A stretch of 64,000 nucleotides of DNA, taken from contig JAQUNI010000001.1 in the NCBI GenBank assembly GCA_028717685.1, positions 54,306 through 118,305 on the forward strand. Direction: 5' to 3'. How positions within the stretch are numbered: position 1 is the first letter of the stretch; each line of letters starts with the position of its first letter. The stretch is from Patescibacteria group bacterium (lineage in GTDB: Bacteria > Patescibacteriota > JAQUNI01). Below, one piece after another: positions 1 to 64,000 of this stretch. A program made the position numbers and the translations under genes. The notes under the pieces were generated by a model. That model was given only the letters and a program-made list of their open reading frames with translations, did not search any database and was not told where the DNA came from.

Positions 1-199
1 ACTCTTTAGCTATCCTTTGAGGAATAGTGCTTGCAATATTATTTGCAGCTAATACCTCCTCTGAGAATCCCTCACAAATTAGGTCTGCAGAATATTTCTT
101 TATTATTTTGACTAACAAGCATTTAAGGGAATTATTCCTATCTAAACATTGTCTTTTATGATCTATACCTATCAAATTTATTTGTTTATGATTTTTCAT
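1..199 (-). CDS. hypothetical protein, N-terminal fragment (gene runs off window start)
   Basis: Minus-strand ATG at 197-199 opens a frame that stays open to position 1 (MKNHKQINLIGIDHKRQCLD...). It is absent from the ORF track because it is truncated by the edge. No motif recognised. Confidence 0.3.
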   Translation of the reverse strand, partial: MKNHKQINLIGIDHKRQCLDRNNSLKCLLVKIIKKYSADLICEGFSEEVLAANNIASTIPQRIAKE

Positions 200-365
200 T
201 TTGCGCGGTAATAAAACCTACTTCGTATTCGAACTTACCTTCGAACCAATATCTTGGCTAATCTAAGCTCATTTTTGGGAAAATCGTCCGGACTGGGGTA
301 TCGAGGTCTTCGAATTAATATTTTGGCTAAAGAATCGCATTTTCAGGAAATTCGTATGGACTAGC

Positions 366-436
<71 letters not shown>

Positions 437-440
437 AAAG

Positions 441-873
441 ACGAATTACGAAGTACGAATTATAGTTTTAGTAGTTTTAATGAGGCCATTGATCATTTTA
501 CTAAGTTCAATGGTTTGGGTAGCTACAGGGTCAAAATCTTTATTGCTCAAATAGTTTATATCTCTGGCAATTAACAACTGATTTTGAACCTCGGTTAAGG
601 ATCCTAAAGCGCGGCAATAAAACTGCATCTTCTCTTTATAAGAAGGTCTACTAAATCCTTCAGCAATATTAGAAGTGAAAGAAACGGCTGCTCTCCTTAA
701 TTGGCTAGTTAAACCAAAGATTTCTTCTCTGGGAAATTTTTGGGTGACTTTGTAGATCATCAAGACTAATTTGTGTCCTTCTTTCCAAACTCGCAAATCG
801 GTAAAAGATTTAATTTTATTTTGATCCATGAAAATTGTTTATCCGTGATTCGTAATTCGGAATTCGTGATTCG
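441..873 (-). mobile_element. inverted-repeat-bracketed four-helix-bundle cassette (IVS-like), copy 1
   Basis: ORF 446-829 is flanked by inverted gaattac-type heptads. 442-452 cgaattacgaa is the exact reverse complement of 849-859 ttcgtaattcg. The arms extend imperfectly to 441-460 and 844-873, and the left arm overlaps the last codons of the ORF. Confidence 0.5.
446..829 (-). CDS. four-helix-bundle protein (23S rRNA intervening-sequence protein / Avd-like family)
   Basis: 127-aa ORF with the family signature FP.EE.FGLTSQLRRAAVS..SNIAEG and an N-terminal F.DL.VW motif. It is a paralog of ORFs 59104-59463 and 61765-62124. Confidence 0.85.
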   Translation of the reverse strand: MDQNKIKSFTDLRVWKEGHKLVLMIYKVTQKFPREEIFGLTSQLRRAAVSFTSNIAEGFSRPSYKEKMQFYCRALGSLTEVQNQLLIARDINYLSNKDFDPVATQTIELSKMINGLIKTTKTIIRTS

Positions 874-2397
874 CTATTTCACAATCTCCCCTCCCAAAAC
901 CTCCAGTGCTTCTTTAGTTAAATTGTTATTCTGTTGCAATTCTACCTTTTCACATTGAATCTGCCATTTGCCACCTAAGATTTGGTCTAAAACCCCTTCC
1001 ACTGTTTTTTTATTGCGGGCTTGAGAAACCATATCCTTATGGAAATCCCGCGGGAAACCCAAAACTAAAGAGCCATCGCGAAAAGCGACTGGCTGGCAGA
1101 GTTTCAAGAAAGCGCACAAAGAATAATTTAAAGGCTCCACCGCCTTTAACACCTCATTCCATTTACCTACCACCTGTTCTAAATTCATTGTCGGCTTTTG
1201 ATATTCGGGTAAGGAAGGAAATGATGTTTTTTCTTCTTTTTCTTCCAGTTTCGGGCTTTGGATTTTTTCCCGCGCTTCCGCTACCTTACCCATTGCTTCA
1301 CTATATTCTATAATGGCTAACTCCAAAGACAATTGAGGAATTAAAGCCGCATCCAAACTATTCTTCGCGGCCATAAAAAGCCTCACTAAATAGGCTAAAC
1401 TTTTCAGAGAGAAATTTTGGGCGCGAGCAACTAATTCTTCTTTTTGGGCAGAAGAAAAAGAAAGCCCGGCGTGATCCAGCAAAGCGGGCTGAACCTTAGC
1501 CAACATCATTCTGCGGAGATAATCAACAAGCTCGTCCGTAAAATTAAATAAGTCTTGACCATTGGCGACAGTCTCATTTACTTTGCGAATAGCTTGCGCA
1601 CTGTCGCAAGAAGCCAGCATATTCACGAAATCTGATATTAAAGACCAATCGACCGTGCCTAAAAAATCAGCCACTTTGCGGAGCTTGAGCTCTTTTTTGG
1701 GCCAAGAGAGAATCTGACCTAAAACACCTTCGGCATCCCGCTCCCCGCCGTCCGCTTTGATGGCGATCAATCTCAAAATCTCGGGGTTTAAAACGCGCTT
1801 CTCCTCCCTTAAAATCCGCGTTAAGCGGTGTTCAATTTCAGCGACGGTCAATTTTTTAAAATCAAATCTCTGACAGCGCGAGAGAATCGTCTCGGGCACT
1901 TCGTGCACCTCTGTCGTCGCTAAAATGAAAAGAGTATGCGGAGGCGGCTCTTCCAAGGTTTTCAAAAGAGCGTTAAAGGCTTCCCGCGTCAACATATGCG
2001 CTTCATCAATAATATAAACTTTAAAACTATCTCTTTGGGGCGCGAAACGCACATTCTCACGGAGAGCGCGAATTTCATTGATGCCGCGGTTGGAGGCGGC
2101 GTCAATCTCAACCAAATCCAATGACCTGCCAGAGGTAATCTCCTGACAACTCGCGCAACGGTTGCAGGGTTCCACCTTTCCGAGCCTGCGTTCGCGCGCG
2201 CTTTTTTTGTTCTGGCAATTAATCGCCTTAGCGAGAATGCGCGCCACGGTGGTCTTGCCAATGCCGCGAGGACCCGCGAAAATATAAGCATGGGCAATCT
2301 TGCCCAAGCTTAACTCATTCTTTAAAGTTTGGATAATGGCAGTCTGTCCTTCCATTTCAGAAAATTTTTGAGGTCTGTATTTACGATATAAAGTCAT
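874..2397 (-). CDS. dnaX: DNA polymerase III subunit gamma/tau
   Basis: 507 aa. Walker A GPRGIGKTT, zinc module CNRCASCQEI, SRC motif LSRCQRF, and N-terminus MTLYRKYRPQKF typical of DnaX. Confidence 0.95.
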   Translation of the reverse strand: MTLYRKYRPQKFSEMEGQTAIIQTLKNELSLGKIAHAYIFAGPRGIGKTTVARILAKAINCQNKKSARERRLGKVEPCNRCASCQEITSGRSLDLVEIDAASNRGINEIRALRENVRFAPQRDSFKVYIIDEAHMLTREAFNALLKTLEEPPPHTLFILATTEVHEVPETILSRCQRFDFKKLTVAEIEHRLTRILREEKRVLNPEILRLIAIKADGGERDAEGVLGQILSWPKKELKLRKVADFLGTVDWSLISDFVNMLASCDSAQAIRKVNETVANGQDLFNFTDELVDYLRRMMLAKVQPALLDHAGLSFSSAQKEELVARAQNFSLKSLAYLVRLFMAAKNSLDAALIPQLSLELAIIEYSEAMGKVAEAREKIQSPKLEEKEEKTSFPSLPEYQKPTMNLEQVVGKWNEVLKAVEPLNYSLCAFLKLCQPVAFRDGSLVLGFPRDFHKDMVSQARNKKTVEGVLDQILGGKWQIQCEKVELQQNNNLTKEALEVLGGEIVK

Positions 2398-2402
2398 AAA
2401 TT

Positions 2403-2439
2403 GGGAATGGGGAATTAAGAATTAGGAATCAGGAATAAG
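2403..2439. repeat. tandem heptamer array (gggaatg gggaatt aagaatt aggaatc aggaata)
   Basis: Period-7 purine-rich array in the dnaX/gtrA spacer. It uses the same word family as 32563-32696 and 47000-47642. No complementary partner lies nearby. Confidence 0.6.
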
Positions 2440-2440
2440 A

Positions 2441-2923
2441 TTACGAATTACTTATATTTTTGCTTGCTTCTTTTTTATTAAACACAAAAAATTTATAGCC
2501 AATAAAATTCCAGATTAAAGAAACCGCGGTAGCCACAACCTTGACCGCGTTCGCCCATAATCCGACCGAGAGCCCGAAATGCGCGCTTACCACGGTAGTG
2601 CCCAAATAAACAATCGAACTGTTAATCCCCATTCCTATAATTGTCACAAAGATAAACTGGGCATATTGAAAAACTGCCCGCTCCTCTCCTTTATATTTGA
2701 AGGCCCACAGGCGATTCCAAAAGAAACTGTTCGTGGAAGCAATCGCGAAAGAGATCGCATTAAAAACGAAAACCGGCCAGCCGCGGTAAATACTAAAAAC
2801 CCACATCTCTAAATTTAAAATCCCGAAGTCAATCGCCGTGTTTATAAAGCCGACAACCACAAAACGCAAGAATTGACCAATAATGGGATACTTTTGCAAA
2901 AGATTTTTATTTTCTGGACCCAT
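2441..2923 (-). CDS. GtrA-family membrane protein
   Basis: 160 aa with four predicted TM helices. N-terminal RFVVVGFINTAIDFGILN is typical of GtrA-like proteins. Confidence 0.8.
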   Translation of the reverse strand: MGPENKNLLQKYPIIGQFLRFVVVGFINTAIDFGILNLEMWVFSIYRGWPVFVFNAISFAIASTNSFFWNRLWAFKYKGEERAVFQYAQFIFVTIIGMGINSSIVYLGTTVVSAHFGLSVGLWANAVKVVATAVSLIWNFIGYKFFVFNKKEASKNISNS

Positions 2924-3025
2924 AATTTTGTTTTATCTGATTAAAATTAAACAATTTTATTTTAACAAAAAAAAGAGAATCCAGCAATTAAAAAGATTCT
3001 TCGTTTCTGAAATTACGAAATAGGC

Positions 3026-3049
3026 AGAGACGCAAGATTTTGCGTCTCT
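3026..3049 (-). terminator. stem-loop immediately after ORF 3051-3746 (AGAGACGCAA family)
   Basis: Perfect 10-bp stem agagacgcaa / ttgcgtctct with loop gatt, starting 1 nt after the stop codon. The downstream U-tract is only moderate (gcctatttcg). Confidence 0.5.
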
Positions 3050-3050
3050 A

Positions 3051-3746
3051 CTACTCCTCATCTACCAATCCTTCCAAACCTTCCAGCTCGCTGTCCAAGT
3101 CATCCACAATCTGACCGGGAACGACTTCTTTCTCTACCTCGGCAGAAGGCACAGCATTCTCATTTCCCCTTTTTTCTACCATATCTTTCAAACTCGTTTT
3201 CTTGATAATATTCTCCACCGCGCCCCATTCGGATTCGCCTTGAGCGGGAATAACCAATGTTACCTCATCACCAGCTTCGCCTTTAAAATAAGTGACGCTC
3301 GCTAATAAAACTTTGTAGGATTTGTTTTCAACAATTACCTGATACTCCCCTTTATCATCCTGGGAAAGCACGCCTAACACCTTTTTACGCTCCACGGGCC
3401 CAATTTGTTTGTAAATAAAAGAACCGTCCTCGGTAATGGTAAGTTTAAGGGTATCACCCTGAATAATCTTGGATTTAGAGGCATAATTGGCAGGCACGGG
3501 GTATTCTGTGTCGTCCGGCGCGACCATACTCTGACCATTGAAAATTCCCTGAATAATCCGCGTTTTTCCCACAGAAGAGGCTAACTCTTGAGCCTTTTCT
3601 ATAATTTGTTTTTTACTGATTTTTGGCTTGGAGCTTTCCACATCTCCCCCCAAAAATTCAGTCAGAACCTTTTTAGCCTGGGAAAGATTGGACTCCGCTT
3701 GCTCTAATATTTCACGAATTAAAGCGATTTTTTCTAAATCTGCCAT
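3051..3746 (-). CDS. hypothetical protein (N-terminal coiled coil, acidic C-terminus)
   Basis: 231-aa ORF with coding-like composition, followed by a stem-loop. No motif recognised. Confidence 0.6.
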   Translation of the reverse strand: MADLEKIALIREILEQAESNLSQAKKVLTEFLGGDVESSKPKISKKQIIEKAQELASSVGKTRIIQGIFNGQSMVAPDDTEYPVPANYASKSKIIQGDTLKLTITEDGSFIYKQIGPVERKKVLGVLSQDDKGEYQVIVENKSYKVLLASVTYFKGEAGDEVTLVIPAQGESEWGAVENIIKKTSLKDMVEKRGNENAVPSAEVEKEVVPGQIVDDLDSELEGLEGLVDEE

Positions 3747-3873
3747 TTTTTTGCAATTTCTCTTTTATTTTATTTTTGGAGAAATTACCTGTTAATTTTT
3801 AGTTTTTGTTTTTGCGACTTTTTGATAAAAATAATATAGCAAAAAAAAGGGGAAAGGTCAATGATTTGCATTT

Positions 3874-3922
3874 GACCCCACTAGAGAAACATGCCCCACA
3901 CGAATTTCTAACGGGGTTGACC
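3874..3922. repeat. CCCCGTTAGAGAA-type palindromic element (imperfect copy)
   Basis: gaccccactagagaaa...tttctaacggggttgacc. The arms ccccactagagaaa and tttctaacgggg are near-complementary. Confidence 0.6.
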
Positions 3923-3999
3923 TTCCAGAAATAAAGTTTTATAATTAATTTAACAGCACGAAACTTGCCTGTACTTTTTGAAGTTAAGACGAATAATGT

Positions 4000-4027
4000 C
4001 CTCCTTCGTTCTAGCGAACTACGGAGG
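4000..4027 (+). promoter_or_regulatory. possible SD-sequestering hairpin upstream of corA
   Basis: cctcc (4000-4004) can pair with ggagg (4023-4027), which is the SD 8 nt upstream of the corA ATG at 4036. An inner stem ttcg/cgaa lies between them. Confidence 0.3.
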
Positions 4028-4035
4028 GCAAAAAA

Positions 4036-4980
4036 ATGAAAACCAAAAAAATCAGAATCATTAAATCTTATAATCTAACTTGGTATGATCTGGAGGCGCC
4101 GGAAGAAAAAGAATATAAATTTTTGCGTGAGCGTTTTCAATTTCACCCCCTAGATATTCAGGACTGCATTTCACCGGTGCAACGCCCTAAGATGGAAGAA
4201 TATAATCACTATATTTTTTTAATTGTCCGCATACCCTTCTACCAAAAGGAGGAGAGAGTGATTCGCGCTATGGAGATAGATATCTTTGTGGGGCAAAATT
4301 ATCTCGTTACCGCGCATCAGGGCAAAAGCACTACCTTGAAAGACTTTGTCCGCGAATGCCACGATTATCGCACGATTCGGGAAAAATATTTTCAATTTGG
4401 ACCTGGCTTCTTATTATATGAAATCTTAAACCGGATGTTTGACCGCTGCTATTCTCTCCTTGACGCCGTAGGTAGCGAAATTGACCGCGTGGAAAATAAA
4501 ATGTTCAAAGGCCAGGAAGGAGAGATCGTGGAAATCATCGCGGGAATCAAGAGAAATGTAATCAATCTACGCAAAATCATGAAAGCGCACGGACCACTGA
4601 TGAAAAGATTAATCAACAACGAAAAATTCTTTTTAAATTTAAACGGCGCCCGCTTTAACAACAAGGACATTCTTTTTGATAATCTTTCAGACAAGGTCCA
4701 AGACATCTGGGACATCCTTGACGGCCATACGGAAACGATTGCCGCTTTAGAGACTACGAATGAAAATCTGATTTCTCATCGTTTGAATGAAATCATGAAA
4801 ACCCTCACGATTGTCTCATCTATCCTTTTACCAGCAGCGTTGGTGACACAAATCTTCGGCATGTCCTACGACAACGCGCCTCTTTTAACCAATCGGATCG
4901 GATTCATTATTGTTTTCCTTTTAATCTTCTTTTTACCGCTTACTCTCATTCTTTTTTTCAAAAAGAAAAAATGGTTGTAA
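4036..4980 (+). CDS. corA: CorA-family divalent cation transporter (variant GMS motif)
   Basis: 314 aa with a cytoplasmic N-domain and two C-terminal TM helices. The inter-helix loop reads FGMSYDN where the CorA consensus is YGMNF. Confidence 0.85.
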   Translation: MKTKKIRIIKSYNLTWYDLEAPEEKEYKFLRERFQFHPLDIQDCISPVQRPKMEEYNHYIFLIVRIPFYQKEERVIRAMEIDIFVGQNYLVTAHQGKSTTLKDFVRECHDYRTIREKYFQFGPGFLLYEILNRMFDRCYSLLDAVGSEIDRVENKMFKGQEGEIVEIIAGIKRNVINLRKIMKAHGPLMKRLINNEKFFLNLNGARFNNKDILFDNLSDKVQDIWDILDGHTETIAALETTNENLISHRLNEIMKTLTIVSSILLPAALVTQIFGMSYDNAPLLTNRIGFIIVFLLIFFLPLTLILFFKKKKWL

Positions 4981-5084
4981 AATTGATTGACTTACGTTAT
5001 ATTATAAAGGCAGCTTTTTAAAAAATAGCTGTCTTTATTAGTTATGTGCTGTTGGCAAAGAATACCGGAAAGGAGGGATAACTG

Positions 5085-5789
5085 ATGCACCTTGCAAAAA
5101 CTACGGCGGCACTCCATATGGGTTCCGAGCTAATCGGTAAAATATACAGAACCCAAGGAGGCTTAGCGCTAAGGATCGTGCGCGTGGTTCATCAATGGCC
5201 AATTTTCAAATGGGTCACAGCGGATATATTGACAGCAATGCGTATGGTAATTGCATTTACCAATGTCTTGCTGTTTATCCTAGGAATAAAATGGGGCTTA
5301 AAGAATTTTCTTCCTTTCTTGCTAAGCCTTACCATTATTGCCTATGGATCCGACCTCTTTGACGGACAAATGGCCCGCTTGGAAGTAGAAGAAGGGAAAA
5401 AGAAAAAAGATACAAATTTTGGTCCTTGGTTTGACAATATGGCGGACAAAGCCGTATGCATACCAAGTATGTTTTTCATAATGTGGTTGCGGAGAGTTTA
5501 TCTTGCGCCGATTGCAATGCTAATCGTAGATATCACTTTGGGAATTTTTCGCTGGGTGATTGCTCGGAAATATAAAATCCAGCTTAGCGCTAATCATTAT
5601 GGAAAATTCAAAACATGGTTGCAGGGTTTTAGTATCAATTTTGTTTTAGTAGACTACCTTATTCCGGGTATTGGACAGGTGGGATATTACATTTTGCTCT
5701 TTGGGGCTATCCCTGTAGGCATATTAAGCTTCCTAAAACATTATCAGAATGCATATCCTCAAATCAAGAGAGCGCAAAACGGGCTTTGA
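5085..5789 (+). CDS. CDP-alcohol phosphatidyltransferase family protein
   Basis: Multi-TM 234-aa ORF. DLFDGQMAR...GPWFDNMADK matches DG(x2)AR...G(x3)D(x3)D with a Lys-rich insertion. SD ggaaaggaggg lies upstream of the ATG. Confidence 0.6.
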   Translation: MHLAKTTAALHMGSELIGKIYRTQGGLALRIVRVVHQWPIFKWVTADILTAMRMVIAFTNVLLFILGIKWGLKNFLPFLLSLTIIAYGSDLFDGQMARLEVEEGKKKKDTNFGPWFDNMADKAVCIPSMFFIMWLRRVYLAPIAMLIVDITLGIFRWVIARKYKIQLSANHYGKFKTWLQGFSINFVLVDYLIPGIGQVGYYILLFGAIPVGILSFLKHYQNAYPQIKRAQNGL

Positions 5790-5889
5790 AATAAAAGGCC
5801 CTTTTTTTTATCAATTTAATGAGGTAAAATAGGAGAAGGAATGAAATTATTCTACCTTGAATTACGAAATTCATTTGTCTATTAGCAGG

Positions 5890-5964
5890 CTATTCTCCCT
5901 CCCCCTCCAACTCCCCCTCGGGCAGGGGGAGTGTAATCAAGCTTATCGCTAATAGACGATACAT
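5890..5964. repeat. C-tract/G-tract hairpin repeat, copy A (also at 26135-26209)
   Basis: ctattctccctccccctcc..ctccccctcgggcagggggagtgtaatcaagct is shared almost exactly with 26135-26209. It contains the stem ctccccc/gggggag. Upstream, 5853-5880 also resembles 26048-26075. Confidence 0.8.
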
Positions 5965-5992
5965 TTTAGAATAATTAGAAATTTACAAATTT

Positions 5993-7459
5993 ATGCTTCA
6001 ACTCTACAACACTCTAACCAAAAAAAAGGAAACATTTATACCTCTGCATCGCGGCAAAGCAACGATGTATACCTGCGGTCCGACGGTTTATAATTACGCC
6101 CACATTGGCAATTTTCGCGCCTATTTAACCGCGGACATTTTGCGCCGTTTTTTGGAATATTCAGGCTATGAAGTAAAACACGTAAAAAATATTACCGATG
6201 TGGGACACTTAACGTCTGATTCCGACACTGGCGAGGATAAAATTGAAGCAACCGCGAAAAAGAAAAAATTGGATCCTTATGAAATTTCGCGTTTTTACAC
6301 GGAAAGATTTTTAGAGGATGAGGCACGGCTTAATATCCTCCCGGCGCACAAATATCCCCGCGCCACCGCGCATATTCAGGAAATGATTAAAGCAATCGCC
6401 AGTTTAATCAAAAATGGCTACGCCTATGAAAAAAATGGCAATGTATTTTTTGATATTGCGCGCTTTAAAGATTATGGTAAATTATCCGGCAACACTTTGG
6501 AAAAACTAAAACAAGGAGCGCGGATTGAACCCCATCCGGATAAAAAAAATCCTTTTGATTTTGCCCTCTGGAAAAAAGCGGAAAAGGACCATATTATGCG
6601 CTGGGAATCGCCTTGGAGCGCGGGGTATCCCGGGTGGCATATTGAATGTTCAGCAATGAGCATGGAATACCTTGGCGAAACATTAGATATTCACACGGGC
6701 GGAGAGGATAATATCTTTCCTCACCACGAAGATGAAATCGCCCAATCAGAAAGTTTAACAGGCAAGCCCTTTGTCCATTATTGGGCGCATACAAGCTGGC
6801 TCCTTGTGGACAACGAAAAAATGAGCAAATCGCGCGGTAACTTTTACACTTTGCGCGATCTTGTTAAACTTGGCTACTCGCCGATGGCTTTCCGGCTTTT
6901 GGTTTTGCAATCACACTACAAAAGCCATCTCAATTTCACCCATGGGGCAATTGACGCGGCGCAAGAAGGCTTACAAAAAATATACGATTTTACAGAAACT
7001 ATGCTCTTATCCGGCGAACACGAAAAAGGCGGCGCTTCGCCTCAAACAATCCGAAAGTTGATAAAGGAATACGAAAAAAAATTCATAGAAGCGCTGAACG
7101 ACGATTTGAATACGCCCCAAGCCGTAGCCGTATTGTTTGATTTTATACGAAAAATCAATAATCTCGCTCCTCTGCGCAAGCGCGAAGCAAAGCCGATTTA
7201 CAAATTTATATTACATTTGGATCGGGTTTTGGGACTCAAGATAGACAAAGTGGGTCAAGAAAAGCAGGAAATTCCAGAAGAAATAAAAAAGATGGCAGAG
7301 GAAAGAGAAAAGGCGCGCGAGGCAAAAGATTTCGCGCAAGCGGATAACTTGCGAAGGGAAATTAAAAAGGCCGGATTCCTAATCCGCGATACAAAGAAAG
7401 GCGCAATTTTGACTAAAAAAAGAGGGCACTCTCTAAACAGTGCCCACGTAAGGAGCTAA
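5993..7459 (+). CDS. cysS: cysteine--tRNA ligase
   Basis: 488 aa. Class I motifs YAHIGNFR (HIGH-type) and KMSKSRGN (KMSKS), plus CGPTVY near the N-terminus. Confidence 0.95.
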   Translation: MLQLYNTLTKKKETFIPLHRGKATMYTCGPTVYNYAHIGNFRAYLTADILRRFLEYSGYEVKHVKNITDVGHLTSDSDTGEDKIEATAKKKKLDPYEISRFYTERFLEDEARLNILPAHKYPRATAHIQEMIKAIASLIKNGYAYEKNGNVFFDIARFKDYGKLSGNTLEKLKQGARIEPHPDKKNPFDFALWKKAEKDHIMRWESPWSAGYPGWHIECSAMSMEYLGETLDIHTGGEDNIFPHHEDEIAQSESLTGKPFVHYWAHTSWLLVDNEKMSKSRGNFYTLRDLVKLGYSPMAFRLLVLQSHYKSHLNFTHGAIDAAQEGLQKIYDFTETMLLSGEHEKGGASPQTIRKLIKEYEKKFIEALNDDLNTPQAVAVLFDFIRKINNLAPLRKREAKPIYKFILHLDRVLGLKIDKVGQEKQEIPEEIKKMAEEREKAREAKDFAQADNLRREIKKAGFLIRDTKKGAILTKKRGHSLNSAHVRS

Positions 7460-7482
7460 CAATTTTTTAACTTGAATCATTA

Positions 7483-8568
7483 TTAGGACAGGGGTGGGTA
7501 GAAAAAAAACAACTGGACGCGGGGATTGCCCACGATCATATAATCTCTTTCTGATAAACAGTGGGGCATCATTAGGGTCACGCCCGGTTTTAAATAAAGG
7601 TCGGAACCAAATCCCCTTAAGTATCCGCTCCCAGAAGTCACGGCTATTCCATAGAAGAAGCCCTCTTTGCATATTTTAACCTCTGAATTAACCGTAAGGC
7701 GAGAAGCGCCAAAGAATTGCTGTGTACCATCTGGCAGGATGGCGCATTCGTTATTTCCGCCTTCCGCCCAGATGGTGCGGGGCTTCATAAACACTTCACT
7801 TTCAAACTTTTCCCTGTTGAGATAGCCAAAGTCAAGAGAACCTAGGGCTGTTTCCCAGTCCAATCCTAATAGCCCGTCGGCAGCACGAGGCAGACCAAGC
7901 ATCTTCCACTCGGCGAAGATGCTCCAGTCCGTCGGTTCCTGCGGCTCAAGGACACAGCAACCCATCAAGGAATGTGGCACTCCCGCGGGAATATAGAAGA
8001 TATCCCCCCCAATCTCTGGTTCATATATATACATATAGTTGCGCATCGCGTTTCCGTTTTGATCCTTATACCATCCCGTAATGTCACGGCGAGTGATCTG
8101 GCGGTCCCAGCCCACCCATACTTTGGCATCTCTCCTTATTGCTATAATAATCCAGGCTTCCGTCTTCCCAAAAGGAGAGTTTAAATGTTTTTGCGCAAAT
8201 TTGCGATCCGGATGCCAGTGGACAGGGATATAGCTTGCTGTGTCAAAAATCTTTACTAAAATCCCCAGCGCCTGCCCCCATTTTAGTAAATGGTCGGGTC
8301 CTAACATTTCGGCTGGGAATTGCGCAATCAGCTCGGTTAAAAGGACGGTGCCGCCTTCAGGAAGCGCAACCCGCCCAATCCCTTCATTGGGCTCGTTCGT
8401 TCTTCCTGGCGTCATTGCCTTGTTTGTAGAAAGAAACCAGCCTTCGGGGCGGCGATCATCTTTAGGATGAGGTTCGCCAAAGAATTGCGCCCTTAACTTT
8501 CCACCCTGGTAACAATGTGGAAAAACACTGGGGACCAGAACCAACGGACGTTCTAATAAGCTTCCCAT
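7483..8568 (-). CDS. class I mannose-6-phosphate isomerase-like cupin protein
   Basis: 361 aa. IPVHWHP, GKTEAW and PAGVPHS resemble the metal-ligand motifs of type I PMI. Assignment is by motif only. Confidence 0.6.
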   Translation of the reverse strand: MGSLLERPLVLVPSVFPHCYQGGKLRAQFFGEPHPKDDRRPEGWFLSTNKAMTPGRTNEPNEGIGRVALPEGGTVLLTELIAQFPAEMLGPDHLLKWGQALGILVKIFDTASYIPVHWHPDRKFAQKHLNSPFGKTEAWIIIAIRRDAKVWVGWDRQITRRDITGWYKDQNGNAMRNYMYIYEPEIGGDIFYIPAGVPHSLMGCCVLEPQEPTDWSIFAEWKMLGLPRAADGLLGLDWETALGSLDFGYLNREKFESEVFMKPRTIWAEGGNNECAILPDGTQQFFGASRLTVNSEVKICKEGFFYGIAVTSGSGYLRGFGSDLYLKPGVTLMMPHCLSERDYMIVGNPRVQLFFFYPPLS

Positions 8569-8657
8569 CTTTGACCTCCTTGAAAGAGAGTTATTGGTTT
8601 ATAGCGTTGTGAAAAAGAGCCCTCTAGAATTTAAAATTTTAACACTGTCTTATAAAA

Positions 8658-9704
8658 ATGTCTAATTTTTGGCAAAAACTTCCCAAACCCTTTATTTGTC
8701 TGGCTCCCCTGGCAGGGATCTCTGACTCCCCTTTTCGCCAAATCTGCAAGGAATTTGGCGCGGATGCGGTTTTTACCGAAATGATCTCCGCTGAAGGACT
8801 TAGCCGCGAGCAAAATAAAACTCTAGAACTTACTTATTTTTCTCAAAAAGAACGACCCATTATTTTGCAACTCTTTGGTAAAAATCCAGAGAGTTTTGGG
8901 CGCGCCGCGCAAGTGATTCAAAATTTATCGCCTAGGAAAAAACCAGATGGCGTTGATTTAAATCTAGGCTGTCCGGCGCGCAAGGTAAAAACTCACGGTT
9001 CGGGAATCGCTTTGATGCGCGATCCCGATCTTGTTAATAAAATTATCGCCGCAATCACCGCGAACACCGATCTGCCGCTCTCCATTAAAATCCGCGCGGG
9101 AATTAGGAAAGAAGGGATTAAAGCGGCGAGTTTCGCCTCAAAAATCAACTGGCAAAAACTAGCCGCCATTATTGTCCACGGCCGTTATCTAGAACAAGGA
9201 TTTTCCGGACCCATTGATTATACGGAAATTAAAAAAATCAAAATGATTGTGGGCGATAAAACCGTGATTGGAAATGGAGGGATTAATGGCTTAAGAAGCG
9301 CCCAAATAATGTTTAAAAAAACAGATGTTGATGGCATAATGATTGGCAAGGGAGCTTTGGGGAGACCGTGGATTTTTGAAAAAATTAAAAAAGCCTTAAA
9401 AAGAAAGACTCCCCCCTTCCTCCCGGAGGTCAAGGGAGAAATAAATACTCCCCCTCTTGATAAAGAAGGGGAAAGAGAGAGGGTCTTCGCCCCTTTATTG
9501 CCAAACACAATAAAAACCGCCCTCAAGCACGCGAGATTGATGATTGAACTCAATGGCGAGGGAAAGGGAATACGGGAAATGCGGAAACACCTTTTGTGGT
9601 ATTTCCGCGATTTTGAGGGCGCTAAAGGAATAAGAAAAAAACTTACTAAAATTGAAACATTTAGAGATTTGGAGGACACTCTCCTTTATCTTTCCAGCAA
9701 TTAG
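8658..9704 (+). CDS. dus: tRNA-dihydrouridine synthase
   Basis: 348 aa. LAPLAGISDSPFR, DLNLGCP, GNGGI and GRPWIF are typical of the Dus family. It carries an extra Pro/Glu-rich segment encoded by a repeat-like sequence at about 9406-9487. Confidence 0.9.
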   Translation: MSNFWQKLPKPFICLAPLAGISDSPFRQICKEFGADAVFTEMISAEGLSREQNKTLELTYFSQKERPIILQLFGKNPESFGRAAQVIQNLSPRKKPDGVDLNLGCPARKVKTHGSGIALMRDPDLVNKIIAAITANTDLPLSIKIRAGIRKEGIKAASFASKINWQKLAAIIVHGRYLEQGFSGPIDYTEIKKIKMIVGDKTVIGNGGINGLRSAQIMFKKTDVDGIMIGKGALGRPWIFEKIKKALKRKTPPFLPEVKGEINTPPLDKEGERERVFAPLLPNTIKTALKHARLMIELNGEGKGIREMRKHLLWYFRDFEGAKGIRKKLTKIETFRDLEDTLLYLSSN

Positions 9705-9822
9705 CCGCAACAATCATACCGCAAAAGATTAAGGCTGAAAGAATGATGAGCAATTTTATTATAAGCATCCCCCACCTTTTTTTAAAAGATGGGGAACCCT
9801 CTTTCTTTAATAAACGCACCCT

Positions 9823-9851
9823 TTGAACCCCTTCTTTTTCTATGCTATACT
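9823..9851 (+). promoter_or_regulatory. sigma70-like promoter upstream of dnaB
   Basis: TTGAAC (9823-9828), a 17-nt spacer, then TATACT (9846-9851) preceded by TGC (extended -10 like). It lies 33 nt upstream of the dnaB ATG. Confidence 0.5.
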
Positions 9852-9883
9852 AAAATGAATTAACAGGCAAAATCTAGAAGCCT

Positions 9884-11242
9884 ATGGCCGGAACGCAAAA
9901 TCAAAAAGAAATAGAAAAAATGCCGCCTCAAAATATTGAAGCCGAGAAATCGGTTTTAGGGGCGGTGATGCTTGATCAAGACGCAATCATAAAAATCGCG
10001 GACACGATTAATGCCCAGGATTTTTATGTGCAAAAAAACAAACAAATTTTTGAAGTAATGCTTGAGCTTTATGAAAAGAGAGAACCGATTGACATCTTAA
10101 GCCTGTCTAACTGCCTGGAAAACAAAGGCACATTAAAAGAGCTGGGGGGGTCAACGTATTTAACGAGCCTCGTGAATAGCGTGCCTAGCGCCGCGAATAT
10201 TTTGCATTACGCGAAGATTGTTCGGGAAAAAGCGACCTTGCGCAGACTGATTCAAACTGGCCAAAAGATTGTGGAGTTAGGATATCTGGAAGAAGAGGAT
10301 TTGGAAAAATTATTAGATAAAGCAGAGCAAGGATTATTTTCCGTTTCCCAGAAATACTTAAAACACAATTTCATCCCCATCCAGAGTATTTTAACCGAGG
10401 CCTTTGACCGCATTGATGAACTCCACAAACAGAAAGGCAAGCTCCGCGGCTTGCCGACAGGCTTTACAGATTTAGATAATCTCCTGGCAGGTCTGCAAAA
10501 TTCCGACCTTATTGTCCTCGCCGCCAGACCTTCAATGGGGAAAACTTCTTTAGCCCTGGATATTGCCCGCCAAGTAGCCACGCAAACGAAAGTGCCGGTT
10601 GGCATCTTTAGTTTGGAAATGAGTAAAGAACAGCTTGTGGACCGTCTCCTTTGCGCCGAAGCGGGCGTGGACCTTTGGAAAATGCGTACCGGTAAAATTA
10701 AAGAGGATGAATTCCCATATATTGGCGAGGCAATGGGCGTTTTGGCGGAAACGCCGATCTTTTTAGATGATTCCGCAACCAGTAATATTATGGAAATCCG
10801 CACTAAAGCCCGCCGCCTGCAAATGGAGCATAAAGTGGGACTCTTAATTATTGATTATTTGCAGTTGATGGAGGGCCGCACAACTGACAATCGGGTGCAG
10901 GAAGTTTCAGAAATTTCCCGCAATTTAAAGGCAATTGCCAGAGAACTTAATATCCCCGTCCTTGCTTTGTCTCAGCTCTCGCGCGCCGTGGAATCGCGCT
11001 CACCGGCCATTCCTCAACTTTCTGATTTACGCGAATCGGGCAGTATTGAACAAGATGCCGATGTGGTAATATTTATCTATCGGGAAGTAATGTACAAGCG
11101 GGAAACCGAACGCGCTAATATTGCCGACATCTTTATTAAAAAACACCGCAATGGTCCTACTGGCCAACTGGAGCTTTATTTTAACGAAAATCAAGCTTCA
11201 TTCAAAAATCTAGACAGGCAACACAGTGAACTAACTACCTAA
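9884..11242 (+). CDS. dnaB: replicative DNA helicase
   Basis: 452 aa. PPQNIEAEKSVLG at the N-terminus, Walker A ARPSMGKTS, IIDYLQLM and SQLSR. Confidence 0.95.
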   Translation: MAGTQNQKEIEKMPPQNIEAEKSVLGAVMLDQDAIIKIADTINAQDFYVQKNKQIFEVMLELYEKREPIDILSLSNCLENKGTLKELGGSTYLTSLVNSVPSAANILHYAKIVREKATLRRLIQTGQKIVELGYLEEEDLEKLLDKAEQGLFSVSQKYLKHNFIPIQSILTEAFDRIDELHKQKGKLRGLPTGFTDLDNLLAGLQNSDLIVLAARPSMGKTSLALDIARQVATQTKVPVGIFSLEMSKEQLVDRLLCAEAGVDLWKMRTGKIKEDEFPYIGEAMGVLAETPIFLDDSATSNIMEIRTKARRLQMEHKVGLLIIDYLQLMEGRTTDNRVQEVSEISRNLKAIARELNIPVLALSQLSRAVESRSPAIPQLSDLRESGSIEQDADVVIFIYREVMYKRETERANIADIFIKKHRNGPTGQLELYFNENQASFKNLDRQHSELTT

Positions 11243-11328
11243 CTGTCATTTCATAAAGCAGCCTGCCATGGGCGGACTTCGTCACGCCGAAGGCGGACTC
11301 CTCGCGTAATGACATTTATTTACTAACT

Positions 11329-11610
11329 ATGTTTGACTCTCTTAAAAATCTCAACCAATTAAGGCAACAAGCTAAAAAAATCAAAAAAGAATTAGGTAAA
11401 GAAATCTTGATCGGCACCGCGGAAGATGGCAAAATTCAAATCACGATGGACGGCAACCAAGAGGTGAAGGCTGTGCGCGTAGAACCGGATTTGCTTACTT
11501 CCGAAAACAAGGAAAAAATTGAAAAAGGCATCAAAGAAGCGATTACCCAATGCATTACCCAAATGCAAATGGCGATGGCAAGGAAGATGCAGAATGGAGG
11601 AATGTTTTAA
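11329..11610 (+). CDS. ybaB: YbaB/EbfC family nucleoid-associated protein
   Basis: 93 aa. The LKNLNQLRQQAKKIKKEL ... DGKIQITMDGNQEVKAVRVEPDLL pattern fits, as does the conserved position upstream of recR. Confidence 0.85.
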   Translation: MFDSLKNLNQLRQQAKKIKKELGKEILIGTAEDGKIQITMDGNQEVKAVRVEPDLLTSENKEKIEKGIKEAITQCITQMQMAMARKMQNGGMF

Positions 11611-11739
11611 GTTAAAAGTTAAAAGTGCAAAGTGAAAAGTTGAATTTAAAGTTTAAAGTTTCTTTTGTAAAAGCAGCTGCTCCGCAATAATTTTGTACTT
11701 TAAACCGCAATTTTGAACTTTGAATTTTTAACTTTGAAC
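11611..11739. repeat. heptamer-array hairpin (gttaaaa/gtgaaaa words)
   Basis: Left array 11611-11659 (gttaaaa gttaaaa gtgcaaa gtgaaaa ...). Right array 11697-11739 is its imperfect reverse complement, about 26/32 over the outer part. The loop of about 37 nt contains gcagctgc. Confidence 0.7.
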
Positions 11740-11746
11740 TAATTTT

Positions 11747-12352
11747 ATGTCTCTTCTTCCCCAATCCATAAAAGATTTAATAGACGAATTTGCCAAGCTG
11801 CCCGGCATCGGTCCTAAGACCGCGGCTAGGCTTACTTTTTATTTATTAAAACAGCCGGATCAAGAACTGGAACGTTTTGGCGAAACCTTGCAAAATCTAA
11901 AGCAGAAAATCAACCTCTGCCCCACTTGCTTTACATTAGTTCAAAATAACTTCTGTCCTTTTTGCGATAATGTTAACCGCGATTCTGATCTAATCTGCAT
12001 AGTGGAAGAACCTTTGGATATTATTGCCCTGGAAAAAACCAAAGAATACCGCGGGCTTTACCATGTCCTCCACGGCATCATTTCACCGATGGATGGAATC
12101 GGACCCGAACACCTAAAAATCCCCGAGCTAATCTCCCGCATTAAAAAAAATAAACCCAAGGAGATTATCATCGCGACCAATCCCTCTCTTGAGGGAGAGG
12201 CAACGGCGATGTATTTACAACGGATTTTAAAAGATTTCAAGATCAAGCTTACTCGCCTTGGACGGGGATTGCCCACAGGCGGCGAATTGGAATATGCGGA
12301 TGAAATTACCCTAGTGAACGCTCTGCAAGGGCGGAGAGAAATAAAGCTGTAA
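11747..12352 (+). CDS. recR: recombination protein RecR
   Basis: 201 aa. HhH N-terminus LPGIGPKTAARL, C4 zinc finger CPTCFTLVQNNFCPFC, and Toprim ATNPSLEGEATA. Confidence 0.95.
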   Translation: MSLLPQSIKDLIDEFAKLPGIGPKTAARLTFYLLKQPDQELERFGETLQNLKQKINLCPTCFTLVQNNFCPFCDNVNRDSDLICIVEEPLDIIALEKTKEYRGLYHVLHGIISPMDGIGPEHLKIPELISRIKKNKPKEIIIATNPSLEGEATAMYLQRILKDFKIKLTRLGRGLPTGGELEYADEITLVNALQGRREIKL

Positions 12353-12407
12353 AACAAAATATAGAGACGCAATTCATCATATCTCTATAACATATTGATT
12401 CTATTTT

Positions 12408-12448
12408 CTATAGAGACAGGTTTAAAATTTGTCTCTATAGTTTTTTTT
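12408..12448 (+). terminator. Rho-independent terminator after recR
   Basis: Perfect 11-bp stem ctatagagaca / tgtctctatag with an 11-nt loop, followed by eight T (12441-12448). Confidence 0.85.
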
Positions 12449-12453
12449 ATTTA

Positions 12454-12492
12454 CCCCGTTAGATTCGGTTTAGAAATATATTTCTAAACGGG
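12454..12492. repeat. CCCCGTTAGAGAA-type palindromic element
   Basis: ccccgttagattcgg tttagaaatatatttctaaa cggg. The inner 20-nt stretch is a perfect palindrome (12469-12488). Confidence 0.7.
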
Positions 12493-12499
12493 ATTGGAT

Positions 12500-12823
12500 C
12501 TAACCTGGTTTACACACAATCTCTTGCACTTGTAAAACTGTATACTGCGGACGAAAACCTTGCCTTTTGGTATATCGCTTTTTCGCTTTGAATTTCAAAA
12601 TATGCACTTTTTTACCTTTCTTCGCTGGCTCCAAAACCTTGACGGAAACCAAAGCGCCAGAGACGCGCGGCTGACCGATCTTAATCCCTTTGTCATCTGC
12701 ATATGCTAGAACATCATCTAAATTCACGATTTCTTCTTTTTGGACATCCATTTTATCCACTTCTAAAACATCACCCCGCGAAACCATATATTGTTTTCCC
12801 TGAACACGAATAATCGCAAACAT
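12500..12823 (-). CDS. rplU: 50S ribosomal protein L21
   Basis: 107 aa. MFAIIRVQGKQYMVSRGDVLEVDK matches L21. Confidence 0.95.
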   Translation of the reverse strand: MFAIIRVQGKQYMVSRGDVLEVDKMDVQKEEIVNLDDVLAYADDKGIKIGQPRVSGALVSVKVLEPAKKGKKVHILKFKAKKRYTKRQGFRPQYTVLQVQEIVCKPG

Positions 12824-12915
12824 AAAATAAGGTAAATAATAATACGTGTTGAGATTATAGCAAAAAAAGAAAAACTGGTCAAATAAAAATAATACGCGCT
12901 TCTCTAGAAAAGGTG

Positions 12916-14037
12916 CTATAAAGAAACATTACGCGCCTCCTTACGGCGGTACCGCAAAACCAAGGTTAAAGCCAGACTAACCATAACGACGATCATAATG
13001 ATCAGCGCCAAAAGTTTTTCTTTAGCTTGTAGAAACAAACCCGAAACCCCAAAGGCAAAAGATAAAAAATATAGAAAGAGCACGGCTTGACGATGAGTAA
13101 AGCCAATGCCCAAAAGACGGAAATGCAGATGTTTTGCGTCGCCCTTAAATGGCGAACGGTGCTCAAAAAAGACACGGCGGCAAATCACCCACAATGCGTC
13201 TAAAATCGGAATCCCCATAATAAGGAGCGTGGTGGCGATTTTTCCTCCCGCTAAAATAGCAAGCACCGCAAGCATAAAACCAGCGAACGTACTCCCGCCT
13301 TCGCCTAAAAAAATCTTCGCTGGATGGAAATTCAGAACTAAAAACCCCAAGAATGCGCCGGCGCAAATCACGGATAATAAAGCCGTTTCTGGCTGGTGCA
13401 CGGCTTGGCTTAAACTTAAAAAAAACAAAATGCCTGCTCCAATCGCTGTAACCCCCGAAGCCAAACCATCCAAACCATCCAGATATTTCGTAGTGTAGAT
13501 CATGCCCAAAATCCAGAAAAAGGCAAACAAATCCGCAAACAAAGTAAGATAATAAGGAATACCCGCTAAAGTAAAAATATGGATTTTCACCTGATCAAAA
13601 TAAAAAAGCCCACCCAAAGGATTAGTCGCGTATTTGATGCCAATGCCGGAAGCTACGATGGCGGCAGCGGCAAGGAGCGGCCAGATAAACTGCTTCCACG
13701 GTTTCAAATTATATTTGTCGTCTAAAATTCCTCCAATCATTAAAAATAAGCCGCCTATTAAGACGCCAATAATATTTTTCAGCCTAATCGTGCCTGTGGC
13801 TAAACTATGCGTAAAGAAAAGGTAAAATAGAACTACCAAAGCGAAAGCCGCATAAACCGCCAGACCGCCTAAAAGAGGAATCGGCGCCTTTTGAATCTTG
13901 CGTGGTAAAATTGGATAATCCAAAATCTTGAAATGCAAAGCCAACTTGCGTACTAAAAAAGTCAAAATCAAACATAGCAACGCTCCAATGAAAAAGGGAG
14001 GAATAAAACTGGCTAAATTATAATTGAAAGTTGACAT
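12916..14037 (-). CDS. glycosyltransferase family 4 (WecA/TagO/MraY-type polyprenyl-phosphate sugar-1-phosphate transferase)
   Basis: 373 aa with about 10-11 TM helices. Motifs LDDKYNLKP, YLDGLDGLASG and FLGEGGS. It lacks the PTMGG motif of true MraY. Confidence 0.8.
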   Translation of the reverse strand: MSTFNYNLASFIPPFFIGALLCLILTFLVRKLALHFKILDYPILPRKIQKAPIPLLGGLAVYAAFALVVLFYLFFTHSLATGTIRLKNIIGVLIGGLFLMIGGILDDKYNLKPWKQFIWPLLAAAAIVASGIGIKYATNPLGGLFYFDQVKIHIFTLAGIPYYLTLFADLFAFFWILGMIYTTKYLDGLDGLASGVTAIGAGILFFLSLSQAVHQPETALLSVICAGAFLGFLVLNFHPAKIFLGEGGSTFAGFMLAVLAILAGGKIATTLLIMGIPILDALWVICRRVFFEHRSPFKGDAKHLHFRLLGIGFTHRQAVLFLYFLSFAFGVSGLFLQAKEKLLALIIMIVVMVSLALTLVLRYRRKEARNVSL

Positions 14038-14041
14038 TGAA

Positions 14042-14142
14042 AAAAATTAAAAATGAAAAGTGAAAAATGTAAAATTAAATTGAAAACAATTTTTTCATTT
14101 TAGATTGTGATTTTTAATTTTTCATTTTATATTTTACGTTTT
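14042..14142. repeat. heptamer-array hairpin (atgaaaa/gtgaaaa/gtaaaat words)
   Basis: An A-rich array (attaaaa atgaaaa gtgaaaa atgtaaa ...) is followed by a T-rich complementary array (ttttcat, attttac ...). The pairing register is ambiguous because of low complexity. Confidence 0.55.
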
Positions 14143-14145
14143 CTA

Positions 14146-15735
14146 CTACACTTCCTTAAACAGCGCGCTGGAATGGGCTTTTGCGTCTTTGATATTTTCG
14201 GCTTTATGCAGCCGCGGTTTAGGCGTTACTAAAAAGCCCATATATTTTTTTAAGGCAAGTCGCGTCTGGGCGTCAATCGCGGGCACGCTCCCAAAAAAGA
14301 TGGTTACAACGGGCAGTAAAATCCACTGTAAAACCATATAAAAATACTCATAACGCCGATGCCGTTTGGGTCGCGGCGGCACTAAAACTGTGGAAATAAT
14401 CGCGGAAACGAAAATCCCAACCATAGAAAGGGACATTAAAAGCCGCGTCAAATAGGGAAGATTGCGCGCTAACACTGTTTCCCGAAAATCATCGCCTCCC
14501 AGAAATATGGGCATCCAACCGACAACCATTAAAATAATCGCCGTTACCGCCCAAGAATATTTTCCCTCTAACTCCCTGTAAATAATGCGCGTCTTTTTGA
14601 AAAAAGGAATGCCGCGCGTTCTTATGGAACGAAAAATCACATAAGGCAAATTTTCCACGCCCCAACCCCAACGCCTCCGCTGTTTATATTGATTTACAAT
14701 ACTTTCCCAAAAAGATCTGCCCAAAACCGTATCCATAGAGACCGGCATATAAAGAGGAATCACGCGATAGTTCCCGCGATAATGGAAAAAGCATTGATAG
14801 AAAATGCGCGAGTCTTCCGAGACGATATTCGTCTGCCAAAAACCGATTTCCACCGCGGTTTGGAAGCTCATCGCGTGGGAAGAAAAAGTTCCCATTCGCT
14901 CTGGACGCTCCTGCTCCATCATATGCCAAAAGGTAGTGGAAGCGCTAGCCACGCGCGCGAGAGCCGGCGCATCCCAAAGGTTGTTATTAAAGAAAGGAAC
15001 AGGTTGGTAGGAAGCGCGCGTCCGATTTGGTGTCGCAAGATAATGATAGGCAAGACAGGAAAAATATCTGGGGTGGACACAGGTATCGGCGTCAAAAACA
15101 GAAACGATCACATTGTCATAGGGGATACCCTCTCTATCAAGCCATTTTTGGACCTCGCGACCCGCCCAAGTCTCGTTAGAACCCTTGCCGGCAAGTTCGC
15201 CGATAATATCGCCAGGGTGCACCGTAACCATAAATTTATAAAACTTGCTGCCAAATTTTTCTTCTAGGGCACCTGCGTTTTTTAAACCGTTTTCACAATC
15301 CCTCTCTTCCACGCCGAGCACAACAATCATCTTCCCTGTAGGATAATCGGAATCCACTAGGGCTTTAAAAGTGGTTTCTAAAACCTCCAATTCTTCTTTA
15401 TAAGTAGGCAGGATAATCAAATGATAAAGCTCGCTCCATTTTTTATCACCCTGAAAGCTCTGGCATTTTGAGAACCAATCCGTTTTCAGATAGCGCTTCA
15501 TGCGAAAATAAGAAGCAACCTGGTGGATGCAAAGATAAGAAACGCGCAAGAGCCAGTGCAAATCAAAGGCAATAATAAAAATCGCCACGGAGACAGGCTC
15601 AATAAATGAGAATATAATACAAGAAAGAAGCGTGCCCCAAGCCAAAGCCGCAGGAAGAATTTCTAAACTGCGATAAAGAATCCGATCAGAGGGGCTATCT
15701 AAACTTGTGTAGTGAGCGATACCTTTAGGGTCCAT
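14146..15735 (-). CDS. processive family 2 glycosyltransferase with integral membrane domain
   Basis: 529 aa. VFDADT, SEDSR and QRRRWGWG (QxxRW) motifs, flanked by TM helices. Confidence 0.8.
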   Translation of the reverse strand: MDPKGIAHYTSLDSPSDRILYRSLEILPAALAWGTLLSCIIFSFIEPVSVAIFIIAFDLHWLLRVSYLCIHQVASYFRMKRYLKTDWFSKCQSFQGDKKWSELYHLIILPTYKEELEVLETTFKALVDSDYPTGKMIVVLGVEERDCENGLKNAGALEEKFGSKFYKFMVTVHPGDIIGELAGKGSNETWAGREVQKWLDREGIPYDNVIVSVFDADTCVHPRYFSCLAYHYLATPNRTRASYQPVPFFNNNLWDAPALARVASASTTFWHMMEQERPERMGTFSSHAMSFQTAVEIGFWQTNIVSEDSRIFYQCFFHYRGNYRVIPLYMPVSMDTVLGRSFWESIVNQYKQRRRWGWGVENLPYVIFRSIRTRGIPFFKKTRIIYRELEGKYSWAVTAIILMVVGWMPIFLGGDDFRETVLARNLPYLTRLLMSLSMVGIFVSAIISTVLVPPRPKRHRRYEYFYMVLQWILLPVVTIFFGSVPAIDAQTRLALKKYMGFLVTPKPRLHKAENIKDAKAHSSALFKEV

Positions 15736-15759
15736 AAAAAAAATGTAAAATTAAAAATG

Positions 15760-15795
15760 AAAAATGTAAAATAACATTTGAGATTTTACATTTTT
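15760..15795. repeat. perfect AT-rich hairpin (aaaaatgtaaaat / attttacattttt)
   Basis: 13-bp perfect stem (15760-15772 with 15783-15795) and a 10-nt loop. It uses the same words as 14042-14142, and its right arm overlaps the stop codon of ORF 15794-16207. Confidence 0.75.
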
Positions 15796-16207
15796 ACTGG
15801 TTAATATAAATAAGACTTACTGCTCCGATTAAAACAAAAATTTGCACCGTGAACGCGGTTAAAAGTAAAATATAATTTACAAGACGATCTTTCAAATAAA
15901 ACCAAAAACCGAGGACAAAATTCATTAAGATAATGAAGAGCCCGATTAAAGGAAGGGTAAAAACACGGTGATAAGAACCGATTAAATCAATGCCAAAATA
16001 GATATTATAATGAAGAGGAATGGGATATTCCGAGGGTTTGATAAAATAAGCCAAAAAAATCCAACTTAAAATGTTAAAAAATAAGCTCCCCAAAAAAAAT
16101 CCTAAATTAGTTTTATTGCGCCAAAACTGGGCGCGAAAAAAGCTCCGGACATAAGCCCAGAAATGGCGAAAAATATTCGGTTTTTCTTGATTCTGAACTT
16201 CTTGCAT
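15794..16207 (-). CDS. hypothetical small membrane protein
   Basis: 137 aa with about four hydrophobic helices. It sits in the same-strand block as the GT2/GT4 genes. Confidence 0.5.
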   Translation of the reverse strand: MQEVQNQEKPNIFRHFWAYVRSFFRAQFWRNKTNLGFFLGSLFFNILSWIFLAYFIKPSEYPIPLHYNIYFGIDLIGSYHRVFTLPLIGLFIILMNFVLGFWFYLKDRLVNYILLLTAFTVQIFVLIGAVSLIYINQ

Positions 16208-16374
16208 CTTGCTATAACTATATCTAAAAAAGCCTTAAAAGTAAACCCCGTTAGAGAATTTTGTCGTCCTTCGGTTCTTTGAGCTGAGCTCAAAATTATA
16301 TCCCTACTGTTCATAAATTAGATTGCTAAAATGTGGAATATTTTCTATAATAAATACGAAGTGACATCAGTAAA

Positions 16375-16405
16375 CCCCATTAGGGAACGAAGCTTTCTAG
16401 CAGGG
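16375..16405. repeat. CCCCGTTAGAGAA-type palindromic element (degenerate)
   Basis: ccccattagggaa cgaag ctttctagcaggg, flanked by gtaaa / gtaaa. A half site gtaaaccccgttagagaa lies at 16241-16258. Confidence 0.5.
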
Positions 16406-16414
16406 TAAATAAAA

Positions 16415-18019
16415 ATGCACACAAAAAGCAAAATCACAGTAGTTTTATTTTTACTGATTTTGATTCTCGCCGGCGTCTTCCGTTTTTGGCAAATCAGGGA
16501 TCTTCCTGGCGGACTCTACTCGGATGAAGGCGCGAATGGCTTGGATGTTTTGGATATCTTATCCGGCAAGAACCGCGATGTCTTTTATGAGCGCAACTAT
16601 GGTCGGGAGGGATTATTCTTCTACCTGCTCGCTCTCTCGGTTAAAATTTTTGGCATTGGTGTCTGGCAAATGAAAATCGTCTCGGGGATTTTAGGAATCC
16701 TCACGATTATCGGCCTTTATCTCTTGACCAAAACACTTTTTAACCGCACGATCGCCCTTTTAGCCTCTCTATTTGCCGCAGTGTCTATTCCTTATACTTT
16801 CTTGAGCCGCGTGGCTTTCCGCGCCAATATGCTGCCTTTTGTCTCGGTTTTTCTTTTTTATTTCTGCGTGAAGACCCTCAAAGATAAAAAGGATAAATAC
16901 TTTTATTCTTTTTTAGCCGGCATCTTCTTAGCCTTAGGATTTTATACTTATATTTCTTTCCGCATTATCCCCTTCTGCATCATCGCTCTTATTATCCTAT
17001 TTGAAATTATTTGCCGCCGCACTGGCAACCCGAAAGGATTTATTGTCCCTCACCGAAAACAAATTTTCACTGCTCTTATTGCTTTTCTGATTGCCATCGC
17101 GCCTCTTGCTTTCTATTTCTACCAACACCCCTCTTCTTTTTTTGGCCGCGCCAATGATGTTTCTATTTTGAATCCCAATCTAGCGCATGGCCCTTTTTAT
17201 TATCTCCTCCGTAATGTTGGTCTCACCGCAATTATGTTTAATGTCTATGGCGATGCCAATTGGCGCCATAATCTTTCGGAAGCGCCATTTTTTGACCCTG
17301 TGACTGGCGTTCTTTTCTTAGTCGGCTTGATCATCGCGGCGACTATATTTTTAAAAACAGGTTTAAAAGTTTTAAAGCATAAAGACATCGCTTTGCGCGA
17401 AACCTTTGCCGGCTATCTTCTTATTTTTGGCTGGCTTTTCAGCCTCCTTGTTCCGATGATAGCAACAGAAGAAGCAATTCCGCATTTCTTGCGCAGTATT
17501 GGCATTATCCCTGTCGTGTTTATTTTTCCCGCTTTGGGTCTGCGCGCCCTTTTCTTACGCATCCGCTACCGACCAGTGATGCTCGGTTTCCTGCTTCTTC
17601 TTTTAGTTGTCTTTGTGGTTAATTATAATCTCTGGCTATATTTTCAAGTAGCTAAAAACTCTTACGGATATTATACCTCCTATTATGGCGATTTAACTTT
17701 GGTCAGTAACTATATCAATGAAATTAACACGGGTAATACTAAATCCTCTCTCACTACTAGCGCTAATACTTTTCTAGTGCTTGATGATAAGGCTGACCGC
17801 ACTGTCAGCTTCTTAACTGCGCCCGCGAATCCTTATACTTTAATACCAATCAACGCAGAGATAAAAACGACCTATCCCGAAAGCGCGAAAATTATCTTCC
17901 CCTCTTTAAGTTTTAATCGCTTGGCTTCCTTCCAGAATATTTTCCCGGAAGCGAGATTAGTCTACGAAGAATACAATCGGTTTGGGGAAAAGGCGTTTGA
18001 AGTATATACCCTGCAATAA
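16415..18019 (+). CDS. ArnT/PMT-like (GT39/GT83) membrane glycosyltransferase
   Basis: 534 aa with more than 10 TM helices. The N-terminal loop YSDEGANGLD is typical of lipid-carrier dependent glycosyltransferases. Confidence 0.7.
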   Translation: MHTKSKITVVLFLLILILAGVFRFWQIRDLPGGLYSDEGANGLDVLDILSGKNRDVFYERNYGREGLFFYLLALSVKIFGIGVWQMKIVSGILGILTIIGLYLLTKTLFNRTIALLASLFAAVSIPYTFLSRVAFRANMLPFVSVFLFYFCVKTLKDKKDKYFYSFLAGIFLALGFYTYISFRIIPFCIIALIILFEIICRRTGNPKGFIVPHRKQIFTALIAFLIAIAPLAFYFYQHPSSFFGRANDVSILNPNLAHGPFYYLLRNVGLTAIMFNVYGDANWRHNLSEAPFFDPVTGVLFLVGLIIAATIFLKTGLKVLKHKDIALRETFAGYLLIFGWLFSLLVPMIATEEAIPHFLRSIGIIPVVFIFPALGLRALFLRIRYRPVMLGFLLLLLVVFVVNYNLWLYFQVAKNSYGYYTSYYGDLTLVSNYINEINTGNTKSSLTTSANTFLVLDDKADRTVSFLTAPANPYTLIPINAEIKTTYPESAKIIFPSLSFNRLASFQNIFPEARLVYEEYNRFGEKAFEVYTLQ

Positions 18020-18064
18020 TTTTTTTACTATTTATCAAAATTTAATAATTTTCCCTGCGAAAAA

Positions 18065-18176
18065 TTTTCAATTTTCAATTTCTAATTTTTATTAAATTTT
18101 TAATCTTAAAATTTTTAAACATTTAAAATTGATTTATTGAAAATTTAATAAAAATTGAAAATTAGAAATTAAAAAT
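18065..18176. repeat. heptamer-array hairpin element, copy 1 (ttttcaa/tttctaa words)
   Basis: A 17-nt perfect inner stem (aatttttattaaatttt, about 18084-18100, against about 18141-18157) sits inside arms of about 36 nt. The element is about 91-93% identical by eye to 19932-20085. Confidence 0.75.
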
Positions 18177-18181
18177 TACTT

Positions 18182-19933
18182 ATGAAATGGCTCACTAAAT
18201 TTGCTCCTCCTCTTCTGATCACTATAATAGTTTTGGTTTCCTTTTTTTCGGTCCAAAAAGATTCCGCGATTATGGATGAGGTCGCCCATATCCCTGCTGG
18301 CTATTCCTACCTGAAATTTGGAGACTACCGCTTAAATCCCGAGCATCCCCCTTTAGCGAAAATGCTGTCCGCTCTTCCTCTCCTTTTCTTGCACCTCCAA
18401 TTCCCCTTAAACCATCCCACTTGGACAACCGACGTGAATGGTCAATGGGAAGCGGGATATCAGTTTTTATACCACCTTGGCAATGACGCGGATCAAATAC
18501 TCTTTTGGTCGCGCCTGCCGATTATCGCTCTTTTAATCTTGCTGGGGATCTATGTCTGGAAATGGGCAAAAGAGCTCCTGGGGGCAAAATGGGCGCTGGC
18601 GGTTCTGTTTTTGTATGCTTTCTCTCCCACGATTATTGCCCATAGCCACTATGTGACCACTGATTTAGCCGCAACATGTTTTATCTTTATCGCCTTTTAT
18701 TATTTTGTTCATTATTTAAAAAAACCGAGCCTTAAGAATACTCTTTTGGCTGGTCTTGCTCTGGGCTTAGCCGAGGTCGCTAAATTTTCGGCGGTTCTTC
18801 TTTTCCCGTGTTTTGTTCTCCTTGCCCTTATTCCCCTCCTTTTAAACAGGTCTCCCCAAACTTCTTGGCTCAAGCAAACAAAAAACCATATCGGCAAATT
18901 TATCCTCATTTGTTTGATCGCGCTCGGAGTAATCCTTATTGTCTATCAACCCGCGGTCTGGGCTTTCAATTTAGAAAAACAACAAGAATTAATCCGCGGT
19001 TCTATCGGACCGGAAAAAATTGAAAATATTGTGCTCGCTATAAGTAAAATCCCAGGAGCGCAAGGTTTTGCCCAATATATCTTGGGCGTTGTGATGGTCT
19101 TTGCCCGCGTGGGAGGCGGCAACACCAATTACTTCTTGGGTCAGGTTTCTAATCAAGGGTGGTGGTATTATTTCCCAACCTGTTTTTTTCTAAAAGAAAC
19201 AATTTCGGTCTTAATCTTAACAGGATTAGCTTTGCTTTTTGTGATTCGCAAATTTGTCATCAATCTCGTAAAAGACCGTCCGCGCAAATGGCTTCCTTGG
19301 TTTAGGGAATACGCGCTTTGTCATCTGGCGGAAATCTCAATGGTAGTTTTTATCATTGTTTATGGGGTAGTCAGCATGAGAGGCAAACTGAACTTAGGCG
19401 TCCGCCACATTATGGTCCTTTTCCCCTTTATCTATATTTTAATCATTAAAGAATTCAAACGGCGTATAGCAGAAACTGCCTATAAAAAACTTTTCACAGG
19501 AATATTGATTGTTCTCCTTGTTTGGGTTGGCGTGGAAGTCACGATAAATTATCCTTCGTACCTTGCTTATTATAACGAGCTTGGTGGCGGTCCGAAGAAT
19601 GGCTATAAATTGATCACAGATTCCAATCTGGACTGGGGGCAGGATTTAAGACGTATGGCGGAATGGGTGAACGCCAATCCTGAAATCTCAAAAATTAAAG
19701 TAGATTATTTTGGCGGCGGAGTGCCCTCTTATTATCTTGGCGATAAATATCAAGAATGGCATTCGCAAAATGGACCAACAACGGGTTGGATTGCTGTCAG
19801 CGCAAATTATTTTTCTGAAAGTATTTATCGCAAAGATTCCACCTTTGCCACCTCTTACTATTATCTAGAATTAAAAAAGCCCGAAAAAATCTTCGGGCAT
19901 TCCATATTTGTGTATTATATACCGGAGGAATAA
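18182..19933 (+). CDS. GT39-family phospholipid-carrier-dependent glycosyltransferase
   Basis: 583 aa, multi-TM. DEVAHIPAGYSYL ... NPEHPPLAKML is typical of the PMT_2 / GT39 family. Confidence 0.75.
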   Translation: MKWLTKFAPPLLITIIVLVSFFSVQKDSAIMDEVAHIPAGYSYLKFGDYRLNPEHPPLAKMLSALPLLFLHLQFPLNHPTWTTDVNGQWEAGYQFLYHLGNDADQILFWSRLPIIALLILLGIYVWKWAKELLGAKWALAVLFLYAFSPTIIAHSHYVTTDLAATCFIFIAFYYFVHYLKKPSLKNTLLAGLALGLAEVAKFSAVLLFPCFVLLALIPLLLNRSPQTSWLKQTKNHIGKFILICLIALGVILIVYQPAVWAFNLEKQQELIRGSIGPEKIENIVLAISKIPGAQGFAQYILGVVMVFARVGGGNTNYFLGQVSNQGWWYYFPTCFFLKETISVLILTGLALLFVIRKFVINLVKDRPRKWLPWFREYALCHLAEISMVVFIIVYGVVSMRGKLNLGVRHIMVLFPFIYILIIKEFKRRIAETAYKKLFTGILIVLLVWVGVEVTINYPSYLAYYNELGGGPKNGYKLITDSNLDWGQDLRRMAEWVNANPEISKIKVDYFGGGVPSYYLGDKYQEWHSQNGPTTGWIAVSANYFSESIYRKDSTFATSYYYLELKKPEKIFGHSIFVYYIPEE

Positions 19934-20085
19934 ATTTCTAATTTTCAATTTCTAATTTCTATTAAATTTTTAATTTTAAAATTTTCAAACACCATTAGAA
20001 ATGAAAAATTTCTAGACGGGATAAACCTTTTAAAAATTAATTCATTAGAAATTTAATAAAAATTGAAAATTAGAAATTGAAAATT
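19932..20085. repeat. heptamer-array hairpin element, copy 2 (direct repeat of 18065-18176)
   Basis: It has the same arms as copy 1. Its loop carries about 50 extra nt, including a degenerate ttagaaat...atttctag palindrome (19991-20020). Confidence 0.75.
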
Positions 20086-21136
20086 ACTTATAATACACCA
20101 ATCCCTGCACCCTTAAATCAATATAGTATTTAATTTCTTTATTATTTTTCCCAATATCCTCTTTGAAAACTAAGGTTAAAGCTTCAAGTTGGTTTTGCAA
20201 GCTCTGTCTAGTGTCAAAAAATATTTGATAACCTTTGTCCGTTTTTATATACAAGTCGCGGGAATCAGAAATCGGCACAATGAATTCTTGGATTTTCAAA
20301 TCCGTCTTTAGAGATAACAAATCCCGCACTTGAAAAAGGAAACTTAAAAAAGAGGGGTCTAAAATCTGCTCGCGCGGTTCTACTTTTTTAAAAGACTGAT
20401 CATAAAGAACGGGTAATCCCTTTTCCCATACCGTTTCCTCGGGAATTTCCTCGCCGATTATTCCTTCCGCATCTAAAAAGTGATAAAGAATAGTGGGATT
20501 TTCGGGATAGGAGGTTGGAGTCAAGATGGCTTGTGACTCTTTATCTTTAACTTCCCCGATTTCCTCCCTACTCGTAGAATCACTGGCAAAAGCTTCAGGG
20601 GGTAAAAATAAATCCTGCGGCGCGCCATTTGCCCAAATCGCTTTCGGCTCCCTCTCGGTAATGATAATTTTTAAAACATCGGGGAATTCTTTTTTAATGT
20701 CTATTTTCTCAATCTGGGCAAAATGGGCATAGATTACGCTGCTTAAATGCTTTTTACCCGCAATAATCAAATTTTCTTTGGGAAAAATAAAGGCGCGTCC
20801 CTTTAAATTCTCGCGCGCCAAATTTTCCACATCTTCACCCTTGACATTAACATTGCCTACCACTACAATCTCCTTGATTTGCCAGAACGGAAAAAAGAAT
20901 AAAAAATAAACAAGCGAACCTAACGCAAGCAAAAAAAGGAAAAAGGCAATTTTCCGCTGCAAATGTCCCGAAGCCTCGCGGACGCGAAAACGAGGAGTCG
21001 CGAGATAAATCCTCGGGCTCGCTAAGGTCCGCTTTTTCCTAAAAAACCCGCGTTTCCACTCCACTTTCCTTTTGCGGGATTTTTGTTTATACGGGTTTAA
21101 GTATAATTTTTTGCGGCTGGGTTTATGAGAAAACAC
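20084..21136 (-). CDS. FtsQ/DivIB-like cell division protein (POTRA domain)
   Basis: 350 aa with a basic N-tail, a single TM, then the POTRA-like WQIKEIVVVGNVNV...LKIIITEREPKAIW. The ORF-track start is GTG. Confidence 0.65.
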   Translation of the reverse strand: MFSHKPSRKKLYLNPYKQKSRKRKVEWKRGFFRKKRTLASPRIYLATPRFRVREASGHLQRKIAFFLFLLALGSLVYFLFFFPFWQIKEIVVVGNVNVKGEDVENLARENLKGRAFIFPKENLIIAGKKHLSSVIYAHFAQIEKIDIKKEFPDVLKIIITEREPKAIWANGAPQDLFLPPEAFASDSTSREEIGEVKDKESQAILTPTSYPENPTILYHFLDAEGIIGEEIPEETVWEKGLPVLYDQSFKKVEPREQILDPSFLSFLFQVRDLLSLKTDLKIQEFIVPISDSRDLYIKTDKGYQIFFDTRQSLQNQLEALTLVFKEDIGKNNKEIKYYIDLRVQGLVYYK

Positions 21137-21166
21137 TTGACAAAATACTAATGTTTATTATATAAT
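21137..21166 (+). promoter_or_regulatory. near-consensus sigma70 promoter
   Basis: TTGACA (21137-21142), an 18-nt spacer, then TATAAT (21161-21166). It lies 90 nt upstream of ORF 21257. Confidence 0.7.
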
Positions 21167-21256
21167 ATTAACTCGCTCTTTGATGGTACATTCTATATCT
21201 ATATTTAGTTGTGCTTTGAATAGTTACAAAAAATTCTAATAATAAGGAGAGATGTT

Positions 21257-21751
21257 ATGTCTTTTAATAGCGATATATATGATAGTTTTAGGGATATAAC
21301 AACACCATATCAAGAGAAAAAAGTCGTAGCAGAAAAATTAGAAGGGATTATGCAAGAAATAGGAGAAATCTCTGCTAATTTGGTGCAACTCAACTCTGTG
21401 GAATTGTTAAAAGAGATTCTTTCCTTCCTTAAGCAAGATAGGCGAGGAGAAGCAGAGGAAGCCATTGGAAAAGCATGGCCAACTCTGGAACGTGAGTATT
21501 ATAGTCTCGCGGAAGGATCCTCTTCCATCCCTCCTGAAAAGAAAAAAAAATTCTGGAAAATAGCCTCTTTAATAGAAGAGGCTGAGGACGATTTTATAGC
21601 CCAAGGATTAGATACTAACGTGTCTTTTTCTTTGGGCGGGGATAGCCATATAAGAACCATTAAACAGGACATGTGGCTCCCTCCAGACAAAAGAACCTAT
21701 ACGGTTCTTTTGCAAGAATTAATGCAAGCTGTATCTCTTCCGCAACCCTAA
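21257..21751 (+). CDS. hypothetical protein
   Basis: 164 aa. Strong SD (taaggagag) upstream, and its stop codon lies in the loop of terminator 21740-21768. Confidence 0.6.
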   Translation: MSFNSDIYDSFRDITTPYQEKKVVAEKLEGIMQEIGEISANLVQLNSVELLKEILSFLKQDRRGEAEEAIGKAWPTLEREYYSLAEGSSSIPPEKKKKFWKIASLIEEAEDDFIAQGLDTNVSFSLGGDSHIRTIKQDMWLPPDKRTYTVLLQELMQAVSLPQP

Positions 21752-21768
21752 AAGTTGCGGATTTTTTT
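21740..21768 (+). terminator. Rho-independent terminator
   Basis: Stem ccgcaac / gttgcgg with loop cctaaaa, followed by a then seven T. Confidence 0.8.
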
Positions 21769-21861
21769 ATAAGAATTGAAATATGATTTTTCACGATGCG
21801 ATTTCCCAAACACTTGCTCTGTGATTAATCTTCTGCTTTAATATAAACAGGTTTGTTCCTA

Positions 21862-21880
21862 AATGCACCCTTAATGCACC
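21862..21880 (+). promoter_or_regulatory. direct repeat aatgcacc x2, 11-bp spacing (operator-like)
   Basis: aatgcacc occurs at 21862-21869 and 21873-21880, ending 13 nt before the SD aggagg of ORF 21905. Confidence 0.35.
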
Positions 21881-21904
21881 TTGAATATCTTCAGGAGGTG
21901 AAAA

Positions 21905-22165
21905 ATGGCGGAAGGTTTAAATATAAAACTAAGCCCTGTCCAAAGCTTAACAGCAAGAATAATCGCTGGAAAAGAAAATATGACAGGAGAAGAAATAATA
22001 ACTGTCGCCCTAAACCTATATGAAACCGTACAGGGTGAGCTAGACTCATCACCTGACCGAGTAACCTTAGCGTTGGTGAAAAACGATGGAGAAATTTACA
22101 AGGAAATAATTCTCCCTAACCATATTCCTATACTACCCGCCCACACCGATATAATTTCAATATAA
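21905..22165 (+). CDS. hypothetical small protein (paralog of 22194-22469)
   Basis: 86 aa with SD caggagg upstream. It shares the pattern AL.....EL.S......LALV......I.KEI.LP with the next ORF. Confidence 0.55.
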   Translation: MAEGLNIKLSPVQSLTARIIAGKENMTGEEIITVALNLYETVQGELDSSPDRVTLALVKNDGEIYKEIILPNHIPILPAHTDIISI

Positions 22166-22193
22166 AAACCATCATCTTAAGGGAGGTTTAACA

Positions 22194-22469
22194 ATGTCAG
22201 AGTTGAGTATCACATTTAGTAAGAACTGGAGTGCCGAGATAACAAGAATGGCTGAAAAAAGGGGAATAGAACCAAAAAACTTGATTTTAGACGCGCTGAC
22301 TGTATTATCAGCCTTAGAAGAAGAACTAGCTTCTGGAGAGGGAAAACAAGGTTTAGCTTTAGTAAGCCCCCGTTTCCGAATCAGAAAAGAAATAGTGCTT
22401 CCCCGTTATTCCTCTAAACTATTAACAAAGAATGCGCTCACAATAGAGCCCACACTCGCCGTAGACTAA
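22194..22469 (+). CDS. hypothetical small protein, possibly ribbon-helix-helix-like
   Basis: 91 aa with SD agggagg upstream. The N-terminus ITFSKNWSAEITRMAEKRGIEPKNLILDALTVL has a strand-helix-helix look, by pattern only. Confidence 0.55.
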   Translation: MSELSITFSKNWSAEITRMAEKRGIEPKNLILDALTVLSALEEELASGEGKQGLALVSPRFRIRKEIVLPRYSSKLLTKNALTIEPTLAVD

Positions 22470-22485
22470 AAGCTACGGTTTTTTT
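22459..22485 (+). terminator. Rho-independent terminator
   Basis: Stem ccgtag / ctacgg with loop actaaaag containing the stop codon, followed by seven T. Confidence 0.8.
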
Positions 22486-22492
22486 ATTCTAC

Positions 22493-22639
22493 TAGACCCT
22501 TCTCCGCCTCCCGCTTCCCAAGGGGAGAGGAGTTATTATCCCCTCCTTTCCAAGGAGGGGCTAGGGGAGGTTCTGAGTCAGAACCCCACCCATCCTCCCC
22601 TTGGAAAGGGGAGGTGGGGGGAGAAAGGAAGGGGTCTTT
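22493..22639. repeat. C-tract/G-tract nested-hairpin element
   Basis: It is bounded by tagacccttc ... gaaggggtct. Internal stems are cccctcc/ggagggg, ggttctga g tcagaacc (22569-22585) and cctcccc/ggggagg. It abuts the serS stop codon. Confidence 0.7.
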
Positions 22640-23926
22640 CTACCTCTTAATCTCTTTGAACCCACAATACTTCTGCAAAATCTTGGGCACTTCAATGGAA
22701 CCGTCTTTGCGCTGGTAATTTTCCATAATCGCAATTAAAACCCTACCAATCGCAATAGCAGTAGAGTTGATAGTATGGACAAATTTTTTATTCCCTTTCT
22801 CGTCTTTATATTTGATATTCAGACGGCGCGCTTGGAAATCCGTGTCGTGACTCGCCGAAACTACCTCGCGATAACAACTCTCTGACGGCAGCCAAGCTTC
22901 TAAGTCAATTTTTTTAGCATTAGGCGCGCCCAGATCGCCGGTTGCGATATTCACGGCTTGATAATGAATTCCCAAGCCCTGCCAAATTTCTTCCACGATT
23001 TTAACAATCATTTCGTAAACTTGCCACGAATCTTCTTGCGTAGCGAACGCGAACATTTCCAGTTTATCAAATTGATGCCCCCGCAAAATTCCTTTTAAAT
23101 CCTTACCATAAGCGCCAGCCTCCCGCCGAAAGCAAGACGAAAAACCCATATAAAGTTTTGGTTTCCCGGGGGCTAGCCCCAAAATCTCGTCCATATGGTA
23201 CGCTGCAAGCACAACCTCGGCAGTGCCAATTAAATATAATTTTTCTTTTTCATCACCCGTGAGCTCATAAATCTCATTTTTATCCGCGGGGAAGAAGCCT
23301 GTGCCATACATCGCGGCTTCGCGCACGAGCATAGGCGGCAGGATCGGAGTAAAACCTTTTTTAATTAAAATATCTAAGACATATTGTATAAGAGCAAATT
23401 CCAGGCTCACAAGCTCGTTTTTTAGATACCAAAAACGGGCGCCTGAAACCTGCGCGCCTTTTTTAATATCTATTAAATCCAAAGCCTCTCCCAATTCATA
23501 ATGGGATTTGGGTTTAAAATCAAATTTTGATGGCTCTCCCCATTGATGATCCACCGCGTTGCCAGAAGCATCCGACGCCACTGACACAGAATGATCCGAA
23601 AGATTGGGAAATTGATCTAATAAAATTTTGATCTCCGCTTCTTTCTTCTCCAATTCCTCCCTTAAAACCTGCAATTGCTCCTTGTTCTTTTTCATTCCCA
23701 TAATCATCTTGGCTTTTTCCTCCTCGCCCTGCGTCTGCACAACCTTTGCTGAAAATTCGTTCTTGACTTGTTCCAACTCATTTTTCTTTTGAATTAATGC
23801 CCGCCGTTTTTTATCCCAATCTAAAAATTCATCCACTTTTCCTGATGGCATTGCCTTTAAATGGCGATTTTTTAATTCTTGGCGCCAGAGGTCTGGCTGT
23901 TCGCGCAATAATTTTATGTCAATCAT
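22640..23926 (-). CDS. serS: serine--tRNA ligase
   Basis: 428 aa. N-terminal coiled-coil arm and class II motifs CFRREAG and NSTAIAIGRVLIAIMEN. Confidence 0.95.
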   Translation of the reverse strand: MIDIKLLREQPDLWRQELKNRHLKAMPSGKVDEFLDWDKKRRALIQKKNELEQVKNEFSAKVVQTQGEEEKAKMIMGMKKNKEQLQVLREELEKKEAEIKILLDQFPNLSDHSVSVASDASGNAVDHQWGEPSKFDFKPKSHYELGEALDLIDIKKGAQVSGARFWYLKNELVSLEFALIQYVLDILIKKGFTPILPPMLVREAAMYGTGFFPADKNEIYELTGDEKEKLYLIGTAEVVLAAYHMDEILGLAPGKPKLYMGFSSCFRREAGAYGKDLKGILRGHQFDKLEMFAFATQEDSWQVYEMIVKIVEEIWQGLGIHYQAVNIATGDLGAPNAKKIDLEAWLPSESCYREVVSASHDTDFQARRLNIKYKDEKGNKKFVHTINSTAIAIGRVLIAIMENYQRKDGSIEVPKILQKYCGFKEIKR

Positions 23927-23950
23927 AATTTTATCTTTATAACGTGAATA

Positions 23951-26068
23951 TTAAAGTCCTAAATTTTGAGATATATCTTGCATCGCCCGGAGGCCGATTT
24001 TCACAAACTCTTCTAAAGATAAACCAAAGGATTCACAAGAAGTAATTACTTCTCGCCGCGCGCCTTGGGCGAAGGATTTTTCTTTAAATCTCTTTAAGAT
24101 AGACTGCATTGATAAATCAGATAATTTTTTTGATGGCAAAACCAAGGTGGCAGCCACAATCAAACCAGTCAAAGGATCCACAGCGTAAATCGCTTTTTCC
24201 ATCAAGGTTTTGCGAGGCGCGCCGCATTGATCATTATGCGCCTTAATGCCAACCAAAATTACGGGATGCACTCCTTCCTGCTCTAAAATCCCTACGGTGG
24301 TCGGACCGTGTTTTTCCGGCGCTTCGCGATAATCAAACATTTCCATATCTAAGTCGTGCAGAAGACCAGTAAGCCCCCAGACTTCCTTATTCTTTTGAAA
24401 ATGCTTGGCAAGAGCAGCCATTATCGCTTCCGTTGCCAACATATGTTTGCGCGAATTTTCATTCTTCACATATTGGCAAACCAAATCCCAAGCTTTGGCG
24501 CGCGTAATCCCTAGGTTCTCTGCCTCTTCGTTTTGAGCGGGCGCTTTTGTCGCTGGACAGACCTTTTGCGTATTTAATGGTTTCATTAAAGGAAAAAATA
24601 CTGCCTCACGGATGCTCGGAGCGTTGGTTAAAAACATTACCAGACGATCAATACCCATGCCCCAACCCGCGATCGGCGGCATTCCGTATTCCATTGCCCG
24701 CACATAATCTTCATCCATCATATGCGCCTCCGCGTCTCCCGCTTCCCGCATTTCAACCTGTTCTTCAAAACGCCTACGCTGCTCCAGAGGGTCAACTAAC
24801 TCAGAATAAGCATTGACTAATTCCTGCCCTAAAACCACTAACTGAAAACGATCCACAATCTTTGGATTCTGGTCATTCCTGCGCGCCAAGGGCGATAATT
24901 CAATGGGATGACCAGTTAGAAAAAGGGGACCTTTAATTTTCGGCCGCGAAACCTTTTTGTATAATTGATCTACTAAACCCCCAAAGCCTAATTTGCCAAA
25001 GCCTTCAATTTCAATTTTTTTCTTCCGCATTTCCTTTCTAAGTTTCTCCGCGGTATCAGCCTTGTTAATATCAATACCGCAATCTTCCAAAATCAAGCTT
25101 CCAAAATTTTTTCTCTGCCAAGGAGGAGTAAAATCTATTTTCTGACCTTGATAGTCAATCTGCAAGCTCCCAAAAACGCGGTTTAAGAGATAAACCAACA
25201 TTTCTTCAGTTTGCGCCATTAAAAATTCATAATTTTTGTAAGCCCAATAAAATTCCAGCATCGTAAAATCTTGAAGATGGGCGGTGTCCATTCCTTCATT
25301 GCGAAAAACCCGCGCCATCTCAAAAACCTTTTCCAAACCGCCTACAATTAAGCGCTTCAAATATGTTTCCGGCGCAATCCTTAAATACAAGGGAATTTGC
25401 AGGGCTTCGTGCTCTGTAATGAAAGGACGCGCGAGCGCGCCCGAAGCCTTGGTTTGAAGCACTGGCGTCTCCACCTCCAAAAAACCCCTCTCCGTCAGAA
25501 AATCACGCAGGGCATCGCAGATCTCCGCGCGCTTTTTGAAACGCTCACGCACTTCCGGATGAACAAGCAGATCCAAATAACGTTCCCGAAATCTAATCTC
25601 TTGATTAGAGAGACCTTTCCATTTTTCCGGCAAAGGACGGATGGATTTAGCGAGAATTTTATAATCGGAAACGAGGAGGGTTCTTTCCCCTTTCCGAGTG
25701 ACAAATACGGTTCCTTGGAGTTCAATAAAGTCGCCAATGTCAAAATTTTTAAAAAATTTGTATTTCTCCGGACCTGAAATGTCTTTTTTGAGATAAGCTT
25801 GGATTCTGCCGCTTTCATCATCAATATGGATGAAGGTAGAGCCGCCGTGTTCGCGAATGTTGCGTATGCGCCCCGCGACCACAATCTCGCCTTTTTCTTT
25901 TTCTATGGCTTCAAAATCATCCAATATTTTTTTGACTGTATGCGTCCGACGCGAAGAATCAGGGTAAGGATTGATTTCGGCTTTTAAAATTTTATTCAAT
26001 TTTTCTTTGCGATTTTGGATTAAATCTTTAAGCATATATTTTATTATACCTTGAGTTACGAAATTCAT
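23951..26068 (-). CDS. lysS: lysine--tRNA ligase (class II) fused to a C-terminal HD-domain hydrolase
   Basis: 705 aa. OB fold plus class II core (FRNEGMDTAHLQDFTMLE, GWGMGIDRLVM), then about 190 extra residues with H...HD...D (HMLATEA, LLHDLD, HND). The true start may be Met12 (26035). Confidence 0.9.
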   Translation of the reverse strand: MNFVTQGIIKYMLKDLIQNRKEKLNKILKAEINPYPDSSRRTHTVKKILDDFEAIEKEKGEIVVAGRIRNIREHGGSTFIHIDDESGRIQAYLKKDISGPEKYKFFKNFDIGDFIELQGTVFVTRKGERTLLVSDYKILAKSIRPLPEKWKGLSNQEIRFRERYLDLLVHPEVRERFKKRAEICDALRDFLTERGFLEVETPVLQTKASGALARPFITEHEALQIPLYLRIAPETYLKRLIVGGLEKVFEMARVFRNEGMDTAHLQDFTMLEFYWAYKNYEFLMAQTEEMLVYLLNRVFGSLQIDYQGQKIDFTPPWQRKNFGSLILEDCGIDINKADTAEKLRKEMRKKKIEIEGFGKLGFGGLVDQLYKKVSRPKIKGPLFLTGHPIELSPLARRNDQNPKIVDRFQLVVLGQELVNAYSELVDPLEQRRRFEEQVEMREAGDAEAHMMDEDYVRAMEYGMPPIAGWGMGIDRLVMFLTNAPSIREAVFFPLMKPLNTQKVCPATKAPAQNEEAENLGITRAKAWDLVCQYVKNENSRKHMLATEAIMAALAKHFQKNKEVWGLTGLLHDLDMEMFDYREAPEKHGPTTVGILEQEGVHPVILVGIKAHNDQCGAPRKTLMEKAIYAVDPLTGLIVAATLVLPSKKLSDLSMQSILKRFKEKSFAQGARREVITSCESFGLSLEEFVKIGLRAMQDISQNLGL

Positions 26069-26134
26069 TTTGTTATTGTGGGAGATTTTTCCTCCTCTTG
26101 ACCTGCGGGAGACAGGGAGGGGTCTAATAAATGA

Positions 26135-26209
26135 CTATTCTCCCTCCCCCTCCGCCTCCCCCTCGGGCAGGGGGAGTGTAATCAAGCTCCTCGTTAATAG
26201 ATGACATAT
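26135..26209. repeat. C-tract/G-tract hairpin repeat, copy B (see 5890-5964)
   Basis: About 88% identical by eye to 5890-5964 over 75 nt. It lies in the region upstream of lysS, on the opposite strand relative to the gene. Confidence 0.8.
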
Positions 26210-26259
26210 TCCGCAATTCAAGGTCTTTAATATATTATACCAAAAACCGTAAATTTTAC

Positions 26260-26294
26260 CAAACAAAAACAGAGACGCAAAATTTCACGTCTCT
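26260..26294 (-). terminator. Rho-independent terminator after greA (AGAGACG family)
   Basis: The minus strand reads agagacg tgaaattttg cgtctct gtttttgttt. That is a 7-bp stem with a U-rich tail, 29 nt after the greA stop. Confidence 0.65.
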
Positions 26295-26322
26295 ACGCAT
26301 AAAATATTTATCATCCCTCTCC

Positions 26323-26781
26323 TTAAGATATTTCCAAAATTTTGTATTCTATCTTACCACCCGGGGTCTCCACCTCTACTGTATCTCCTTTTTTCTTACC
26401 AAGAAGCGCCTGACCAATCGGGCTTTCATTAGAAATCTTCCCCAATGGAGGGTCAGCCTCGTTGGAGCCGACAATAGTAAATTCCTTCTCGCTGGCATTA
26501 TTTTTCACCTTCACACTGTTTCCCACTGCCACAATATTATGCTGACCATTTTTATCAATAATAACCGCATTTTTAATCGTATTTTCAATCTCTATGATCT
26601 TTCCTTCATTAAAAGCCTGTTCATCCTTTGCGTCTTGGTATTCCGCGTTTTCAGAAAGATCGCCCAGTTCCTTGGCTACTTTAATCCGATTGGCAATTTC
26701 TCTTCTCTTGACTGTCTTGATAAACTCCAATTTTTCTTTTAATTTTTTAAGCCCTTCGGCAGTAATATATTTCTTTGTCAT
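26323..26781 (-). CDS. greA: transcription elongation factor GreA
   Basis: The start is taken at internal Met12 of ORF 26323-26814, giving MTKKYITAEGLKKLKEKLEF. DLSENAEYQDAK and the C-terminal FKBP-like domain fit GreA. Confidence 0.9.
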   Translation of the reverse strand: MTKKYITAEGLKKLKEKLEFIKTVKRREIANRIKVAKELGDLSENAEYQDAKDEQAFNEGKIIEIENTIKNAVIIDKNGQHNIVAVGNSVKVKNNASEKEFTIVGSNEADPPLGKISNESPIGQALLGKKKGDTVEVETPGGKIEYKILEIS

Positions 26782-26947
26782 ATTTTGTAAGTTTTTTAAA
26801 ATGCGCTTACGCACTATATAAGCACATTTCTAGAGTTTTCTATTTAATTTAATATCACCATCATAATCCAAGGAAAAGGTGATGTCAAGAGGATAAATCA
26901 AATGCAAACTTTAAAAATCAAGATGCCTGCCTAAGCTGTTACTTAAG

Positions 26948-27766
26948 CTAACGGGGATTTTTAAACTTTGCATTATTTACCAGTTCCACCAGATTCATAA
27001 GGAGCATCATCACGGTCATTGGTCCGACGCCGCCCGGCACAGGCGCCAGAAAAGAAGCTTTTTTCTTCACGCTCGCCGCTTCCACATCCCCTTGGATTTT
27101 TCCCGCCCTCCAGCTCGTACCGGCATCAATTACGACGGCTCCTTTCTTGATCATCGTCCTGCGAATTAAATTGGGTTTACCCACACCCGAAATAATGATA
27201 TCAGCTTTTTTAACTTGAGCGGCTAGAGCTTTTGTATTTTGATCGTAAACCTTTACGCTTGCGCCTAGTTTTTGCATTAAACGCGCCGTTGGCTCGCCCA
27301 CTAATTTCCCCGCTCCCACTACCGCTACTTTCCGACCCTTCACTCCAATCTTATATTCCGCAAGAAGCGCGGCAATTCCTAAAGCCACAGGCGAGACGAC
27401 AGCGCGATTTTTAAAACCCTCTACGTCCATCTTCTTGGGTATACATTTCAAGACTTGATCTCTATCAATACCTTGAGGCAGGGGCAATTGTACCACTACG
27501 CCGTGAGGTTTTTTTTCTTTAATCGCTAAACGCAATATTTGGCAAATCTTTGGAGCGGGAGAAGAGGGAGGCAAAGTGACTAAGGAAAAGCTGACCCCCA
27601 AGGAATGGCAAATTTCCTTTTTCTTGCGCACAAAAATTCGGGAGGCTCGATCCTGTCCGACCATCAAAACTAAAAGGCGAGGCTTTATAGATAGGCCCTT
27701 TATCTCCTTCTGAAGATAATGAAAAAAATTTCGGGCTAGTTTTTTACCATCTAAAATCTGGAACAT
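26948..27766 (-). CDS. folD: bifunctional methylenetetrahydrofolate dehydrogenase/cyclohydrolase
   Basis: 272 aa. VVGAGKLVGEP and PVPGGVGPMTV motifs. Confidence 0.9.
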   Translation of the reverse strand: MFQILDGKKLARNFFHYLQKEIKGLSIKPRLLVLMVGQDRASRIFVRKKKEICHSLGVSFSLVTLPPSSPAPKICQILRLAIKEKKPHGVVVQLPLPQGIDRDQVLKCIPKKMDVEGFKNRAVVSPVALGIAALLAEYKIGVKGRKVAVVGAGKLVGEPTARLMQKLGASVKVYDQNTKALAAQVKKADIIISGVGKPNLIRRTMIKKGAVVIDAGTSWRAGKIQGDVEAASVKKKASFLAPVPGGVGPMTVMMLLMNLVELVNNAKFKNPR

Positions 27767-27772
27767 AATATT

Positions 27773-27807
27773 GGTAATCAGTAATTAGTAATTAGTAATT
27801 GGTAATC
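27773..27807. repeat. tandem heptamer array (ggtaatc agtaatt agtaatt agtaatt ggtaatc)
   Basis: Five exact-period heptamers starting 7 nt from the folD start codon. An adjacent core of about 50 nt (27836-27890) resembles 32626-32678. Confidence 0.75.
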
Positions 27808-27897
27808 GGGAGTCCTATAAATTACAAAATTTTTGAAAAGGAGTGAGCAAGAAAATTAGAGACAAATACTTAATTCCTGCTTCCTGATTTGTTCTTC

Positions 27898-29823
27898 CTA
27901 CTGCCTATTGAAATACCACTCTAACACATTTTTTGCGATAGGCACGGCTGCTGCTTCACCGCCACCGCCGCCTTCAATTAAAATAGTAAGTGCAATTTTA
28001 GGGTGGTCGTAAGGCGCAAAACCAGTAAACCAAGCATGGGTAGGCTGTCCGCTGCCCGCAAATTGCGCGGTGCCTGTTTTTCCCGCCACCGCCACGGGAA
28101 GGCTATTAAGCAAACGGGCGGAACCTTCGGTCACGGTTTGGCGCATACCTTGCCGCACCACCTCTAAACTTTTGCTACTAATAAAATCTTTTCGGATAAT
28201 CTCGGGGGAGATTTCTGTTTCTTTTTTTTCTATCTCATCAATCATCTTGTAGCCAATCTTTGGCTTGTAAAGAATCCCGCCATTCGCAATAGTAGCAATA
28301 TAATTAGTAAGCTGCAAGGGACTCACTAAAATATCCCCTTGGCCAATACTCGCGTGATAAGTGTCTCCGATGTACCATTGTTCCCCTTTGACTTTTTCTT
28401 TCCATGCCGCATCAGGCACGAGGCCCGCTGCTTCTCCCGGTAAATCCACGCCGAGAGGGGCATTAAAACCAAACTTACTTGCCCAGGCTTTTATTCTATC
28501 TATTCCTAAACCCTCAATTCCAATGTCTTCATTTCCTCCGCCTACCATATAAAAAAACACATTGCAGGACTCGGCAATCGCGCGTCTGACATCCACCGCG
28601 CCGTGGGCTTTCCAGTCCGGAAAATTCCAAACCGTCCCTCCCCAACCTTGGTAAATGAGATTCCCCGGGCAATTCACTACTTCCGACGGGGTAATAATTT
28701 TTTCCTCTAAAGCGGCGGCGGCGATGAGAGGTTTGATAATGGAACCCGGGGGATATTCTCCGGAAATCGCTCGATTAAACAAAGGCTCGCTAGGATCACG
28801 ATTCAACTCGTTCAATTTCTCTTCTGAAATCCCTTGGGTAAAAAGGTTATTATCATAAAAAGGGAAATTAACCAGCGCTAGAATGTGGCCATTCTCCGGA
28901 TCCATAGCCACAACGGCTGCTCTTTCTGTTTTTGTTTGAGAAAGCATTGCCTTAACTTCCTCGGCAATCTTTTTTTCCAATTCTAGGTCCAAAGAGAGCT
29001 GCAAACTGCGACCCGCCTCGGGACTTTCTTGCCCGATGATCTTGGCAATTTGCCCGCGCGAATTTACCTCCGCAATCTTGCGACCATTTTTACCTTTTAA
29101 GACTTGTTCGTAGGAATATTCCACACCTTGTTTGCCAATATAATCGGTTAAAAAATAGCCCTGCTCTTTGTTCGCGGCGTACTCTTCCGGCGAAATCCTG
29201 CCGGTATAACCTATAATATGGGAAATAAGTTCCCCGCCAAGATATTCCCGCACAGGAGAACTAAGAAGACTAATCCCGGGCAGAGAAGATAATTTTGCGT
29301 CCAGAATTAACGCCTGGTCGCGCCCTAAATTACGCACCAAGATTTCCGGTTCATAAGAATGAGGATCCGCCTCCTGAAAAGCGGTCTCAATCTCTGTCGC
29401 GTCTTTCCCTAAAATCTGGGCTAAATTTTCAATAAAACTTTTTCTCTCGGGAGGAGGAGGCAAATCCGCAGGAATGAACACAACCTCGAAATTGGGAATG
29501 TTGCGCACCAATAAGTTACCCTTCTGATCATAAATAACGCCCCGAGGAGCCGCCAGGCTTAAAGTGCGAATCCGATTACTTTCCGCTTCCCTGGTGTAAG
29601 ACTCCCCAGCTAAAATCTGCAGGGAAAAAATACGCCAACCCAAGATCAAAAAACAAATAATCACTACCAATCTGAAAAGACTCAAGCGCCCTAAGCGGAA
29701 ACGCAGATCCGCCGGCCTTAAATCATCCTCTTGCGCAAAACCTTCCTGTCCCTCCCAATCCTTCTCCGCTAAAAACTTTTCGGAAATCTTAAATTCGGAT
29801 TTTGAAAAATTAAAAAAATGCAT
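27898..29823 (-). CDS. mrdA: penicillin-binding protein 2 (elongasome transpeptidase)
   Basis: 641 aa with an N-terminal TM. Transpeptidase motifs SIIK (SxxK), SCN (SxN) and KTGTA. It sits downstream of mreBCD. Confidence 0.9.
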   Translation of the reverse strand: MHFFNFSKSEFKISEKFLAEKDWEGQEGFAQEDDLRPADLRFRLGRLSLFRLVVIICFLILGWRIFSLQILAGESYTREAESNRIRTLSLAAPRGVIYDQKGNLLVRNIPNFEVVFIPADLPPPPERKSFIENLAQILGKDATEIETAFQEADPHSYEPEILVRNLGRDQALILDAKLSSLPGISLLSSPVREYLGGELISHIIGYTGRISPEEYAANKEQGYFLTDYIGKQGVEYSYEQVLKGKNGRKIAEVNSRGQIAKIIGQESPEAGRSLQLSLDLELEKKIAEEVKAMLSQTKTERAAVVAMDPENGHILALVNFPFYDNNLFTQGISEEKLNELNRDPSEPLFNRAISGEYPPGSIIKPLIAAAALEEKIITPSEVVNCPGNLIYQGWGGTVWNFPDWKAHGAVDVRRAIAESCNVFFYMVGGGNEDIGIEGLGIDRIKAWASKFGFNAPLGVDLPGEAAGLVPDAAWKEKVKGEQWYIGDTYHASIGQGDILVSPLQLTNYIATIANGGILYKPKIGYKMIDEIEKKETEISPEIIRKDFISSKSLEVVRQGMRQTVTEGSARLLNSLPVAVAGKTGTAQFAGSGQPTHAWFTGFAPYDHPKIALTILIEGGGGGEAAAVPIAKNVLEWYFNRQ

Positions 29824-29950
29824 TAATGGTTCGGCACAGCTCCTTAAGCTTTGCCCTGTAATCCGCCTAAGGCGGACAGGGCTTTGCCGAAGGATTAAAG
29901 TATAAGTCCGCCCAGCCGTATGGCGTGCGCGGCCTGCCTGCCTCCTTTTT
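29824..29950. other. GC-rich structured spacer inside the mreD-mrdA junction
   Basis: Nested stems are ttcggca/tgccgaa, ccctgt/acaggg, ccgcc/ggcgg and ggcggac/gtccgcc. Composition is very different from the AT-rich heptamer spacers. Confidence 0.4.
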
Positions 29951-30505
29951 TTATTTAATTTGTTCTTCTGTCTTTAATAATACAGAATAACAATATCTTA
30001 ATATCCTGTAGCTCAATATTGTCACCGCTAAATTATAAAATATTGTGGGCAAAACCAGATATTTTAAATCATAAAATAAATCTATTTGAAGATCGCTTAA
30101 GCGCATCCAGCTAAAAAGTTTTACCAAAATAATCAGGGCTAAATTGTAAATCATACTGCCTAAAATAGTCATGAGAATAATCGCGCTCACGCCCCTTTCT
30201 CTGAATAACTTAAGAGATAATATTCTGACCAAGAAGATAACTAAAATAAAACTTAGAGTTACCACCCCGAAAGGAAGACTGGAACTAAAGTCTAAAAAAA
30301 GCAAAAATGGGAAATACCATTTCAAGGTTGTCTTGACTCCGAGGGTAAGAAAACAAATTAAGAAACCAATCAAAATAAAGTTTGGCCTCGCTAATCCAAT
30401 ACTTAAATGAGGTCCCCAAACCAACTCCAGAAAAAGTAAAAATAATAAAATCAGCAAGAAAAAAAATTTATTCATAATAGTTAAGCTTGCGGCAAAATTC
30501 TCCAT
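29951..30505 (-). CDS. mreD: rod shape-determining protein MreD
   Basis: 184 aa with about five TM helices, positioned between mreC and mrdA. The call is by synteny and topology. The start may be Met11. Confidence 0.6.
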   Translation of the reverse strand: MENFAASLTIMNKFFFLLILLFLLFLELVWGPHLSIGLARPNFILIGFLICFLTLGVKTTLKWYFPFLLFLDFSSSLPFGVVTLSFILVIFLVRILSLKLFRERGVSAIILMTILGSMIYNLALIILVKLFSWMRLSDLQIDLFYDLKYLVLPTIFYNLAVTILSYRILRYCYSVLLKTEEQIK

Positions 30506-30579
30506 TTAAAAGATGCGGACCACACCTATCTCCTTAAAATCTTCAATCTGAAGGATTGATGGTTCGGCTTCGCTCACCA

Positions 30580-31410
30580 TTAATCATTGAGCGTAGTTGA
30601 AGAGTTGACATCCGTCACGACCAGCACCTTTTCTAATTTTGAAAAGTTCACATAAGACCGCACTTGGGCTTTTTGGAAAAGTTCACCGCTATTACTTTCC
30701 ACCTTCACAATTTCACCAATCACTAACCCTTTGGGCAATTCACCGGAAAGCCCAGAGGTAATAACTATATCCCCGACCTGCACAATCTCGTTTTGGGGAA
30801 TCATCTCCATTGTCAATCCCAAACCATGCTGACCATAAATATTACCACTTGCTCGCGAATCAATAATTAAAGCGTTCACCACGCTATTTTGATCAGTAAT
30901 TAATAAAACGGTCGCTGTTTTGGAAAAAACTTCAATTACCTTGCCGACCAAAAATCCTTCCCCGAAAATCACGGGCGCGCCAACCCTGACATTATCTTGC
31001 GCGCCGCGATTGATTTTCAGACTCTGAATGAGATTGTCCGGATTCCGCCCAATGACTTCAGCGTCAATTCCTCTCACTCCTCCCTTCTCTTTAAATTTTA
31101 ATTGATCACGTAAAAACACGTTTTCCTTCTCTATTTCTCTTAATCTCACATTTTCCGCAATTAAATGATAATTCTCTTCACTTAAACCTTGGTTTTCCCG
31201 CGCGAGATCTCGGATCGCCGTCAAGAGATGAAAAAAATTATCAATTTTATTGACTGTTTTAAAAGCCGCTCTTTCCACGGACGCAGTAACAACAAAAATC
31301 GCATTTTCCACAGGACGCAAAACCTTCACGTAATGCAAAAAAATGAGCAGTGTAATCACGCCCATTGCTAATAAAATCATACCCGATTTAGAACGAAAAA
31401 AACGAGGCAT
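30580..31410 (-). CDS. mreC: rod shape-determining protein MreC
   Basis: 276 aa with an N-terminal TM, a coiled coil, then beta-barrel repeats (VITSGLSGELPKGLVIGEIV). Confidence 0.85.
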   Translation of the reverse strand: MPRFFRSKSGMILLAMGVITLLIFLHYVKVLRPVENAIFVVTASVERAAFKTVNKIDNFFHLLTAIRDLARENQGLSEENYHLIAENVRLREIEKENVFLRDQLKFKEKGGVRGIDAEVIGRNPDNLIQSLKINRGAQDNVRVGAPVIFGEGFLVGKVIEVFSKTATVLLITDQNSVVNALIIDSRASGNIYGQHGLGLTMEMIPQNEIVQVGDIVITSGLSGELPKGLVIGEIVKVESNSGELFQKAQVRSYVNFSKLEKVLVVTDVNSSTTLND

Positions 31411-31414
31411 AAAA

Positions 31415-31519
31415 AAGCGTAAAGTGAAAAGTGTAAAGCGTAAAGTGTAAAAAATAATAACCCAGTATTTTAAGTTGCACGCTGTTCATTTTATGCTTTA
31501 CGCTTTAAGTTTTAAGCTT
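31415..31519. repeat. heptamer-array hairpin (gtaaagc/gtaaagt words)
   Basis: 31433-31452 gtaaagcgtaaagtgtaaaa pairs with 31489-31508 ttttatgctttacgctttaa at 17/20 positions. The loop is 36 nt. It lies between the mreB stop and the mreC start. Confidence 0.7.
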
Positions 31520-32559
31520 TATTTATACTGCGTGTCCACCAACACCTCGCGCAAGAGGTCTAAATTTTCTAAGACCATGCCCGCGCCCCGAACAACACAA
31601 GTCAAGGGATCATTGGCGATCTGGACGGGCATCTGCGTCTCGCGTGCGACAAGACGGTCAAGACCGCGCAGGAGCGCGCCTCCGCCCGCCAAAATAATAC
31701 CCCGATCCATAATATCCGCGACAAGTTCAGGAGGGGTTTCCTCAATCGTTCCTTTAATATTAGAAACTAGATTTCTGATGGAACGCGATAAGGCTTCGCG
31801 CACCTGACTATCATTAATAATCACCTCCTTTGGCAGACCCGTGACGAGGTCCCGACCGCGCAACTTTGCTTCCAAGGGTTTCTTCAAAGGCCAAGCCGAG
31901 CCAATGGCGATTTTAATTTCTTCGGCTTTCCTTTCGCCGATTAATAAATTAAAGTGGTCGCGGGAATATTGAATAACATTCTCGTTTAATTCATCTCCCG
32001 CAATCCGCAACGATCGCGCCACCACGCCCCCGCCCAGAGAAATTACCGCCATCTCGGTTGTGCCGCCGCCGATATCCACAATCATACTTCCCGAAGCATC
32101 TTGCACGGGAAGGCGGGAACCGATGGCCGCGGCCATCGGTTCTTCAATCAAGAAAGCTTGCCTCGCGCCAGCCGTGCGCGTGGCATCCTCCACCGCTCGC
32201 CGCTCCACTTCGGTGCAGCCCGAAGGAATGCCAATCACTACCCTAGGTCGCGGAATAAGAGTGAACATTCCTTGGTGCACCTTCTGAATAAAATATTTTA
32301 ACATCTGCTCGGTCACTTCAAAATCAGAAATCACCCCGTCCACAAGTGGACGAGTGGCTACAATATGCATCGGCGTTCTTCCCACCATCTTTTTCGCTTC
32401 ATTGCCAATTGCCAAAACCTGACCCGTCTTCGTATTCATAGCCACGACCGAAGGCTCATTGATGACGATGCCTTTCCCACGCACATACACTAAGGTATTC
32501 GCTGTCCCTAAATCAATGCCGATGTCGCGGGAAAAAGCGCCTAAAAAACGATTAAACAT
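31519..32559 (-). CDS. mreB: rod shape-determining protein MreB
   Basis: 346 aa. GIDLGTANTLVYV, DIGGGTTE and GGGALLRGLD. Confidence 0.95.
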   Translation of the reverse strand: MFNRFLGAFSRDIGIDLGTANTLVYVRGKGIVINEPSVVAMNTKTGQVLAIGNEAKKMVGRTPMHIVATRPLVDGVISDFEVTEQMLKYFIQKVHQGMFTLIPRPRVVIGIPSGCTEVERRAVEDATRTAGARQAFLIEEPMAAAIGSRLPVQDASGSMIVDIGGGTTEMAVISLGGGVVARSLRIAGDELNENVIQYSRDHFNLLIGERKAEEIKIAIGSAWPLKKPLEAKLRGRDLVTGLPKEVIINDSQVREALSRSIRNLVSNIKGTIEETPPELVADIMDRGIILAGGGALLRGLDRLVARETQMPVQIANDPLTCVVRGAGMVLENLDLLREVLVDTQYK

Positions 32560-32562
32560 AAT

Positions 32563-32696
32563 TTGGAATTAGGAATAGAGAATAATGAATAAGGAATAAG
32601 GAATTCTGAAAGTTACGCAATTCCTAAAAAAGGAGTAAGCAGAAATCTAAGGCAAACGCTTAACTCCTGCTTCCTAATTCCTGATTCCTGATTCCC
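32563..32696. repeat. heptamer-array hairpin (ggaatta/ggaataa versus attcctg/attccta)
   Basis: 32587-32605 gaataaggaataaggaatt pairs with 32676-32694 at 17/19 positions. The central core of about 50 nt (32626-32678) is about 80% similar to 27836-27890. Confidence 0.65.
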
Positions 32697-32699
32697 AAC

Positions 32700-34187
32700 C
32701 TAGTACGCTTGGGCGAAGAGCCAGCGATATTTCGCGTCTTTGCCGCAGTAAATACATTTACCTCTCTCTTCCTTTACGTCAAGCTCCAAACATCGCGCAG
32801 TCGCACGAGTTTCTTCTTTAATCTTATCCTCGCATTCGCTCTTCTCACACCAAAAGGCGCGCAGAAAACCCCGCTCCTTCTTCATTATATCTTGAAACTC
32901 CGGATAAGAATCAATAAGATGGGTGTGCTCTTGCGTGAATTTTTGGTGCCGCTCGAAAATCTCTTTTTGCATTATCTCCAGAGCCTTGCGAACCATAGAC
33001 GGCAATTCCGCAAGTTTTATTTTCTCTTTAACAAAATTATCGCGCCTGACTAAAGTCGCCGCTCCCGCTTTCATTTCCCGCTCACCAATTTCCACGCGCA
33101 GAGGCACCCCTTTCAATTCCCACTTATTAAATTTAAAACCGGCAGTTTCTCCTTCTCTTAAATCCACTTCCACGCGGAAATCTTGGAGCGACTCTTTCAC
33201 CTTTTCCGCAAAACCCAATACCTTGTCCTGACTTTCTGTTTTGAATATTGGAATAATGATGACCTGTAGGGGCGCGATTTGCGGAGGGAGAACCAAACCA
33301 TTATCATCGCCGCCCGCCATCACAAGACCGCCGATGCTGCGCGTGGAAAGACCCCAGCTGTTCTGCCAAGGATAAAGATCGCGCCGGTCTTTGTTTTGCA
33401 CGGTCCAATGAAAAGCGCGCGAGAAGTTTTGACCCAAATCGTGCGAAGTGCCACCCTGCAGAGCCCTGCCATCCGGCATCAAAATTTCAAAACTAAAAGT
33501 TTTTGCGGCGCCGGCAAATTTTTCTCTCTCGCTCTTCACGCCCGCGATGCCATAAAGAGATAAAAGCTCATTGTAGACTTTTTTGTATGTTTGAAGCGCC
33601 CACGTTACTGTCTCCAGACTCTCTTTCTGGGTCGCGTGCGCGCAGTGCCCTTCCTGCCACAAAAATTCCGAAGTCCTTAAAAATAAATAGGTTCTTTTCT
33701 CCCAGCGCACTACATTATTCCACTGATTAATCATAATCGGCAAGTCGCGCCAAGACTTCACCCATTTTTTGTACATTTCATACATCACAGTTTCCGAGGT
33801 GGGACGAATCACAAGTTTCTCTTTCAGTTTCTCGCCGCCTGCTTCCGTGACAACAGCCATCTCCGGAGCAAATCCCGCCACATGCTCTTTCTCTTTATTT
33901 AAAAAACTTTCCGGAATAAAAAGGGGAAAATAAGCATTTTGGACGCCATGGGTTTTAATTAAAGGGTCAAGAAAGGCTTGGATTTTCTCCCACAAAGCGT
34001 AACCATAAGGCCTAATAACCATACAGCCCTTCACAGGCGCGTAATCCGCGAGTTCCGCTTTCAAAATAACATCTTGATACCACTTTCTTAGATCTTGGCT
34101 CTTTTTGGTAATTTGTTTAACCCTCCCGCTGTTCGCCTCAGATAAACTGTTTGAGGATTTCGCTTGTTCGGTTTTATTTTTAATCAT
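32700..34187 (-). CDS. proS: proline--tRNA ligase (archaeal/eukaryotic-type architecture)
   Basis: 495 aa. Class II core, no bacterial insertion domain, and a C-terminal zinc-binding domain (CIYCGK ... ending in Y). Confidence 0.95.
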   Translation of the reverse strand: MIKNKTEQAKSSNSLSEANSGRVKQITKKSQDLRKWYQDVILKAELADYAPVKGCMVIRPYGYALWEKIQAFLDPLIKTHGVQNAYFPLFIPESFLNKEKEHVAGFAPEMAVVTEAGGEKLKEKLVIRPTSETVMYEMYKKWVKSWRDLPIMINQWNNVVRWEKRTYLFLRTSEFLWQEGHCAHATQKESLETVTWALQTYKKVYNELLSLYGIAGVKSEREKFAGAAKTFSFEILMPDGRALQGGTSHDLGQNFSRAFHWTVQNKDRRDLYPWQNSWGLSTRSIGGLVMAGGDDNGLVLPPQIAPLQVIIIPIFKTESQDKVLGFAEKVKESLQDFRVEVDLREGETAGFKFNKWELKGVPLRVEIGEREMKAGAATLVRRDNFVKEKIKLAELPSMVRKALEIMQKEIFERHQKFTQEHTHLIDSYPEFQDIMKKERGFLRAFWCEKSECEDKIKEETRATARCLELDVKEERGKCIYCGKDAKYRWLFAQAY

Positions 34188-34212
34188 ATGGATGCAAAAA
34201 ACTTGTAGTGAA

Positions 34213-34243
34213 CCCCATTAGAGAATGAAGTTCTCTAACGGGG
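34213..34243. repeat. CCCCGTTAGAGAA-type palindromic element
   Basis: ccccattagagaa tgaag ttctctaacgggg has one mismatch in 13 bp and is flanked by gtgaa / gtaaa. Confidence 0.75.
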
Positions 34244-34258
34244 TAAATTTATTGAATA

Positions 34259-35356
34259 TTAGAAGAACATTTTAATTTTGTCCACAATGCCGAATTTTAA
34301 AACATCACGCGAAGTAATCATCAGCATCAATCCCATCAAAAGCACAAAACCCACTGTATTAGCCCATCTTTCAAACTTCCGATTCAAAGGGCGACGGATG
34401 ATGCTTTCCACGCCTAAAAAGAGCAGACGCCCGCCATCCAAAGCGGGAAAAGGAAGGATATTGATAATCGCGAGATTAATGGAAAGAAGAGCGGTAAACT
34501 GCATCAAATAAACAAACCCTAAAGCAGTCGCGCGCCCCGTCATCACCGCCACGCCCACGGGACCAGACAGGTCCGCGGAAACTTTTCCCGTCATAATAAT
34601 GTTCGCAACGAGATCATACAAAGTCCGCGCAATGAATTTCACGGCATAAGCAGTATCTATAATTCCCGCTTTCACCGCCTGCAGCAGGGGATAAGAAATA
34701 ATCGCGGTTTTTACAAGCCCCACGCCCATAGGACCGTCGCCCTCGGGAAAATTAACGCGCGGCGTCCCTTTAAGGATAATTAATTCCTTACCCCTTTCAA
34801 CGAGGAAGGTGGTTTCGCTACCGCGCGACGCGTTGATTATTTGCTGCATATCCTCTATTTCTTTAATTTCCTTGCCATTAATCTCGCGCACGGTATCGCC
34901 TATTTCCAAACCTGCGGCTTCAGCGGGCGAACCTTTATTAATCTCCAAAATCTGTACTTTAGGATCCCTAATGTTGCCTTTAACCTCGCCCTCCACCGTC
35001 TGCGGCGCGCCAATCTTGTAGCCCGCGGAAATTAAGACAGCAGCTAAAACAAGGTTCATCACGACCCCTGCCACCAAGGTGAGAGCGCGCTTGCCATAAG
35101 ACTTAGAGGTAAAACTGCGCGGATCTTGCTTTTCTCCTCCGTCTTCACCCTGAATCTTAACAAAACCGCCTAGGGGAATAAGATTCATCGAGTAAACCGT
35201 CTCCCCGCGCCGCACAGCAAAAAGACGCGGCGGAAAGCCGAAGCCGAATTCTTCTACCCCCATTCCGAATTTCTTTGCCATCACAAAATGGCCCAACTCG
35301 TGGACAAAAATCAGCAAACCTAAAATTAAAATAAAAACAAAAAGAGTAAAAAACAT
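34259..35356 (-). CDS. rseP: RIP metalloprotease RseP (site-2 protease, M50)
   Basis: 365 aa. HELGHF, a PDZ domain, and NILPFPALDGGR. Confidence 0.9.
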   Translation of the reverse strand: MFFTLFVFILILGLLIFVHELGHFVMAKKFGMGVEEFGFGFPPRLFAVRRGETVYSMNLIPLGGFVKIQGEDGGEKQDPRSFTSKSYGKRALTLVAGVVMNLVLAAVLISAGYKIGAPQTVEGEVKGNIRDPKVQILEINKGSPAEAAGLEIGDTVREINGKEIKEIEDMQQIINASRGSETTFLVERGKELIILKGTPRVNFPEGDGPMGVGLVKTAIISYPLLQAVKAGIIDTAYAVKFIARTLYDLVANIIMTGKVSADLSGPVGVAVMTGRATALGFVYLMQFTALLSINLAIINILPFPALDGGRLLFLGVESIIRRPLNRKFERWANTVGFVLLMGLMLMITSRDVLKFGIVDKIKMFF

Positions 35357-35365
35357 GGAAAATTT

Positions 35366-35470
35366 CTAATTGACCTAATGTCTAATTTCTAAATAATTCC
35401 CAATGTCTAATAACCAATGACTAAAGAAAAATTTTAGACATTAGACATCAGTTATTAGTTAGGTCAATAT
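35366..35470. repeat. heptamer-array hairpin (ctaatgt/ctaattt words)
   Basis: The outer 10-bp perfect stem is attgacctaa (35369-35378) with ttaggtcaat (35457-35466). The inner arms are built from tgtctaa / ttagaca words. Confidence 0.65.
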
Positions 35471-35480
35471 AAAAATTAGA

Positions 35481-36056
35481 TTAATGAGGCATGATTTCCT
35501 TTTCTTTCTTCTCGCTCATCATTTCTAATTTCAGGGTATATTCCTTGGTCTTCTGATCCAATTCCTCTAAACCACGAAACTTTTCATCCTCGGACATAGC
35601 TCCTTGTTTGGTCGCTTCTTGAACCTCTTCCCTGACCTTGTCACGCCAATGCCGCAAAGCAATCCGACTCTGCTCCAGTTTTTCCCTCAAAACCTTGATG
35701 AGCTGCTCCCTCCTCTCCTCCGTAAGATCAGGGAGTTTAATCCGAATAGCGTCCCCTTCTATGCTCGGATTTAAACCTAAGGGGGAACTCGCAATAGCCT
35801 TTTCCACATCCTTAATCACATTTTGATCCCAAGGTCTCACCACTAATATATTCGGTTCCGGAGCGGAAATGCTGCCTAGCTCTCGAATCTGCATCCGCGA
35901 GCCGTAAACCTCTACGACTAAATTTTCCACCAGAGAAGGATTTGCCCTGCCCGTCCGTATCCCCGCCAATTCTTCACCAAAATGCTTTAATGCCGCATCA
36001 AACTCGGGAGCGTATTTTTTAAAAATTGACTCAAACATATAGTAAGTAAACCCCAT
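35481..36056 (-). CDS. frr: ribosome recycling factor
   Basis: 191 aa with IRTGRANPSLVENL. The start may be Met7. Confidence 0.95.
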   Translation of the reverse strand: MGFTYYMFESIFKKYAPEFDAALKHFGEELAGIRTGRANPSLVENLVVEVYGSRMQIRELGSISAPEPNILVVRPWDQNVIKDVEKAIASSPLGLNPSIEGDAIRIKLPDLTEERREQLIKVLREKLEQSRIALRHWRDKVREEVQEATKQGAMSEDEKFRGLEELDQKTKEYTLKLEMMSEKKEKEIMPH

Positions 36057-36165
36057 TAGAGAACTTCTTTTCTCTAACCCCGTTTGGAAATATGTTTCTA
36101 ACGGGGTCAGCGTCTATATTTTTCCCACCACCGACTTTGTCGGCGGCTTTCTCTAACGGGGTAAA
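36046..36165. repeat. cluster of CCCCGTTAGAGAA-type palindromic elements
   Basis: gtaaaccccattagagaa..ttctctaacccc, ccccgtttggaaatatgtttctaacgggg, and a terminal ctttctctaacggggtaaa. That makes three partial or complete copies in 120 nt. Confidence 0.7.
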
Positions 36166-36170
36166 AATAA

Positions 36171-37217
36171 TTATTTCTTGACTGCTCTCAAACCTAAATA
36201 AATAGTGTTGGGATTCACAGGATGATACCTGATGATATGGATCGCTTCAGCCGCATACATTTTGCGCACCTGCCAAGACTCGCCCTCGTTCACCGACTTA
36301 AAGACCGTATTCCCAGCAATAAAAAACAACTCTTCTTGATTCTGGGGATTCACCGCGATCGCCACAATCGGCAAAGAAGCGGAGGGCGTTAAAGTCTTCA
36401 TCGGCGTCCAAGTCCTGCCTCCGTCTTGACTTAAGAGCAAGCCATAGCTCGTCGCCAGATAAAAAGTATTATTCCGCCTATCCCTTTCCAATTGATAAAT
36501 CCACGACCCGCCCTTAAAGGGCTTTAAACCCTCCAGGGCAATTTCCGTCCAGGAAATGCCGCCGTCCTCGCTTTTAAAAATACCCTCGGTAGACGTTACA
36601 TACCACATCATTCTAGAATCCTGCTCGTCCATCTGCAGCCTTCCTGTCTTCGCCGTAAGTTCTGCTAATTTAGTCCATGTTTTGCCCTGATCCTCTGATT
36701 TTAAAATCCCGCCCCAACCCGTGGTGGTAATGATATTATTATGATTATACCAATCAATCACAACATTATAAAGGGGCTGTCCCGCTATCGCGTCGGTAAA
36801 AATCATCTCCCAATTTTCTCCGCCGTCGCGCGTCGCGTATAGCCGGCCTGCCCCGCCCGAAAACACGCTCACATACATAATCTTAGGGTCGTCAGAATCA
36901 ATAGCCATATCCCAAACGTCCCCAATGGTAATTTTCGTTGCCGCCCAGGTGTCCCCATTATTGCGAGAAACATACATTCCCTTGCCTTCCGAACCAAGAT
37001 AAATTGTCTCTTTGTCCACGGGGTCAAAAACAATCTTTAAGATATTTAAAGCGGCAATGCTACTCTTCTCGTCAATCTTCACTTTGAAGGCCCAGGTCTC
37101 ACCCCCGTCATCCGATCGCCAAATCCCCGCCTGCTTGGATTGAAAACAACCTGGCAGGCTTAAACCTAAAAAGAGGAAGGTTATAGGGAGCAAAAGAAGG
37201 AACGATTTTCGGGTCAT
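36171..37217 (-). CDS. BNR/Asp-box repeat beta-propeller lipoprotein
   Basis: 348 aa. Lipobox LSLPGC and seven SxDxGxTW-type repeats (SDDGGETW, RNNGDTW, RDGGENW, SEDQGKTW, SEDGGISW, SQDGGRTW, VNEGESW). Confidence 0.75.
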   Translation of the reverse strand: MTRKSFLLLLPITFLFLGLSLPGCFQSKQAGIWRSDDGGETWAFKVKIDEKSSIAALNILKIVFDPVDKETIYLGSEGKGMYVSRNNGDTWAATKITIGDVWDMAIDSDDPKIMYVSVFSGGAGRLYATRDGGENWEMIFTDAIAGQPLYNVVIDWYNHNNIITTTGWGGILKSEDQGKTWTKLAELTAKTGRLQMDEQDSRMMWYVTSTEGIFKSEDGGISWTEIALEGLKPFKGGSWIYQLERDRRNNTFYLATSYGLLLSQDGGRTWTPMKTLTPSASLPIVAIAVNPQNQEELFFIAGNTVFKSVNEGESWQVRKMYAAEAIHIIRYHPVNPNTIYLGLRAVKK

Positions 37218-37222
37218 AAAAA

Positions 37223-38167
37223 TTAGATATTAATTAACAATGTTTCTAAAGCCAAACGTTTATTAATATTAAATTTCAAATTTTTTAAAATGATTTGCGT
37301 TGTCTGCGCAAGAGACAAAACCTCTCGGCTGGCGTAAGCTTGGCTTGCCTTCACAATCTCCGGAGCAAAATCGGGATTACTCGCTAAATCCAGGCAATTA
37401 TTTTTGGCTAAGATTAAATTGTGATAAAAACCAAGCCACTCTCTTAGCATCTCTTCTAAAGCTTTGCCGTCGCGGGAGACTTTTTCCGCAAAGATAAAAC
37501 GCCTGGCCAGAGAATCACTTTTTAATCGGATCAGATTGCGGACATAATCTATTTTCTTTTCCACTTCCTCGGGATTTTGAAAATAAGTCCAAGCCAATCC
37601 CGGACGCCCTTCCGAAAGATAAGCCAAGACGCGGGCTTGCTCCGAAGAGGCTCCCGCGCTCTTTAAAAAACTTTCTATCTCGCATAGGGCGACGCGGTAA
37701 AACTTAAAAATCTGGCACCGCGAAACAATCGTGGGCAATAAAATTTTTGCAGAGGGAGCGATTAAAATCAAAATCGTCTGCCCCGATGGTTCTTCTAAAA
37801 GCTTCAAAAAAGAATTCGCCGCTGGTCGGTTCATCTTTTCCGCGCAGGGCAGAAAGGCGATTTTATAAGAAGCGAAATAAGGAGTAAGAGCAAGATGATG
37901 TTTTAGTTCCCTCATCTGGTCAATAGTCACCAGTTTTTCTCCCTCCACAATTTTCACATCTGGATGCGCGCTTATTTTTTCCTTGTCTGCCAAATCCAAA
38001 ATTTCCGCGATAAACCGCTTTGCGATTGCTTCTTTTCCTAAATGCGGATCGCCCGCAAAAAGATAGGCATGAGCAAAATTTTTCCGCGCCAAACTATGGC
38101 TCAAAATCTCAAGCTGAATTTTATGTCCCGCAATGCCGGAAAAAACATTCTTTGGAGGATTCGCCAT
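37223..38167 (-). CDS. holB: DNA polymerase III subunit delta prime
   Basis: 314 aa. AHAYLFAGDPHLGK (degenerate P-loop) and SRCQIF. Confidence 0.8.
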   Translation of the reverse strand: MANPPKNVFSGIAGHKIQLEILSHSLARKNFAHAYLFAGDPHLGKEAIAKRFIAEILDLADKEKISAHPDVKIVEGEKLVTIDQMRELKHHLALTPYFASYKIAFLPCAEKMNRPAANSFLKLLEEPSGQTILILIAPSAKILLPTIVSRCQIFKFYRVALCEIESFLKSAGASSEQARVLAYLSEGRPGLAWTYFQNPEEVEKKIDYVRNLIRLKSDSLARRFIFAEKVSRDGKALEEMLREWLGFYHNLILAKNNCLDLASNPDFAPEIVKASQAYASREVLSLAQTTQIILKNLKFNINKRLALETLLINI

Positions 38168-38301
38168 ATTTTCTGTGTCCAGCGCCTTTTTGAACGCCCC
38201 GCCGTCTTTTTCGTCGGAGGAAAAGAAACTACAACTTTTCGGTGAGGCTTTAATAGCTTGCCAAAAAGGGGCTTTAATTTATTATAACATAATTTTGAAA
38301 T

Positions 38302-38329
38302 AAAAAAAGTGCGGGCTAATTGACCGCAC
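38302..38329 (-). terminator. Rho-independent terminator after the IMPase gene
   Basis: The minus strand reads gtgcgg tcaattagc ccgcac followed by seven T. Confidence 0.75.
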
Positions 38330-38380
38330 CTAAACATAAAAAGTCTGTATTCGCAATCTAAATTTCTGTCTGTGGAACAA

Positions 38381-39151
38381 TTATAAAATCTTTAATAACT
38401 GCTCATGAATTTTCGTGCCATTACTCGCCAAAAAGATACTATTTTTATCATTCTTTTCCTGCCTCCCTTTAAAATCGGTGATTAAAGCCCCTGCCTCTTG
38501 AGCAATTAATTTACCCGCAATATAATCGTAAATTTCATTGTCATTATTGATAATCGCCTCAATTTTCCCAGAAGCTAAGAGACAAAAATCCAAGGCGGGC
38601 GACCAATTAGTTAAGACTCTTTTCACTTTTACTGCGTTTAGTTTTCTGGTAAGATTATCGGCGTATTCTCTGGAATTAACATCATTACAAGTATAAACAA
38701 CACTAACTCTTTTGATGTCCGCTTCTTGATTAACTCGCAGTTTTTTATTTTCCAAAAAGGCGCCTTTTCCTTTTTCGGCGCGATAGGTCTGATTTAAGAT
38801 GGGGCTGTGAATCACCGCGGAGATCACCTCATTATTTTTCAATAAAGCGATGCAAACCGAAAAATTGGGAATACCTAAAACAAAATTATTGGAGCCATCC
38901 ATAGGATCAACAACGAAGGTGTAATCTGATTTTTTATCTATTATTCCTTTCTCTTCGGAAAAAATATTGTAATGAGGAAATTCCAGGGAGAGAATCTTTA
39001 AGATTACAGCTTCGGATTCCAAATCCGCCTCTGTACGAAAATCAGAAACAGTGGATTTCTCTTGCAGCTCCATCGTCTTGCCAAAATATTTTTTGAGAAT
39101 TCGGCCGCCATTTTCTGCGGCTTGGATTATTTTTTTTAAGCTAGAATCCAT
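38381..39151 (-). CDS. inositol monophosphatase family protein
   Basis: 256 aa. FSEEKG, VVDPMDGSNNF and WSPALD motifs. Confidence 0.9.
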   Translation of the reverse strand: MDSSLKKIIQAAENGGRILKKYFGKTMELQEKSTVSDFRTEADLESEAVILKILSLEFPHYNIFSEEKGIIDKKSDYTFVVDPMDGSNNFVLGIPNFSVCIALLKNNEVISAVIHSPILNQTYRAEKGKGAFLENKKLRVNQEADIKRVSVVYTCNDVNSREYADNLTRKLNAVKVKRVLTNWSPALDFCLLASGKIEAIINNDNEIYDYIAGKLIAQEAGALITDFKGRQEKNDKNSIFLASNGTKIHEQLLKIL

Positions 39152-39234
39152 ATATCCCTATTTTACCAAAAAATCCTGCTTGCGGATAAAAAAACAGAAT
39201 TATATTCATTTTAAAAAAATAGTTAGCCCTACCT

Positions 39235-40245
39235 TTAAGTTTTACTAGACAGAATACTGTGCTTGTAGAGTTCCAAATTCTCTAGGGCTATGCCCGTGCC
39301 GCGAACCACGCAGAGAAGGGGATCTTCGGCAACATAAGAAGGCACGCCGATTGCTTTGCTCACGAGTTTATCCATATTGCGTAAAAGGGCGCTTCCACCG
39401 GATAAAACCATCCCCCGATCAATCACGTCCGCGGAAAGCTCGGGCGGTGTTTTTTGAAGCACGGATTTAATCACGTTGATAATCTCTCGCAAAGGATCTT
39501 GAATCGCTTCGGTCACTTCATTAGAGGTGATTTCAATGCTGCGCGGCAATCCCCCGACAATGTCGCGACCGCGAATCTCCGTCTTTTTATTTTCCGAAAG
39601 AGGCAAAGCGCTTCCGAGCTTGATTTTTACCGCTTCCGCCGTGGCGTCGCCAATCGCTAAATTATGCTTCGCACGCACATAATCTGTAATCGCTTGATCA
39701 AATTTATTGCCAGCCACGCGCGCAGAATTGGAGGTTACCACCCCTCCCAAAGAAATAATCCCCACCTCGGTCGTCCCGCCGCCGATGTCAATAATCATAT
39801 TCCCCACGGATTGACCGATTGGAATCCCCGCTCCAATTGCCGCCGCCACAGGTTGCTTGATTAAATAAACCGCTTTGGCGCCCGCGTTCATCGTAGCGTC
39901 CACCACCGCTCTCCTCTCTGTGGAAGTAATCCCCACAGGCACAGAGACCATCACTTCCGGACGAAATAACCTGACCCCGCCAGTCGCTTTGTTAATAAAA
40001 TAACGCAGCATCGTTTCGGTAATCCGATAATCCGCAATCACCCCGTCGCGCATTGGCTGGGAAGCTTTGATGTTTTCGTGGGTGCGGCCAAGCATTTGCT
40101 TCGCTTCCAACCCCACCGCTAAAATTTTATTGTCATCTAAAGAAACCGCCACTACTGTCGGTTCGTTAATCACCATTCCCCTCTTCGGCACGCAGACTAG
40201 GGTATTCGCGGTGCCGAGATCAATACCAATGCGTTTTGTGAACAT
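39235..40245 (-). CDS. mreB: MreB-family actin homolog, second paralog
   Basis: 336 aa. GIDLGTANTLVCV and DIGGGTTE. It is clearly homologous to 31519-32559. Confidence 0.9.
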   Translation of the reverse strand: MFTKRIGIDLGTANTLVCVPKRGMVINEPTVVAVSLDDNKILAVGLEAKQMLGRTHENIKASQPMRDGVIADYRITETMLRYFINKATGGVRLFRPEVMVSVPVGITSTERRAVVDATMNAGAKAVYLIKQPVAAAIGAGIPIGQSVGNMIIDIGGGTTEVGIISLGGVVTSNSARVAGNKFDQAITDYVRAKHNLAIGDATAEAVKIKLGSALPLSENKKTEIRGRDIVGGLPRSIEITSNEVTEAIQDPLREIINVIKSVLQKTPPELSADVIDRGMVLSGGSALLRNMDKLVSKAIGVPSYVAEDPLLCVVRGTGIALENLELYKHSILSSKT

Positions 40246-40248
40246 AAT

Positions 40249-40302
40249 GAAAACTTAAAACGAAAAGCGTAAAACGCAAAACTACAATGCAAAACTTAAA
40301 AC
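40249..40302. repeat. tandem heptamer array in the leader of the second mreB
   Basis: tgaaaac ttaaaac gaaaagc gtaaaac gcaaaac tacaatg caaaact taaaac has period 7. It is single-armed and abuts the start codon. Confidence 0.7.
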
Positions 40303-40327
40303 TTTTTTTATCTTACTTGACGCCTTG

Positions 40328-40357
40328 ATTATAGCATAGCGGAAATTGACGAGTCAA
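40328..40357 (-). promoter_or_regulatory. sigma70-like promoter for the second mreB
   Basis: The minus strand reads TTGACT (40357-40352), an 18-nt spacer, then TATAAT (40333-40328) preceded by TGC (extended -10). Confidence 0.65.
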
Positions 40358-40417
40358 AGGAACGAATCTAGCAGTTGGAATTAAGAATCAAGAATTAAGG
40401 GATTGTTATATTTGTTT

Positions 40418-40441
40418 CATTGTTGCATTGTTGCATTGTTG
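40418..40441. repeat. tandem octamer cattgttg x3
   Basis: Three exact copies in a row. Confidence 0.8.
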
Positions 40442-40508
40442 AATTCGTAAATATCTTTTCGACCGTCATTGCGAGGCTATTTCCATAGAATCTTAGAAGC
40501 TACATTAT

Positions 40509-40617
40509 CAACCCCCCTACCCCCTTGCCAGGGGGGTCAATTTTTTCCCCTTAGAAAATGAAGGGTGGGGGCTGGAAAAATTTTCTCCCCTGATAAGGGG
40601 AGAAGCAAGAGGGGTTG
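40509..40617. repeat. C-tract/G-tract nested-hairpin element
   Basis: It is bounded by caacccc ... ggggttg. Internal stems are ccccc ttgcca ggggg and tctcccc tgataa ggggaga (40584-40603). Confidence 0.7.
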
Positions 40618-40630
40618 TAAAATGTAAATC

Positions 40631-40657
40631 AAAAAAGACAAGATTTTTTTTCTTGCC
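40631..40657 (-). terminator. probable Rho-independent terminator downstream of murA
   Basis: The minus strand reads ggcaaga aaaaaaa tcttgtc tttttt. That is a 7-bp stem including one G-U pair, about 90 nt after the murA stop. Confidence 0.5.
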
Positions 40658-40746
40658 TTTTCTGTTGTAACCTCTTGATAATCTAATTTTTTAAAAATAG
40701 AACTTTAAGCCCCTCACTTGGTGGCATGGGGGAGAATTCAGAGAGA

Positions 40747-42021
40747 TTATTTTACTCTTTTTATTTCCGCTCCTAAAGACTTTAATTTTCCTTCTATATT
40801 TTCATATCCCCGATCAATCTCCTCCGCCCGTTCAATGATTGATCGTCCGGAGGCGGCGAGAGCGGCGAGAACCAAGGTCGCGCCAGCGCGCAAATCAAGG
40901 CTCGTAATCTTACGACCGCGAAGTTTGGTCGGACCAAAAATTTTGGCGCGGTGGGCGTCCAGAATCTCCACTCTCGCGCCCATCTTTTTAAGTTCCCCTA
41001 AATATTGCAACCTGCCTTCGTACATTGGATCGTGAACCATACTCTCGCCTTTAGCTTGAGTCAAAAGCACGGCAAAGGGCGCCTGCAAATCTGTAGGAAA
41101 ACCGGGATAGGGCAAGGTTTGGATTTTCAGAGCATTAAAACGGGGCGAGGGTAAAGTCTGCACATAATCCTTGCCCACGACAAAATGAGCGCCTGTTTCT
41201 TCTAACTTCTTCAAAAAAATCTTCAAATGTCCCGGATCCAAATTCTTTACTTTCACTGCGCCACCCGTGATTAAACCCGCGATAATCAATGTTCCCGCTT
41301 CAATCATATCGGGTATAATTTTGTGCCGAACGCCATGCAAAGTCTTGACGCCTTCAATCACAATCGTGTGCGTCCCCGCCCCATGAATCTTGGCTCCCGC
41401 TTGCCTTAAAAAACGCGCCAGATCTTGGACATGGGGCTCCGAGGCGGCAAGCTTAATCACGGTTCTACCCTTGGCCGTCACAGCCGCCATAATTAAATTC
41501 TCAGTTGCCGTCACGCTAAATTCTTCTAAAACCACTTCCGTTCCTCTCAATGCTTTCGTTTCCAAAACATAACAATCTTTCTCATGACGGATTTTCACCC
41601 CTAAGGATTGCAGAGCGTCCAAATGCGTATCTATAGGTCTTGCGCCAATATGACAACCACCAGGGTGAGGAATTTTTACTCTTCCAAAACGCGCGAGGAG
41701 TGACCCCACTAAAAGAATAGAGGAGCGCATCTCCCGCACTTCGGGAAAATTTAAGCCTCGAGATTTGACCGCCATCGCGTTCAATCGCACGCGATGGCTT
41801 CTCAGGTCACTTGCGACCTCTATATTCAGCCGCTCTAAGATTCGCTTCATCTTTTCCACATCCAAAATATTAGGGACATTTTCCAAAACCGTGCTACCCT
41901 GAACAAGTAGGCTTGCTGCCAAAATGGGAGTAGCTGCATTCTTTGCGCCTTGCACAGTAACCTCACCATTTAATTTTTTTCCACCTTGGATAATAAATTT
42001 TGCCATAAATGACTTTGACAA
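40747..42021 (-). CDS. murA: UDP-N-acetylglucosamine 1-carboxyvinyltransferase
   Basis: 424 aa. GAKNAATPILAASLL and active-site loop PGGCHIGARPID. The start may be Met6. Confidence 0.95.
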   Translation of the reverse strand: MSKSFMAKFIIQGGKKLNGEVTVQGAKNAATPILAASLLVQGSTVLENVPNILDVEKMKRILERLNIEVASDLRSHRVRLNAMAVKSRGLNFPEVREMRSSILLVGSLLARFGRVKIPHPGGCHIGARPIDTHLDALQSLGVKIRHEKDCYVLETKALRGTEVVLEEFSVTATENLIMAAVTAKGRTVIKLAASEPHVQDLARFLRQAGAKIHGAGTHTIVIEGVKTLHGVRHKIIPDMIEAGTLIIAGLITGGAVKVKNLDPGHLKIFLKKLEETGAHFVVGKDYVQTLPSPRFNALKIQTLPYPGFPTDLQAPFAVLLTQAKGESMVHDPMYEGRLQYLGELKKMGARVEILDAHRAKIFGPTKLRGRKITSLDLRAGATLVLAALAASGRSIIERAEEIDRGYENIEGKLKSLGAEIKRVK

Positions 42022-42146
42022 TTGGTTCTTAATATGCTAAGTTAAATGCCGCCTTATTTTCCCTTGTTCAATGGCTGGCTGGATTATAATATGGTTAAAT
42101 TCTCAAGAACAAACACTAAAACAGTTAAATAACAAACAATTGATTT

Positions 42147-43505
42147 ATGCCCTATCTTTTCCGCCGCTTTCTTCTATTTCTAATCATCTTCATCTTTCTC
42201 TTGGCTGCCCCTTTAGTCTGTTTTTACGCTCGAGGGTATCGTTTTGATTTCCAAACTTTAGAATTCACGAAAACCGGCACCATCAGCATTAAAACTATTC
42301 CGCGCGGCGCTAGTATTTATCTGAATAATAAACTCTATCAAAACTTAAGCCCGACAAAAATTGATGGCTTAAAACCCAAAGACTACACCCTGAAAGTCAC
42401 CAAACCCGGATACCAAGACTGGCAAGCGACCTTGACCGTAAAGCCCGAACTGGTAACCTCGGCAACACACATTATCCTCTTCCCAGAAAAAATCGAAGAA
42501 GAAGTATTGACAGCCGGCCAAATCAATAATTTTAATTTAAGCCCAGACCAAAAAAAAATTATTTATAATATCGCGCAGGGCGAGGATAAAGGTCTCTGGA
42601 TCTTTGATCTGGACAAAAAACAAAATCTCAAAATTTCTGACATTTATTTTGATGAATTTGATTGGTCAGAGGATAGTCAGAAAGCGATTTTAACAAGAGA
42701 AGAAAAAAGCCAAAAAAGATACGGCATTTTGAATCTGAAGGCAAATGATGCGCCAGATTATTCATTTAAAATTCAAGATTTAGGAAGTGTCTTCCAAAAA
42801 CCAATTGAAGAGGTGCATTGGCAAGCGGGTAATAATCAGAGGCTATTTCTTTTAAGCCAAGGTGATCTTTATGAAGTGAACTTTATAAAACTTGAAATTA
42901 CCTTGCTCCAAAAAAACATTAAAGCCTACGCGCCCAATGCTTACGGCCTTTTCTGGATTCAAGAAGATCAAAGAAATTATTCCCTCGTTGCTCAAGATTA
43001 CCGTCTTCTGAATCGCACCCAAATGATTGCTTCTTTGCCGGCGCGAGAAGAATATAAGATTATCCCGGGCGCAAAAAAAATTGCCGTTCTCGCGGATAAT
43101 GATCTTTTCTTAATCCAAGACGAATCAACCTTGCAAATTGCGTCTAACGTAATAGACGCAATTTGGTCGCCAGACGGACAAAGATTGCTCTATTTTAACG
43201 AGCATCAATTAGGGAATTATTACTTAAAAGATGAAGAGAATATAATCTTAACGCGAGATAGCAGAATTCTAAAAAATGTCGGCTGGTGGCCGCGATCACA
43301 ATATATAACCTTCACTGCGGAAGGAAAATTAAAATTTCTTGACGCAGCGCCAGAGATGAATACCCACTATATTACCGAGATAAAAAACACCCGCATCCCT
43401 GACACCAGAATTTACTGGAATAAAGATACAAAAGGAATCTTTATGCTTTCCCAAAATAGTCAAGAAGAAAGGGAAATTATGGAGATGAGATTAATAGAAG
43501 AATAG
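42147..43505 (+). CDS. PEGA domain membrane-anchored protein with C-terminal beta-propeller-like region
   Basis: 452 aa with an N-terminal TM. PEGA-like PRGASIYLNNK...YTLKVTKPGYQDW is followed by TolB/WD40-like repeats (WSPDGQRLLY). Confidence 0.65.
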   Translation: MPYLFRRFLLFLIIFIFLLAAPLVCFYARGYRFDFQTLEFTKTGTISIKTIPRGASIYLNNKLYQNLSPTKIDGLKPKDYTLKVTKPGYQDWQATLTVKPELVTSATHIILFPEKIEEEVLTAGQINNFNLSPDQKKIIYNIAQGEDKGLWIFDLDKKQNLKISDIYFDEFDWSEDSQKAILTREEKSQKRYGILNLKANDAPDYSFKIQDLGSVFQKPIEEVHWQAGNNQRLFLLSQGDLYEVNFIKLEITLLQKNIKAYAPNAYGLFWIQEDQRNYSLVAQDYRLLNRTQMIASLPAREEYKIIPGAKKIAVLADNDLFLIQDESTLQIASNVIDAIWSPDGQRLLYFNEHQLGNYYLKDEENIILTRDSRILKNVGWWPRSQYITFTAEGKLKFLDAAPEMNTHYITEIKNTRIPDTRIYWNKDTKGIFMLSQNSQEEREIMEMRLIEE

Positions 43506-43532
43506 AATCTTAAGGGCGGCTTCGCCATTTAG

Positions 43533-43559
43533 GGTGTCGCTCGCAAGCGACACCTTTTT
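43533..43559 (+). terminator. Rho-independent terminator
   Basis: Perfect 9-bp stem ggtgtcgct / agcgacacc with loop cgca, followed by five T. Confidence 0.85.
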
Positions 43560-43661
43560 AACAAATTAACAAAAAATTCAGGTTTAAGTTTACCCCCACA
43601 CCAATACATTGATGGTGGGGGCACACCAAAATCTTTGGTGAAGGATTTGGCGCCGCATACT

Positions 43662-44189
43662 TTACCTCTTGGAAAACTGCGGCGCGCGCCGGGCTCCTTT
43701 GAGCCCGTATTTTTTTCTCTCTTTTTTACGCGGATCGCGCTTTAGGAAACCGGCTCGTTTTAGCCTTTTCCGGAAATTGGGCTCAAAAAGGAATAAAGCT
43801 CGCGCAATCCCATGGCGCACTGCTTCGGATTGGCCCTTGACCCCGCCACCCTTGACCTTCACTTCCAAGTCAAAACCCTCCGGACGACCGACACAATTCT
43901 GGGCTTCGCATACTATTTTTTGCAAGCGGGATTCTAAAAAATATTTTGGGTAATCTTTATTATTGACTGTGATCTGACCCTTTCCGACCCTTAATTTGAC
44001 ACACGCAACCGCCTCTTTTCGCCTCCCCACAGCATAAAAATAACGCCCCTTGCGCGATCCCTTGCCCTTGGATACCTTCAGGTCCACTTCCTTCTCCGCT
44101 ATTTGCGCGGGAGTCTCTTTTTTCGATTTAGATCCGGGTTTGACCTTCACCTTTTTGGAAATACTTTTCGTTTTTTTTGAACTCTGCAT
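43662..44189 (-). CDS. rpsI: 30S ribosomal protein S9 (Lys-rich N-terminal extension)
   Basis: 175 aa. The C-terminus GLKGARRAPQFSKR fits S9. About 45 extra basic residues sit at the N-terminus. Confidence 0.95.
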   Translation of the reverse strand: MQSSKKTKSISKKVKVKPGSKSKKETPAQIAEKEVDLKVSKGKGSRKGRYFYAVGRRKEAVACVKLRVGKGQITVNNKDYPKYFLESRLQKIVCEAQNCVGRPEGFDLEVKVKGGGVKGQSEAVRHGIARALFLFEPNFRKRLKRAGFLKRDPRKKERKKYGLKGARRAPQFSKR

Positions 44190-44265
44190 AAATTAATTGT
44201 TCTTTTGAAAACTTAGAAGATAAAAATTTTTTAAGAAATAATAAACCCTTACCACAAACTAAAGC

Positions 44266-44697
44266 TTAAAACGACCTCTGATGTTCTGATAACGAGGTAA
44301 ACTTATTTTGATAAGGATGTTTCTGAGCCGTAAAAATTTTTAACCGTCTTAACATTGTCTTCCTTAATTTATTATCGGGCAGCATTCCCCTCACTGCTCT
44401 TCTTAATACGAGAGACGGATCGCGACCAAAGGCCTTTTTAAATGTTTCCGTCTTTAAACCGCCAGGATAGCCGCTATGACGATAATATTTCTTTTGCTCG
44501 ACCTTTTTGCCTGTGACCCTTATTTGACGCGCGTTAATCACTACCACCCAATCCCCCCGATCTTCATAGAGAACAAATTGGGGCTTGTTTTTCCCCCTTA
44601 AAAGAATAGCAGTCTCACCTGCCAAACGTCCCAGCACTTTATTTTTGGCATCAAGGAGATGCCACTCTCTTTCAATTTCTCTCCCTTTGACTTTCAT
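44266..44697 (-). CDS. rplM: 50S ribosomal protein L13
   Basis: 143 aa with WHLLDAKNKVLGRLA. Confidence 0.95.
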   Translation of the reverse strand: MKVKGREIEREWHLLDAKNKVLGRLAGETAILLRGKNKPQFVLYEDRGDWVVVINARQIRVTGKKVEQKKYYRHSGYPGGLKTETFKKAFGRDPSLVLRRAVRGMLPDNKLRKTMLRRLKIFTAQKHPYQNKFTSLSEHQRSF

Positions 44698-44765
44698 AGA
44701 GATAATATCTAATTTCTAATATTAAATACAATAGCTAATAATTAAAGCTTTTGTAACTTATAGCC

Positions 44766-44809
44766 TATAACTTGTGACTCAAGCCTTGTATTACAAGTTT
44801 CAAGTTATA
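44766..44809. repeat. hairpin within heptamer-like spacer (aacttgt/caagtta words)
   Basis: Perfect 9-bp stem tataacttg (44766-44774) with caagttata (44801-44809), in the rplM/rplQ spacer. Confidence 0.6.
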
Positions 44810-44825
44810 AATTATAAAAATTATT

Positions 44826-45176
44826 TTACACTAATTCTATCTTCACCATTTTTGCACTGTCGCCAGCACGAGAGGAAAGTCTGATTATTCTGGTATAACC
44901 GCCAGGGCGCGTTTTATATTTCGGCCCTAGGACTTTAAAAACTTTTCCAGTCGCTTCTTTGGTCAAAAAGCGCAAAACATAACGCCGGTTCGCCAAACTT
45001 TCCGATTCTTTTCCCCGGGTCACCAATCTCTCCGCTAAAGGCCGCACCGCTTGCGCTCTGGCAGCTGTGGTCACAATTTGGTTATGCAAAATCAAAGCAT
45101 TAGCCAACTGCCTAAGCAAAGCCTTTCTTTCATCGGGAGTTCTTTTTAATTTATTTCCCTTCTTTAAATGACGCAT
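44826..45176 (-). CDS. rplQ: 50S ribosomal protein L17
   Basis: 116 aa with MRHLKKGNKLKRTPDERKALLRQLA. Confidence 0.95.
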   Translation of the reverse strand: MRHLKKGNKLKRTPDERKALLRQLANALILHNQIVTTAARAQAVRPLAERLVTRGKESESLANRRYVLRFLTKEATGKVFKVLGPKYKTRPGGYTRIIRLSSRAGDSAKMVKIELV

Positions 45177-45303
45177 AATAAAATCTTTTTACCCCACACC
45201 TTTGTAAGAAGAGTACCCCGCGAGCCTAGGCTAACGGGTATGAATAGATATCAGTGAAATCCTTGCCTTCCGAGGTTTAATACTTCACGAGAAAGTGCGG
45301 GAT

Positions 45304-46281
45304 TTATTTTTTTTGCTGCAATAAAATTCCTTTCCGACCTAGAATTCTTTTTATCTCTTTTCTCGCCGAATCACCAATGCCGGGGATTTTGCCCAACTTC
45401 TCTTCAGTCATTTTAGCTAAATCTTTCACCTTGGTAACTCTTTTCTTCTTGAGAGCGTTCAACGTCCGCTTAGATAACCTTAGTTCCTCCAAAGACAAAT
45501 CTTCTAAAATGGCGGCGCTTGCCAAAACCGCTTTCTCTCTCTTATCCCCTACGTTCCGTCTCGGAGTCTTTTTAATCATCTCCTTGACTTTAGCCAGTTT
45601 TAACCCTGCCAGACAAGAAAAATGATTCACTAAAATCTTTGCCGCTTCTTCCAAGGCGTCTTTAGGGCTCACTGTACCATCCGTCTCCAAGTCTATATTC
45701 AACTTATCAAAATTCGTCATTTCTCCCACCCGAATATTCTCAATCTTGTAGGATACATTCTTAATAGGAGTAAAAATCGCATCAACGGCAATTTCACCAA
45801 TTTCGCGCTTCTCTTCCTCCCTTTGTTCCACTGGTTTGTACCCCCTCCCTTGACTCACTGTAATTTCCATCTCCAGTTCAGCTTTCTTATCCGTCAAGGT
45901 CGCAATGCGCAAATCGGGATTAGCGATCTCCACATCGCTCCCCGTTTTTATATCACGCGCCTTCACTTCCTTTTCACCCTTAACATTTAAAGTAATCTTG
46001 ACTGGTTCTCTTTTATACACTTTGAACCTCAACTGCTTCAAATTTAAAATGATATCCACCATATCTTCTTTCACAAAAGGCAAAGCGGAAAATTCATGAT
46101 CCACCCCCTTAATCTTTACCGCGGTTACCGCCCCTCCAGGCAAAGAGGAAAGCAATACCCTCCGCAGAGCATTGCCCAGGGTTAAACCGTATCCTGGAAA
46201 ACAGGGCTCAATTACTAAAGTCGCCCGATTCCCTTGGGATTTAATGATTTCCACTTTTTGCGGTAATTGAATTTCCTCCAT
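45304..46281 (-). CDS. rpoA: DNA-directed RNA polymerase subunit alpha
   Basis: 325 aa. NALRRVLLSS in the N-terminal domain and a C-terminal HhH domain (LSKRTLNALKK). Confidence 0.95.
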   Translation of the reverse strand: MEEIQLPQKVEIIKSQGNRATLVIEPCFPGYGLTLGNALRRVLLSSLPGGAVTAVKIKGVDHEFSALPFVKEDMVDIILNLKQLRFKVYKREPVKITLNVKGEKEVKARDIKTGSDVEIANPDLRIATLTDKKAELEMEITVSQGRGYKPVEQREEEKREIGEIAVDAIFTPIKNVSYKIENIRVGEMTNFDKLNIDLETDGTVSPKDALEEAAKILVNHFSCLAGLKLAKVKEMIKKTPRRNVGDKREKAVLASAAILEDLSLEELRLSKRTLNALKKKRVTKVKDLAKMTEEKLGKIPGIGDSARKEIKRILGRKGILLQQKK

Positions 46282-46367
46282 ATTATTTGGTTCTAAAAGA
46301 CACTTCTTGAAGACTTAGGGTAAATTTTTATCTCTAAGCCTTGAAGCGCTTTTTATCTAAAATGTTA

Positions 46368-46994
46368 TTAACGCGAATAGTACTCCACAATCAACGCCAT
46401 ATCCACGGAATGATCGACATCTCTGCGACCTGGTTTTCTTAAAACTGTAATTACCTTAGTTTTAGGCTCTACAGAAAGCCACGTTACGGGTGCTTCCACA
46501 GGCAAATCAAGTTCTTTAAAATACTTATTATTTTGCGCCCTGGGAATTAAGGCAATCTTATCCTTCTCCTTCACCTCATAAGAGGGGATATTAACTTTTT
46601 TACCGTTGACTACAAAAAATTCATGATTCACTAATTGCCTCGCCTGCTGACGCGAACGAGCTAATTGCGCCCGATAAACGACATTGTCCAATCTGGATTC
46701 TAAAATTTGAAACAAAATATCGCCGGTAACTCCTTTTTTTTGACTTGCCACTTTATAATAGCGGCGGAATTGCCGTTCCAGAATACCATAAAGACGGCGC
46801 AGTTTCTGTTTCTCGCGCAAATGAAGACCATATTCGGATAGCCTGGCATTAAAGGCTTTAGGGCCTGTCCTGCCAGGAATATAATTTTTGCGCACCATCG
46901 CGCATTTAGGACTAAGACACCGCCCACCCTTTAAAAAAAGTCTTATTCCTTCACGGCGACAAAGGCGACATTTAGGACCTATTAATTTAGCCAT
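46368..46994 (-). CDS. rpsD: 30S ribosomal protein S4
   Basis: 208 aa with CRLCRREG and an S4 RNA-binding domain. Confidence 0.95.
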   Translation of the reverse strand: MAKLIGPKCRLCRREGIRLFLKGGRCLSPKCAMVRKNYIPGRTGPKAFNARLSEYGLHLREKQKLRRLYGILERQFRRYYKVASQKKGVTGDILFQILESRLDNVVYRAQLARSRQQARQLVNHEFFVVNGKKVNIPSYEVKEKDKIALIPRAQNNKYFKELDLPVEAPVTWLSVEPKTKVITVLRKPGRRDVDHSVDMALIVEYYSR

Positions 46995-46999
46995 AAATT

Positions 47000-47097
47000 C
47001 GGAATTAGGAATAGGGAATTATGAATCATGAATCAGAAATTAGGAAGCGAGGAAAAAAGCTGTTCATCTTTATTCCTGATTCCTGATTCCCACTTCC
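47000..47097. repeat. heptamer-array hairpin in the rpsK/rpsD spacer (ggaatta/gaatcat versus attcctg)
   Basis: The left purine-rich array and right array ctttattcctgattcctgattccc are imperfectly complementary, about 16/20. The core gaaaaaagctgttcatctttattcct is shared with 47598-47635. Confidence 0.65.
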
Positions 47098-47102
47098 TTT
47101 AG

Positions 47103-47561
47103 TTATACTCTTCTTGCTTTGCGCGGCCGACAACCATTGTGAGGAATAGGCGTAACATCCTGAATAGATAGAATAGTTAAACCGTTGGCCGCAAGTGCTC
47201 TCACTGCCGATTCACGCCCCGACCCAATCCCGTTTAAGAAAACGTCCACCTTTTCTAAACCATAAATCTGTGATTTTTCGCAAGCGCTTTGAGCTACTTT
47301 AGAAGCGGCATAAGGCGTGGATTTCTTTGCTCCCCTGAATCCCAAGCGTCCAGCAGAACCTTGGGCAATCACATTACCATGCAAATCGGTCAAACTAATA
47401 ATAGTATTATTATAAGTAGCATAAATGTGTGCTTGACCTTGCGGCACGTATTTCCGAATTTTCTTGCGTTTTCCCTCGGGTTTCGCCTCGCCCGTTTTGG
47501 CTTTCTGCTCTGTATCGTAATCCGCATTAGATTCAATTGTTTTAATCTTCTTTTTGCCCAT
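47103..47561 (-). CDS. rpsK: 30S ribosomal protein S11
   Basis: 152 aa with AHIYATYNNTIISLTD and PHNGCRPRKARRV. Confidence 0.95.
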   Translation of the reverse strand: MGKKKIKTIESNADYDTEQKAKTGEAKPEGKRKKIRKYVPQGQAHIYATYNNTIISLTDLHGNVIAQGSAGRLGFRGAKKSTPYAASKVAQSACEKSQIYGLEKVDVFLNGIGSGRESAVRALAANGLTILSIQDVTPIPHNGCRPRKARRV

Positions 47562-47565
47562 AATG

Positions 47566-47642
47566 TTGGAATTAGGAATTGTGAATCAGGAATTAGGAAA
47601 GAAGAAAAAAGGCTATTCATCTTTATTCCTTATTCAGATTTT
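47566..47642. repeat. heptamer-array hairpin in the rpsM/rpsK spacer
   Basis: ggaatta ggaattg tgaatca ggaatta ggaaag lies opposite ctttattccttattcag. The conserved core is as in 47051-47080. Confidence 0.6.
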
Positions 47643-48030
47643 ATGTTTTTTCTGACGCCGACCTGCGACCGCTGCCTGCTGTTTTACGGACATTGCCCCG
47701 CACTGTCCGAGAGTTGGTGCGGGTACGTTGACCGCGGGCAGGAAGATTCTTCGCGTGCCGCGAGCCCCTATAACTTCCAATTTCTTTAAGACGTTTAATA
47801 TTGGTGGCGACTATCCTTCTTAAATCCCCTTCCACCTTATATTTTTTTTCAATAATATCCCGGAGCCTCCCTTCTTCTTCACTCGTCAGGAGAGACACAT
47901 GTTTATCGACATCCACCCGCGCCTCCACTAAAATTTTTCTAGCCAAAGATTGCCCTATGCCATAAATATAGGTTAAACCAATCTCTATTCTCTTATTGGG
48001 AGGTAAAATAACCCCTGCGATGCGAGCCAT
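47641..48030 (-). CDS. rpsM: 30S ribosomal protein S13
   Basis: 129 aa with MARIAGV and [17 protein letters not shown]. Confidence 0.95.
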
Positions 48031-48036
48031 AAAATT

Positions 48037-48130
48037 GGAATTGTGAATTATGAATTATGAATTATGAAATTTGACAGCACATTCTTAATTTTAGATTTTC
48101 GCGATTCGTAATTCGTAATTCTAGATTCGG
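48037..48130. repeat. paired heptamer arrays in the rpmJ/rpsM spacer (tgaatta x3 versus gtaattc x2)
   Basis: 48037-48071 reads ggaattg tgaatta tgaatta tgaatta tgaaatt. 48101-48130 reads gcgattc gtaattc gtaattc tagattc. They are complementary except for one position per word. Confidence 0.6.
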
Positions 48131-48132
48131 TG

Positions 48133-48246
48133 TTAGCCTTGCCTTTGTTTATGTTTGGGATTTTCACAAATCACAAAAACCCGTCCCCTCCGCCGGACAA
48201 TTTTACATTTTTTGCAAATCTTTTTTACAGAAGGTCTGACTTTCAT
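48133..48246 (-). CDS. rpmJ: 50S ribosomal protein L36
   Basis: Too short for the ORF track. The minus strand translates to [37 protein letters not shown] (37 aa). It holds the conserved position between infA and rpsM. Confidence 0.9.
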
Positions 48247-48261
48247 AATCCAAAATTATTA

Positions 48262-48310
48262 ACTCTTCGGCAAAGTTCAGGCCGTTCAGGTCGTTCAGAC
48301 TCCGAAGAGT
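48262..48310. repeat. hairpin with internal gttcag repeats in the infA/rpmJ spacer
   Basis: Perfect 9-bp stem actcttcgg / ccgaagagt encloses agttcag gccgttcag gtcgttcag. Confidence 0.65.
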
Positions 48311-48364
48311 CTTCAGACTCAAGGAGCTCTGAAAAGGTACTGAACAAAGTCGAAGCATTAAAGA

Positions 48365-48631
48365 CTATAATGATCGATAAACGATGCGGCCGAGGGAAAG
48401 ATCATAAGGACTTAATTCCACGCGAACCCTGTCACCCGGCATAATCCGAATCTTGTTCAGCCGCATTTTACCGGAGAGATGTGCTAAAATCTCATGGCCG
48501 TTTTCCAGTTTCACCTTAAAGGTCGTAGATGGCAAAACTTCGGAAACTTTCCCCTCCATTTCAATTACATCTTTTCTGGACATCCTGCCGGAAAACACAG
48601 GATTATTTTTAGTCTTCTTGAACTTAATCAT
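48365..48631 (-). CDS. infA: translation initiation factor IF-1
   Basis: 88 aa with an S1-like core [35 protein letters not shown]. It has an N-terminal extension of about 18 aa if the first ATG is used. Confidence 0.9.
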
Positions 48632-48738
48632 AGGAAATAAAACCCCTTGAAAATCTTACTTAATGTAACATAAAATACTAAAAAAAACAAGGATTTCTGC
48701 TAAACCCGATTTACCCTGCGTGATAAACCCCGTTAGAT

Positions 48739-48764
48739 CCCGTTAGAAATATATTTCTAACGGG
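48739..48764. repeat. CCCGTTAGAAATA perfect palindrome
   Basis: cccgttagaaata|tatttctaacggg is a 26-nt perfect palindrome, preceded by a partial duplicate aaccccgttagatc. Confidence 0.85.
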
Positions 48765-48931
48765 GCCACGCGTAGTTTAAAAACCACGCTCAAGGTGTTT
48801 TTATATTATATAACCAAAGACACTAAAGAAGCAATACCTCCCAAAGAAATATGACGAAATCCTTATCTCGCGGAGACAAATGCCTTTTAAATATTCTAAC
48901 ATTACAACTTCTTAAATTTACCAACTATTCT

Positions 48932-50686
48932 TTAGGGAAGGGCGCTTAAAACTTGAACTTCTATCTTTTTCTCCAAGGCAGGAACCTTTCGAACCCAAAA
49001 TGGCCAAAGGCGAATATCTACCTGCCGTACCTCCGCAAGCGATTGCAGATATTTTTGAGCCGCTTCTTTGTTTAAATTGACAATCTTTTCCTTAACCTTC
49101 CCCTCGTCAATTTTCCAAAATACCTCCTTTTCTATATGCACCGTCATTAGGGCTTTTTTTTCATTTAAATCAACGCTCTCTAACTTATAACTTACCCCCT
49201 CTTCAGAAAGATTAAGGATATATTTATCGGTTCCCAAAAGACTACTTACCGCGCGCAAGGCCGCATCCCGAGCCTCTTCTTGGGAAAAAATGAGCGCCCT
49301 CATTTGAATTTTAACGACGGTCTCAAATGTATCCGCTTCCTCGTCAACCTTCTTACTGTGTTTCACTTCCGAAACCTCGCTAATAAGCGCCCCCTCGGAT
49401 AAGGTAAACCCAGCAGGGAGATTATTATTAATTTCTGCGCGGGCGCTAGACGTGAGACTCTCAGTAATCGCTTTTTGCGCTTCCTCTAAATCCTTTTGGG
49501 TTACTATTTCTATATCGCGCGAAATTCCACCGACGAATGGATTACTGCTCTTCGCATAAATCTTCTCTTGTTTAGCGGGCGAAAAGGCCACGATGTAAAA
49601 ATCCGATGGTCCGATATTGCCTTCGGGACCAGCCTGATCCGCTACCACGCCGACCTTCACGCTGCCCGGAATCACCTTGCCTTCGCCAGAAACTGACGCA
49701 GGAGGAATAGTCACCTGACTTTCTGTCCGAAATAAAATATTTTCTCGCGACATTAAACGAGTAGTGGGCACAAGGAGCTGACTCACGCCCAATTCATTAT
49801 AAAGGATGACCTCTCCCCGCGCTTTTTCTAAAACCTGTTTCTTTCCCGTAGGTTTAAAAATTCGCGTTTCCTGTTTTTCCAAAGTAATGATCCGCCCGCT
49901 AATGCCCTCTTTTGAATTATCCGTTGCAGGGACGTCAGCTTTCACGACAAGGCTCACGTTCTCGCTCAAAGGTTCACTCTTGGGCACAATCGTAACCGTT
50001 GCCTTTGGTAAAATCAAAAAAATAATCACTAAAATCAGAAAAAAGCTAAAGCCGATAAATCCTAAACCCACTTTTGCCGAAAGAGAGGAAAGCCTTGTTG
50101 TTTTTCGTTTAGATCTCTTCTTTATCCTCCCTCTGTATTCTCTTTCGGGAGAAGGGTCCGGCGGGCGGGAAGAATCAGATTCCACAGGCGACGACCTCCG
50201 CCTTGGATCGGCGAGACTAGTCTGCCCAGAGGAAGAATCTTGCCGTAAAGGGTAAAACTTATTGCTCTTGGCACGGCGAATAATATCAGACACAGAGACC
50301 GCGGCCACGCCATCAGGGGACAAAAATGGATTGGCGGCTCGCGGAGAAGATTGACGCCAATCTTCTCTTTGCGGGATTGGATTTCCCATCTTCGTCTCTT
50401 GCGGCTTTTCAATCTCCGTAGTCAAGACTGCTTGGTTGCCTACTTTTTCTCGGACTTCTAAGCCGGCGCGAGTAGCCAGATGCTTCCCCAGTTGATCGGC
50501 GGTAACAATAATAATCTTTCGGCCTAAAATGTCACCCTGGCTTTTTAAAAGCTTCAGATTGATGAAACTTTGCGAGAGGAGAGCCCTTTGAGGAATTACC
50601 AAAATAATCTCTCTATCGGTAATCTTCCGAATCCGATCAATTACGCTCGTAATCTCTTCATCAATATCAATGTAAATGGTTTTCAT
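48932..50686 (-). CDS. hypothetical bitopic membrane protein (structured N-domain, Pro/Ser/Arg-rich linker, TM, large C-terminal domain)
   Basis: The start is taken at the first ATG (MKTIYIDIDEEITSVIDRIR); the ORF track extends to a TTG at 50707. The TM is LGFIGFSFFLILVIIFLILP. No family recognised. Confidence 0.65.
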   Translation of the reverse strand: MKTIYIDIDEEITSVIDRIRKITDREIILVIPQRALLSQSFINLKLLKSQGDILGRKIIIVTADQLGKHLATRAGLEVREKVGNQAVLTTEIEKPQETKMGNPIPQREDWRQSSPRAANPFLSPDGVAAVSVSDIIRRAKSNKFYPLRQDSSSGQTSLADPRRRSSPVESDSSRPPDPSPEREYRGRIKKRSKRKTTRLSSLSAKVGLGFIGFSFFLILVIIFLILPKATVTIVPKSEPLSENVSLVVKADVPATDNSKEGISGRIITLEKQETRIFKPTGKKQVLEKARGEVILYNELGVSQLLVPTTRLMSRENILFRTESQVTIPPASVSGEGKVIPGSVKVGVVADQAGPEGNIGPSDFYIVAFSPAKQEKIYAKSSNPFVGGISRDIEIVTQKDLEEAQKAITESLTSSARAEINNNLPAGFTLSEGALISEVSEVKHSKKVDEEADTFETVVKIQMRALIFSQEEARDAALRAVSSLLGTDKYILNLSEEGVSYKLESVDLNEKKALMTVHIEKEVFWKIDEGKVKEKIVNLNKEAAQKYLQSLAEVRQVDIRLWPFWVRKVPALEKKIEVQVLSALP

Positions 50687-50736
50687 AATAATAAACTCAA
50701 AGCTCAAATGTCAAAACTCAAAACTACAGGTCAAAA
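50687..50736. repeat. tandem heptamer array (aaactca aagctca aatgtca aaactca aaactac aggtcaa)
   Basis: Period-7 array filling the spacer between ORF 50737-51096 and ORF 48932-50686. Confidence 0.65.
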
Positions 50737-51096
50737 CTAAAAATTTTTCTTTTTATATTTTTTTAAAAGTTGATTTAATATTTTCAATAAAGGTTTTCGC
50801 CAATCATCTTCTAACTGAGATTTGATGAGTTGCACTAATATCTTATCTCCTGAAGTCAGATGCAATTTTTCCAACTTTTTACATTGAGCTAAAATTTCAA
50901 AATCAATATCGGTGGCTAAAACATATTTGCTTTTCTCTAATGGGGTTAACTGAAACTGCTTTGTCAATCTCTGTTTTCTTCTTTGAAGTAATTCCTGATA
51001 ATGCCTATCTTCTTTTAAAACTTTTCTTAATTTATATCCCTGATATCCTAGATTCAGATAAAAATCTTCAATCGCTTGCATTGATTTCTCTTGCAT
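50737..51096 (-). CDS. hypothetical helical protein
   Basis: 119 aa, predicted all-alpha by composition. It is bracketed by heptamer arrays (50687-50736 and 51097-51118). No family motif recognised. Confidence 0.55.
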   Translation of the reverse strand: MQEKSMQAIEDFYLNLGYQGYKLRKVLKEDRHYQELLQRRKQRLTKQFQLTPLEKSKYVLATDIDFEILAQCKKLEKLHLTSGDKILVQLIKSQLEDDWRKPLLKILNQLLKKYKKKNF

Positions 51097-51118
51097 AACT
51101 TTTAACTTTTAACTTATC
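51097..51118. repeat. tandem heptamer array (aactttt aactttt aacttat)
   Basis: It fills the 22-nt spacer between the ftsA stop and the ORF 50737-51096 start. Confidence 0.65.
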
Positions 51119-52381
51119 TCATGTTTGCATCATCCTCACCACGCGCCTTAAAATGCCGCCCATCGCCCCTTCCTCGCCAGCTAAATCCAGAGCCAAGTTT
51201 GCGAGCGCCATTGGCGTCACATCTTGAGTCTGGGTGAGTTTCCCGGTTTGATCCACAATATTTACCACTTCCTCCGGTTTAATAAAACTTACTTGCGGCA
51301 GTTTGGCAAAAGCTAAATCTTCTGACCAGCGAGGATTCACAATACTCGCTTTGATTTCCGGCAAGAGAGAGCCGCCGCCGCAAAGCAGAATCCGCGAAGG
51401 CAATAAATCAGATTCAGTAAACTCTGATAAAGCGAGTTCCAAACCCGACATCCAGACTCGCGTATCGCCGGCCAAAACTTCTTTAACGCGATTGAGCTCT
51501 CTTATATCTAACTGACCTAAGGAATATTTGATTTTTAATTCCTCTGCCTCGGGCAATCCTATCCCTAATTCTTGAGAGATTCTTTTGGTAAAAGCGCGTC
51601 CGCCGAGGGCGAACATTTTGGTCCCCTCCACACCTCCATTGCGCACGACCGCGATATCCGTCGTCCCGCCGCCTACATCAAGAAAAATAGCGGAAAATTC
51701 CGGCGCGTCTTCAAGCCCCAAGGAACGCGCCACGGCGTAAGGCTCGGCGGCGATAGAGAGTAAATCTAAATCTAATTCCGCGGCAATAGTCTGAAGCGCG
51801 CCCAAGTGCACTAAAGGGGCGTAAGCATTGAAGATGCCAATAGAGACATCTTTGCCTTGAAAACCCAAAGGATTAGTCACCCTGTAGCCATCAATCCTGA
51901 CATCCACAATCGCCGCGTTAATCAATTTCACGTCAATCTCCGCGTGCCCTGTTTCCCAAGCAAGCTGCTTCCTTACTTTATCAAAAGCTTTCCATTGCAC
52001 CTTATGCAGAATATTCTTTAATTCCGGCATATCAATCTTGGTTTTAGGCTTCAATCTTTCATAATGCACGGTCGTTGTGGACCCTTTAACAAGTTCGCCA
52101 GCAATACCCAAAATAACCTGCGTGGGGCGAAAACCCACTTCCTTCTCCGCTTCCCGGATCGCTTTCTCGCAGGTAGTGACGACGCCGGCAATATCCGTCA
52201 CCGCGCCTGATTGCATGTCGCCGAAAGCCTGATTCGCGCGACCCACTCCACCAACATAACCTTTACCCTCTTTAGAATCTACCTTGAAAATCAAAGCCTT
52301 TACTACCGCTGTCCCGATATCCAAAGCAAGAGCGTAATGGTTCTTTTCCTTTCTTTTTTTTAATCTTGCCAATAATCCCAT
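51119..52381 (-). CDS. ftsA: cell division protein FtsA (actin-like ATPase)
   Basis: The start is taken at Met13 of ORF 51119-52417 (MGLLARLKK). ALDIGTAVVKA, DVGGGTTDIAV, and a C-terminal amphipathic tail GGILRRVVRMM. Confidence 0.8.
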   Translation of the reverse strand: MGLLARLKKRKEKNHYALALDIGTAVVKALIFKVDSKEGKGYVGGVGRANQAFGDMQSGAVTDIAGVVTTCEKAIREAEKEVGFRPTQVILGIAGELVKGSTTTVHYERLKPKTKIDMPELKNILHKVQWKAFDKVRKQLAWETGHAEIDVKLINAAIVDVRIDGYRVTNPLGFQGKDVSIGIFNAYAPLVHLGALQTIAAELDLDLLSIAAEPYAVARSLGLEDAPEFSAIFLDVGGGTTDIAVVRNGGVEGTKMFALGGRAFTKRISQELGIGLPEAEELKIKYSLGQLDIRELNRVKEVLAGDTRVWMSGLELALSEFTESDLLPSRILLCGGGSLLPEIKASIVNPRWSEDLAFAKLPQVSFIKPEEVVNIVDQTGKLTQTQDVTPMALANLALDLAGEEGAMGGILRRVVRMMQT

Positions 52382-52625
52382 AGTAATCCTCTTAAAAACC
52401 CAAAAATTTCCCCGCAAAATTAGGAGTTGATTTTTATTAACAGATGAGGTTTAAAATCGTTTATTTTTTTATTCAGGCGTTCCTCTCTACTTCATTTCTT
52501 TAAAAAATACAACATATCACAAAAAATATGACCTTCAGCGATAAAATATGTCTCGCCTCTTACTGAAATAATTATACAATTTTTGTCTTGATTTGACAAA
52601 TGTTTATCCACAAAGCCTTCTGCTA

Positions 52626-52654
52626 TTGACTTTTCCTGATTTTTATATTATATT
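52626..52654 (+). promoter_or_regulatory. sigma70-like promoter upstream of the RlpA-like gene
   Basis: TTGACT (52626-52631), a 17-nt spacer, then TATATT (52649-52654). It lies 43 nt upstream of the ATG at 52697, which has SD agggagg. Confidence 0.6.
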
Positions 52655-52696
52655 AAACACTCCCCAAAAACCGAAAAAATAGGGAGGAAAAACAGA

Positions 52697-53281
52697 ATGA
52701 TAAAAGTATGGCTTGTCCTTATTATTTCTATGTTGGCAGGGGTGCTCGTTTATCAACTCACACATCCCGCGATACCCATTACGCCTACGCAGAATTTGCC
52801 GACTCAACGGTCCGAGAAAAAAGAAAATGCGCGGAAAACAATTTTATGTCGTAACGTTCATTATACCATAACAACATCGCGCTTGCCCCGCAGCAAGATA
52901 ATGCAAATTAAAATTGAAGCGCTTGCCAGTTGGTATGGCGAAATATTCCACGGCAAAATAATGGCGAATGGCGAAAAATTTGATAAAAATAATTTCACTA
53001 TTGCCACGAATCTATCAAAAACCATTCTACCTTTAAACCAAAGGGTGACGGTGCAAAACCCGCGGACTAAAAAAGAAGTCATCGCCCGCGTGACCGATCG
53101 CGGACCGTGGGATTGTGCTATGGAGAATGGTAAAATAGAACTAGTATATCTGAATGAACATCTCGTGCCTCATCCCGAAAGAAAGTTTGACCTTTCCGAA
53201 AGGATGGCGCGCGAGTTAGGTTTTTGGGAAAAAGGGGTAGAGAAGATTATTATCCTCTTCTCCATACCCGCAGAGTCTTAA
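52697..53281 (+). CDS. RlpA-like double-psi beta-barrel protein
   Basis: 194 aa with an N-terminal TM/signal. DPBB motifs ASWYGEIFHGKIMANGEKF and RVTDRGPW. Confidence 0.8.
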   Translation: MIKVWLVLIISMLAGVLVYQLTHPAIPITPTQNLPTQRSEKKENARKTILCRNVHYTITTSRLPRSKIMQIKIEALASWYGEIFHGKIMANGEKFDKNNFTIATNLSKTILPLNQRVTVQNPRTKKEVIARVTDRGPWDCAMENGKIELVYLNEHLVPHPERKFDLSERMARELGFWEKGVEKIIILFSIPAES

Positions 53282-53296
53282 AAAAGACTCTTTTTT
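53272..53296 (+). terminator. Rho-independent terminator
   Basis: Stem agagtctt / aagactct with loop aaaa, followed by five T. The stop codon overlaps the stem-loop junction. Confidence 0.8.
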
Positions 53297-53464
53297 ATTT
53301 TATCTTTATCCCTTCGCCTTTTTAGAGAAGAATACTCCGCAGTCTCTGCGGAGTGATAGATTTATATATCAATCCATCAAACAGCTTATCCCCCATTCAA
53401 TCTTTGACAAAATTAATATTCAATTATATAGTATCATCAGAAACTTAAAAAAACAAAAAACCTT

Positions 53465-54166
53465 ATGGAAAAAACAAAAAAATCTCCAACTACCTCTCTT
53501 AAAACAGTCCTGACCTTCATCTTGTTATTGCTTATTACCGCCGTCTTAATTTGCGCTGGTTACTGGTATAAGGATAATAAGACGGATCAAACGCAAAAAT
53601 CCGCTCCCGCGCCAGCAGCAACAACAACCAAAAAAAATAATACAGGAGTCTGGAATACATATGTAAATCAGAGATTTAATTATTCCGTGCAGTATCCCCC
53701 TAAATTAATCTTAATGCCTCTTTCCGAGGGGGATAATCCCTTCACGGACGCTGTAGAAATAGGCGATGAGGGCACCTTCATCGTGGAAAAAACAGAAACA
53801 CCAGGCGAGACGGACAAAACAATGGTTGTTGAGGGCATCTATTTAAACGACCAGAATAAAAATCTCACCCTTAAAGAATTCGCAGAAACCCAAGGTTCAT
53901 TTATTAATCTCTGTCATGAAGATAGACCAGAAAAAACCCAAGAAGTAACCGCTAAAAACGGCGCTAAAGGAATTGAAGCCTGGTATTGGGTTAAAGAGGG
54001 ATGCGAGGGAGCAGAGGCAAGGAAGTTAAATGATCCCTATGTTTTCTTTGACGCGCGACCAACTAACGATGTGATCATTGAATTATATGAAGGTCAAATA
54101 GATGATGTATTTCCCGAAATCGTCTCCACCTTTACTTTTATTGAACCTCGTAACTACGGAGATTAA
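53465..54166 (+). CDS. hypothetical membrane-anchored protein
   Basis: 233 aa with an N-terminal TM (LKTVLTFILLLLITAVLICAGYWY), then a low-complexity linker and a globular region. No family recognised. Confidence 0.6.
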   Translation: MEKTKKSPTTSLKTVLTFILLLLITAVLICAGYWYKDNKTDQTQKSAPAPAATTTKKNNTGVWNTYVNQRFNYSVQYPPKLILMPLSEGDNPFTDAVEIGDEGTFIVEKTETPGETDKTMVVEGIYLNDQNKNLTLKEFAETQGSFINLCHEDRPEKTQEVTAKNGAKGIEAWYWVKEGCEGAEARKLNDPYVFFDARPTNDVIIELYEGQIDDVFPEIVSTFTFIEPRNYGD

Positions 54167-54375
54167 TCCTCGCCCCAATAATCTGAAACCGTAATATATC
54201 GCACTAAAAGAAACGATCGGCGTAAAACATAAGTTTAATTATCAAAAAGGCTTTAAAGCACCATAAATCCCGCGCCTTTGCGAGCGGAATAAAAAGACCT
54301 TGGAAGGTAAGGGATTTTTTGATACCTAACTTGCCTAACGGCAGGTATTCTTCTCTAAAAGGCACGAGATAAACC

Positions 54376-54402
54376 ATTCATCTCTAATGAATAGTTTTTT
54401 TT
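54376..54402 (+). terminator. plus-strand stem-loop with T8 tract, 210 nt downstream of the nearest plus-strand gene
   Basis: Stem attcat / atgaat with loop ctcta, then ag and eight T. Confidence 0.55.
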
Positions 54403-54407
54403 AAATT

Positions 54408-54432
54408 AAAAAACCTAGCAAAAAATGCTAGG
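54408..54432 (-). terminator. Rho-independent terminator for the nitroreductase operon
   Basis: The minus strand reads cctagca ttttt tgctagg tttttt, starting 6 nt after the stop of ORF 54438-54755. Confidence 0.8.
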
Positions 54433-54437
54433 GTAAT

Positions 54438-54755
54438 CTAAGAGATATCAAACACCTGAAAATCACTGCCTATGGCGACGAAGTAACCCGGACGACCGAA
54501 TTCTCCTGCCACTATTGTCCAAAACAAAGACCAAAGCAATAAAGATTGAGATGAACTTTGATGCCGCATACACAATGTGTATAGCGTTTTTGTGGACATC
54601 CCCAGGCTTTGCCGAGAATGACCGCCACCAAGCTCAGTCTCCAGAGCGGGAGGACTAATTATGTCTTCCTCTCTAATCGCATCATACTCGGCGAGTAGCG
54701 CGGATGGCAAATTATTTCGGATCAACTCCTTGTTATTGGTCTCGTTCTTTCCCAT
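54438..54755 (-). CDS. hypothetical protein
   Basis: The start is taken at Met17 of ORF 54438-54803 because gaaggagg lies 7 nt upstream (MGKNETNNK...). It is followed directly by a good terminator. No family recognised. Confidence 0.5.
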   Translation of the reverse strand: MGKNETNNKELIRNNLPSALLAEYDAIREEDIISPPALETELGGGHSRQSLGMSTKTLYTLCMRHQSSSQSLLLWSLFWTIVAGEFGRPGYFVAIGSDFQVFDIS

Positions 54756-54781
54756 ATGAAAACCTCCTTCACAAAAAGAAT

Positions 54782-55291
54782 CTAGCTGAACTTTTCCCAA
54801 CACACAATCTCTGTAATGTTCTTGCGCGGCTTTGCCGCTGGCGTTTCATCTGGAACGCCAATAGGTAAAAGGGCGACTATTTTATATTTCTCCGGCACTT
54901 TTAATATTGCTTCTACTTTCTTTTGATCAAAAGAGCCAATCCAGCAAGCGCCCAATCCTTCCGCGGTGGCTTGCAGCGCCATATGCTCCACGGCAATAGC
55001 CAAGTCTACCGCATAGGCGGGAACTTCGCAAGACATCAGGCTTTTAGGATTCAAAGCCACAGCCGCGATCACAACAGGCGCCTCGGCGATAAAACTTTGG
55101 TTGGCAACAATACTAATCTTCTTGCGAATCTCTGTGTTGCGCACCACAATAAATTTCCAATCCTGGGCATTATGCGCCGAAGGGGCGAGCCGTGCGGCTT
55201 CCAAAATTTTATTCAGTTTTTCTTCAGGCACAGGATCCGCTTTGTACCTTCGAATACTGCGCCGTTCGCGAATTGCTTGCGTAACATCCAT
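54782..55291 (-). CDS. nitroreductase family protein
   Basis: 169 aa with RRSIRRY and APSAHNAQDWKF. Confidence 0.9.
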   Translation of the reverse strand: MDVTQAIRERRSIRRYKADPVPEEKLNKILEAARLAPSAHNAQDWKFIVVRNTEIRKKISIVANQSFIAEAPVVIAAVALNPKSLMSCEVPAYAVDLAIAVEHMALQATAEGLGACWIGSFDQKKVEAILKVPEKYKIVALLPIGVPDETPAAKPRKNITEIVCWEKFS

Positions 55292-55294
55292 ATT

Positions 55295-55702
55295 TTATTT
55301 TTTCACTTTTTTAAAGCCTAAACTTTTTAATACTCTTATTGCCTGAATTAAATCCTTATCCTTCACTAAAATATGATCAGTGGAATAACTGGAAAGGACG
55401 AAAACACTGATCTTTGCCAGAGCTAACGACGTAGTGACTTTTGCCAGAAAACCCACTAATTCAAAGGGGAAAACTAAATCAAAAGTAATTATTTTCCATC
55501 CATTTTCCACGGATATTACACCATATTCAGGAATTTTCTCTTGTTCTATCACGACAGTGGTTTCCTTCTGGTCTTGGATCACCGCAAACGCATTAGGTAA
55601 AGGTCTCTTGGTTTTCAAAACTGCGTAAGTTTCATGGTGGATATAGATTTTTCCCTCCTTAAAATAATTTTTTAGTTCACTTTGATTTTGCTGACGGGCC
55701 AT
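55295..55702 (-). CDS. ACT domain-containing protein (ACT_7/CASTOR-like)
   Basis: 135 aa. The C-terminal GFLAKVTTSLALAKISVFVLSSYSTDHILV pattern fits an ACT domain. Assignment is by pattern only. Confidence 0.55.
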   Translation of the reverse strand: MARQQNQSELKNYFKEGKIYIHHETYAVLKTKRPLPNAFAVIQDQKETTVVIEQEKIPEYGVISVENGWKIITFDLVFPFELVGFLAKVTTSLALAKISVFVLSSYSTDHILVKDKDLIQAIRVLKSLGFKKVKK

Positions 55703-55854
55703 AATGACATTTGCGGGTTTTAATTTTAGAAATCTCTAAATTTTTTCGGTACCGAAAACTTGCCGATGTCCGATACGCCGGCCGACCTTTGCGACTGCCA
55801 ATTTTGGCATAATTTCTCATATCAAAATTATCACCCCTCTTACACTCAATTGCT

Positions 55855-56289
55855 TTACTTTACTTTGCGTGGCACCATGTCTTTTGGCTTATCCTTGATA
55901 TTTAAGAAATCCATAATACCTGATTTTATTCCCTCTAAAGTTTTGCTATTGTGCAGGCCAGCTTTCTCCGCCTGATTATAATCCAAGAATGATAATGCGC
56001 TTTCCCATTGCTCATTGTGGATATTTCCGATATTTTTCAAAGATAATTCCCCCCAAATGGCGTCAGAGGCATTCGTATTGCCTGGTTCACTAAACGATAG
56101 AGTGATTTCTCCCCTATTTTTGAGAGCAAAGTAGATTGGTCCACCCCCTTTTTTTAAAGAATTTCTTAAAAGGTCTTTATTCATAGCAGGCGGATCTATC
56201 CGGAAGGTATAACCTTTTTGCTCTTCGCTTTCAGGAGATAAATCTGGGTCCCCAGCTTCTTCAGGGTTAAATTTGATTTCTTCAGGCAT
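55855..56289 (-). CDS. hypothetical protein
   Basis: 144-aa ORF. An extended -10-like TGATATAAT lies upstream on the minus strand (about 56330-56340). No family recognised. Confidence 0.55.
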   Translation of the reverse strand: MPEEIKFNPEEAGDPDLSPESEEQKGYTFRIDPPAMNKDLLRNSLKKGGGPIYFALKNRGEITLSFSEPGNTNASDAIWGELSLKNIGNIHNEQWESALSFLDYNQAEKAGLHNSKTLEGIKSGIMDFLNIKDKPKDMVPRKVK

Positions 56290-56405
56290 AGATTTGGTTT
56301 TAATTAGTTAAATTAATTGTCTAACTGCTATCCCGCTGCAGAGGCATCTTGCTTATATTATATCAAAAATTTTGGAAATAAAAAGGGCTATACCGCGAAC
56401 TTTTC

Positions 56406-56474
56406 GGAGGTCAGACGAAAGTCTGACAATTACCCTCGCGCGACCTCCGCGTGTCAAGCTTTCGCTTGACCTCC
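56406..56474. other. compact multi-stem structured element (candidate small RNA or regulatory site)
   Basis: gtcagac GAAA gtctgac (56410-56427) and gtcaagc tttc gcttgac (56453-56470) are each preceded or followed by ggagg / cctcc, which can pair long-range. It lies in a 415-nt gene-free region. Confidence 0.35.
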
Positions 56475-56705
56475 TTATGCGCGCCGCAACTTTTTGGAGA
56501 AAATAAAGATAAAACACGAAGCATTCTGCTACTGGGGCGCGTGCGTTTCTGGATTTCTGCTCCCTTGTCTCTTATCAAATATTTTGGTAATATTAGAATG
56601 TGGCAGGCGGTAATGTTCATATATAAAGTATTCCGCAATTTAATATTGCTAATAAATTATAATAAACTCGGGCAAAATCAATATAAAAACGGATAAGGGG
56701 AAAAA

Positions 56706-56861
56706 TTGGCTTATCATAAGGGAAAATTAGCCCATCTTGTCGATGTTTCCAATAATACGGTTACTGACATTAAAGCAGGAAAACAAGGTAATCTCACTAT
56801 AAGAAACTCTAAAAAAATCGCCAAAGCCCTCGGTATATCTGTGGATAATTTTTTAATATAA
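56706..56861 (+). CDS. short XRE-type helix-turn-helix protein, possibly truncated
   Basis: A 51-codon frame opens at TTG (in-frame taa at 56694). (M)AYHKGKLAHLVDVSNNTVTDIKAGKQGNLTIRNSKKIAKALGISVDNFLI matches helices 2-5 of Cro/C1 HTH, but the first helix is missing. It is too short for the ORF track. Confidence 0.35.
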   Translation: MAYHKGKLAHLVDVSNNTVTDIKAGKQGNLTIRNSKKIAKALGISVDNFLI

Positions 56862-56870
56862 TACATTCAT

Positions 56871-57242
56871 ATGGCAACAACAAAGAAAAAAATTCTCATC
56901 ATAGAAGACGAAAAGCCAATGGCACGCGCGCTTGAACTTAAACTCACGCACGCGGGCTTTGAGGTGAAAGCGGTATTTAATGGCGAGGAGGGAATCAAAC
57001 TTCTCCAAGAAGAAACCTACGCGCTCATCCTTCTCGATTTGGTAATGCCCAATGTGGACGGATTTATGGTACTGGAGATCCTTAAAGAGAAAAAAATAAA
57101 AACTCCGGTCATGGTTCTTACTAATTTGAGTCAAGATAAGGATGAGGAGCGTACGAAAGCGCTCGGCGCAAAGGAGTTTTTTATTAAATCCAATACGACA
57201 ATTGCAACCATCGTTGAGAAGGTAATAAAACTTCTAGAATAA
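56871..57242 (+). CDS. stand-alone response regulator receiver domain
   Basis: 123 aa. KKILIIEDE, phospho-acceptor context LILLDLVMPNVDG, and a conserved T (VLTN) and K (FIKS). Confidence 0.9.
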   Translation: MATTKKKILIIEDEKPMARALELKLTHAGFEVKAVFNGEEGIKLLQEETYALILLDLVMPNVDGFMVLEILKEKKIKTPVMVLTNLSQDKDEERTKALGAKEFFIKSNTTIATIVEKVIKLLE

Positions 57243-57312
57243 CTATTTTCTTGTGAACCCCGCTAGAGTTATTTTTATGGTTAAAACGGGGAAAAAAATA
57301 AAAATATAAAAT

Positions 57313-59061
57313 ATGAAGGACAAATTAAAAAACGATACAGTCAATTCCAACGGGGTGAAATTTGACGACAAAACAATAAAGAAGATTCTCTTAAAAGGGA
57401 ACTATATTACTGAAGAAGATGTTAAGAACGCGGATGATTTTGCCACAACGCACCAAGTGTCATTCATAGGGTATCTGCTCCAAGAAAATCTCATCACCAA
57501 GGACCTCTTGGGGCAGGCGATTGCCGAATCGTTCAAGGTTCCCTACGCTGACTTAAATTCAGCACCACCCGCACCTCTGCAGGTGCAAAAAATTCCGGAG
57601 GAGACCGCGAAAAAATATCACGCGGTTATTTTCGCTGAAGAAAAAAACAAAACCGTAGTCGCCACCGATAATCCAGAAGATCCAACACTCCTGCCGGAAT
57701 TAGAAAAGCTGTTTGTCGGCAGGAGGTTGAGCATTGTCTATTCGCTGACCGAGGACATCAACGCGAGCTTTGTGCATTATCAAAAGCCGCTTGAAACCCG
57801 CTTCTCTAAGATTATTGAGAGCAAAGGGCGAGTCGCGCCAGAGCTTTTGGAAGAAATTTTTGATGACGCGCTCGTATATCATGCCTCCGACATCCATTTT
57901 GAACCCAGGCAGAAAGATGTGCTTGTGCGGTTTCGCATTGACGGCGTTTTACAAGAAACCGGCAGGATCCCCAAAGAATATTACGAAAATATTCTTAATC
58001 GCATCAAGGTGCAAAGCGGTTTGCGCATTGATGAACACTTTGCCGCGCAAGACGGTTCGCTCCGGTATGAACCCTCCTCCTTTAAAGCTTCCTCCTACGC
58101 TAACGCTCCAGCGGGCAAAAAGGATAGCGTTGTTGTTGACCTTAGAACCTCAGTTGTCCCCACTGTTGAAGGAGAAAAAGTGGCATTGCGCGTACTCTCG
58201 GCATATGTGCAAGGATTTTCTCTTGGTGATCTTGGTCTTTCGCCGGCACATCAGCAGATACTTGAGCAAGCCGCCACAAAACCATTTGGCATGATTCTCG
58301 TAGCAGGTCCCACTGGTTCCGGAAAAACCACTACGCTTTACGCACTTTTGAAACTTGTAAATAGCCCAGAGGTGAACATCACCACTATTGAGGACCCGGT
58401 GGAGTACAGGGTGCTCGGCGTGAATCAAATTCAAATCAATCCTCTAACAAATCTCACTTTTGCCAAAGGACTGCGTTCTATCGTCCGCCAAGACCCGGAT
58501 ATTATTCTGGTCGGCGAGATTCGCGACGAAGAAACAGCAGAAATCGCCGTAAATGCGGCACTCACCGGCCATCTTCTCTACTCCACATTTCACGCCAACG
58601 ATGCCGCTACCGCCATTCCTCGGCTTCTGGATATGGGCATTGAACCGTTTCTTTTGGCTTCCACGCTTGAGGTTATTGTCGCCCAGCGACTCGTGCGTAA
58701 AATTTGCGAACATTGCCGGCATAGTGTTACCAAATCGGCAAATGATTGGAAGACGCCTCAGCTTCGGTCAGTTATGCCATATCTTTCCAAAAAGTCGATC
58801 ACGCTCTATGAAGGGAAGAAGTGCGAGATGTGCGGCTATACGGGGTACAAAGGACGAACTGCTATTTTTGAATTCATCCAAATCACTCCGGAGATGCGGA
58901 ATCTCATCTTACACTCCCCGTCAACTAAAGAAATCTGGCAACTCGCCAGTAAGGATGGTTCAAAAACACTTTTTGAAGACGGCATTGAAAAAGTTAAGAC
59001 TGGAGTAACCACAATAGAAGAGCTGCTTCGCGTCGCCGAACCGCCGCAGAAGAGTGGGTAG
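57313..59061 (+). CDS. pilB: type IV pilus assembly ATPase (GspE/PilB family)
   Basis: 582 aa. Walker A GPTGSGKTT, Walker B DPDIILVGEIRD, His box TGHLLYSTFH, and a tetracysteine CEHC...CEMC. Confidence 0.9.
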   Translation: MKDKLKNDTVNSNGVKFDDKTIKKILLKGNYITEEDVKNADDFATTHQVSFIGYLLQENLITKDLLGQAIAESFKVPYADLNSAPPAPLQVQKIPEETAKKYHAVIFAEEKNKTVVATDNPEDPTLLPELEKLFVGRRLSIVYSLTEDINASFVHYQKPLETRFSKIIESKGRVAPELLEEIFDDALVYHASDIHFEPRQKDVLVRFRIDGVLQETGRIPKEYYENILNRIKVQSGLRIDEHFAAQDGSLRYEPSSFKASSYANAPAGKKDSVVVDLRTSVVPTVEGEKVALRVLSAYVQGFSLGDLGLSPAHQQILEQAATKPFGMILVAGPTGSGKTTTLYALLKLVNSPEVNITTIEDPVEYRVLGVNQIQINPLTNLTFAKGLRSIVRQDPDIILVGEIRDEETAEIAVNAALTGHLLYSTFHANDAATAIPRLLDMGIEPFLLASTLEVIVAQRLVRKICEHCRHSVTKSANDWKTPQLRSVMPYLSKKSITLYEGKKCEMCGYTGYKGRTAIFEFIQITPEMRNLILHSPSTKEIWQLASKDGSKTLFEDGIEKVKTGVTTIEELLRVAEPPQKSG

Positions 59062-59498
59062 TAGGATTAGTTGGTAGTTTGTAGTGAGTAGTTAGTAGTA
59101 AATATGAAAATTGAATCGTACGAAAATTTAATTGTGTGGCAAAAGTCAATGGATCTGGTGATTGCTGTTTATGCATTGACAGAAAAATTTCCAAAAGAAG
59201 AACTATACGGTTTAACTTCACAAATGCGCCGCGCAACTGTTTCAGTTCCTTCCAATATTGCGGAAGGTAGTAGGCGTGGTTCTCGAAAAAATTTTAGAAA
59301 TTTTTTACTCAATGCGTATGGTTCCAGTGCAGAGCTTGGGACTCAGATCAAAATCGCGAAACGGCTTTCATACGGAAAAACCAAAAATTATGAGCAAGCG
59401 GATGCACTGCTTGATGAAGTAATGCGCATGTTAGACAAATTGACGTATGGGCTCAAAGAATAAAAGTCTACAAACTACCAACTACAAACTACAAACTA
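59059..59498 (+). mobile_element. hairpin-loop four-helix-bundle cassette (IVS-like), copy 2
   Basis: 59068-59084 tagttggtagtttgtag is the exact reverse complement of 59468-59484 ctacaaactaccaacta (17 bp). ORF 59104-59463 fills the loop. Confidence 0.65.
59104..59463 (+). CDS. four-helix-bundle protein (23S rRNA intervening-sequence protein / Avd-like family)
   Basis: 119 aa. YENLIVWQKSMDL, FPKEELYGLTSQMRRATVSVPSNIAEG. It differs from ORF 61765-62124 at 10 of 119 residues. Confidence 0.9.
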   Translation: MKIESYENLIVWQKSMDLVIAVYALTEKFPKEELYGLTSQMRRATVSVPSNIAEGSRRGSRKNFRNFLLNAYGSSAELGTQIKIAKRLSYGKTKNYEQADALLDEVMRMLDKLTYGLKE

Positions 59499-60886
59499 TC
59501 TTCCTAGGCAAAGAACGGGACTATTTTATTGAGAATTTAAGCATGCTGGTCGCCGCTGGCATGCCGATTTTGGGCGTTCTCGACTCCATTGCCAAAGAAC
59601 TGCGCTCGCGCCGCATGAAAAAAATTCTTGCTCTTATTCGGGAATATATTGAATCTGGCTCGCCAATTTGGAAAGCGCTTCAAACAACTAACCTGTTTGC
59701 CGACCACACTATCTCGCTTATCCGCCTTGGCGAAGAATCGGGAAAGCTTACGGAGAACTTAAAAGTGGTCGCGAATGAACAAGAAAAAAATCGGGTGTTC
59801 CACTCCAAGCTTCGTTCCGCCATAATGTATCCTGTATTCGTACTCTCACTCACGGTCATTATCGGTGTGGGCATTGCGTGGTTTATTTTGCCCAAGCTGG
59901 CGCTGGTGTTTGCCCAGCTTAAAATAACCTTGCCCCTTATCACAAAAATTTTGATCGGATCGGGAACATTTCTTGGCGAATATGGCCAATACGTCGTGCC
60001 CGCGGCAGTTATAGCAATATCAGTTATTTTTTTCTTTATTTTCTCATTTCCAAAAACAAAATTTATCGGGCAATTTATTTTATTTTCTTTGCCCGGCGTT
60101 AAACAACTTATTAAGGAAGTGGAGCTGGCGCGGCTCGGTTATCTTTTAGGCACGCTTCTTGACGCTGGACTGCCGGTAACCCAAGCGCTCAACTCGCTCG
60201 CAAGCGCTACCGAGATTGCGCCATACAAAAAACTCTACAAACACCTGCGCGACTCGGTAGAAGACGGCAATCCGTTCCGGAAAAGCTTTATTTCCTTTAA
60301 GCGCACTAATCATCTTATTCCCGAACCTATTCAGCAACTCATCGTCGCTGGTGAACAGTCAGGCACTCTTTCAGCAACTCTTCTTAAAATCGGAGAGACT
60401 TATGAAGCTAAAGCGGACACGACGACAAAAAATTTGACCGTGATTCTGGAGCCGATATTACTCGTCATCGTGTGGCTCGGCGTTGTAGCCGTGGCGTTAG
60501 CAGTGATTTTGCCAATCTACAGCCTTATCGGCGGATTTAACGCCAACCAGCCCGCAGCGGCACAGCCTCCTCCTGCCGAAGAACAGGTAATCAGTCCGCC
60601 GCCAAGTGTGGAAACAACAGCTCCAGATACAGAAACCGTGGAAGTAATACCCCCTCCGGATACAGAAATCATAGAGAAAAAACCAACAACGCTCCGCGTT
60701 CTTCCCACTAGCGTAGGGTATCTTAACGTGCGCGAGAAACCATCATTAACAAGTAAAATCGTCACGCGCGTTAAGCCGGGTGAAACATTTGAATACACTG
60801 AAAAAAACGAGAGCTGGTATAAAATTATTTTGCCGGATGGCAATTCCGGATGGGTGTTTGAAAAATATGTTGAAGAAAATGAATAA
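59447..60886 (+). CDS. pilC: type IV pilus platform protein (GspF/PilC family) with C-terminal Pro-rich linker and SH3b-like domain
   Basis: 479 aa. Two T2SSF-type repeats (FIENLSMLVAAGMPILGVL and LGYLLGTLLDAGLPVTQAL) and three TM helices. The C-terminal YLNVREKPS...SWYKIILPDGNSGWVFEKYV is SH3_3-like. The ATG lies 17 nt inside the preceding ORF. Confidence 0.85.
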   Translation: MGSKNKSLQTTNYKLQTIFLGKERDYFIENLSMLVAAGMPILGVLDSIAKELRSRRMKKILALIREYIESGSPIWKALQTTNLFADHTISLIRLGEESGKLTENLKVVANEQEKNRVFHSKLRSAIMYPVFVLSLTVIIGVGIAWFILPKLALVFAQLKITLPLITKILIGSGTFLGEYGQYVVPAAVIAISVIFFFIFSFPKTKFIGQFILFSLPGVKQLIKEVELARLGYLLGTLLDAGLPVTQALNSLASATEIAPYKKLYKHLRDSVEDGNPFRKSFISFKRTNHLIPEPIQQLIVAGEQSGTLSATLLKIGETYEAKADTTTKNLTVILEPILLVIVWLGVVAVALAVILPIYSLIGGFNANQPAAAQPPPAEEQVISPPPSVETTAPDTETVEVIPPPDTEIIEKKPTTLRVLPTSVGYLNVREKPSLTSKIVTRVKPGETFEYTEKNESWYKIILPDGNSGWVFEKYVEENE

Positions 60887-60892
60887 ACAAAA

Positions 60893-60998
60893 CTAACAAA
60901 TGACACATAACATCTGACACATGACATTTGACACATATGAAACAAAAAAAATTATAGGAAAATAAAAGGGCATCGTCAGATGTTAGGTATCAGATGTT
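60893..60998. repeat. heptamer-array hairpin (ctgacac/atgacat words)
   Basis: The left array is ctaacaa atgacac ataacat ctgacac atgacat ttgacac. 60909-60932 pairs with 60975-60998 at about 19/24 positions. Confidence 0.65.
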
Positions 60999-61013
60999 CC
61001 AAAAGGGTTTACC

Positions 61014-61309
61014 CAGCACCACTTTTTAGATTATAAACATGTATTACGTCTATACCTTAATTAGTAAGTTAAAAAATAAGACAGAAATATATATTGGATC
61101 AACAAATGATCTGAGAAGAAGACTAAGAGATCATAATAATGGTAAAGAAAGATCTACAAAACGTTATAGGACGTGGAATCTGATTTACTACGAAGCATAT
61201 ATAACAGAGAGTCTAGCAAGATTAAGAGAAAAACGATTGAAACATCACGGAAATGCGATGAAAGAATTAAAAAAAAGAATCGGATTATCCGAATGGAAAA
61301 GTGGTGCTG
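61014..61309 (+). mobile_element. GIY-YIG nuclease-carrying element with 13-bp terminal inverted repeats and 8-9-bp flanking direct repeat
   Basis: 61014-61026 cagcaccactttt is the exact reverse complement of 61297-61309 aaaagtggtgctg. ggtttacc lies immediately outside both ends (61006-61013 and 61310-61317). Confidence 0.6.
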
Positions 61310-61731
61310 GGTTTACCTTGCTGGAAGTTCTTCTCTCTATCGCGGCGATCGCGATTATCGCCGTAATTTCTATTCCCATTTATCAGTCGTTTCAGGTGCG
61401 AAACGATCTTGATATCGCGACCATGGAAATTGCCCAAACTTTGCGGCGCGCGCAAGTACTTTCCCAAGCGGTTGATGGCGACACAAGCTGGGGCGTTTCT
61501 CTCGCAAGCGGAAATATCACGCTTTTTAAGGGCGTAAGTTACGCCACCCGCGATACCAATTTTGATGAAGTGTTTGATGTATCAACAAATATCACTCCAT
61601 CGGGACCTTCCGAAATCGTGTTTGTAAAATTTACAGGCTTACCACAGACCACGGGGACAATAATGCTATCCTCCAATATGAATGAAACGAGAAATATAGT
61701 AATTAACCAGAAGGGAATGGTTAATTATTAG
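61039..61731 (+). CDS. GIY-YIG nuclease domain fused in frame to a type IV pseudopilin (GspH/FimT-like)
   Basis: 230 aa with no internal stop. Residues 1-85 read YYVYTL..IYIGSTNDLRRRLRDHNNG..YYEAY..REKRLK (GIY-YIG). Then comes KSGAG|FTLLEVLLSIAAIAIIAV (class III signal with E5). An internal Met74 lies at 61258. Confidence 0.8.
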   Translation: MYYVYTLISKLKNKTEIYIGSTNDLRRRLRDHNNGKERSTKRYRTWNLIYYEAYITESLARLREKRLKHHGNAMKELKKRIGLSEWKSGAGFTLLEVLLSIAAIAIIAVISIPIYQSFQVRNDLDIATMEIAQTLRRAQVLSQAVDGDTSWGVSLASGNITLFKGVSYATRDTNFDEVFDVSTNITPSGPSEIVFVKFTGLPQTTGTIMLSSNMNETRNIVINQKGMVNY

Positions 61732-62158
61732 TTGGTAGTTTGTAGTGGGTAGTTGGTAGTAAATATGAAAATTGAATCATACGAAAATTTAATTGTGTGG
61801 CAAAAGTCAATGGATTTAGTGATTGCTGTTTATGCATTGACAGGAAAATTTCCAAAAGCAGAACTATACGGTTTAACTTCACAAATGCGCCGCGCGGCTG
61901 TTTCAATTCCTTCCAATATCGCGGAGGGGAGCAGGCGCGGTTCTCGGAAGGATTTTAGAAATTTTTTACTCAATGCGTATGGTTCTGGTGCAGAGCTTGA
62001 AACTCAAGTTAAAATTGCGAAACGACTTTCATACGGAAAAACCAAAGATTATGAGCAGGCGGACGCGCTGCTCGATGAAGTAATGCGCATGTTAAACAAA
62101 TTGACGTATGGGCTCAAAGAATAAAAATCTACCCACTACAAACTACAAACTACCCACT
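61729..62158 (+). mobile_element. hairpin-loop four-helix-bundle cassette (IVS-like), copy 3
   Basis: 61735-61752 gtagtttgtagtgggtag is the exact reverse complement of 62129-62146 ctacccactacaaactac (18 bp). ORF 61765-62124 fills the loop. Confidence 0.65.
61765..62124 (+). CDS. four-helix-bundle protein (23S rRNA intervening-sequence protein / Avd-like family)
   Basis: The start is taken at the ATG homologous to 59104 (MKIESYENL). The ORF track begins at a TTG (61753) inside the hairpin arm. Confidence 0.9.
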   Translation: MKIESYENLIVWQKSMDLVIAVYALTGKFPKAELYGLTSQMRRAAVSIPSNIAEGSRRGSRKDFRNFLLNAYGSGAELETQVKIAKRLSYGKTKDYEQADALLDEVMRMLNKLTYGLKE

Positions 62159-62746
62159 CAACAAGGCTTCAGCCTTGTTGAAGTTATTCTCGCCAGCGCG
62201 GTGTTTGTTTTGTTCGTTACCGCGCTTGTCGGAGCGTACCTCTATGGGCAGGAGTCAACCGCGCTTGCCGGCAATCGCGCGCGCGCGACGATTCTTGCCG
62301 AAGAAGGGCTTGAGGCAGTGCGCAATATCCGCGATGCCGGATTTTCTAATCTCACCGACGGCACCTACGGATTGGCTGTTGTCGGCAACCAATGGGCGTT
62401 ATTCGGAACATCAGACACAACGGGTATTTTTACCCGCCAAATTACAATTTCCGCTGTAGATTCAGAACGAAAAAGCGTGACTGCGAATGTCGCTTGGCAA
62501 CAAAATGCCCAGCGCCCGGGAGCAGTTGCCCTGACGACCTATCTTACTAACTGGAAAAAGGCGACTCCTGTCAATTCCTGCGATATTTACTGCCAGTTGT
62601 TGGGAACCTATACCACTGGTACCTGTCGGGAAAATTCCCAACAATGTACTAAGTATGACGAGATTTATGAGGCGGGCGGTGATCCTATTTGTGTGACTAG
62701 TTTTCCTGGCGACGCCAGCCATGATACTTGTTGCTGCAAACCATAA
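62108..62746 (+). CDS. type IV pseudopilin with cysteine-rich C-terminal domain
   Basis: MGSKNKNLPTTNYKLPTQQG|FSLVEVILASAVFVLFV is a class III signal with E5. There are 8 Cys in the last 57 residues. The ATG lies 17 nt inside the preceding ORF. Confidence 0.75.
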   Translation: MGSKNKNLPTTNYKLPTQQGFSLVEVILASAVFVLFVTALVGAYLYGQESTALAGNRARATILAEEGLEAVRNIRDAGFSNLTDGTYGLAVVGNQWALFGTSDTTGIFTRQITISAVDSERKSVTANVAWQQNAQRPGAVALTTYLTNWKKATPVNSCDIYCQLLGTYTTGTCRENSQQCTKYDEIYEAGGDPICVTSFPGDASHDTCCCKP

Positions 62747-62755
62747 TTTAGGGAT

Positions 62756-62814
62756 TAGTTTGTAGTGAGTAGTTGGTAGGTTGTAGTTTTCTACTCACTA
62801 CTCACTACAAACTA
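62756..62814. repeat. unoccupied heptamer hairpin between pseudopilin genes
   Basis: 62756-62772 tagtttgtagtgagtag is the exact reverse complement of 62798-62814 ctactcactacaaacta (17 bp). The 25-nt loop contains a small gtag tttt ctac stem. Confidence 0.8.
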
Positions 62815-62823
62815 CAAACTAAC

Positions 62824-63348
62824 ATGCTACCAACTACAAACTACCAACTACAAACCCAGCGTGGCTTCACGCTAATTGAACTGCTTCTCTATGTTGCCGT
62901 TGCGTCGGCGATACTTTTGGCGATTTCGGTTTTTCTTTCAATCCTCCTTCAGTCGCGCATCAAAAATCAAACTATCGCTGAAGTGGAACAGCAGGGGCTT
63001 CAAGTTATGCAACTCGTTACGCAAACCGCGCGCAACGCCGAGGCAATCACCTCGCCAGCGCAGGGCGCAAGCGCTTCATCTTTGACGCTTGACGTTATTT
63101 CTGCTGCCAGTGACCCCACTATTTTTGATCTCGCAAGCGGCGCGATTCGCGTCAAAGAAGGGGCTGGTTCAGCTACCGCTCTTACTAATTCTCGCGTTAC
63201 CGCTTCCGCTCTCACATTCCAAAATCTCTCTCGCACCGACACTCCGGGCACGGTTCGCGTCCAATTCACCCTCGCACATACAAATCCAGAAGGCAGAAAT
63301 GAATACTCATTTACTAAAACATTTATCGGCTCTGCGAGCCTGCGCTAG
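62824..63348 (+). CDS. type IV pseudopilin (GspJ/PulJ-like)
   Basis: The start is taken at the ATG giving MLPTTNYQLQTQRG|FTLIELLLYVAVASAILL. The ORF track begins at a TTG (62773) inside the hairpin. Confidence 0.75.
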   Translation: MLPTTNYQLQTQRGFTLIELLLYVAVASAILLAISVFLSILLQSRIKNQTIAEVEQQGLQVMQLVTQTARNAEAITSPAQGASASSLTLDVISAASDPTIFDLASGAIRVKEGAGSATALTNSRVTASALTFQNLSRTDTPGTVRVQFTLAHTNPEGRNEYSFTKTFIGSASLR

Positions 63349-63370
63349 TCATAATGCGGCAAATGCCGCA

Positions 63371-63477
63371 ACGACTGACACTTGATACCTAGCACCTGAC
63401 AACTGACCACTAACATCTAACATTTTGTTAGGTGTCAGATGCCAAATGTCAGGTGTTAGGTGCTAGGTGTCAAGTGT
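63371..63477. repeat. long heptamer-array hairpin (ctgacac ttgatac ctagcac ctgacaa ctgacca ctaacat)
   Basis: The outer stem 63376-63395 acacttgatacctagcacct pairs with 63458-63477 aggtgctaggtgtcaagtgt at 19/20. The inner arms are imperfect, with loop tttt near 63423-63426. Confidence 0.75.
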
Positions 63478-63507
63478 TAATTGTATAGAACCAGGTTATT
63501 CACACTC

Positions 63508-63927
63508 ATGATTATTTTAAAATATAAAAAGTGTTATAATAAACAGGAGGATGGGTTCATTACCCTAATAAGTGTCTTGGTGGTTGGAGCGGTTGGAATA
63601 GCCCTCACAATTTCCGTGATTTTGCTCGGGCTTGGGTCGTCGCGAACAAGTTTTACGAATGAGCAGTCAAACCAAGCGAAAGCCCTCACTAACGCCTGTG
63701 CCGAAGAAGCTCTTCAGCAAATTCGTGATTCTGTGAATTTTGAAGGTACCGGTAGCCTTACTTTAGGTCTGGGCAGCTGCACCTATACCGTGACCAAACT
63801 TGTTAGCCAGAACCGAACCGTCACCGCCAGCGGGACAGTGGGAACAATCATAAGAAAAGCAAGTATTGCTCTTGATACAATCAGACCGAGCATCAACATC
63901 ACTTCCTGGCAAGAGGTGGCTGATTAG
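63508..63927 (+). CDS. PilX/minor-pilin-like protein
   Basis: The start is taken at the first ATG, giving MIILKYKKCYNKQEDG|FITLISVLVVGAVGIALTISVILLG. It has a hydrophobic N-terminal helix but no Glu at +5. The ORF track begins at TTG 63481. Confidence 0.55.
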   Translation: MIILKYKKCYNKQEDGFITLISVLVVGAVGIALTISVILLGLGSSRTSFTNEQSNQAKALTNACAEEALQQIRDSVNFEGTGSLTLGLGSCTYTVTKLVSQNRTVTASGTVGTIIRKASIALDTIRPSINITSWQEVAD

Positions 63928-63989
63928 TTAGTAGTTTGTAGTGAGTAGTGAATAAAAAACTACCAACTAACACGCTACCAACTACAAGC
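63925..63989. repeat. heptamer arrays of the pilus-locus family at the window end
   Basis: tagttagtagtttgtagtgagtagtg is followed by actaccaactaacacgctaccaactacaagc. The words match 59059-62857 but complementarity is degenerate. The next gene lies beyond the window. Confidence 0.5.
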
Positions 63990-64000
63990 TAAATAAACAT

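Follow-up and report, generated by a model that had tools for sequence, protein, structure and literature searches.

Proteins of the PF05635 family are known from intervening sequences (IVSs) of 23S rRNA genes (Leptospira; Coxiella burnetii, 'S23p'), in which the two ends of the insertion pair as a stem and the loop contains the ORF. In the Coxiella IVS, three copies of GACAGAT stand ahead of the ATG of the ORF and RNase III cuts at repeat 1; heptamer copy number varies between strains, ORF-less or degraded versions occur, and the authors argued that the ORF is not expressed and is decaying (PMC4990558). PF05635 ORFs are also carried by rRNA insertions of CPR bacteria (10.1101/2024.02.27.582315). 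MITEs (Correia/NEMIS, ERIC, YPAL, RPE) share with the cassettes described below terminal inverted repeats, long mRNA stems, filled and empty orthologous sites and element sequence that runs in frame with host genes, including parts of signal peptides, and RNase III cleaves the stems of NEMIS (PMC2229807). Unlike the cassettes, MITEs are ~100-200 bp long and gene-free, and their termini are not tandem heptamers; target-site duplications and partner transposases, known for MITEs, are not recognisable for the cassettes. Tandem 7-nt units that are intergenic and lie within co-transcribed operons are likewise known as STRR (cyanobacteria), GGGAATC (Xanthomonas) and TAACTGA (Beggiatoaceae) repeats, often in convergent pairs able to form stem-loops; the corresponding papers make no connection to PF05635 and propose G-quadruplexes or regulation as functions (PMC4692102; PMC2408588; PMC4679880).

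The window analysed here, a 64,000-nt stretch of Patescibacteria DNA, contains three PF05635 ORFs, all of them (3/3) bracketed by heptamer arms. In contrast to rRNA IVSs, their hosts are a protein-coding type IV pilus operon (cassettes 1 and 2) and a dnaX/tRNA junction (cassette 3); Rfam and ARAGORN find only a tRNA-Gln in the window, and no 23S or 16S rRNA gene. The features are as follows.

440-461 (-): cassette 3 3' arm, AATTCGTACTTCGTAATTCGTC (closing stem of 10+6 bp in the MFE structure)
446-829 (-): cassette 3 ORF, 127-aa PF05635 protein, 42% identity to cassette 1 (profile match)
842-873 (-): cassette 3 5' arm, CGAATCA/CGAATTC/CGAATTA (TRF period 7, 844-873)
57313-59061 (+): pilB, T2SSE ATPase (Pfam E 3e-114)
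59062-59099 (+): cassette 1 5' arm, heptamers TAGTTGG/TAGTTTG/TAGTGAG/TAGTTAG (TRF period 7, 59061-59099; inverted repeat)
59104-59463 (+): cassette 1 ORF, PF05635/TIGR02436 four-helix-bundle protein, 119 aa (profile match)
59447-60886 (+): pilC, two T2SSF domains and a C-terminal SH3 domain (Pfam)
59468-59498 (+): cassette 1 3' arm, (CTACAAA/CTACCAA)n, translated as the PilC N-terminus (inverted repeat)
60896-61003 (+): ORF-less heptamer hairpin (TGACACA.. / ..TCAGATG) at the pilC/pp2 junction (TRF)
61039-61731 (+): GIY-YIG domain fused in frame to pseudopilin pp2 (profile match)
61729-61760 (+): cassette 2 5' arm, TAGTTGG TAGTTTG TAGTGGG TAGTTGG (TRF period 7, inverted repeats)
61765-62124 (+): cassette 2 ORF, PF05635 protein, 119 aa, 92% identity to cassette 1 (profile match)
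62108-62746 (+): pseudopilin pp3, N_methyl motif (profile match)
62129-62158 (+): cassette 2 3' arm, CTACCCA CTACAAA CTACAAA CTACCCA, which encodes the leader peptide of pp3 (inverted repeat)
62756-62855 (+): ORF-less hairpin of the cassette 1/2 heptamer family (inverted repeats, TRF)
63921-63985 (+): further hairpin without an ORF, same heptamer family, at the window end (TRF)

An earlier sequence-only reading had placed cassettes 1 and 2 in the loops of long hairpins, and its description of their anatomy stands. The two ORFs differ at 31 of 360 nt and, as proteins, at 10 residues out of 119. Read in reverse complement, 59068-59084 matches 59468-59484 without a mismatch (17 bp), as 61735-61752 does 62129-62146 (18 bp), and 4-nt spacers separate the ORFs from the arrays (aaat/aagt in cassette 1, aaat/aaat in cassette 2). 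The longer, imperfect arms measure 31 nt (87% complementary) in cassette 1 and 24 nt (96%) in cassette 2. When the RNAs were folded, the arms formed the closing stem of both MFE structures, with z-scores of -5.7 and -6.4 and none of 100 shuffles equally stable. Ends that pair around the ORF, and tandem heptamers directly before it, are the layout of the Coxiella IVS, which supports the proposal that this is the same stem-plus-ORF module. Words of the CTACAAACTAC type occur 20 times (0.5 expected), all inside 59074-63985. The claim that arm variants co-vary was borne out in part: GTGGGTAG pairs with CTACCCAC in cassette 2 and GTGAGTAG with CTACTCAC in the hairpin at 62756-62814, but the GTGAGTAG of cassette 1 (59085-59092) has no CTACTCAC partner. 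Arms arisen by chance are unlikely on stronger evidence than co-variation, namely the different arms of cassette 3 and the period-7 complementary flanks seen across the family.

The heptamers of cassette 3 are unrelated to those of cassettes 1 and 2. Its 5' arm begins right behind the dnaX stop (874-876), and its 3' arm spans the ORF stop, with the tRNA-Gln (364-436) 4 nt beyond it; the stem is modest, and the fold of the whole region is no better than that of shuffles (z -0.7). Period-7 repeats are abundant throughout the window, with 44 TRF rows (1.7 in resampled sequence) that merge into 43 arrays, 33 of them intergenic although the window is 86% coding, i.e., tandem 7-nt units at many, mostly intergenic loci as in STRR-type repeats. 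In the hairpin at 62756-62855, arms 62756-62786 and 62791-62822 enclose a 4-nt loop; behind them come an ATG (62825) and another CTACCAA/CTACAAA array, from which the pp4 leader is translated (MLPTTNYQLQTQR/GFTLIE). With many such ORF-less hairpins beside ordinary genes, small ORFs might fall between two of them by accident; we consider this highly improbable, since every PF05635 ORF of the window is bracketed, arm type tracks protein subfamily, and the bracket recurs family-wide in other phyla, which largely refutes coincidence.

Complementary heptamer arms are found around PF05635 genes family-wide, as seen in a comparison of 72 PF05635 genes from many phyla with 201 neighbouring genes of the same loci. 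Period-7 autocorrelation of the flanks is 0.67/0.71 for PF05635 genes as compared to 0.45/0.47 for their neighbours (7 alone stands out among periods 4 to 11), strong periodicity on both sides is seen in 20/72 versus 2/201 genes, and flank duplex energy minus that of the reversed control is -13.0 versus -0.8 kcal/mol (Mann-Whitney p, 1e-7 to 1e-19). The family adjoins all kinds of genes, and 53 out of 66 PF05635 genes have the same orientation as both neighbours, with gaps of ~50 nt. Copies on cyanobacterial plasmids show the same arrangement, the PF05635 genes of Nostoc and Anabaena plasmids being flanked by heptanucleotide arrays, and a close subfamily with the same arm type as in the pilus operon is found in sensor-kinase, ABC-transporter and methyltransferase operons. 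The statement that such an arrangement had not been described for mRNA operons has to be narrowed: PF05635 genes within the operons of cas loci were already noted (PMC3936711), though with no mention of hairpin or heptamer anatomy.

Membership in PF05635, assigned before by motif recognition, is established by profile matches with E-values of 8e-39 and 4e-40 for cassettes 1 and 2 (132.6 and 136.7 bits, cut-off 33.8), and all three window ORFs score 122-130 bits against TIGR02436 (curated cut-off 24). The signature GLTSQMRRATVSVPSNIAEG is present and fits GxxRxxxSxxxNxxEG, quoted as the conserved motif of PF05635-type proteins (PMC3936711), and Q40, R43, S47, S50, N51, E54 and G55 are invariant in the alignment analysed. 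The AF2 monomer model is an up-and-down bundle of four helices (pLDDT 91), and its best Foldseek matches in the PDB are Xcc0516 (2GSC, TM 0.86; also matched by sequence, E 7.5e-26), BT_0352 (2RLD, TM 0.76) and then Avd of diversity-generating retroelements (DGRs); as regards the pentameric assembly of the family, chains A-E are listed in each of the entries 2GSC, 2RLD and 4DWL. The homologous four-helix-bundle fold and a weak resemblance to bAvd and to models and structures of DGR Avd would fit an Avd accessory protein of a DGR, a reading of very low probability: the ORFs reach 27-32 bits against the Avd equivalog NF033474 (cut-off 80) and 28-31 bits against PF22296 bAvd (cut-off 40), no reverse transcriptase (RT) is present among ~48 scanned window ORFs, and no TR/VR pair among the repeats listed for 58900-63100. 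The earlier remark that this is not a DGR is upheld. The ORFs are under purifying selection, unlike the Coxiella ORF said to be decaying, with dN/dS of 0.11 between cassettes 1 and 2; of four comparisons, three gave 0.11-0.12 and one, where dS is saturated, 0.06. Since the protein is kept by selection, it presumably does something for the element.

In the pilus operons, the cassette arms double as upstream stop signal and downstream coding sequence, a use that sets them apart from those of rRNA IVSs. The pilB stop TAG (59059-59061) is the TAG of a 5'-array heptamer of cassette 1, the pp2 stop TAG (61729-61731) belongs to the first heptamer of cassette 2, and stop-frame counts find TAG in all three frames of the cassette 1 5' arm and no stop in any frame of its 3' arm. 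Within the last codons of the cassette 1 ORF, in a different frame, an ATG (59447-59449) provides pilC with its only usable start (MGSKNKSLQTTNYKLQTIFLGKERDYF...), with the T2SSF domain starting at residue 27 of ORF 59447-60886; the tail ATG of cassette 2 (62108-62110) starts pp3 (MGSKNKNLPTTNYKLPTQQ/GFSLVEV). Stop and start donation can be read directly in the window and at loci L001, L093, L098 and L118, and the truncated L098 copy retains the tail ATG that pilC requires. These properties are not general, as 5' arms with TAG in all frames and stop-free 3' arms are found at 10/22 and 11/22 loci, respectively, and the tail ATG only in the CPR subfamily. The cassette ORFs are without a Shine-Dalgarno sequence, unlike other genes of the window.

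The arms would pair as stems of 24-31 bp, a structure type cut by RNase III in the Coxiella IVS, and by analogy the cassette stems may be cleaved as well. This raises the possibility of a host-beneficial RNA-processing module, in which RNase III cuts the polycistron to set the stability or expression of pilB, pilC and the pseudopilins and the ORF either rides along or regulates cleavage. The stems have the size of RNase III substrates, the homologous Coxiella stem is cut at its first heptamer (PMC4990558), the NEMIS hairpins in Neisseria mRNAs are RNase III targets (PMC2229807), and the lack of a U-tract indicates that the stems are not intrinsic terminators; no terminator-like call was obtained at the cassette arms, and coding sequence follows the 3' arms. 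However, with the only start codon of the downstream gene in the loop and its first codons formed by the 3' arm, a cut in the stem would decapitate the downstream gene, leaving pilC or pp3 without a start codon, so that excision, harmless in rRNA, would here inactivate a cistron. Moreover, most orthologous operons function without any hairpin, no RNase III gene lies within the window, and stem mismatches comprise 15 G:U and 15 A:C pairs, i.e., no signature of selection for pairing specifically in the sense RNA. We judge such a module to be rather unlikely.

Presence/absence polymorphism is evident among ~30 orthologous pilB-pilC-pp2-pp3 operons (33 operons found with PilC), where hairpin-free, ORF-less, 5'-truncated and full states are seen at three orthologous junctions and are scattered patchily on the PilC tree, as expected if the cassettes are mobile. 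Pilus operons from at least three further genomes contain close homologs with 74-79% identity, two copies in one of these genomes, and L001 has the cassette 2 ortholog (79%) at the same junction. Together with purifying selection, this could point to a protein devoted to the type IV pilus system, as an accessory or regulatory factor. It is very unlikely that the protein has such a role: 30 of the 33 operons are without a copy and two of the other three have a truncated remnant only, the position within the operon varies (pilB/pilC, pilC/pp2, pp2/pp3), and the same subfamily with its arms, like the family at large, also adjoins genes of other kinds. The idea that the ORFs colonised pre-existing intergenic hairpins is not supported by the comparison, because ancestral junctions are without any hairpin (pp2 and pp3 overlap; pilC has its own ATG) and arms move together with the ORF into unrelated operons. 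At L118, an ORF-less hairpin and a full cassette 400 nt away have in common the 5' arm, the opening 10 nt of the ORF and 32 identical nt at the 3' end; on these shared sequences, the hairpin is an internal-deletion derivative of the cassette, and the ORF-less hairpins more generally look like deletion derivatives. Filled and empty junctions reveal no recognisable target-site duplication (the insertion directly adjoins the stop codon and takes the place of the former leader or N-terminus). Neither a partner transposase nor an integrase is seen in the window and the inspected loci to account for movement, which weighs against the reading favoured below. The patchy distribution could come partly from allele exchange between strains.

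We favour, with moderate confidence, a selfish gene cassette that lacks a promoter, belongs to the rRNA-IVS type and has adapted to operon junctions. The unit is a PF05635 ORF between two complementary 7-nt-repeat arrays, placed in sense orientation between co-transcribed genes so that the host operon supplies transcription, and in the pilus-operon subfamily its design may let the operon survive the insertion. TAG is part of every 5' heptamer, so that three units in tandem suffice to close all three reading frames, and the upstream gene ends within the first unit. The ATG in the last codons of the ORF then opens the downstream gene, with the stop-free (CTACAAA)n array read as its new N-terminus, which should do no harm, being a prepilin leader that prepilin peptidase removes, a signal anchor or the N-terminal tail of PilC. 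Because the frame moves by one with each 7-nt unit added or lost, an in-frame junction would be easily reached. Translation is probably passed on by coupling, from the upstream gene to the ORF and then to the tail ATG; cassettes would decay through internal deletion to ORF-less heptamer hairpins, and local spread probably occurs by recombination between like arrays.

Integron gene cassettes are similar in being promoter-less ORFs with an imperfect inverted-repeat site that are inserted in sense and transcribed from the host; the present cassettes differ in having repeats on both sides of the ORF, with no integrase and no attC/attI architecture. What is new here is the third, divergent copy, the family-wide heptamer anatomy, the states of operon junctions and the donation of stop and start codons. 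More tentatively, PF05635 genes with complementary heptamer arrays might form one very large, unrecognised class of mobile cassettes across bacteria, of which rRNA IVSs would be the special case noticed first. The unexplained intergenic heptamers of many genomes (STRR, the Xanthomonas GGGAATC pairs and the dozens of hairpins in this CPR genome) would then be ORF-less, MITE-like remains, and the protein, related to Avd, which binds RNA and RT, would be a trans-acting factor that maintains, copies or protects the hairpins.

In the GIY-YIG/pp2 fusion ORF, the pp2 cleavage motif G/FTLLEV lies at ~61309-61330, an in-frame ATG at 61258, and a flanking inverted repeat at 60992-61026/61297-61331.

Both 119-aa proteins encoded in the type IV pilus operon, assigned to a four-helix-bundle family from a sequence motif by the sequence-only reading, match PF05635 (E 8e-39 for 59104-59463 and 4e-40 for 61765-62124) and TIGR02436 with scores well clear of the curated cut-offs. 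Between the two copies, 10 residues and 31 of 360 nt are different. The window holds one more gene of this family, and we call each gene with its heptamer arms a cassette:

59104-59463, PF05635 ORF of cassette 1, at the pilB-pilC junction
61765-62124, PF05635 ORF of cassette 2, between the pseudopilin genes pp2 and pp3
446-829, minus strand, third PF05635 ORF (cassette 3), 127 aa, 42% identity, between dnaX and tRNA-Gln

A weak tblastn match at 39907-40083 (E 0.02), inside the long ORF 39235-40245, was dropped as a further copy. The AlphaFold model of the 119-aa protein is a four-helix bundle (pLDDT 91), whose best solved relatives are Xcc0516 (2GSC, TM 0.86), BT_0352 (2RLD) and then the DGR accessory protein Avd. 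Profile-search scores of both proteins against the DGR Avd models are below the cut-offs, and a Pfam scan of ~48 window ORFs, which are housekeeping genes, contained no reverse transcriptase, which rules out a DGR role within the window, in line with the sequence-only reading. PADLOC gave no link of PF05635 ORFs to defence systems. Three comparisons among the cassette proteins give dN/dS values of 0.11-0.12, and one more, in which dS is saturated, gives 0.06; the protein is under purifying selection and therefore is made and matters to something, probably the element itself.

The perfect arms first matched by eye were recovered in both cassettes, with 59068-59084 being the reverse complement of 59468-59484 (17 bp) and 61735-61752 that of 62129-62146 (18 bp); extended imperfect arms reach 31 nt with 87% complementarity in cassette 1 and 24 nt with 96% in cassette 2. 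The spacing between ORF and array is indeed four nucleotides on each side, and upon RNA folding an arm-arm stem closes each region; the stability of both regions greatly exceeds that of shuffled sequences (z -5.7 and -6.4). Co-variation of the arm units, also claimed earlier, holds for cassette 2 and for the hairpin at 62756-62814, and is incomplete for cassette 1. Within the window the CTACAAA-type unit is restricted to the pilus operon (59074-63985). Cassette 3 has another heptamer pair (CGAATTA-type upstream and TTCGTAA-type downstream), a shorter stem (10+6 bp) and an unexceptional whole-region fold. A terminator check ruled out intrinsic terminators as the identity of the stems. To separate RNA-level from DNA-level selection, we counted stem mismatches, and found 15 G:U and 15 A:C, which excludes only a strong RNA bias and is otherwise uninformative; as the stems have no bias of G:U over A:C, their pairing may matter at the DNA level, or recombination between the arms may keep it.

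The arrays are also part of the reading frames of the operon. The stop codons of pilB (TAG, 59059-59061) and pp2 (TAG, 61729-61731) are each the TAG of a 5'-array heptamer. On the other side, pilC and pp3 have no in-frame start 3' of the 3' array, and their sole start is a tail ATG (59447 and 62108, respectively), which sits out of frame among the final codons of the cassette ORF. Translation from this ATG runs through the 3' array, which becomes part of the PilC N-terminal tail (MGSKNKSLQTTNYKLQTIFLGKERDYF; the T2SSF domain begins at residue 27) or of the pp3 prepilin leader (MGSKNKNLPTTNYKLPTQQ/GFSLVEV). Since 7 = 1 mod 3, three TAG-bearing units put a stop into each frame, and (CTACAAA)n leaves every frame open; gain or loss of one unit shifts the frame by one. 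The rule that 5' arrays always carry all-frame stops and 3' arrays never do is true of the CPR subfamily and fails family-wide. In the mechanism that we propose, the insert would supply an all-frame stop, a start codon and a stop-free, frame-adjustable linker that becomes part of a disposable leader peptide; if true, this shows how a selfish insert stays harmless within an operon. For annotation, it means that genes downstream of such junctions start within the cassette ORF and have element-derived N-termini.

A metagenome scan with PilC identified 33 related loci (~30 long enough to show operon junctions), and occupied and empty hairpins, expected if a stem-plus-ORF module had entered the operon, are both found in them, together with hairpin-free and truncated states.

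Junction states in the window and in related pilus loci (L numbers are loci from other genomes)
pilB-pilC, no hairpin: L095, L100, L101, L105, L112, L118; own ATG, native N-terminus
pilB-pilC, ORF-less heptamer hairpin: L096/L097, L001; ATG in loop
pilB-pilC, truncated ORF: L098/L099; 5'-truncated, arms and tail ATG kept
pilB-pilC, full ORF: window
pilC-pp2, no hairpin: most loci
pilC-pp2, ORF-less heptamer hairpin: L096, L099
pilC-pp2, full ORF: L118
pilC-pp2, other: window; GIY-YIG gene
pp2-pp3, no hairpin: seven loci; genes overlap (ancestral state)
pp2-pp3, ORF-less heptamer hairpin: L099, L118, L103
pp2-pp3, full ORF: window, L001

These states are patchily distributed on the PilC tree. 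Judged by its sequence, the ORF-less hairpin of L118 is an internal-deletion derivative of the full cassette 400 nt upstream: the two have the 5' arm and the initial 10 nt of the ORF in common and are identical over 32 nt at the 3' end. Because the PF05635 ORF is missing from 30 of the 33 loci and is a mere remnant in two of the other three, a pilus-specific role of the cassette protein is unlikely. The pilB-pilC junctions of orthologous operons attract several kinds of hairpin elements; those of L102 (4824-4990) and L109 (3782-3950) carry long palindromes of a different kind, not built from heptamers (e.g. CTACAGGGACCTCTGCAAAAATCTCTC...GAGACTTTTGCAGAGGTCCCTACAG).

In another Parcubacteria genome, a homolog with 79% identity occupies the same pp2-pp3 junction with the same arm type, its tail ATG again opening the downstream prepilin, and the pilus operon of one further genome contains two cassette copies. 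Elsewhere, close homologs bearing this arm type separate a dCache sensor from a histidine kinase or binding-protein gene, stand between an ABC ATPase and the permease that goes with it, or follow a methyltransferase. Since one arm type accompanies close homologs in unrelated operons, the arms travel with the ORF.

PF05635 is a very large family (at least 7950 homologs at E <= 1e-10 among the 8000 candidates scored), and we know of no function for it more than 30 years after its discovery in rRNA intervening sequences (IVSs). From a species-representative genome collection we examined 80 loci (CPR, Acidobacteriota, Planctomycetota, Clostridia, Bacteroidota, Desulfobacterota and others), comparing 72 PF05635 genes with 201 other genes of the same loci. 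The maximum period-7 autocorrelation of the flanks is 0.67/0.71 at PF05635 genes and 0.45/0.47 at other genes, with no other period between 4 and 11 raised in the PF05635 flanks; both flanks are strongly periodic at 20 of 72 PF05635 genes versus 2 of 201 others, and pairing between upstream and downstream flanks beats the reversed control by 13 versus 0.8 kcal/mol (P values of these comparisons, 1e-7 to 1e-19). The heptamer varies by locus (e.g. GTCAGTA, CTAGGGA, ACAGTGG, GATCAGG, TTAGTGG, TCGTATG). Most PF05635 genes (53 of 66) run in the same direction as both neighbours, at distances of ~50 nt. Plasmid-borne members are almost confined to cyanobacteria, where they are flanked by cas6 and cas4 or by other genes and have STRR-like arms (e.g. 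TCAGGAG/CTCCTGA, GTAGGGA/TCCCTAC). Heptamer-armed genes between cas6 and cas4 are seen in L131 (Anabaena sp. 90 pANA02), L133 (Nostoc edaphicum pNe_5) and L130, with PF05635 genes in opposite orientation also between two ribonucleotide-reductase subunit genes and between toxin-secretion genes. In four CPR loci (L017, L024, L026, L027) MQF(K/Q/V)VPQ.. is the start of the gene directly following the 3' arm, which makes this a recurring kind of neighbour.

The observation holds up and is richer than it was first described to be. It is best explained by promoter-less selfish units, IVS-like in type, that have adapted to the junctions of operons, with ORF-less heptamer hairpins as their likely decay products. 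The cassettes resemble rRNA IVSs in anatomy: the 23S IVS of Coxiella burnetii has three tandem GACAGAT heptamers directly 5' of its PF05635 ORF, their copy number differs among strains, and RNase III makes its 5' cut at the first repeat (PMC4990558). They differ in lying outside rRNA, the location that defines IVSs. PF05635 ORFs are found in CPR rRNA insertions (10.1101/2024.02.27.582315) and in cas operons (PMC3936711). By analogy with Coxiella, RNase III may cleave the cassette stems; such a cut would part the downstream gene from its start codon, and cleavage would therefore be rare, or a cost, or used for down-regulation. Known MITEs include co-transcribed ones that RNase III cuts and that form in-frame fusions with host genes (PMC2229807). 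The cassette works like a cargo-bearing MITE, but no transposase is known for it. Intergenic heptamer arrays, many of them convergent pairs, have been reported from Xanthomonas, Nostoc and Beggiatoaceae in papers that make no link to PF05635 (PMC4692102, PMC2408588, PMC4679880). No paper in the literature searched, which was of limited coverage, states a general association of PF05635 with complementary heptamer arrays, and an earlier description may exist. That the gene-plus-heptamer unit is a general mobile class explaining both IVSs and bacterial heptamer repeats is a tentative idea, which we consider rather unlikely; if it is, three questions become connected: the nature of IVS elements, the reason for heptanucleotide over-representation in bacterial intergenic DNA, and the role of non-DGR Avd relatives.

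Tandem arrays of period 7 characterise this genome (44 TRF rows in the window versus 1.7 in resampled sequence), and 33 of 43 merged arrays are intergenic though the window is 86% coding. Many fold as ORF-less hairpins with units distinct per locality; dozens of such hairpins adjoin ordinary housekeeping genes throughout the window.

ORF-less heptamer hairpins (examples)
11604-11740
14042-14142
18063-18178
19932-20086
31414-31521
32560-32695
63349-63480, near-perfect stem of ~50 bp, -78.7 kcal/mol

Dispersed ORF-less family with arms GGAATCA/GGAATTA versus TGATTCC/TAATTCC
27767-27897
32560-32699
46995-47100
also 2399-2450 and 47568-47599

Two of the three aligned copies of this family (27767-27897 and 32560-32699) have the loop sequence ..AGGAAGCAGGAGTTAAG..CTCCTTTT.. 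in common, which is mostly missing in the 46995 copy; the sequences suggest that these empty hairpins spread by copy-and-paste. ORF 50737-51096 (119 aa, minus strand) is flanked by period-7 arrays (AAACTCA 50693-50743, TAACTTT 51096-51115); it has no Pfam match and is not a PF05635 member, and may be another cargo type.

The GIY-YIG nuclease ORF at the pilC-pp2 junction runs from ATG 61039 in frame into pp2 with no stop of its own (230-aa ORF 61039-61731). It sits between the arms of a 35-nt inverted repeat (60992-61331; 16-bp perfect core, ACCCAGCACCACTTTT / AAAAGTGGTGCTGGGT), whose 3' arm codes for the end of the prepilin leader (KSGAG/FTLLEV), and a 9-nt direct repeat, GGGTTTACC, occurs at 61005-61013 and 61309-61317. 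Deletion between these repeats does not restore a leader MFQKGFTLLEV, because GFT lies one base off the frame set by ATG 60994. The in-frame start candidates of pp2 are ATG 61039 (fusion protein) and ATG 61258 (MKELKKRIGLSEWKSGAG/FTLLEV); by its sequence the latter could give a normal leader, and without it the prepilin peptidase would have to sever the nuclease domain from the pilin. The orthologous operon L108 (3516-4113) has a GIY-YIG ORF after pp2, with direct copies of a ~95-nt structured element on both sides (TTGTCATTTCGA...TATAGATCT); its contig stops before pp3.

Two other repeat types were observed in the window. The REP-like palindromic repeat ACCCCRTTAGAGAA occurs 10 times (0.7 expected), often as intergenic inverted pairs:

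3875-3917
16245-16387
34212-34244
36050-36162
50933-50946

An extremely stable intergenic structure at 22470-22639 (-94.7 kcal/mol over 194 nt) consists of C-rich and G-rich runs (CCCTCC/GGGGAGG), and CCCTCC hexamer repeats are also found at 5897-5919 and 26142-26164.

Follow-up and report, generated by a model that had tools for sequence, protein, structure and literature searches.

Non-intron insertions that encode GIY-YIG or 23S_rRNA_IVP proteins were reportedly described in the rRNA genes of Patescibacteria by Brown et al. 2015. A study of these insertion (intervening) sequences in Patescibacteria likewise finds that they are not introns and that they encode GIY-YIG or 23S_rRNA_IVP proteins, with those in 23S rRNA being cut by RNase III; it does not mention any association with pilins (PMC11270868). 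Homing endonuclease genes, another kind of nuclease-encoding insertion, are housed in self-splicing introns, in inteins, or free-standing between genes. In phages, the free-standing GIY-YIG homing genes (Seg, I-TevI) and T4 mobA / gene 60 are cases in which a nuclease gene adjoins or interrupts a conserved host gene. Finally, Ogata et al. 2000 reportedly described Rickettsia palindromic elements (RPEs), which are short palindromic repeats that lie in frame in protein-coding genes and are translated.

The locus that we analyzed can be compared with each of these systems. The window, i.e., the whole 64-kb stretch of DNA under study, contains one copy of a 296-bp element, consisting of two terminal inverted repeats around an 81-aa GIY-YIG gene. 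We think it probable that this is a selfish element residing in the gene of a GspH-like pilin at codons Gly-1|Phe+1-Thr+2 (the bar marks the prepilin cleavage site), that it belongs to a pilin-specialised branch of the family of rRNA insertions, that the prepilin peptidase removes its product from the pilin, and that it spreads in a homing-like manner. The features of the locus are as follows.

60893..60998, + strand: separate empty hairpin that belongs to another family of repeats (ACATCTGACAC-type) and lies between pilC and the remnant of the start
60992..61331, + strand: extended imperfect stem with 35-nt arms, 80% complementary, predicted to close the whole nuclease ORF as RNA
60994..61013, + strand: what is left of the pilin's original start and short leader, ATG TTC CAA AAG GGT TTA CC
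61005..61013, + strand: left direct-repeat copy GGGTTTACC, a remnant G-F-T codon triplet
61014..61026, + strand: left terminal inverted repeat CAGCACCACTTTT; exact pairing reaches 61011-61026, 16 nt
61027..61038, + strand: in-frame TAG stop and A/T-rich 9-nt spacer ahead of the nuclease start codon
61039..61731, + strand: whole nuclease::pilin fusion ORF, 230 aa, open throughout
61039..61281, + strand: GIY-YIG nuclease domain, residues 1-81, SLX1/UPF0213 type (from Pfam, AlphaFold2, Foldseek, family alignment and dN/dS)
61282..61311, + strand: linker, residues 82-91 (GLSEWKSGAG), the last residue being Gly-1 of the prepilin cleavage site
61297..61309, + strand: right terminal inverted repeat AAAAGTGGTGCTG; exact pairing reaches 61297-61312
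61309..61317, + strand: right direct-repeat copy GGGTTTACC, the functional codons Gly-1 | Phe+1 Thr+2
61312..61731, + strand: mature minor pilin, GspH/EpsH type, 139 aa and stop codon

An earlier note, made from the sequence alone, had proposed that this ORF runs from a GIY-YIG domain into a pilin, and the protein analysis bears this out. There is a clear Pfam match to GIY-YIG (PF01541) at residues 1-75 (E=1.7e-16, 60.7 bits versus a cut-off of 22.6), and a match just over the cut-off to N_methyl (PF07963) at residues 90-111 (E=1.2e-4, 21.9 bits versus 21.2). An alignment of 22 family members shows no variation at the GIY-YIG residues Y3, G20, R28, H32 and E52, and almost none at V4, Y5 and Y18; E52 is, by analogy, the putative metal ligand, and the stretch YIGST..RRLRxHN can be aligned with SLX1. 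The AlphaFold2 model of the fusion (mean pLDDT 91.5, and above 90 across most of the nuclease domain) has the beta-beta-alpha-alpha-beta-alpha arrangement of a GIY-YIG fold, followed in the pilin part by a long helix at the N-terminus (94-144) together with a beta domain. These two well-folded domains are separated by a flexible linker that holds the cleavage site; the linker is the lowest-confidence part of the model (pLDDT ~65), and its coding DNA is largely the right inverted repeat.

Foldseek matches of the pilin part are to EpsH and GspH, and those of the nuclease domain, which are weak (E 0.005-0.1), are to UPF0213 BH0048 (1zg2), SLX1 and HIGLE. SLX1 and UPF0213 proteins (YhbQ, BH0048) have the same minimal domain and are the closest solved sequences and folds (E=0.018 for the SLX1 match; Foldseek identities of 27-35% over ~75 residues). 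However, they are cellular enzymes, structure-specific or uncharacterised, and do not lie on repeat-flanked insertions.

At the junction, the features of a class III signal peptide are present, namely ..KSGAG|FTLLEVLLSIAAIAIIAVISIP with Gly-1, Phe+1, Glu+5 and a hydrophobic N-terminal helix. However, while the usual prepilin leader is short and basic, with ~5-30 aa, the leader of the fusion has 91 aa and includes a folded domain. The fusion gene is adjoined by pilB, pilC and more pilin genes. No prepilin peptidase (A24) gene was found within the 64-kb window; such a gene is present in two related loci (L004 and L007).

The fusion ORF cannot extend upstream, because of the in-frame TAG within 61027..61038. 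For the pilin frame upstream of the element, the earlier note had pointed out that it contains a TAG at 60984-60986 but no ATG, and we confirmed both; the codons for Met1 and Met74 are at 61039 and 61258. The note's alternative, in which the pilin starts at Met74, is unlikely as a general solution, given that just 15 of the 40 related fusions, and 2 of the 7 fused orthologues, have an equivalent of Met74. Genes of this organism mostly do not have Shine-Dalgarno motifs, and their upstream regions are A/T-rich. A scan for promoters gave matches at chance level only.

The repeats that had been described are also present as claimed, with some refinement. The 13-nt inverted repeats are exact reverse complements and the sole exact copies of CAGCACCACTTTT in the window, although the true exact length is 16 nt (61011-61026 / 61297-61312), and pairing continues imperfectly to 35 nt (60992-61026 / 61297-61331). 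The 9-bp direct repeat that encodes G|FT was confirmed on both sides; GGGTTTACC occurs four times in the window, compared with 0.41 expected, and the remaining two copies (at 27173 and 49403) are not at pilin N-termini. The border between inverted repeat and duplication is ambiguous (13+9, 15+4 or 16+2), because GGT..ACC within the direct repeat is self-complementary. In Markov shuffles, 0.84 perfect 13-nt inverted repeats spaced 100-500 nt apart are expected per window, but chance would far less often produce a 16-nt inverted repeat with a 9-bp direct repeat right beside it than a 13-nt repeat alone. As RNA, the element is predicted to fold with an MFE of -87.3 kcal/mol (z=-5.8), and the 35-nt stem is part of both the MFE and the centroid structures.

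We considered several other roles for these repeats and rejected them. An intrinsic terminator is not predicted at the hairpin, and there is no U-run past the stem. With regard to group I/II introns or other known RNAs, Rfam gave just a tRNA in the window; there is also no room for a ribozyme in the 296-bp unit, and no Hint domain was found with Pfam. The repeat sequence suggests a tRNA-like 3' end (..GCACCA), for which no support was found. Ribosomal bypassing between the GGG TTT ACC copies, the device used by T4 gene 60, is contradicted by the lack of an in-frame start upstream at this locus and by the fact that most related copies are open in frame; the pilin element would instead use read-through plus proteolysis. 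It would share with Seg, I-TevI and the mobA / gene 60 cassette a device that spares the function of the host gene. In contrast to the pilin element, however, Seg and I-TevI enzymes have separate DNA-binding domains, and no terminal inverted repeats are associated with them.

The arrangement is an insertion rather than a fusion of long standing, as comparison with orthologous pilins shows. In most orthologues the leader has 4-6 aa (MKNAG| or MSKG|, for instance) and the site is empty (e.g., ATG AGT AAA GGA TTT ACA CTT and ..CAG GGC TTC ACG CTT), and only 1-3 nt separate the pilC stop from the pilin ATG. The hairpin at 60893..60998 is part of 425 nt of inserted DNA that these orthologues do not have. 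Fused pilins are scattered among unfused ones, and each is nearest to unfused ones; e.g., the pilin of P0001 is 83 and 82% identical to those of unfused P0006 and P0007, versus 76% to that of fused P0002. Moreover, identities in the two domains are discordant: between P0001 and P0053 the nucleases are 71% identical and the pilins 35%, but between P0001 and P0003 the values are 54% and 65%. The history of the nuclease is at odds with that of the host gene.

Fused relatives carry inverted and direct repeats at the matching site, and to the left of the left repeat some retain an intact short leader: MKNSG|FT in L001, MVRRG|FT in L026, MRRG|FT in L032 and MVIDKKG|FT in L023. The layout in L001 is ATGAAAAATAGCGGCTTTACC|CCGCACCACTTTT..AAAAGTGGTGCGG|GGTTTACA. 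The remnant leader in the window has come to lie 1 nt off the frame of GGG TTT ACC, and one extra A or T would restore MFQKG|FT. The insertion is precisely at Gly-1|Phe+1-Thr+2, with those codons left on both sides. The earlier idea of a mobile, repeat-flanked element at the cleavage codons, which is read in frame into the pilin and for which the leader is a safe harbour, is supported by this comparative evidence, which includes both the repeats and the empty sites that had been suggested as a check. The refuting case given in the note, an old fusion without repeats, is not what these relatives show.

We give almost no credence to the view that the fusion is an ancient two-domain protein whose nuclease works with the pilus, e.g., in DNA uptake, or that it is a sequencing or assembly artefact. 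The fusion is indeed widespread, and Patescibacteria are considered to rely on DNA uptake linked to pili. However, the empty orthologous sites, the polyphyly of fused pilins, the discordant identities and the remnant leader rule out an old domain fusion, and the nuclease lies upstream of the cleavage site and would therefore stay in the cytoplasm. An artefact, including a read-through created by an assembly error, is ruled out by two independent Logan assemblies of other sequencing runs, which match the window with 100% identity along 59435-61809 and 59878-61809 and contain the exact fusion protein, making three identical assemblies.

The earlier note did not have in view the large family to which the element belongs, including miniature copies and relatives in rRNA genes. 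The GIY-YIG homologues with at least ~59% identity, from ~25 genomes, all have the repeat arms and a downstream pilin, while homologues below 57% identity do not. The G-F-T site is recurrently occupied in ~25 genomes and empty in other orthologues. In a search of 1.84 billion proteins, the best 150 representatives include 88 that have 180 aa or more and an N-terminal nuclease domain. All 40 of these that we read are nuclease::pilin fusions with leaders of 80-132 aa, and the junction is xSGAG|FT in 35 of them. Purifying selection acts on the nuclease (median dN/dS of 0.15, with 26/26 tested ORFs intact), and its ORF is in frame into the pilin at 19-20 of 27 loci. In 41 related elements, the left direct-repeat copy is usually GGNTTYACC. 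The repeats are far more conserved than synonymous sites, and their arms co-vary between left and right (CAGCACCAC/GTGGTGCTG, CCGCACCAC/GTGGTGCGG, CCGCCCCAC/GTGGGGCGG, CAGCACCAT/ATGGTGCTG). The three bases beyond the 13-nt repeat also stay paired, being ACC/GGT in 30 cases, ATC/GAT in 6, ATC/GGT in 3 and ACC/GAT in 2. Between copies in different genomes, dS is at least 0.75 and near saturation, and so gives no direct sign of recent movement. Carriage by phages was rejected, as viral contigs contained 107 single 15-mer matches, about the number expected by chance according to a rough estimate, and 0 paired matches.

Miniature copies of 30-100 bp that do not have the nuclease occupy the same site in many other pilins, and at least 120 metagenome contigs contain them. 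In 36/36 non-redundant cases with a recognisable pilin N-terminus, the pilin frame continues through the miniature without a stop. Up to 5 miniature and 2 nuclease-bearing copies are found in one locus (L028), and tandem arrays occur among the related loci, as do many short non-autonomous copies. In their behavior these miniatures resemble RPEs. However, RPEs occur at many sites and stay in the mature protein, whereas the pilin copies occur at one site, in a segment that would be cleaved off, and have a known associated nuclease gene. In the literature, we found no description of a GIY-YIG domain with a prepilin, nor of miniature elements in pilin leaders.

The more distantly related elements are insertions of ~300 bp, likewise flanked by repeats, in genes for 16S rRNA (L042, L048, L058, L065), 23S rRNA (L044, L050, L078) and probably RNase P RNA (L063, L076, L081, an assignment that is sub-threshold only). 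The finding of relatives in rRNA genes agrees with PMC11270868. Like these rRNA intervening sequences, the pilin element has a stem around an optional ORF. The units are of similar size (~285-305 bp) and encode homologous GIY-YIG proteins (44-57% identity), and related inverted repeats form the closing stem (CCGCACCTTTT/AAAAGGTGCGG and CAGCCCCAGTTTT/AAAACTGGGGCTG). On the other hand, the pilin element has a protein-coding host in which the insert would be translated in frame, has a clear 9-bp direct repeat, which the rRNA-gene relatives do not clearly have, and has miniature derivatives that fill several pilin genes of a single locus. While RNase III acts on the RNA of rRNA intervening sequences, it is a peptidase acting on protein that would neutralise the pilin element.

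It could be argued that RNase III cuts at the stem in the pilin gene, just as it does in rRNA intervening sequences, so that nuclease and pilin are made from separate RNA fragments. The homology to stem-flanked rRNA insertions, the z-score of the predicted stem and the cutting of 23S intervening sequences by RNase III (PMC11270868) fit this explanation. However, if the right arm were cut, the pilin would have no start codon and the nuclease message no stop codon, and the in-frame loci and open miniatures point to selection for translation through the element. We therefore regard this as very unlikely.

A more serious rival is a true transposon, either cut-and-paste or copy-and-paste. In this case, the GIY-YIG protein or an unlinked transposase would make staggered cuts at GGG|TTTA|CC, resulting in a 2-9-bp duplication, and miniatures would be mobilised in trans. 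GIY-YIG enzymes such as I-TevI leave 2-nt staggered ends. As with insertion sequences and MITEs, there are terminal inverted repeats, a short flanking duplication, and autonomous and miniature forms, the latter numerous, as well as tandem arrays, and the strong conservation of the repeats relative to synonymous sites also fits. In addition, the direct repeat appears to follow the local target. The host of L022 is a G|QMMLSL pilin-like protein, where the flanks read GCGCAAA|CC.. and ..GG|GCAAATG, and the two elements in L011 have the direct repeats TTC/TTC and TTT/TTT. The wobble base of the Phe codon is also associated between left and right copies (Fisher p=0.03). These two loci counter the proposal that the direct repeat is element-borne or a by-product of the palindrome, which is partly true in that the ACC/GGT ends prolong the inverted repeat. 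It is important to consider, however, that the length of the 9-bp direct repeat is readable as anything from 2 to 9 bp, and that a repair-based origin would leave a like pattern.

Several observations weigh against transposition in this sense. GIY-YIG enzymes hydrolyse DNA, and we know of no strand transfer by them. No DDE, serine or tyrosine recombinase was found in or beside any element seen, and in the window the element's sole ORF is the 81-aa GIY-YIG domain, rather than a transposase (DDE, serine, tyrosine or HUH). Relative to the pilin, the 27 nuclease-bearing copies all point the same way. Insertion sequences and MITEs differ in these respects, i.e., in having known transposase families and in not being confined to a single target and orientation, and the pilin element is far smaller than any autonomous insertion sequence. 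The rRNA-gene relatives, with no clear duplication, also fit poorly. Nothing relevant was found in the literature on GIY-YIG proteins with inverted repeats and target duplication. We consider a true transposon unlikely. Of the transpositional footprint that had been proposed, the insertion stands, while classic transposition is only one possible mechanism, given the missing transposase, the fixed orientation and the ambiguous borders.

Another explanation is that the module benefits the host, either because the nuclease and hairpin cause breaks at the conserved 5' ends of pilin genes that drive recombination between paralogues, and hence pilin variation, or because an RNA stem that occludes the start tunes pilin expression. 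A report on Neisseria describes nuclease-initiated, microhomology-based pilin variation (PMC13321361), in keeping with this explanation. The nuclease subfamily is tied tightly and exclusively to pilin genes in its ~25 genomes and is under purifying selection, several pilin genes per locus have the hairpin, and the predicted stem is strong, with pairing kept beyond the repeats and G-U pairs tolerated. Nonetheless, the module is missing from most orthologous pilins, near relatives of the nuclease reside in rRNA and probably RNase P RNA genes, where such a role is inapplicable, and a parasite would better account for the patchy distribution and the discordant phylogeny. We find a host benefit quite improbable.

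Returning to the selfish, homing-like element that we prefer, translation of the pilin would begin at the element's ATG (61039) and give a 230-aa precursor that enters the membrane with its nuclease domain on the cytoplasmic side. Prepilin peptidase would then cut after Gly91, giving a normal mature pilin and a free 91-aa nuclease. We propose that the insertion costs the host little because this cut frees the normal pilin, and that the element is tolerated because the peptidase removes whatever precedes Gly-1. This release would be the proteolytic counterpart of intron or intein removal and of the trimming of rRNA intervening sequences by RNase III. Like inteins with homing endonucleases, the element is a selfish nuclease in frame at a highly conserved site, whose product would be removed post-translationally. 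However, inteins have LAGLIDADG or HNH nucleases, while the pilin element has a GIY-YIG nuclease and no Hint or splicing domain, and its removal would be outsourced to a host enzyme. No religation is needed for this removal, because the insert is N-terminal to the host cleavage site. Cleavage of the 91-aa leader by the peptidase is inferred, and we know of no demonstration that leaders of ~90 aa with a folded domain are processed.

As for its spread, the nuclease would break unoccupied GGNTTYACC sites, or structures formed there, and repair would then copy the element from an occupied pilin gene. The duplex of an empty site reads ..AAAGGGTTTACCTTGCTGGAAG... On the right, homology would come from the conserved N-terminal coding sequence of the pilin, and on the left the retained repeat copy would provide microhomology. 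The recurrent conserved target, the presence/absence pattern and the discordant history are those of homing endonuclease genes, although the element is not housed as they are. Several points argue against this explanation: an 81-aa GIY-YIG protein that has no DNA-binding domain is not a typical sequence-specific homing enzyme, its nearest solved relatives being structure-specific or uncharacterised, and homing alone does not explain the strong conservation of the inverted repeats and the pairing outside their 13 nt. The near-saturated dS between copies, the single copy in the window and the lack of a prepilin peptidase gene there count against it as well. In addition, the 9-bp target survives the insertion, so immunity must depend on a longer recognition site or structure.

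More broadly, we regard the arguments as evenly balanced on whether a selfish element, inserted in frame just ahead of Gly-1|Phe+1 of prepilins, has made the cleavage site of a host signal peptide its 'splice site', with the pilin's own signals expressing it and prepilin peptidase excising it. This would be a third, proteolytic route by which an insertion stays phenotypically silent, beside RNA splicing or trimming and protein splicing. In this scenario, an element with ancestry in rRNA intervening sequences has radiated, with its miniatures, across the pilins of Patescibacteria, and enzyme-bearing leaders of 80-130 aa are routine peptidase substrates. If so, selfish DNA would have a new way to hide in essential, conserved genes, in dependence on a host protease, and prepilin peptidases would accept leaders of ~90-130 aa with a folded domain, which is relevant to pilus biology and offers a possible tool to co-express and release cytoplasmic cargo. 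The poorly understood rRNA insertions of Patescibacteria that encode GIY-YIG and four-helix-bundle proteins would be linked to elements in protein-coding genes. The element would also be a tractable system for studying mobility, with a defined 9-bp target, repeats of 13-16 nt and an 81-aa enzyme.

There would also be consequences for annotation. Many 'GIY-YIG nuclease family proteins' of 190-370 aa would be mis-annotated, being in reality prepilins, and pilin start sites would be systematically mis-called in Patescibacteria genomes that have the element.

The fusion ORF is part of a Patescibacteria type IV pilus operon, with the following features:

57313-59061, pilB
59104-59463, first 23S_rRNA_IVP four-helix-bundle gene, between pilB and pilC
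59447-60886, pilC
61039-61731, nuclease::pilin fusion ORF (230 aa)
61765-62124, second four-helix-bundle gene, after the fusion ORF
62108, 62773 and 63481, further pilins

The two domains proposed in the earlier note are both recognized by profile models: PF01541 (GIY-YIG) matches residues 1-75 (E=1.7e-16) and PF07963 (prepilin N-methylation) matches residues 90-111, the latter barely over threshold. In an AlphaFold2 model (pLDDT 91.5), residues 1-81 form a compact nuclease domain, residues 82-93 a low-confidence linker holding Gly91|Phe92, and the remainder a pilin built of a beta domain and a long N-terminal helix. Among solved structures, the N-terminal domain comes closest in fold to UPF0213 BH0048, SLX1 and HIGLE, and the C-terminal domain to the minor pseudopilins EpsH and GspH.

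Both repeats reported around the nuclease gene, the inverted one of 13 nt and the direct one of 9 bp (GGGTTTACC), are present at the positions given; the expected number of perfect 13-nt inverted repeats so spaced is 0.84 per window. The exact inverted repeat is in fact 16 nt (61011-61026 and 61297-61312), since pairing extends into the direct repeat, between its ACC and GGT. An imperfect stem extends to 35 nt and, in the RNA fold, encloses the entire nuclease ORF (MFE -87.3 kcal/mol, z=-5.8). The stretches 59435-61809 and 59878-61809 match exactly in two Logan assemblies from other sequencing runs, so the read-through from nuclease into pilin is not an assembly artefact.

We considered whether the ORF might instead be an old domain fusion. 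Among 1082 relatives of the whole protein, orthologous pilins are in their great majority ~144 aa long, and their leaders include MKNAG|, MSKG| and MNKG|. The empty site called for in the earlier note was found in two of the closest relatives (mature part 82-83% identical), where the pilin ATG lies 1-3 nt after the pilC stop; one reads ATG AGT AAA GGA TTT ACA CTT CTT GAA and the other ..CAG GGC TTC ACG CTT CTT GAA. In the window, 425 nt separate pilC from the first mature-pilin codon, and ATG 60994 (ATG TTC CAA AAG GGT TTA CC) begins a remnant leader, MFQKG|FT, shifted by one base. Six other pilins are fused (P0002-P0005, P0023, P0053), and the nearest relatives of each are unfused, except for the sister pair P0003/P0004. 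Nuclease and pilin identities are discordant among them: the window protein is 71% identical to P0053 in the nuclease and 35% in the pilin, versus 54% and 65% for P0003. The DNA of fused relatives has the same anatomy as the window element. The short-leader orthologues, empty sites and discordant identities rule out an old fusion, and this comparative evidence shows the GIY-YIG unit to be an insertion into a pilin gene, as had been proposed.

Several relatives retain the original leader. Locus L001 reads ATG AAA AAT AGC GGC TTT ACC, then CCGCACCACTTTT, the nuclease, AAAAGTGGTGCGG and GGTTTACA TTA ATT GAA; its leader is intact and in frame, and the nuclease, lacking an ATG of its own, is read from the pilin start. 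A short leader (MVRRG|FT, MRRG|FT and others) lies directly left of the left repeat in L026, L031, L032, L010, L021, L002 and L023.

A GIY-YIG alignment run against a single genome of each species yielded 80 loci. The search for further copies of the inverted repeat was successful: every homologue of at least ~59% identity (~25 distinct genomes) carries the arm pair ACCC[A/C]GCACCAC / GTGGTGC[T/G]GGGT and a downstream pilin, with the junction ..(K/R)SGAG|FT(L/I)(I/V)E. The nuclease may be enclosed by the arms, as in the window, or followed by a complete hairpin; in a third layout, most readily explained by insertion more than once into a repeat copy, there is an additional left arm with right-arm remnants between. 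Four records with typical Patescibacteria pilus loci and the element (L010, L011, L026, L030) are labelled Gammaproteobacteria or Methylomirabilis, which may be mis-binning.

The nuclease ORF is in frame with the pilin in 19-20 of 27 loci and intact in all 26 of 26, with a median dN/dS of 0.15 at high dS (>=0.75), from which sequence comparison shows the nuclease to be under selection. Searched exhaustively, a set of 1.84 billion representative proteins gave 311 matches (E <=1e-10); 88 of the best 150 have an N-terminal nuclease and a length of at least 180 aa. All 40 proteins inspected are nuclease::pilin fusions, with very different pilins and leaders of 80-132 aa. Met74, suggested as an alternative pilin start, is not conserved, being Met in 15 of these 40. 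Just 7 of 48 long ORFs in the window have an upstream Shine-Dalgarno-like 4-mer, and start regions are A/T-rich, including the typical context of ATG 61039; start-codon calls in this genome are therefore uncertain.

Other pilins carry, at their G-F-T site, miniature copies (28-102 bp) that have the arms of the element but no nuclease gene; a locus often has several (five in L028, three each in L011 and L033). Some are simply open in frame, e.g., MPTQKKGFTPHQIGAKPQTGAG|FTLIELLVV, and others carry their own ATG, e.g., MDFHPKKFP..LLKSGAG|FT. An exact-pattern scan of metagenomes found them on at least 120 contigs, and in all 36 non-redundant cases whose pilin N-terminus is recognisable, the pilin frame is open across the whole element. 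At successive pilin genes of L028 (1900-4900) stand five ~101-bp miniature copies together with two that carry the nuclease, of which the second appears to be frameshifted; judged by these copies, the element has spread inside one genome. These surveys show a recurrent G-F-T site, miniature derivatives and a selected in-frame arrangement.

Left and right arms co-vary perfectly among loci, with nine compensated variants. Pairing is kept in the three bases beyond the 13-nt repeat (ACC/GGT 30, ATC/GAT 6, ATC/GGT 3, ACC/GAT 2), so the stem itself seems to matter, beyond any protein-binding sequence. The direct repeat appears to mirror each insertion target: the L022 host protein starts G|QMMLSL and its element is flanked by GCGCAAA|CC.. 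and ..GG|GCAAATG, and two elements of L011 have direct repeats TTC/TTC and TTT/TTT. Between left and right copies, the Phe wobble base matches above chance (Fisher p=0.03, for sequences that are not phylogenetically independent). The length of the duplication depends on how the CC at the start of the arms and the GG(G) at their end are assigned, and comes to 9, 4 or 2 bp.

Homologues below 57% identity among the 80 loci lack the exact pilin-type arm pair and a downstream pilin; most have variant arms and sit in RNA genes. At 44-57% identity, the units are ~285-305 bp, with arms CCGCACCTTTT/AAAAGGTGCGG and CAGCCCCAGTTTT/AAAACTGGGGCTG. Their hosts are:

L042, L048, L058, L065: flanked by 16S rRNA
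L044, L050, L078: flanked by 23S rRNA
L063, L076, L081: probably in RNase P RNA (sub-threshold matches, E 2.6e-12 to 1.7e-4)

The last three (~2730-3430) have CAGCCCCAG-type or CCCCACCAC arms, flanked by a short GTG(T/C)C repeat with a 2-nt offset; besides the Rfam matches, ..ACAGAATTCGGCTTATAGG in the host resembles RNase P RNA, and L076 has a second nuclease copy ~60 nt downstream. No clear target duplication was seen in the rRNA-gene relatives. The 16S rRNA gene of L058, with its GIY-YIG insertion near the 5' end, also has a group I intron at its 3' end (4573-5360). These homologues agree with a survey (PMC11270868) in which non-intron insertions of Patescibacteria rRNA genes were found to carry GIY-YIG and 23S_rRNA_IVP ORFs, and which did not decide whether such insertions move. 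By sequence relationship, then, we place the window element as a pilin-targeting branch of that family.

We propose that translation of the pilin would begin at the element's start and give a precursor, presumably a type II membrane protein with its N-terminal domain cytoplasmic and the pilin helix as anchor. Prepilin peptidase acts at the cytoplasmic face, with Gly-1 as the main requirement. Cleavage after Gly91 would set the nuclease free and yield a normal pilin. The 64-kb window contains no prepilin peptidase gene; one adjoins the pilins in related loci. The nuclease might then make breaks that are followed by copying from an occupied pilin gene, with the retained left repeat copy serving as microhomology. 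Such spread would account for the fixed site, fixed orientation and retained left repeat copy. This model alone leaves the conserved inverted repeats unexplained; they may be inherited from an rRNA ancestry, where the stem is needed, or may be a structure recognised by an SLX1-like enzyme. Rivals to this account are true transposition, a benefit to the host through pilin variation or expression, and RNase III processing.

We found no published account of prepilin leaders that hold GIY-YIG genes, inverted-repeat elements or miniature elements, and NCBI names the window protein only 'GIY-YIG nuclease family protein'. GIY-YIG rRNA-gene insertions, in-frame palindromic elements and in-frame homing nucleases in inteins are already known; what appears new is the combination, in which a signal-peptide cleavage site is the fixed target and the host peptidase would take care of removal.

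The pilus operon also contains two 92% identical cassettes (59066-59500 and 61727-62160), each with a four-helix-bundle gene, which in rRNA intervening sequences is the other known type of cargo, and closed by ~30-nt inverted repeats made of heptamers (TAGTTGGTAGTTTGTAG.. / ..CTACAAACTACCAACTA). Like the nuclease element, they supply a start codon and read-through, and they do so also at a non-pilin gene: pilC (59447) and the pilin at 62108 start within them and read out via the right arm; the resulting N-termini are MGSKNK(S/N)L(Q/P)TTNYKL(Q/P)T. Every remaining gap of the operon (60893-60998, 62756-62855, 63371-63484) has an empty long hairpin of heptamer-like repeats, one of which is read through by the pilin at 62773 (MVGCSFLLTTHYKLQTNMLPTTNYQLQTQRG|FTLIELL). 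Leaders of the ..SYKLQA.. or ..TTNYNLQP.. kind also occur in orthologous pilins elsewhere. Outside the operon, perfect 17-20-nt inverted repeats of AATTTCTAATTTTCAATTT type lie at 18063-18170 and 19933-20086. At 365-436 and 482-817, both on the minus strand, the only tRNA gene of the window adjoins a third, divergent four-helix-bundle (23S_rRNA_IVP-like) gene, 44% identical to the other two.

Follow-up and report, generated by a model that had tools for sequence, protein, structure and literature searches.

An uncultured Patescibacteria group bacterium carries two 434-nt hairpin elements inside one pilus operon, and the locus raises the question of how the genes directly behind these elements come to be translated. 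For the window, by which we mean the whole stretch of 64,000 nt that was analysed, an earlier sequence-only reading had proposed that the ORF inside each element supplies the start codon of the gene that follows. We consider it quite probable that these are palindromic elements of the IVS type, that an ATG in the tail of their ORF starts the host gene, and that the element-encoded residues are tolerated by the host protein.

Anatomy of the two elements

Both elements are flanked by pilB, pilC and pilin genes, and all window features described here lie on the forward strand. Element 1 (59065..59498) is situated between the pilB stop codon (59059-59061), just 5′ of its first arm, and the conserved body of pilC, and element 2 (61726..62159) between the stop codon of a GIY-YIG/pilin fusion ORF and the QQG|F site of a pseudopilin. 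Base-by-base comparison shows that they are paralogous units, with identity extending from ATTAGTTGGTAG to the end of the 3′ arm. Each is composed of a 5′ arm, an ORF (the IVP ORF, or cassette) and a 3′ arm. In element 1, the 5′ arm (59068..59098; inverted repeat I6, 31 nt) is 87% complementary to the 3′ arm (59468..59498); in element 2, the arms occupy 61729..61759 and 62129..62158 (I7, 30 nt, 87% complementary; I10, 24 nt, 96% complementary). The 5′ arms display a TAG every 7 nt (TAGNNNN heptads), resulting in a stop in all three frames, and the 3′ arms are made up of CTA-containing heptamers and are stop-free in every frame. The 5′ arm of element 2 has as its first TAG the stop codon of the fusion ORF (61729-61731). 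The heptad pattern occurs 14 times in the window versus 0.02 expected, always within 59068-63948, and this excess, together with the paralogy of the two units, indicates that the two-fold occurrence of the arrangement is not due to chance.

In minimum-energy folds of 456-nt RNAs, the arms of each element pair with each other (z=-5.7 for element 1 and -4.8 for element 2), and their 7-nt periodicity permits several pairing registers. The predicted fold of element 1 also pairs the pilC ATG with cassette codons 5-6, a pairing not conserved in element 2. A search of Rfam over positions 56500-64000 yielded no rRNA and no other family, with only sub-threshold microRNA-like hairpin matches; promoter-like sites were at chance level in a promoter scan (14 vs 10.7 expected); and a terminator scan found no T-tract after the arms, so their interpretation as intrinsic terminators was rejected. 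In the family at large, the ungapped flank complementarity score exceeded the 99th percentile of controls at 55% of 144 loci, and RNA duplex energy did not separate true flanks from shifted controls (median -34.8 vs -29.8 kcal/mol).

The two cassettes, c1 (59104..59463; MDD5626507.1) and c2 (61765..62124; MDD5626510.1), each code for 119 aa and are 92% identical at the protein level. Both are full-length matches to the PF05635 / TIGR02436 family (PF05635 E=8.1e-39 and 4.2e-40, respectively), covering profile positions 1-105/106; their NCBI name is "four helix bundle protein", and PF05635 is the 23S-rRNA-IVS protein family. The IVP ORF appears to be a maintained gene under purifying selection, with a dN/dS of 0.11 between c1 and c2, 0.04-0.12 against the relatives L081, L168 and L179, and 0.03-0.13 overall for pairs with estimable dS. 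A fourth, weak tblastn match (39907-40083) was spurious, being located inside MreB. Assignment to integron gene cassettes was rejected, as arms are present on both sides of the ORF and the neighbours are pilus genes rather than an integrase, and so was assignment to the DGR accessory protein Avd, since bAvd scored 28.5-30.9 bits against a cut-off of 40 bits and the neighbours are pilB, pilC and pilins. Upstream of element 2, the window also contains a GIY-YIG insertion (61014-61309), and the ORF that hosts it reads as an in-frame GIY-YIG/pilin fusion.

Start codons of pilC and the pseudopilin

Both cassettes end in the same 17 nt, ATGGGCTCAAAGAATAA, which occurs in the window exactly twice (+59447 and +62108), and the ATG with which it begins opens the downstream frame, in agreement with what the sequence-only reading had noted. 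In element 1 the overlap (59447..59463) extends from the pilC start (ATG, 59447-59449) to the cassette stop (TAA, 59461-59463), and in element 2 it covers 62108..62124. In the ORF list, ATG 59447 opens a 479-aa frame beginning with MGSKNKSLQTTNYKLQTIFLGKERDYF and ATG 62108 a 212-aa frame, MGSKNKNLPTTNYKLPTQQG|FSLVEV, and each is the first start following the preceding in-frame stop. The pilC ATG is made from two cassette codons, TAT GGG (Tyr-Gly), located six codons ahead of the stop of the IVP ORF, and the PilC frame is at +1 relative to the cassette.

The 479-aa product is a PilC of the T2SS F family (59447..60886; MDD5626508.1), with a PF00482 match in two stretches (E=8e-48), the first from residue 27, and a C-terminal SH3_3; the block GKERDYFVENLS, conserved in 120 orthologues, begins at residue 21. 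The pseudopilin (62108..62746; NCBI protein P0121, of 212 aa and 100% identity) has an N_methyl motif at residues 17-40; its leader, residues 1-20, ends at the G20|F21 cleavage site (62165-62170), and position +5 is E. It had been claimed that neither frame offers another canonical start ahead of these landmarks, and reading codon by codon agrees: after the tail ATG, pilC is devoid of ATG, GTG and TTG until codon 33, and the pseudopilin is devoid of them before G20|F21. The next canonical in-frame start of the pseudopilin is a GTG in the hydrophobic helix past the cleavage site, and initiation there would result in loss of G-1, F+1 and E+5. The public PGAP annotation of the MAG places the starts of PilC (MDD5626508.1) and the pseudopilin (P0121) at the same positions.

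Each element thereby appears to give its host gene the only usable start codon and the first 17 amino acids. From the tail ATG, translation would proceed through seven codons of tail and spacer and ten codons of the 3′ arm, and then into the host frame; the arm codes for residues 8-17 of PilC (LQTTNYKLQT) and of the pseudopilin leader (LPTTNYKLPT), and the first 17 residues of both host proteins are element-encoded. The idea that the cassette carries a start codon with a short N-terminal peptide is thus upheld, as both lie within the unit repeated before two different host genes. Actual initiation at the tail ATG we infer from this arrangement.

It is very improbable, in our estimation, that the tail ATG goes unused, with a non-canonical start farther downstream, or with both genes silenced and their open frames left over from ancestry. 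Near-cognate codons occur in pilC alone (ATC at codon 18, ATT at codon 28), and initiation at the ATC may give a PilC N-terminus as short as that of some orthologues (MFALFLGKERDYF), matching the shortest of them, so that a rare non-canonical start is conceivable for pilC; moreover, RNase III-type processing would in this case cut a coding region. However, the pseudopilin, in which G|F is preceded by no near-cognate start, would be left with the GTG that destroys its cleavage site, both host ORFs are intact and full-length, and the in-frame arrangement is preserved in relatives with different host genes and in PilC lineages that have diverged considerably from each other (see below).

Both element-encoded stretches fall in variable parts of their proteins. 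PilC orthologues carry 2-73 variable residues ahead of the conserved block (120 orthologues; the window PilC itself was absent from the homologue search set, having been assigned, through a clustering artefact, to a cluster whose representatives are unrelated 38-aa peptides), and prepilin leaders of orthologues can be as short as MKG|F or extend over more than 40 low-complexity, arm-like residues. The N-terminus of PilC and the prepilin leader appear to be positions permissive for extra sequence.

Relatives with and without the cassette

Close relatives were drawn from a protein database and contig look-ups; scans of genome and metagenome contigs with the cassette protein returned only relatives of at most 64% identity, which do not belong to the same clade. 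The ATG at -17 opens the downstream gene in five further lineages: it starts PilC in L081 and L183, a 497-aa pseudopilin with LVIVD repeats in L168-L177, a pseudopilin in L178, where the arms are of a different word type, and, in L179/L180, a non-pilus gene coding for a 367-aa NMT1/OpuAC periplasmic ABC-transporter binding protein. Indirect support for additional tail starts comes from a 20-nt overlap in P0253, and from P0267, with cassette tail NEFKS*, and P0187, with N-terminus MSSNLKK, which, on a contig of the same length, fit a 17-nt overlap. Across lineages, the arrangement stays in frame at only 68% PilC identity. In L181 the tail ATG is present and the frame that it opens closes after 9 codons, and L182, the sole sequenced copy without the ATG, has no co-oriented downstream gene either; therefore, the cassette does not invariably carry the tail ATG, and the notion that other copies end in an ATG followed by a long open frame holds for the five lineages and fails for these two. 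Several of the recurrences share one pseudopilin orthologue group, and could in part represent vertical inheritance.

The IVP C-terminus (..MLNKLTYGLKE) matches in length that of relatives whose downstream gene begins after the arm, and, since it is not extended in comparison with these non-overlapping relatives, the tail ATG represents native coding sequence of the cassette. At the ATG position, [HY][EG] is found in 15 of the 18 closest relatives, and a dipeptide compatible with the tail ATG in 38 of the 114 closest family proteins. Codon-level selection on the ATG was not significant (p ~0.06; the Tyr/His codon is NAT in 8/8 vs a background of 71%, in sequences that are related to each other). 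Among wider family members, at 45-64% identity, the usual place of the host ATG is just past the 3′ arm, with a start anywhere within the cassette tail in 16 of 159 copies. Assigning individual starts to the categories "in arm" and "after arm" is unreliable due to over-extension of arm boundaries by duplexfold.

These numbers bear on a reading that we regard as unlikely, in which conserved Tyr/His-Glu/Gly residues in the tail, combined with arms that happen to be stop-free, produced the ATG by accident, so that what is seen is survivorship of in-frame insertions only and no portability has evolved. It would account for retention of the ATG in L181, where it is useless, for a NAT bias not significantly exceeding the background, and for the rarity of tail starts in the wider family, where the ATG is mostly past the 3′ arm. 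It is less easily reconciled with the prevalence of [HY][EG] among the closest relatives, with the fact that the ATG-less sequenced copy, L182, is the one lacking a co-oriented downstream gene, and with an L163 remnant that keeps the ATG after loss of the IVP ORF. In any case, it does not dispute that the ATG is a used start, and differs from our preferred reading solely on adaptation versus exaptation.

The L163 remnant precedes pilC and consists of about 100 nt of the cassette 3′ end; pilC still begins at the homologous tail ATG, which sits inside a hairpin with arms that have diverged in sequence and are still pairing. In L082, there is no cassette ahead of pilC, which starts with ATGAAAATAGCATCGTAC, i.e. 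the first six codons of the cassette, fused in frame to the 3′ arm. The hairpin in front of it thus retains 18 nt of the cassette ORF head, indicating that at least this one was derived from a full element by deletion, and the earlier view that the cassette was inserted into a pre-existing empty loop is not borne out. Comparison of starts at cassette-poor pilC orthologues, as the sequence-only reading had suggested, shows that element-derived ATGs were kept, from the tail in L163 and from the head in L082, and their retention in frame in both cassette-losing lineages also argues against an unused ATG. At the site orthologous to that of the window pseudopilin, L082 contains a different IVP cassette with different arms and an ATGA overlap, and the arm codes for the leader MKKRSPYSIFNIPHSTQG|F.

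Hairpins free of any cassette also exist. In the window, one of them (62755-62786 / 62791-62822; inverted repeats I8 and I9) precedes a third pseudopilin of 174 aa (MDD5626512.1), which, as previously pointed out, begins at an ATG of its own (62824) past the hairpin; there is also an in-frame TTG at 62773. A second arm-like stretch (62827-62855) codes for its leader, MLPTTNYQLQTQRG|F. Similar combinations of an ATG in or just after the loop with a translated arm were found at pilC of L165, at the first pseudopilin of L082, and at a histidine kinase gene of L181, and in L165 the ATG-to-arm distance is 7 codons, equal to that in the window. Such loci, and the identical spacing in L165, would be expected if the host had owned the ATG first, with genes starting in an intergenic hairpin loop and an IVP gene entering upstream, its frame then overrunning the ATG. 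We nevertheless find this order of events improbable: the ATG and the next six codons are inside the unit duplicated before two different host genes, the IVP C-terminus is no longer than in non-overlapping relatives, L179 has the -17 ATG in front of an unrelated binding-protein gene, and the pilC hairpin of L082, with its piece of cassette head, came from a full element, not the reverse.

Proposed translation from within the element and comparison with known systems

The anatomy of the elements, the absence of any other usable start, and the repeated appearance of the arrangement in other lineages and with other host genes are evident in the sequences and suggest the following mechanism. The element would occupy the gap from one pilus gene to the next, and its 5′ arm would stop every incoming frame, so that the downstream gene should be translatable only from inside the element. 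The 17 element residues would fall in tolerant places, namely the variable cytoplasmic N-terminus of PilC and the prepilin leader, which is removed at G|F, and in the relative with a non-pilus host gene they would constitute the n-region of a signal anchor. Ribosomes ending the IVP ORF would most likely aid the start, whether by reinitiating 17 nt upstream after termination or by melting local structure. Terminating ribosomes are said, from the work of Adhin and van Duin in 1990, to be able to reinitiate at close upstream start codons. Initiation at the tail ATG may also be possible independently, like that of most genes in this Shine-Dalgarno-poor genome; the tail ATGs have no Shine-Dalgarno motif, which says little, because such motifs are found in only 8 of the 57 window genes. 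Translational coupling of the host gene to the IVP ORF is plausible, and it does not appear to be obligatory, with pilC in L163 and L082 relying on element ATGs where no complete IVP ORF precedes the gene. A frameshift joining IVP to the host protein was also considered, and nothing was found in its favour. The mode of element movement we likewise infer.

The elements resemble rRNA IVS of Leptospira and Coxiella burnetii in having a PF05635 ORF in the loop, terminal inverted repeats, a stem of about 30 bp, and arms composed of tandem heptamers; the 23S rRNA IVS of C. burnetii is 428 nt in length, with a 28-bp stem and GACAGAT tandem heptamers (PMC4990558), compared with 434 nt here. However, rRNA IVS are sited in a 23S/16S rRNA helix and are excised by RNase III without religation, whereas the present elements reside in a protein-coding operon, and their 3′ arm would supply N-terminal residues of the protein encoded next, whose start codon lies in the ORF tail. 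The IVP ORF here shows purifying selection, as opposed to the Coxiella IVS ORF, which is in decay and probably not translated. RNase III cleavage of the stem, if it took place as in rRNA IVS, would part the ATG from the body of the host gene, and such excision would harm the host mRNA.

Rickettsia palindromic elements and MITEs are selfish palindromes in coding sequences, translated as an extra peptide at permissive positions (PMC10969869). Rickettsia palindromic elements have no gene of their own and are inserted internally, unlike the full elements described here, which carry an ORF and occupy the gene front; provision of start codons by Rickettsia palindromic elements is not reported in that review, in which the term is absent. 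A resemblance to such elements is seen in the cassette-free hairpins (62755-62855; L165; L082), whose 3′ arms are translated, and the full elements do not fit. As in translationally coupled overlaps, the downstream start lies on the same strand within the last part of the upstream ORF and there is no Shine-Dalgarno motif, but the usual overlap is 1 or 4 nt rather than 17 nt, and the upstream ORF is an element gene unrelated to the pilus. As with homing-endonuclease introns and inteins, a selfish ORF is accommodated in a host gene and the product is spared; introns and inteins splice, whereas here no splicing is involved, and the product would be spared by an element-borne start (IVP) or by in-frame fusion (GIY-YIG, 61014-61309).

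Our preferred reading would extend IVS-type elements from rRNA into protein-coding operons, and would offer a concrete route by which a selfish element could settle at the 5′ end of a gene that a streamlined genome needs, yet leave that gene functional. A broader view, which we put forward only tentatively, is that IVP hairpins, more than a peculiarity of rRNA, are selfish "gene-front" elements widespread across bacteria that settle precisely at translation starts, and that a Patescibacteria clade has co-evolved TAG heptads, a stop-free 3′ arm and an ORF-tail start. If so, gene-front elements could inhabit N-terminal coding regions such as prepilin leaders, the PilC N-terminus and signal peptides, and expression of the host gene would hinge on translation of the element or on processing of its hairpin. 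The locus also offers a clean natural setting in which to test reinitiation in a bacterium with few Shine-Dalgarno motifs, as a TAT->TAC change would be silent in the cassette and would abolish the host start codon. Variable low-complexity prepilin leaders and PilC N-termini in Patescibacteria would find an explanation, many of them being translated hairpin arms, and gene starts and N-termini in these genomes, often repeat-derived, should be treated with caution. Indeed, gene callers disagree on starts: P0207 is called 50 nt inside the cassette, and the cassette of L183 is called as 104 aa.

Start codons at the type IV pilus locus

The right end of the window is occupied by a type IV pilus locus, comprising a response regulator (56871-57242), pilB (57313-59061), pilC (59447-60886) and several pseudopilins. 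The 17-mer ATGGGCTCAAAGAATAA occurs exactly twice in the window, at 59447 and 62108, each time as the 3′ end of an ORF coding for a 119-aa PF05635 protein (23S_rRNA_IVP, or four-helix-bundle protein; E=8e-39 and 4e-40). Between the copies, the products share 92% identity. Its ATG is the first start codon in the frames of PilC and of a 212-aa pseudopilin. The sequence-only reading had held this ATG to be the only canonical start ahead of the conserved part of PilC and of the prepilin cleavage site, with the next one in pilC at codon 33, and codon-by-codon reading agrees on both counts: after the tail ATG, pilC has no ATG, GTG or TTG until codon 33, and in the pseudopilin every kind of start codon is missing ahead of the G20|F21 cleavage site (62165-62170). 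In PilC, the T2SSF match (Pfam) begins at residue 27, and the block GKERDYFVENLS, conserved in 120 orthologues, at residue 21; near-cognate codons are found in pilC only (ATC at codon 18, ATT at codon 28). The NCBI annotation of this MAG (722,217-bp contig) uses identical starts for both genes.

Each ORF is part of a 434-nt element (59065-59498 and 61726-62159), composed of a 31-nt 5′ arm, a 5-nt spacer, the ORF, a 4-nt spacer and a complementary 3′ arm. The 5′ arm has TAG at each seventh base and contains a stop in all three frames, because 7 mod 3 = 1; its complement, the 3′ arm (CTA...), is open in all three. The window contains 14 occurrences of this TAG-heptad pattern (0.02 expected), all of them confined to 59068-63948. 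For each full 456-nt transcript, the minimum-energy structure predicted by RNAfold has the arms paired with each other, enclosing the 370-nt ORF (z=-5.7 and -4.8). Judging by dN/dS, which is 0.11 for copy 1 versus copy 2 (at a dS of 0.33) and 0.03-0.13 versus relatives (pairs with estimable dS), the IVP ORF is a maintained gene. Complementary flanks are a trait of the IVP family: among 144 loci, drawn from many phyla, 55% score above the 99th percentile of shifted controls. A further TAG-heptad hairpin (63925-64000) runs from the stop of the last pseudopilin-like gene (63481-63927) to the window edge.

Origin of the tail ATG and its occurrence in relatives

The IVP C-terminus ..MLNKLTYGLKE aligns with those of relatives, such as ..MLNKMTTILKA, with no change in length, and the ATG is made by cassette codons TAT-GGG; this start codon thus belongs to the coding sequence of the cassette itself, rather than to host DNA into which the frame runs on. 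Together with the next six codons and the arm, it falls within the unit that is repeated in front of two different genes, so that the cassette does carry an initiation codon and a short N-terminal peptide, as had been proposed.

Other copies of the subfamily had been expected to end in the same ATG followed by an open frame, which is true of most loci compared (same-clade cassettes, 69-88% identity). The ATG at -17 opens PilC in L081 (MNLKNKSPQTTHYSLQTLFLGKERGYF) and in L183, from a near relative of the window organism (MGSKNKNLPTTNYKLQTIFLGK); a 497-aa pseudopilin with LVIVD repeats in L168-L177 (MNSMNKNLQTTHYKLQTSNG|FSLVEV); a pseudopilin in L178, where the arms are of another word type (MNLIPKKLKSYNLQPKHG|FSLVEV); and a non-pilus gene in L179/L180, coding for a 367-aa NMT1/OpuAC binding protein (MNLINKNLQTTHYQLLTKLVFIIVII..). 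Two indirect cases come from database proteins: P0253 has a 20-nt overlap, and the protein sequences of the P0267/P0187 pair are compatible with one of 17 nt. The expectation failed at two loci: in L181 a stop follows nine codons past the ATG, because a second 5′ arm intervenes, and the host gene has its own ATG; L182 lacks the -17 ATG and is followed by a gene on the opposite strand. In the wider IVP family, host genes normally have their ATG directly behind the 3′ arm; only 16 of 159 copies have a start in the cassette tail, including, at -17, all four with at least 69% identity.

The cassette before pilC in the near-identical relative (L183:1-430) combines copy-2-type substitutions (ATCATAC, CTACCCAC) with the copy-1 arm end, as compared with 59065-59498 and 61726-62159, and this mixture suggests gene conversion between the two copies. 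Compound arrangements in L179:1931-2000 (5′ arm, 3′ arm, cassette, 3′ arm) and L181:2355-2470 (5′ arm, cassette, 5′ arm, 3′ arm, ATG, arm-like leader) point to nested or tandem hairpin events.

Orthologous loci with little or no cassette were compared for the position of the pilC start. In L163 only about 100 nt of the cassette 3′ end are left between pilB and pilC, the homologous ATG (MNLKTEKPQTARYRLPANFGLGKEQ) is the start, and the arms are now GC-rich with pairing retained. L082, in which PilC is 84% identical, has no cassette before pilC, and the N-terminus ATGAAAATAGCATCGTAC|AAACTACAAACT corresponds to the first six codons of the cassette (MKIESY to MKIASY) in frame with the 3′ arm; by its sequence, it looks like a deletion derivative. 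The pilB-pilC junctions of L165 and L167 are cassette-free, and their pilC ATG is followed by an arm-like stretch that is translated; that of L165 sits inside a hairpin loop. Thus, all pilC starts of this group are element-derived. The orthologous pseudopilin site of L082 is occupied by another IVP cassette, whose arms differ as well; its overlap is ATGA, and the leader is encoded by the arm. Among orthologues, prepilin leaders can be as short as MKG|F or exceed 40 residues of arm-like sequence, and PilC orthologues have 2-73 variable residues ahead of the conserved block; these N-termini confirm that the PilC front and the prepilin leader tolerate insertions.

Possible translational coupling and relation to known elements

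Since the 5′ arm shuts all upstream frames, the host gene must start within the element, which offers no candidate other than the tail ATG. Coupling of host-gene translation to that of the IVP is plausible, and could proceed by reinitiation 17 nt back from the IVP stop or by ribosomes opening local structure; in the predicted fold the ATG pairs with cassette codons 5-6 in element 1, with no such pairing in element 2. It is rated no higher because genes lacking a Shine-Dalgarno motif are the rule in this genome (such motifs precede only 8 of 57 likely gene starts in the window, most others having AT-rich upstream sequence with no motif), and because no intact IVP ORF precedes pilC in L163 and L082. 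Tested at the codon level, selection on the tail ATG was not significant, and a promoter and intrinsic terminator scan of the elements gave no convincing signal.

In its build, the element matches the ORF-bearing 23S rRNA intervening sequence (IVS) of Coxiella, which has 428 nt, a 28-bp terminal stem, tandem heptamers and an S23p ORF, with RNase III cutting halfway along the stem (PMC4990558). It differs in being located within mRNA, so that the defining rRNA location is lacking, and an Rfam search of the element region found neither rRNA nor any other known family. RNase III cleavage, typical of rRNA intervening sequences, would, if occurring here, cut the ATG off the gene body. Rickettsia palindromic elements are likewise translated within host proteins (PMC10969869), and coupled overlapping genes have a similar start-stop layout. 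An integron cassette was rejected as the identity of the element, as was DGR Avd for the IVP. Full-text literature searches yielded no report of IVS/IVP elements donating start codons or leader peptides.

Other repeats and elements in the window

A GIY-YIG nuclease ORF (61039-61731, MDD5626509.1; region 60994-61331) is bounded by 13-bp inverted repeats CAGCACCACTTTT (61014-61026) and AAAAGTGGTGCTG (61297-61309), and copies of the direct repeat GGGTTTACC flank it at 61005-61013 and 61309-61317. A prepilin start of canonical form, ATGTTCCAAAAGGGTTTACC|TTGCTGGAA (MFQKG|FTLLE), is split by it, and the nuclease ORF continues in frame into the pilin (..KSGAG|FTLLEV); thus, a second, unrelated element rescues its host pilin, by fusion at the leader.

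A third IVP gene (446-829, minus strand; 127 aa, 42% identical, PF05635 E=3e-37) has arms unlike the others (ACGAATTACGAATCACG and ATTCGTACTTCGTAATTCG). It is located between dnaX and a tRNA-Gln gene (364-436, minus strand), which starts 9 nt past the IVP stop. The tail of this IVP gene contains no start codon, and no protein gene follows it.

Long imperfect intergenic hairpins of other short repeated words are common throughout the window (e.g. 14043-14142, 18063-18177, 31420-31521 and 63371-63484), and many genes start directly behind arm-like words, such as ATTCCTAATTCC before minus-strand genes starting at 46994, 47561, 48030 and 32559. Short perfect palindromes, TCAACAAGGCTTCAGCCTTGTTGA and CCAGCGTGGCTTCACGCTAA, span prepilin cleavage codons (62158-62181 and 62856-62875), with similar ones at the orthologous sites of L082; they may be a mere consequence of the G-F-T/S-L codons, or a recognition feature.
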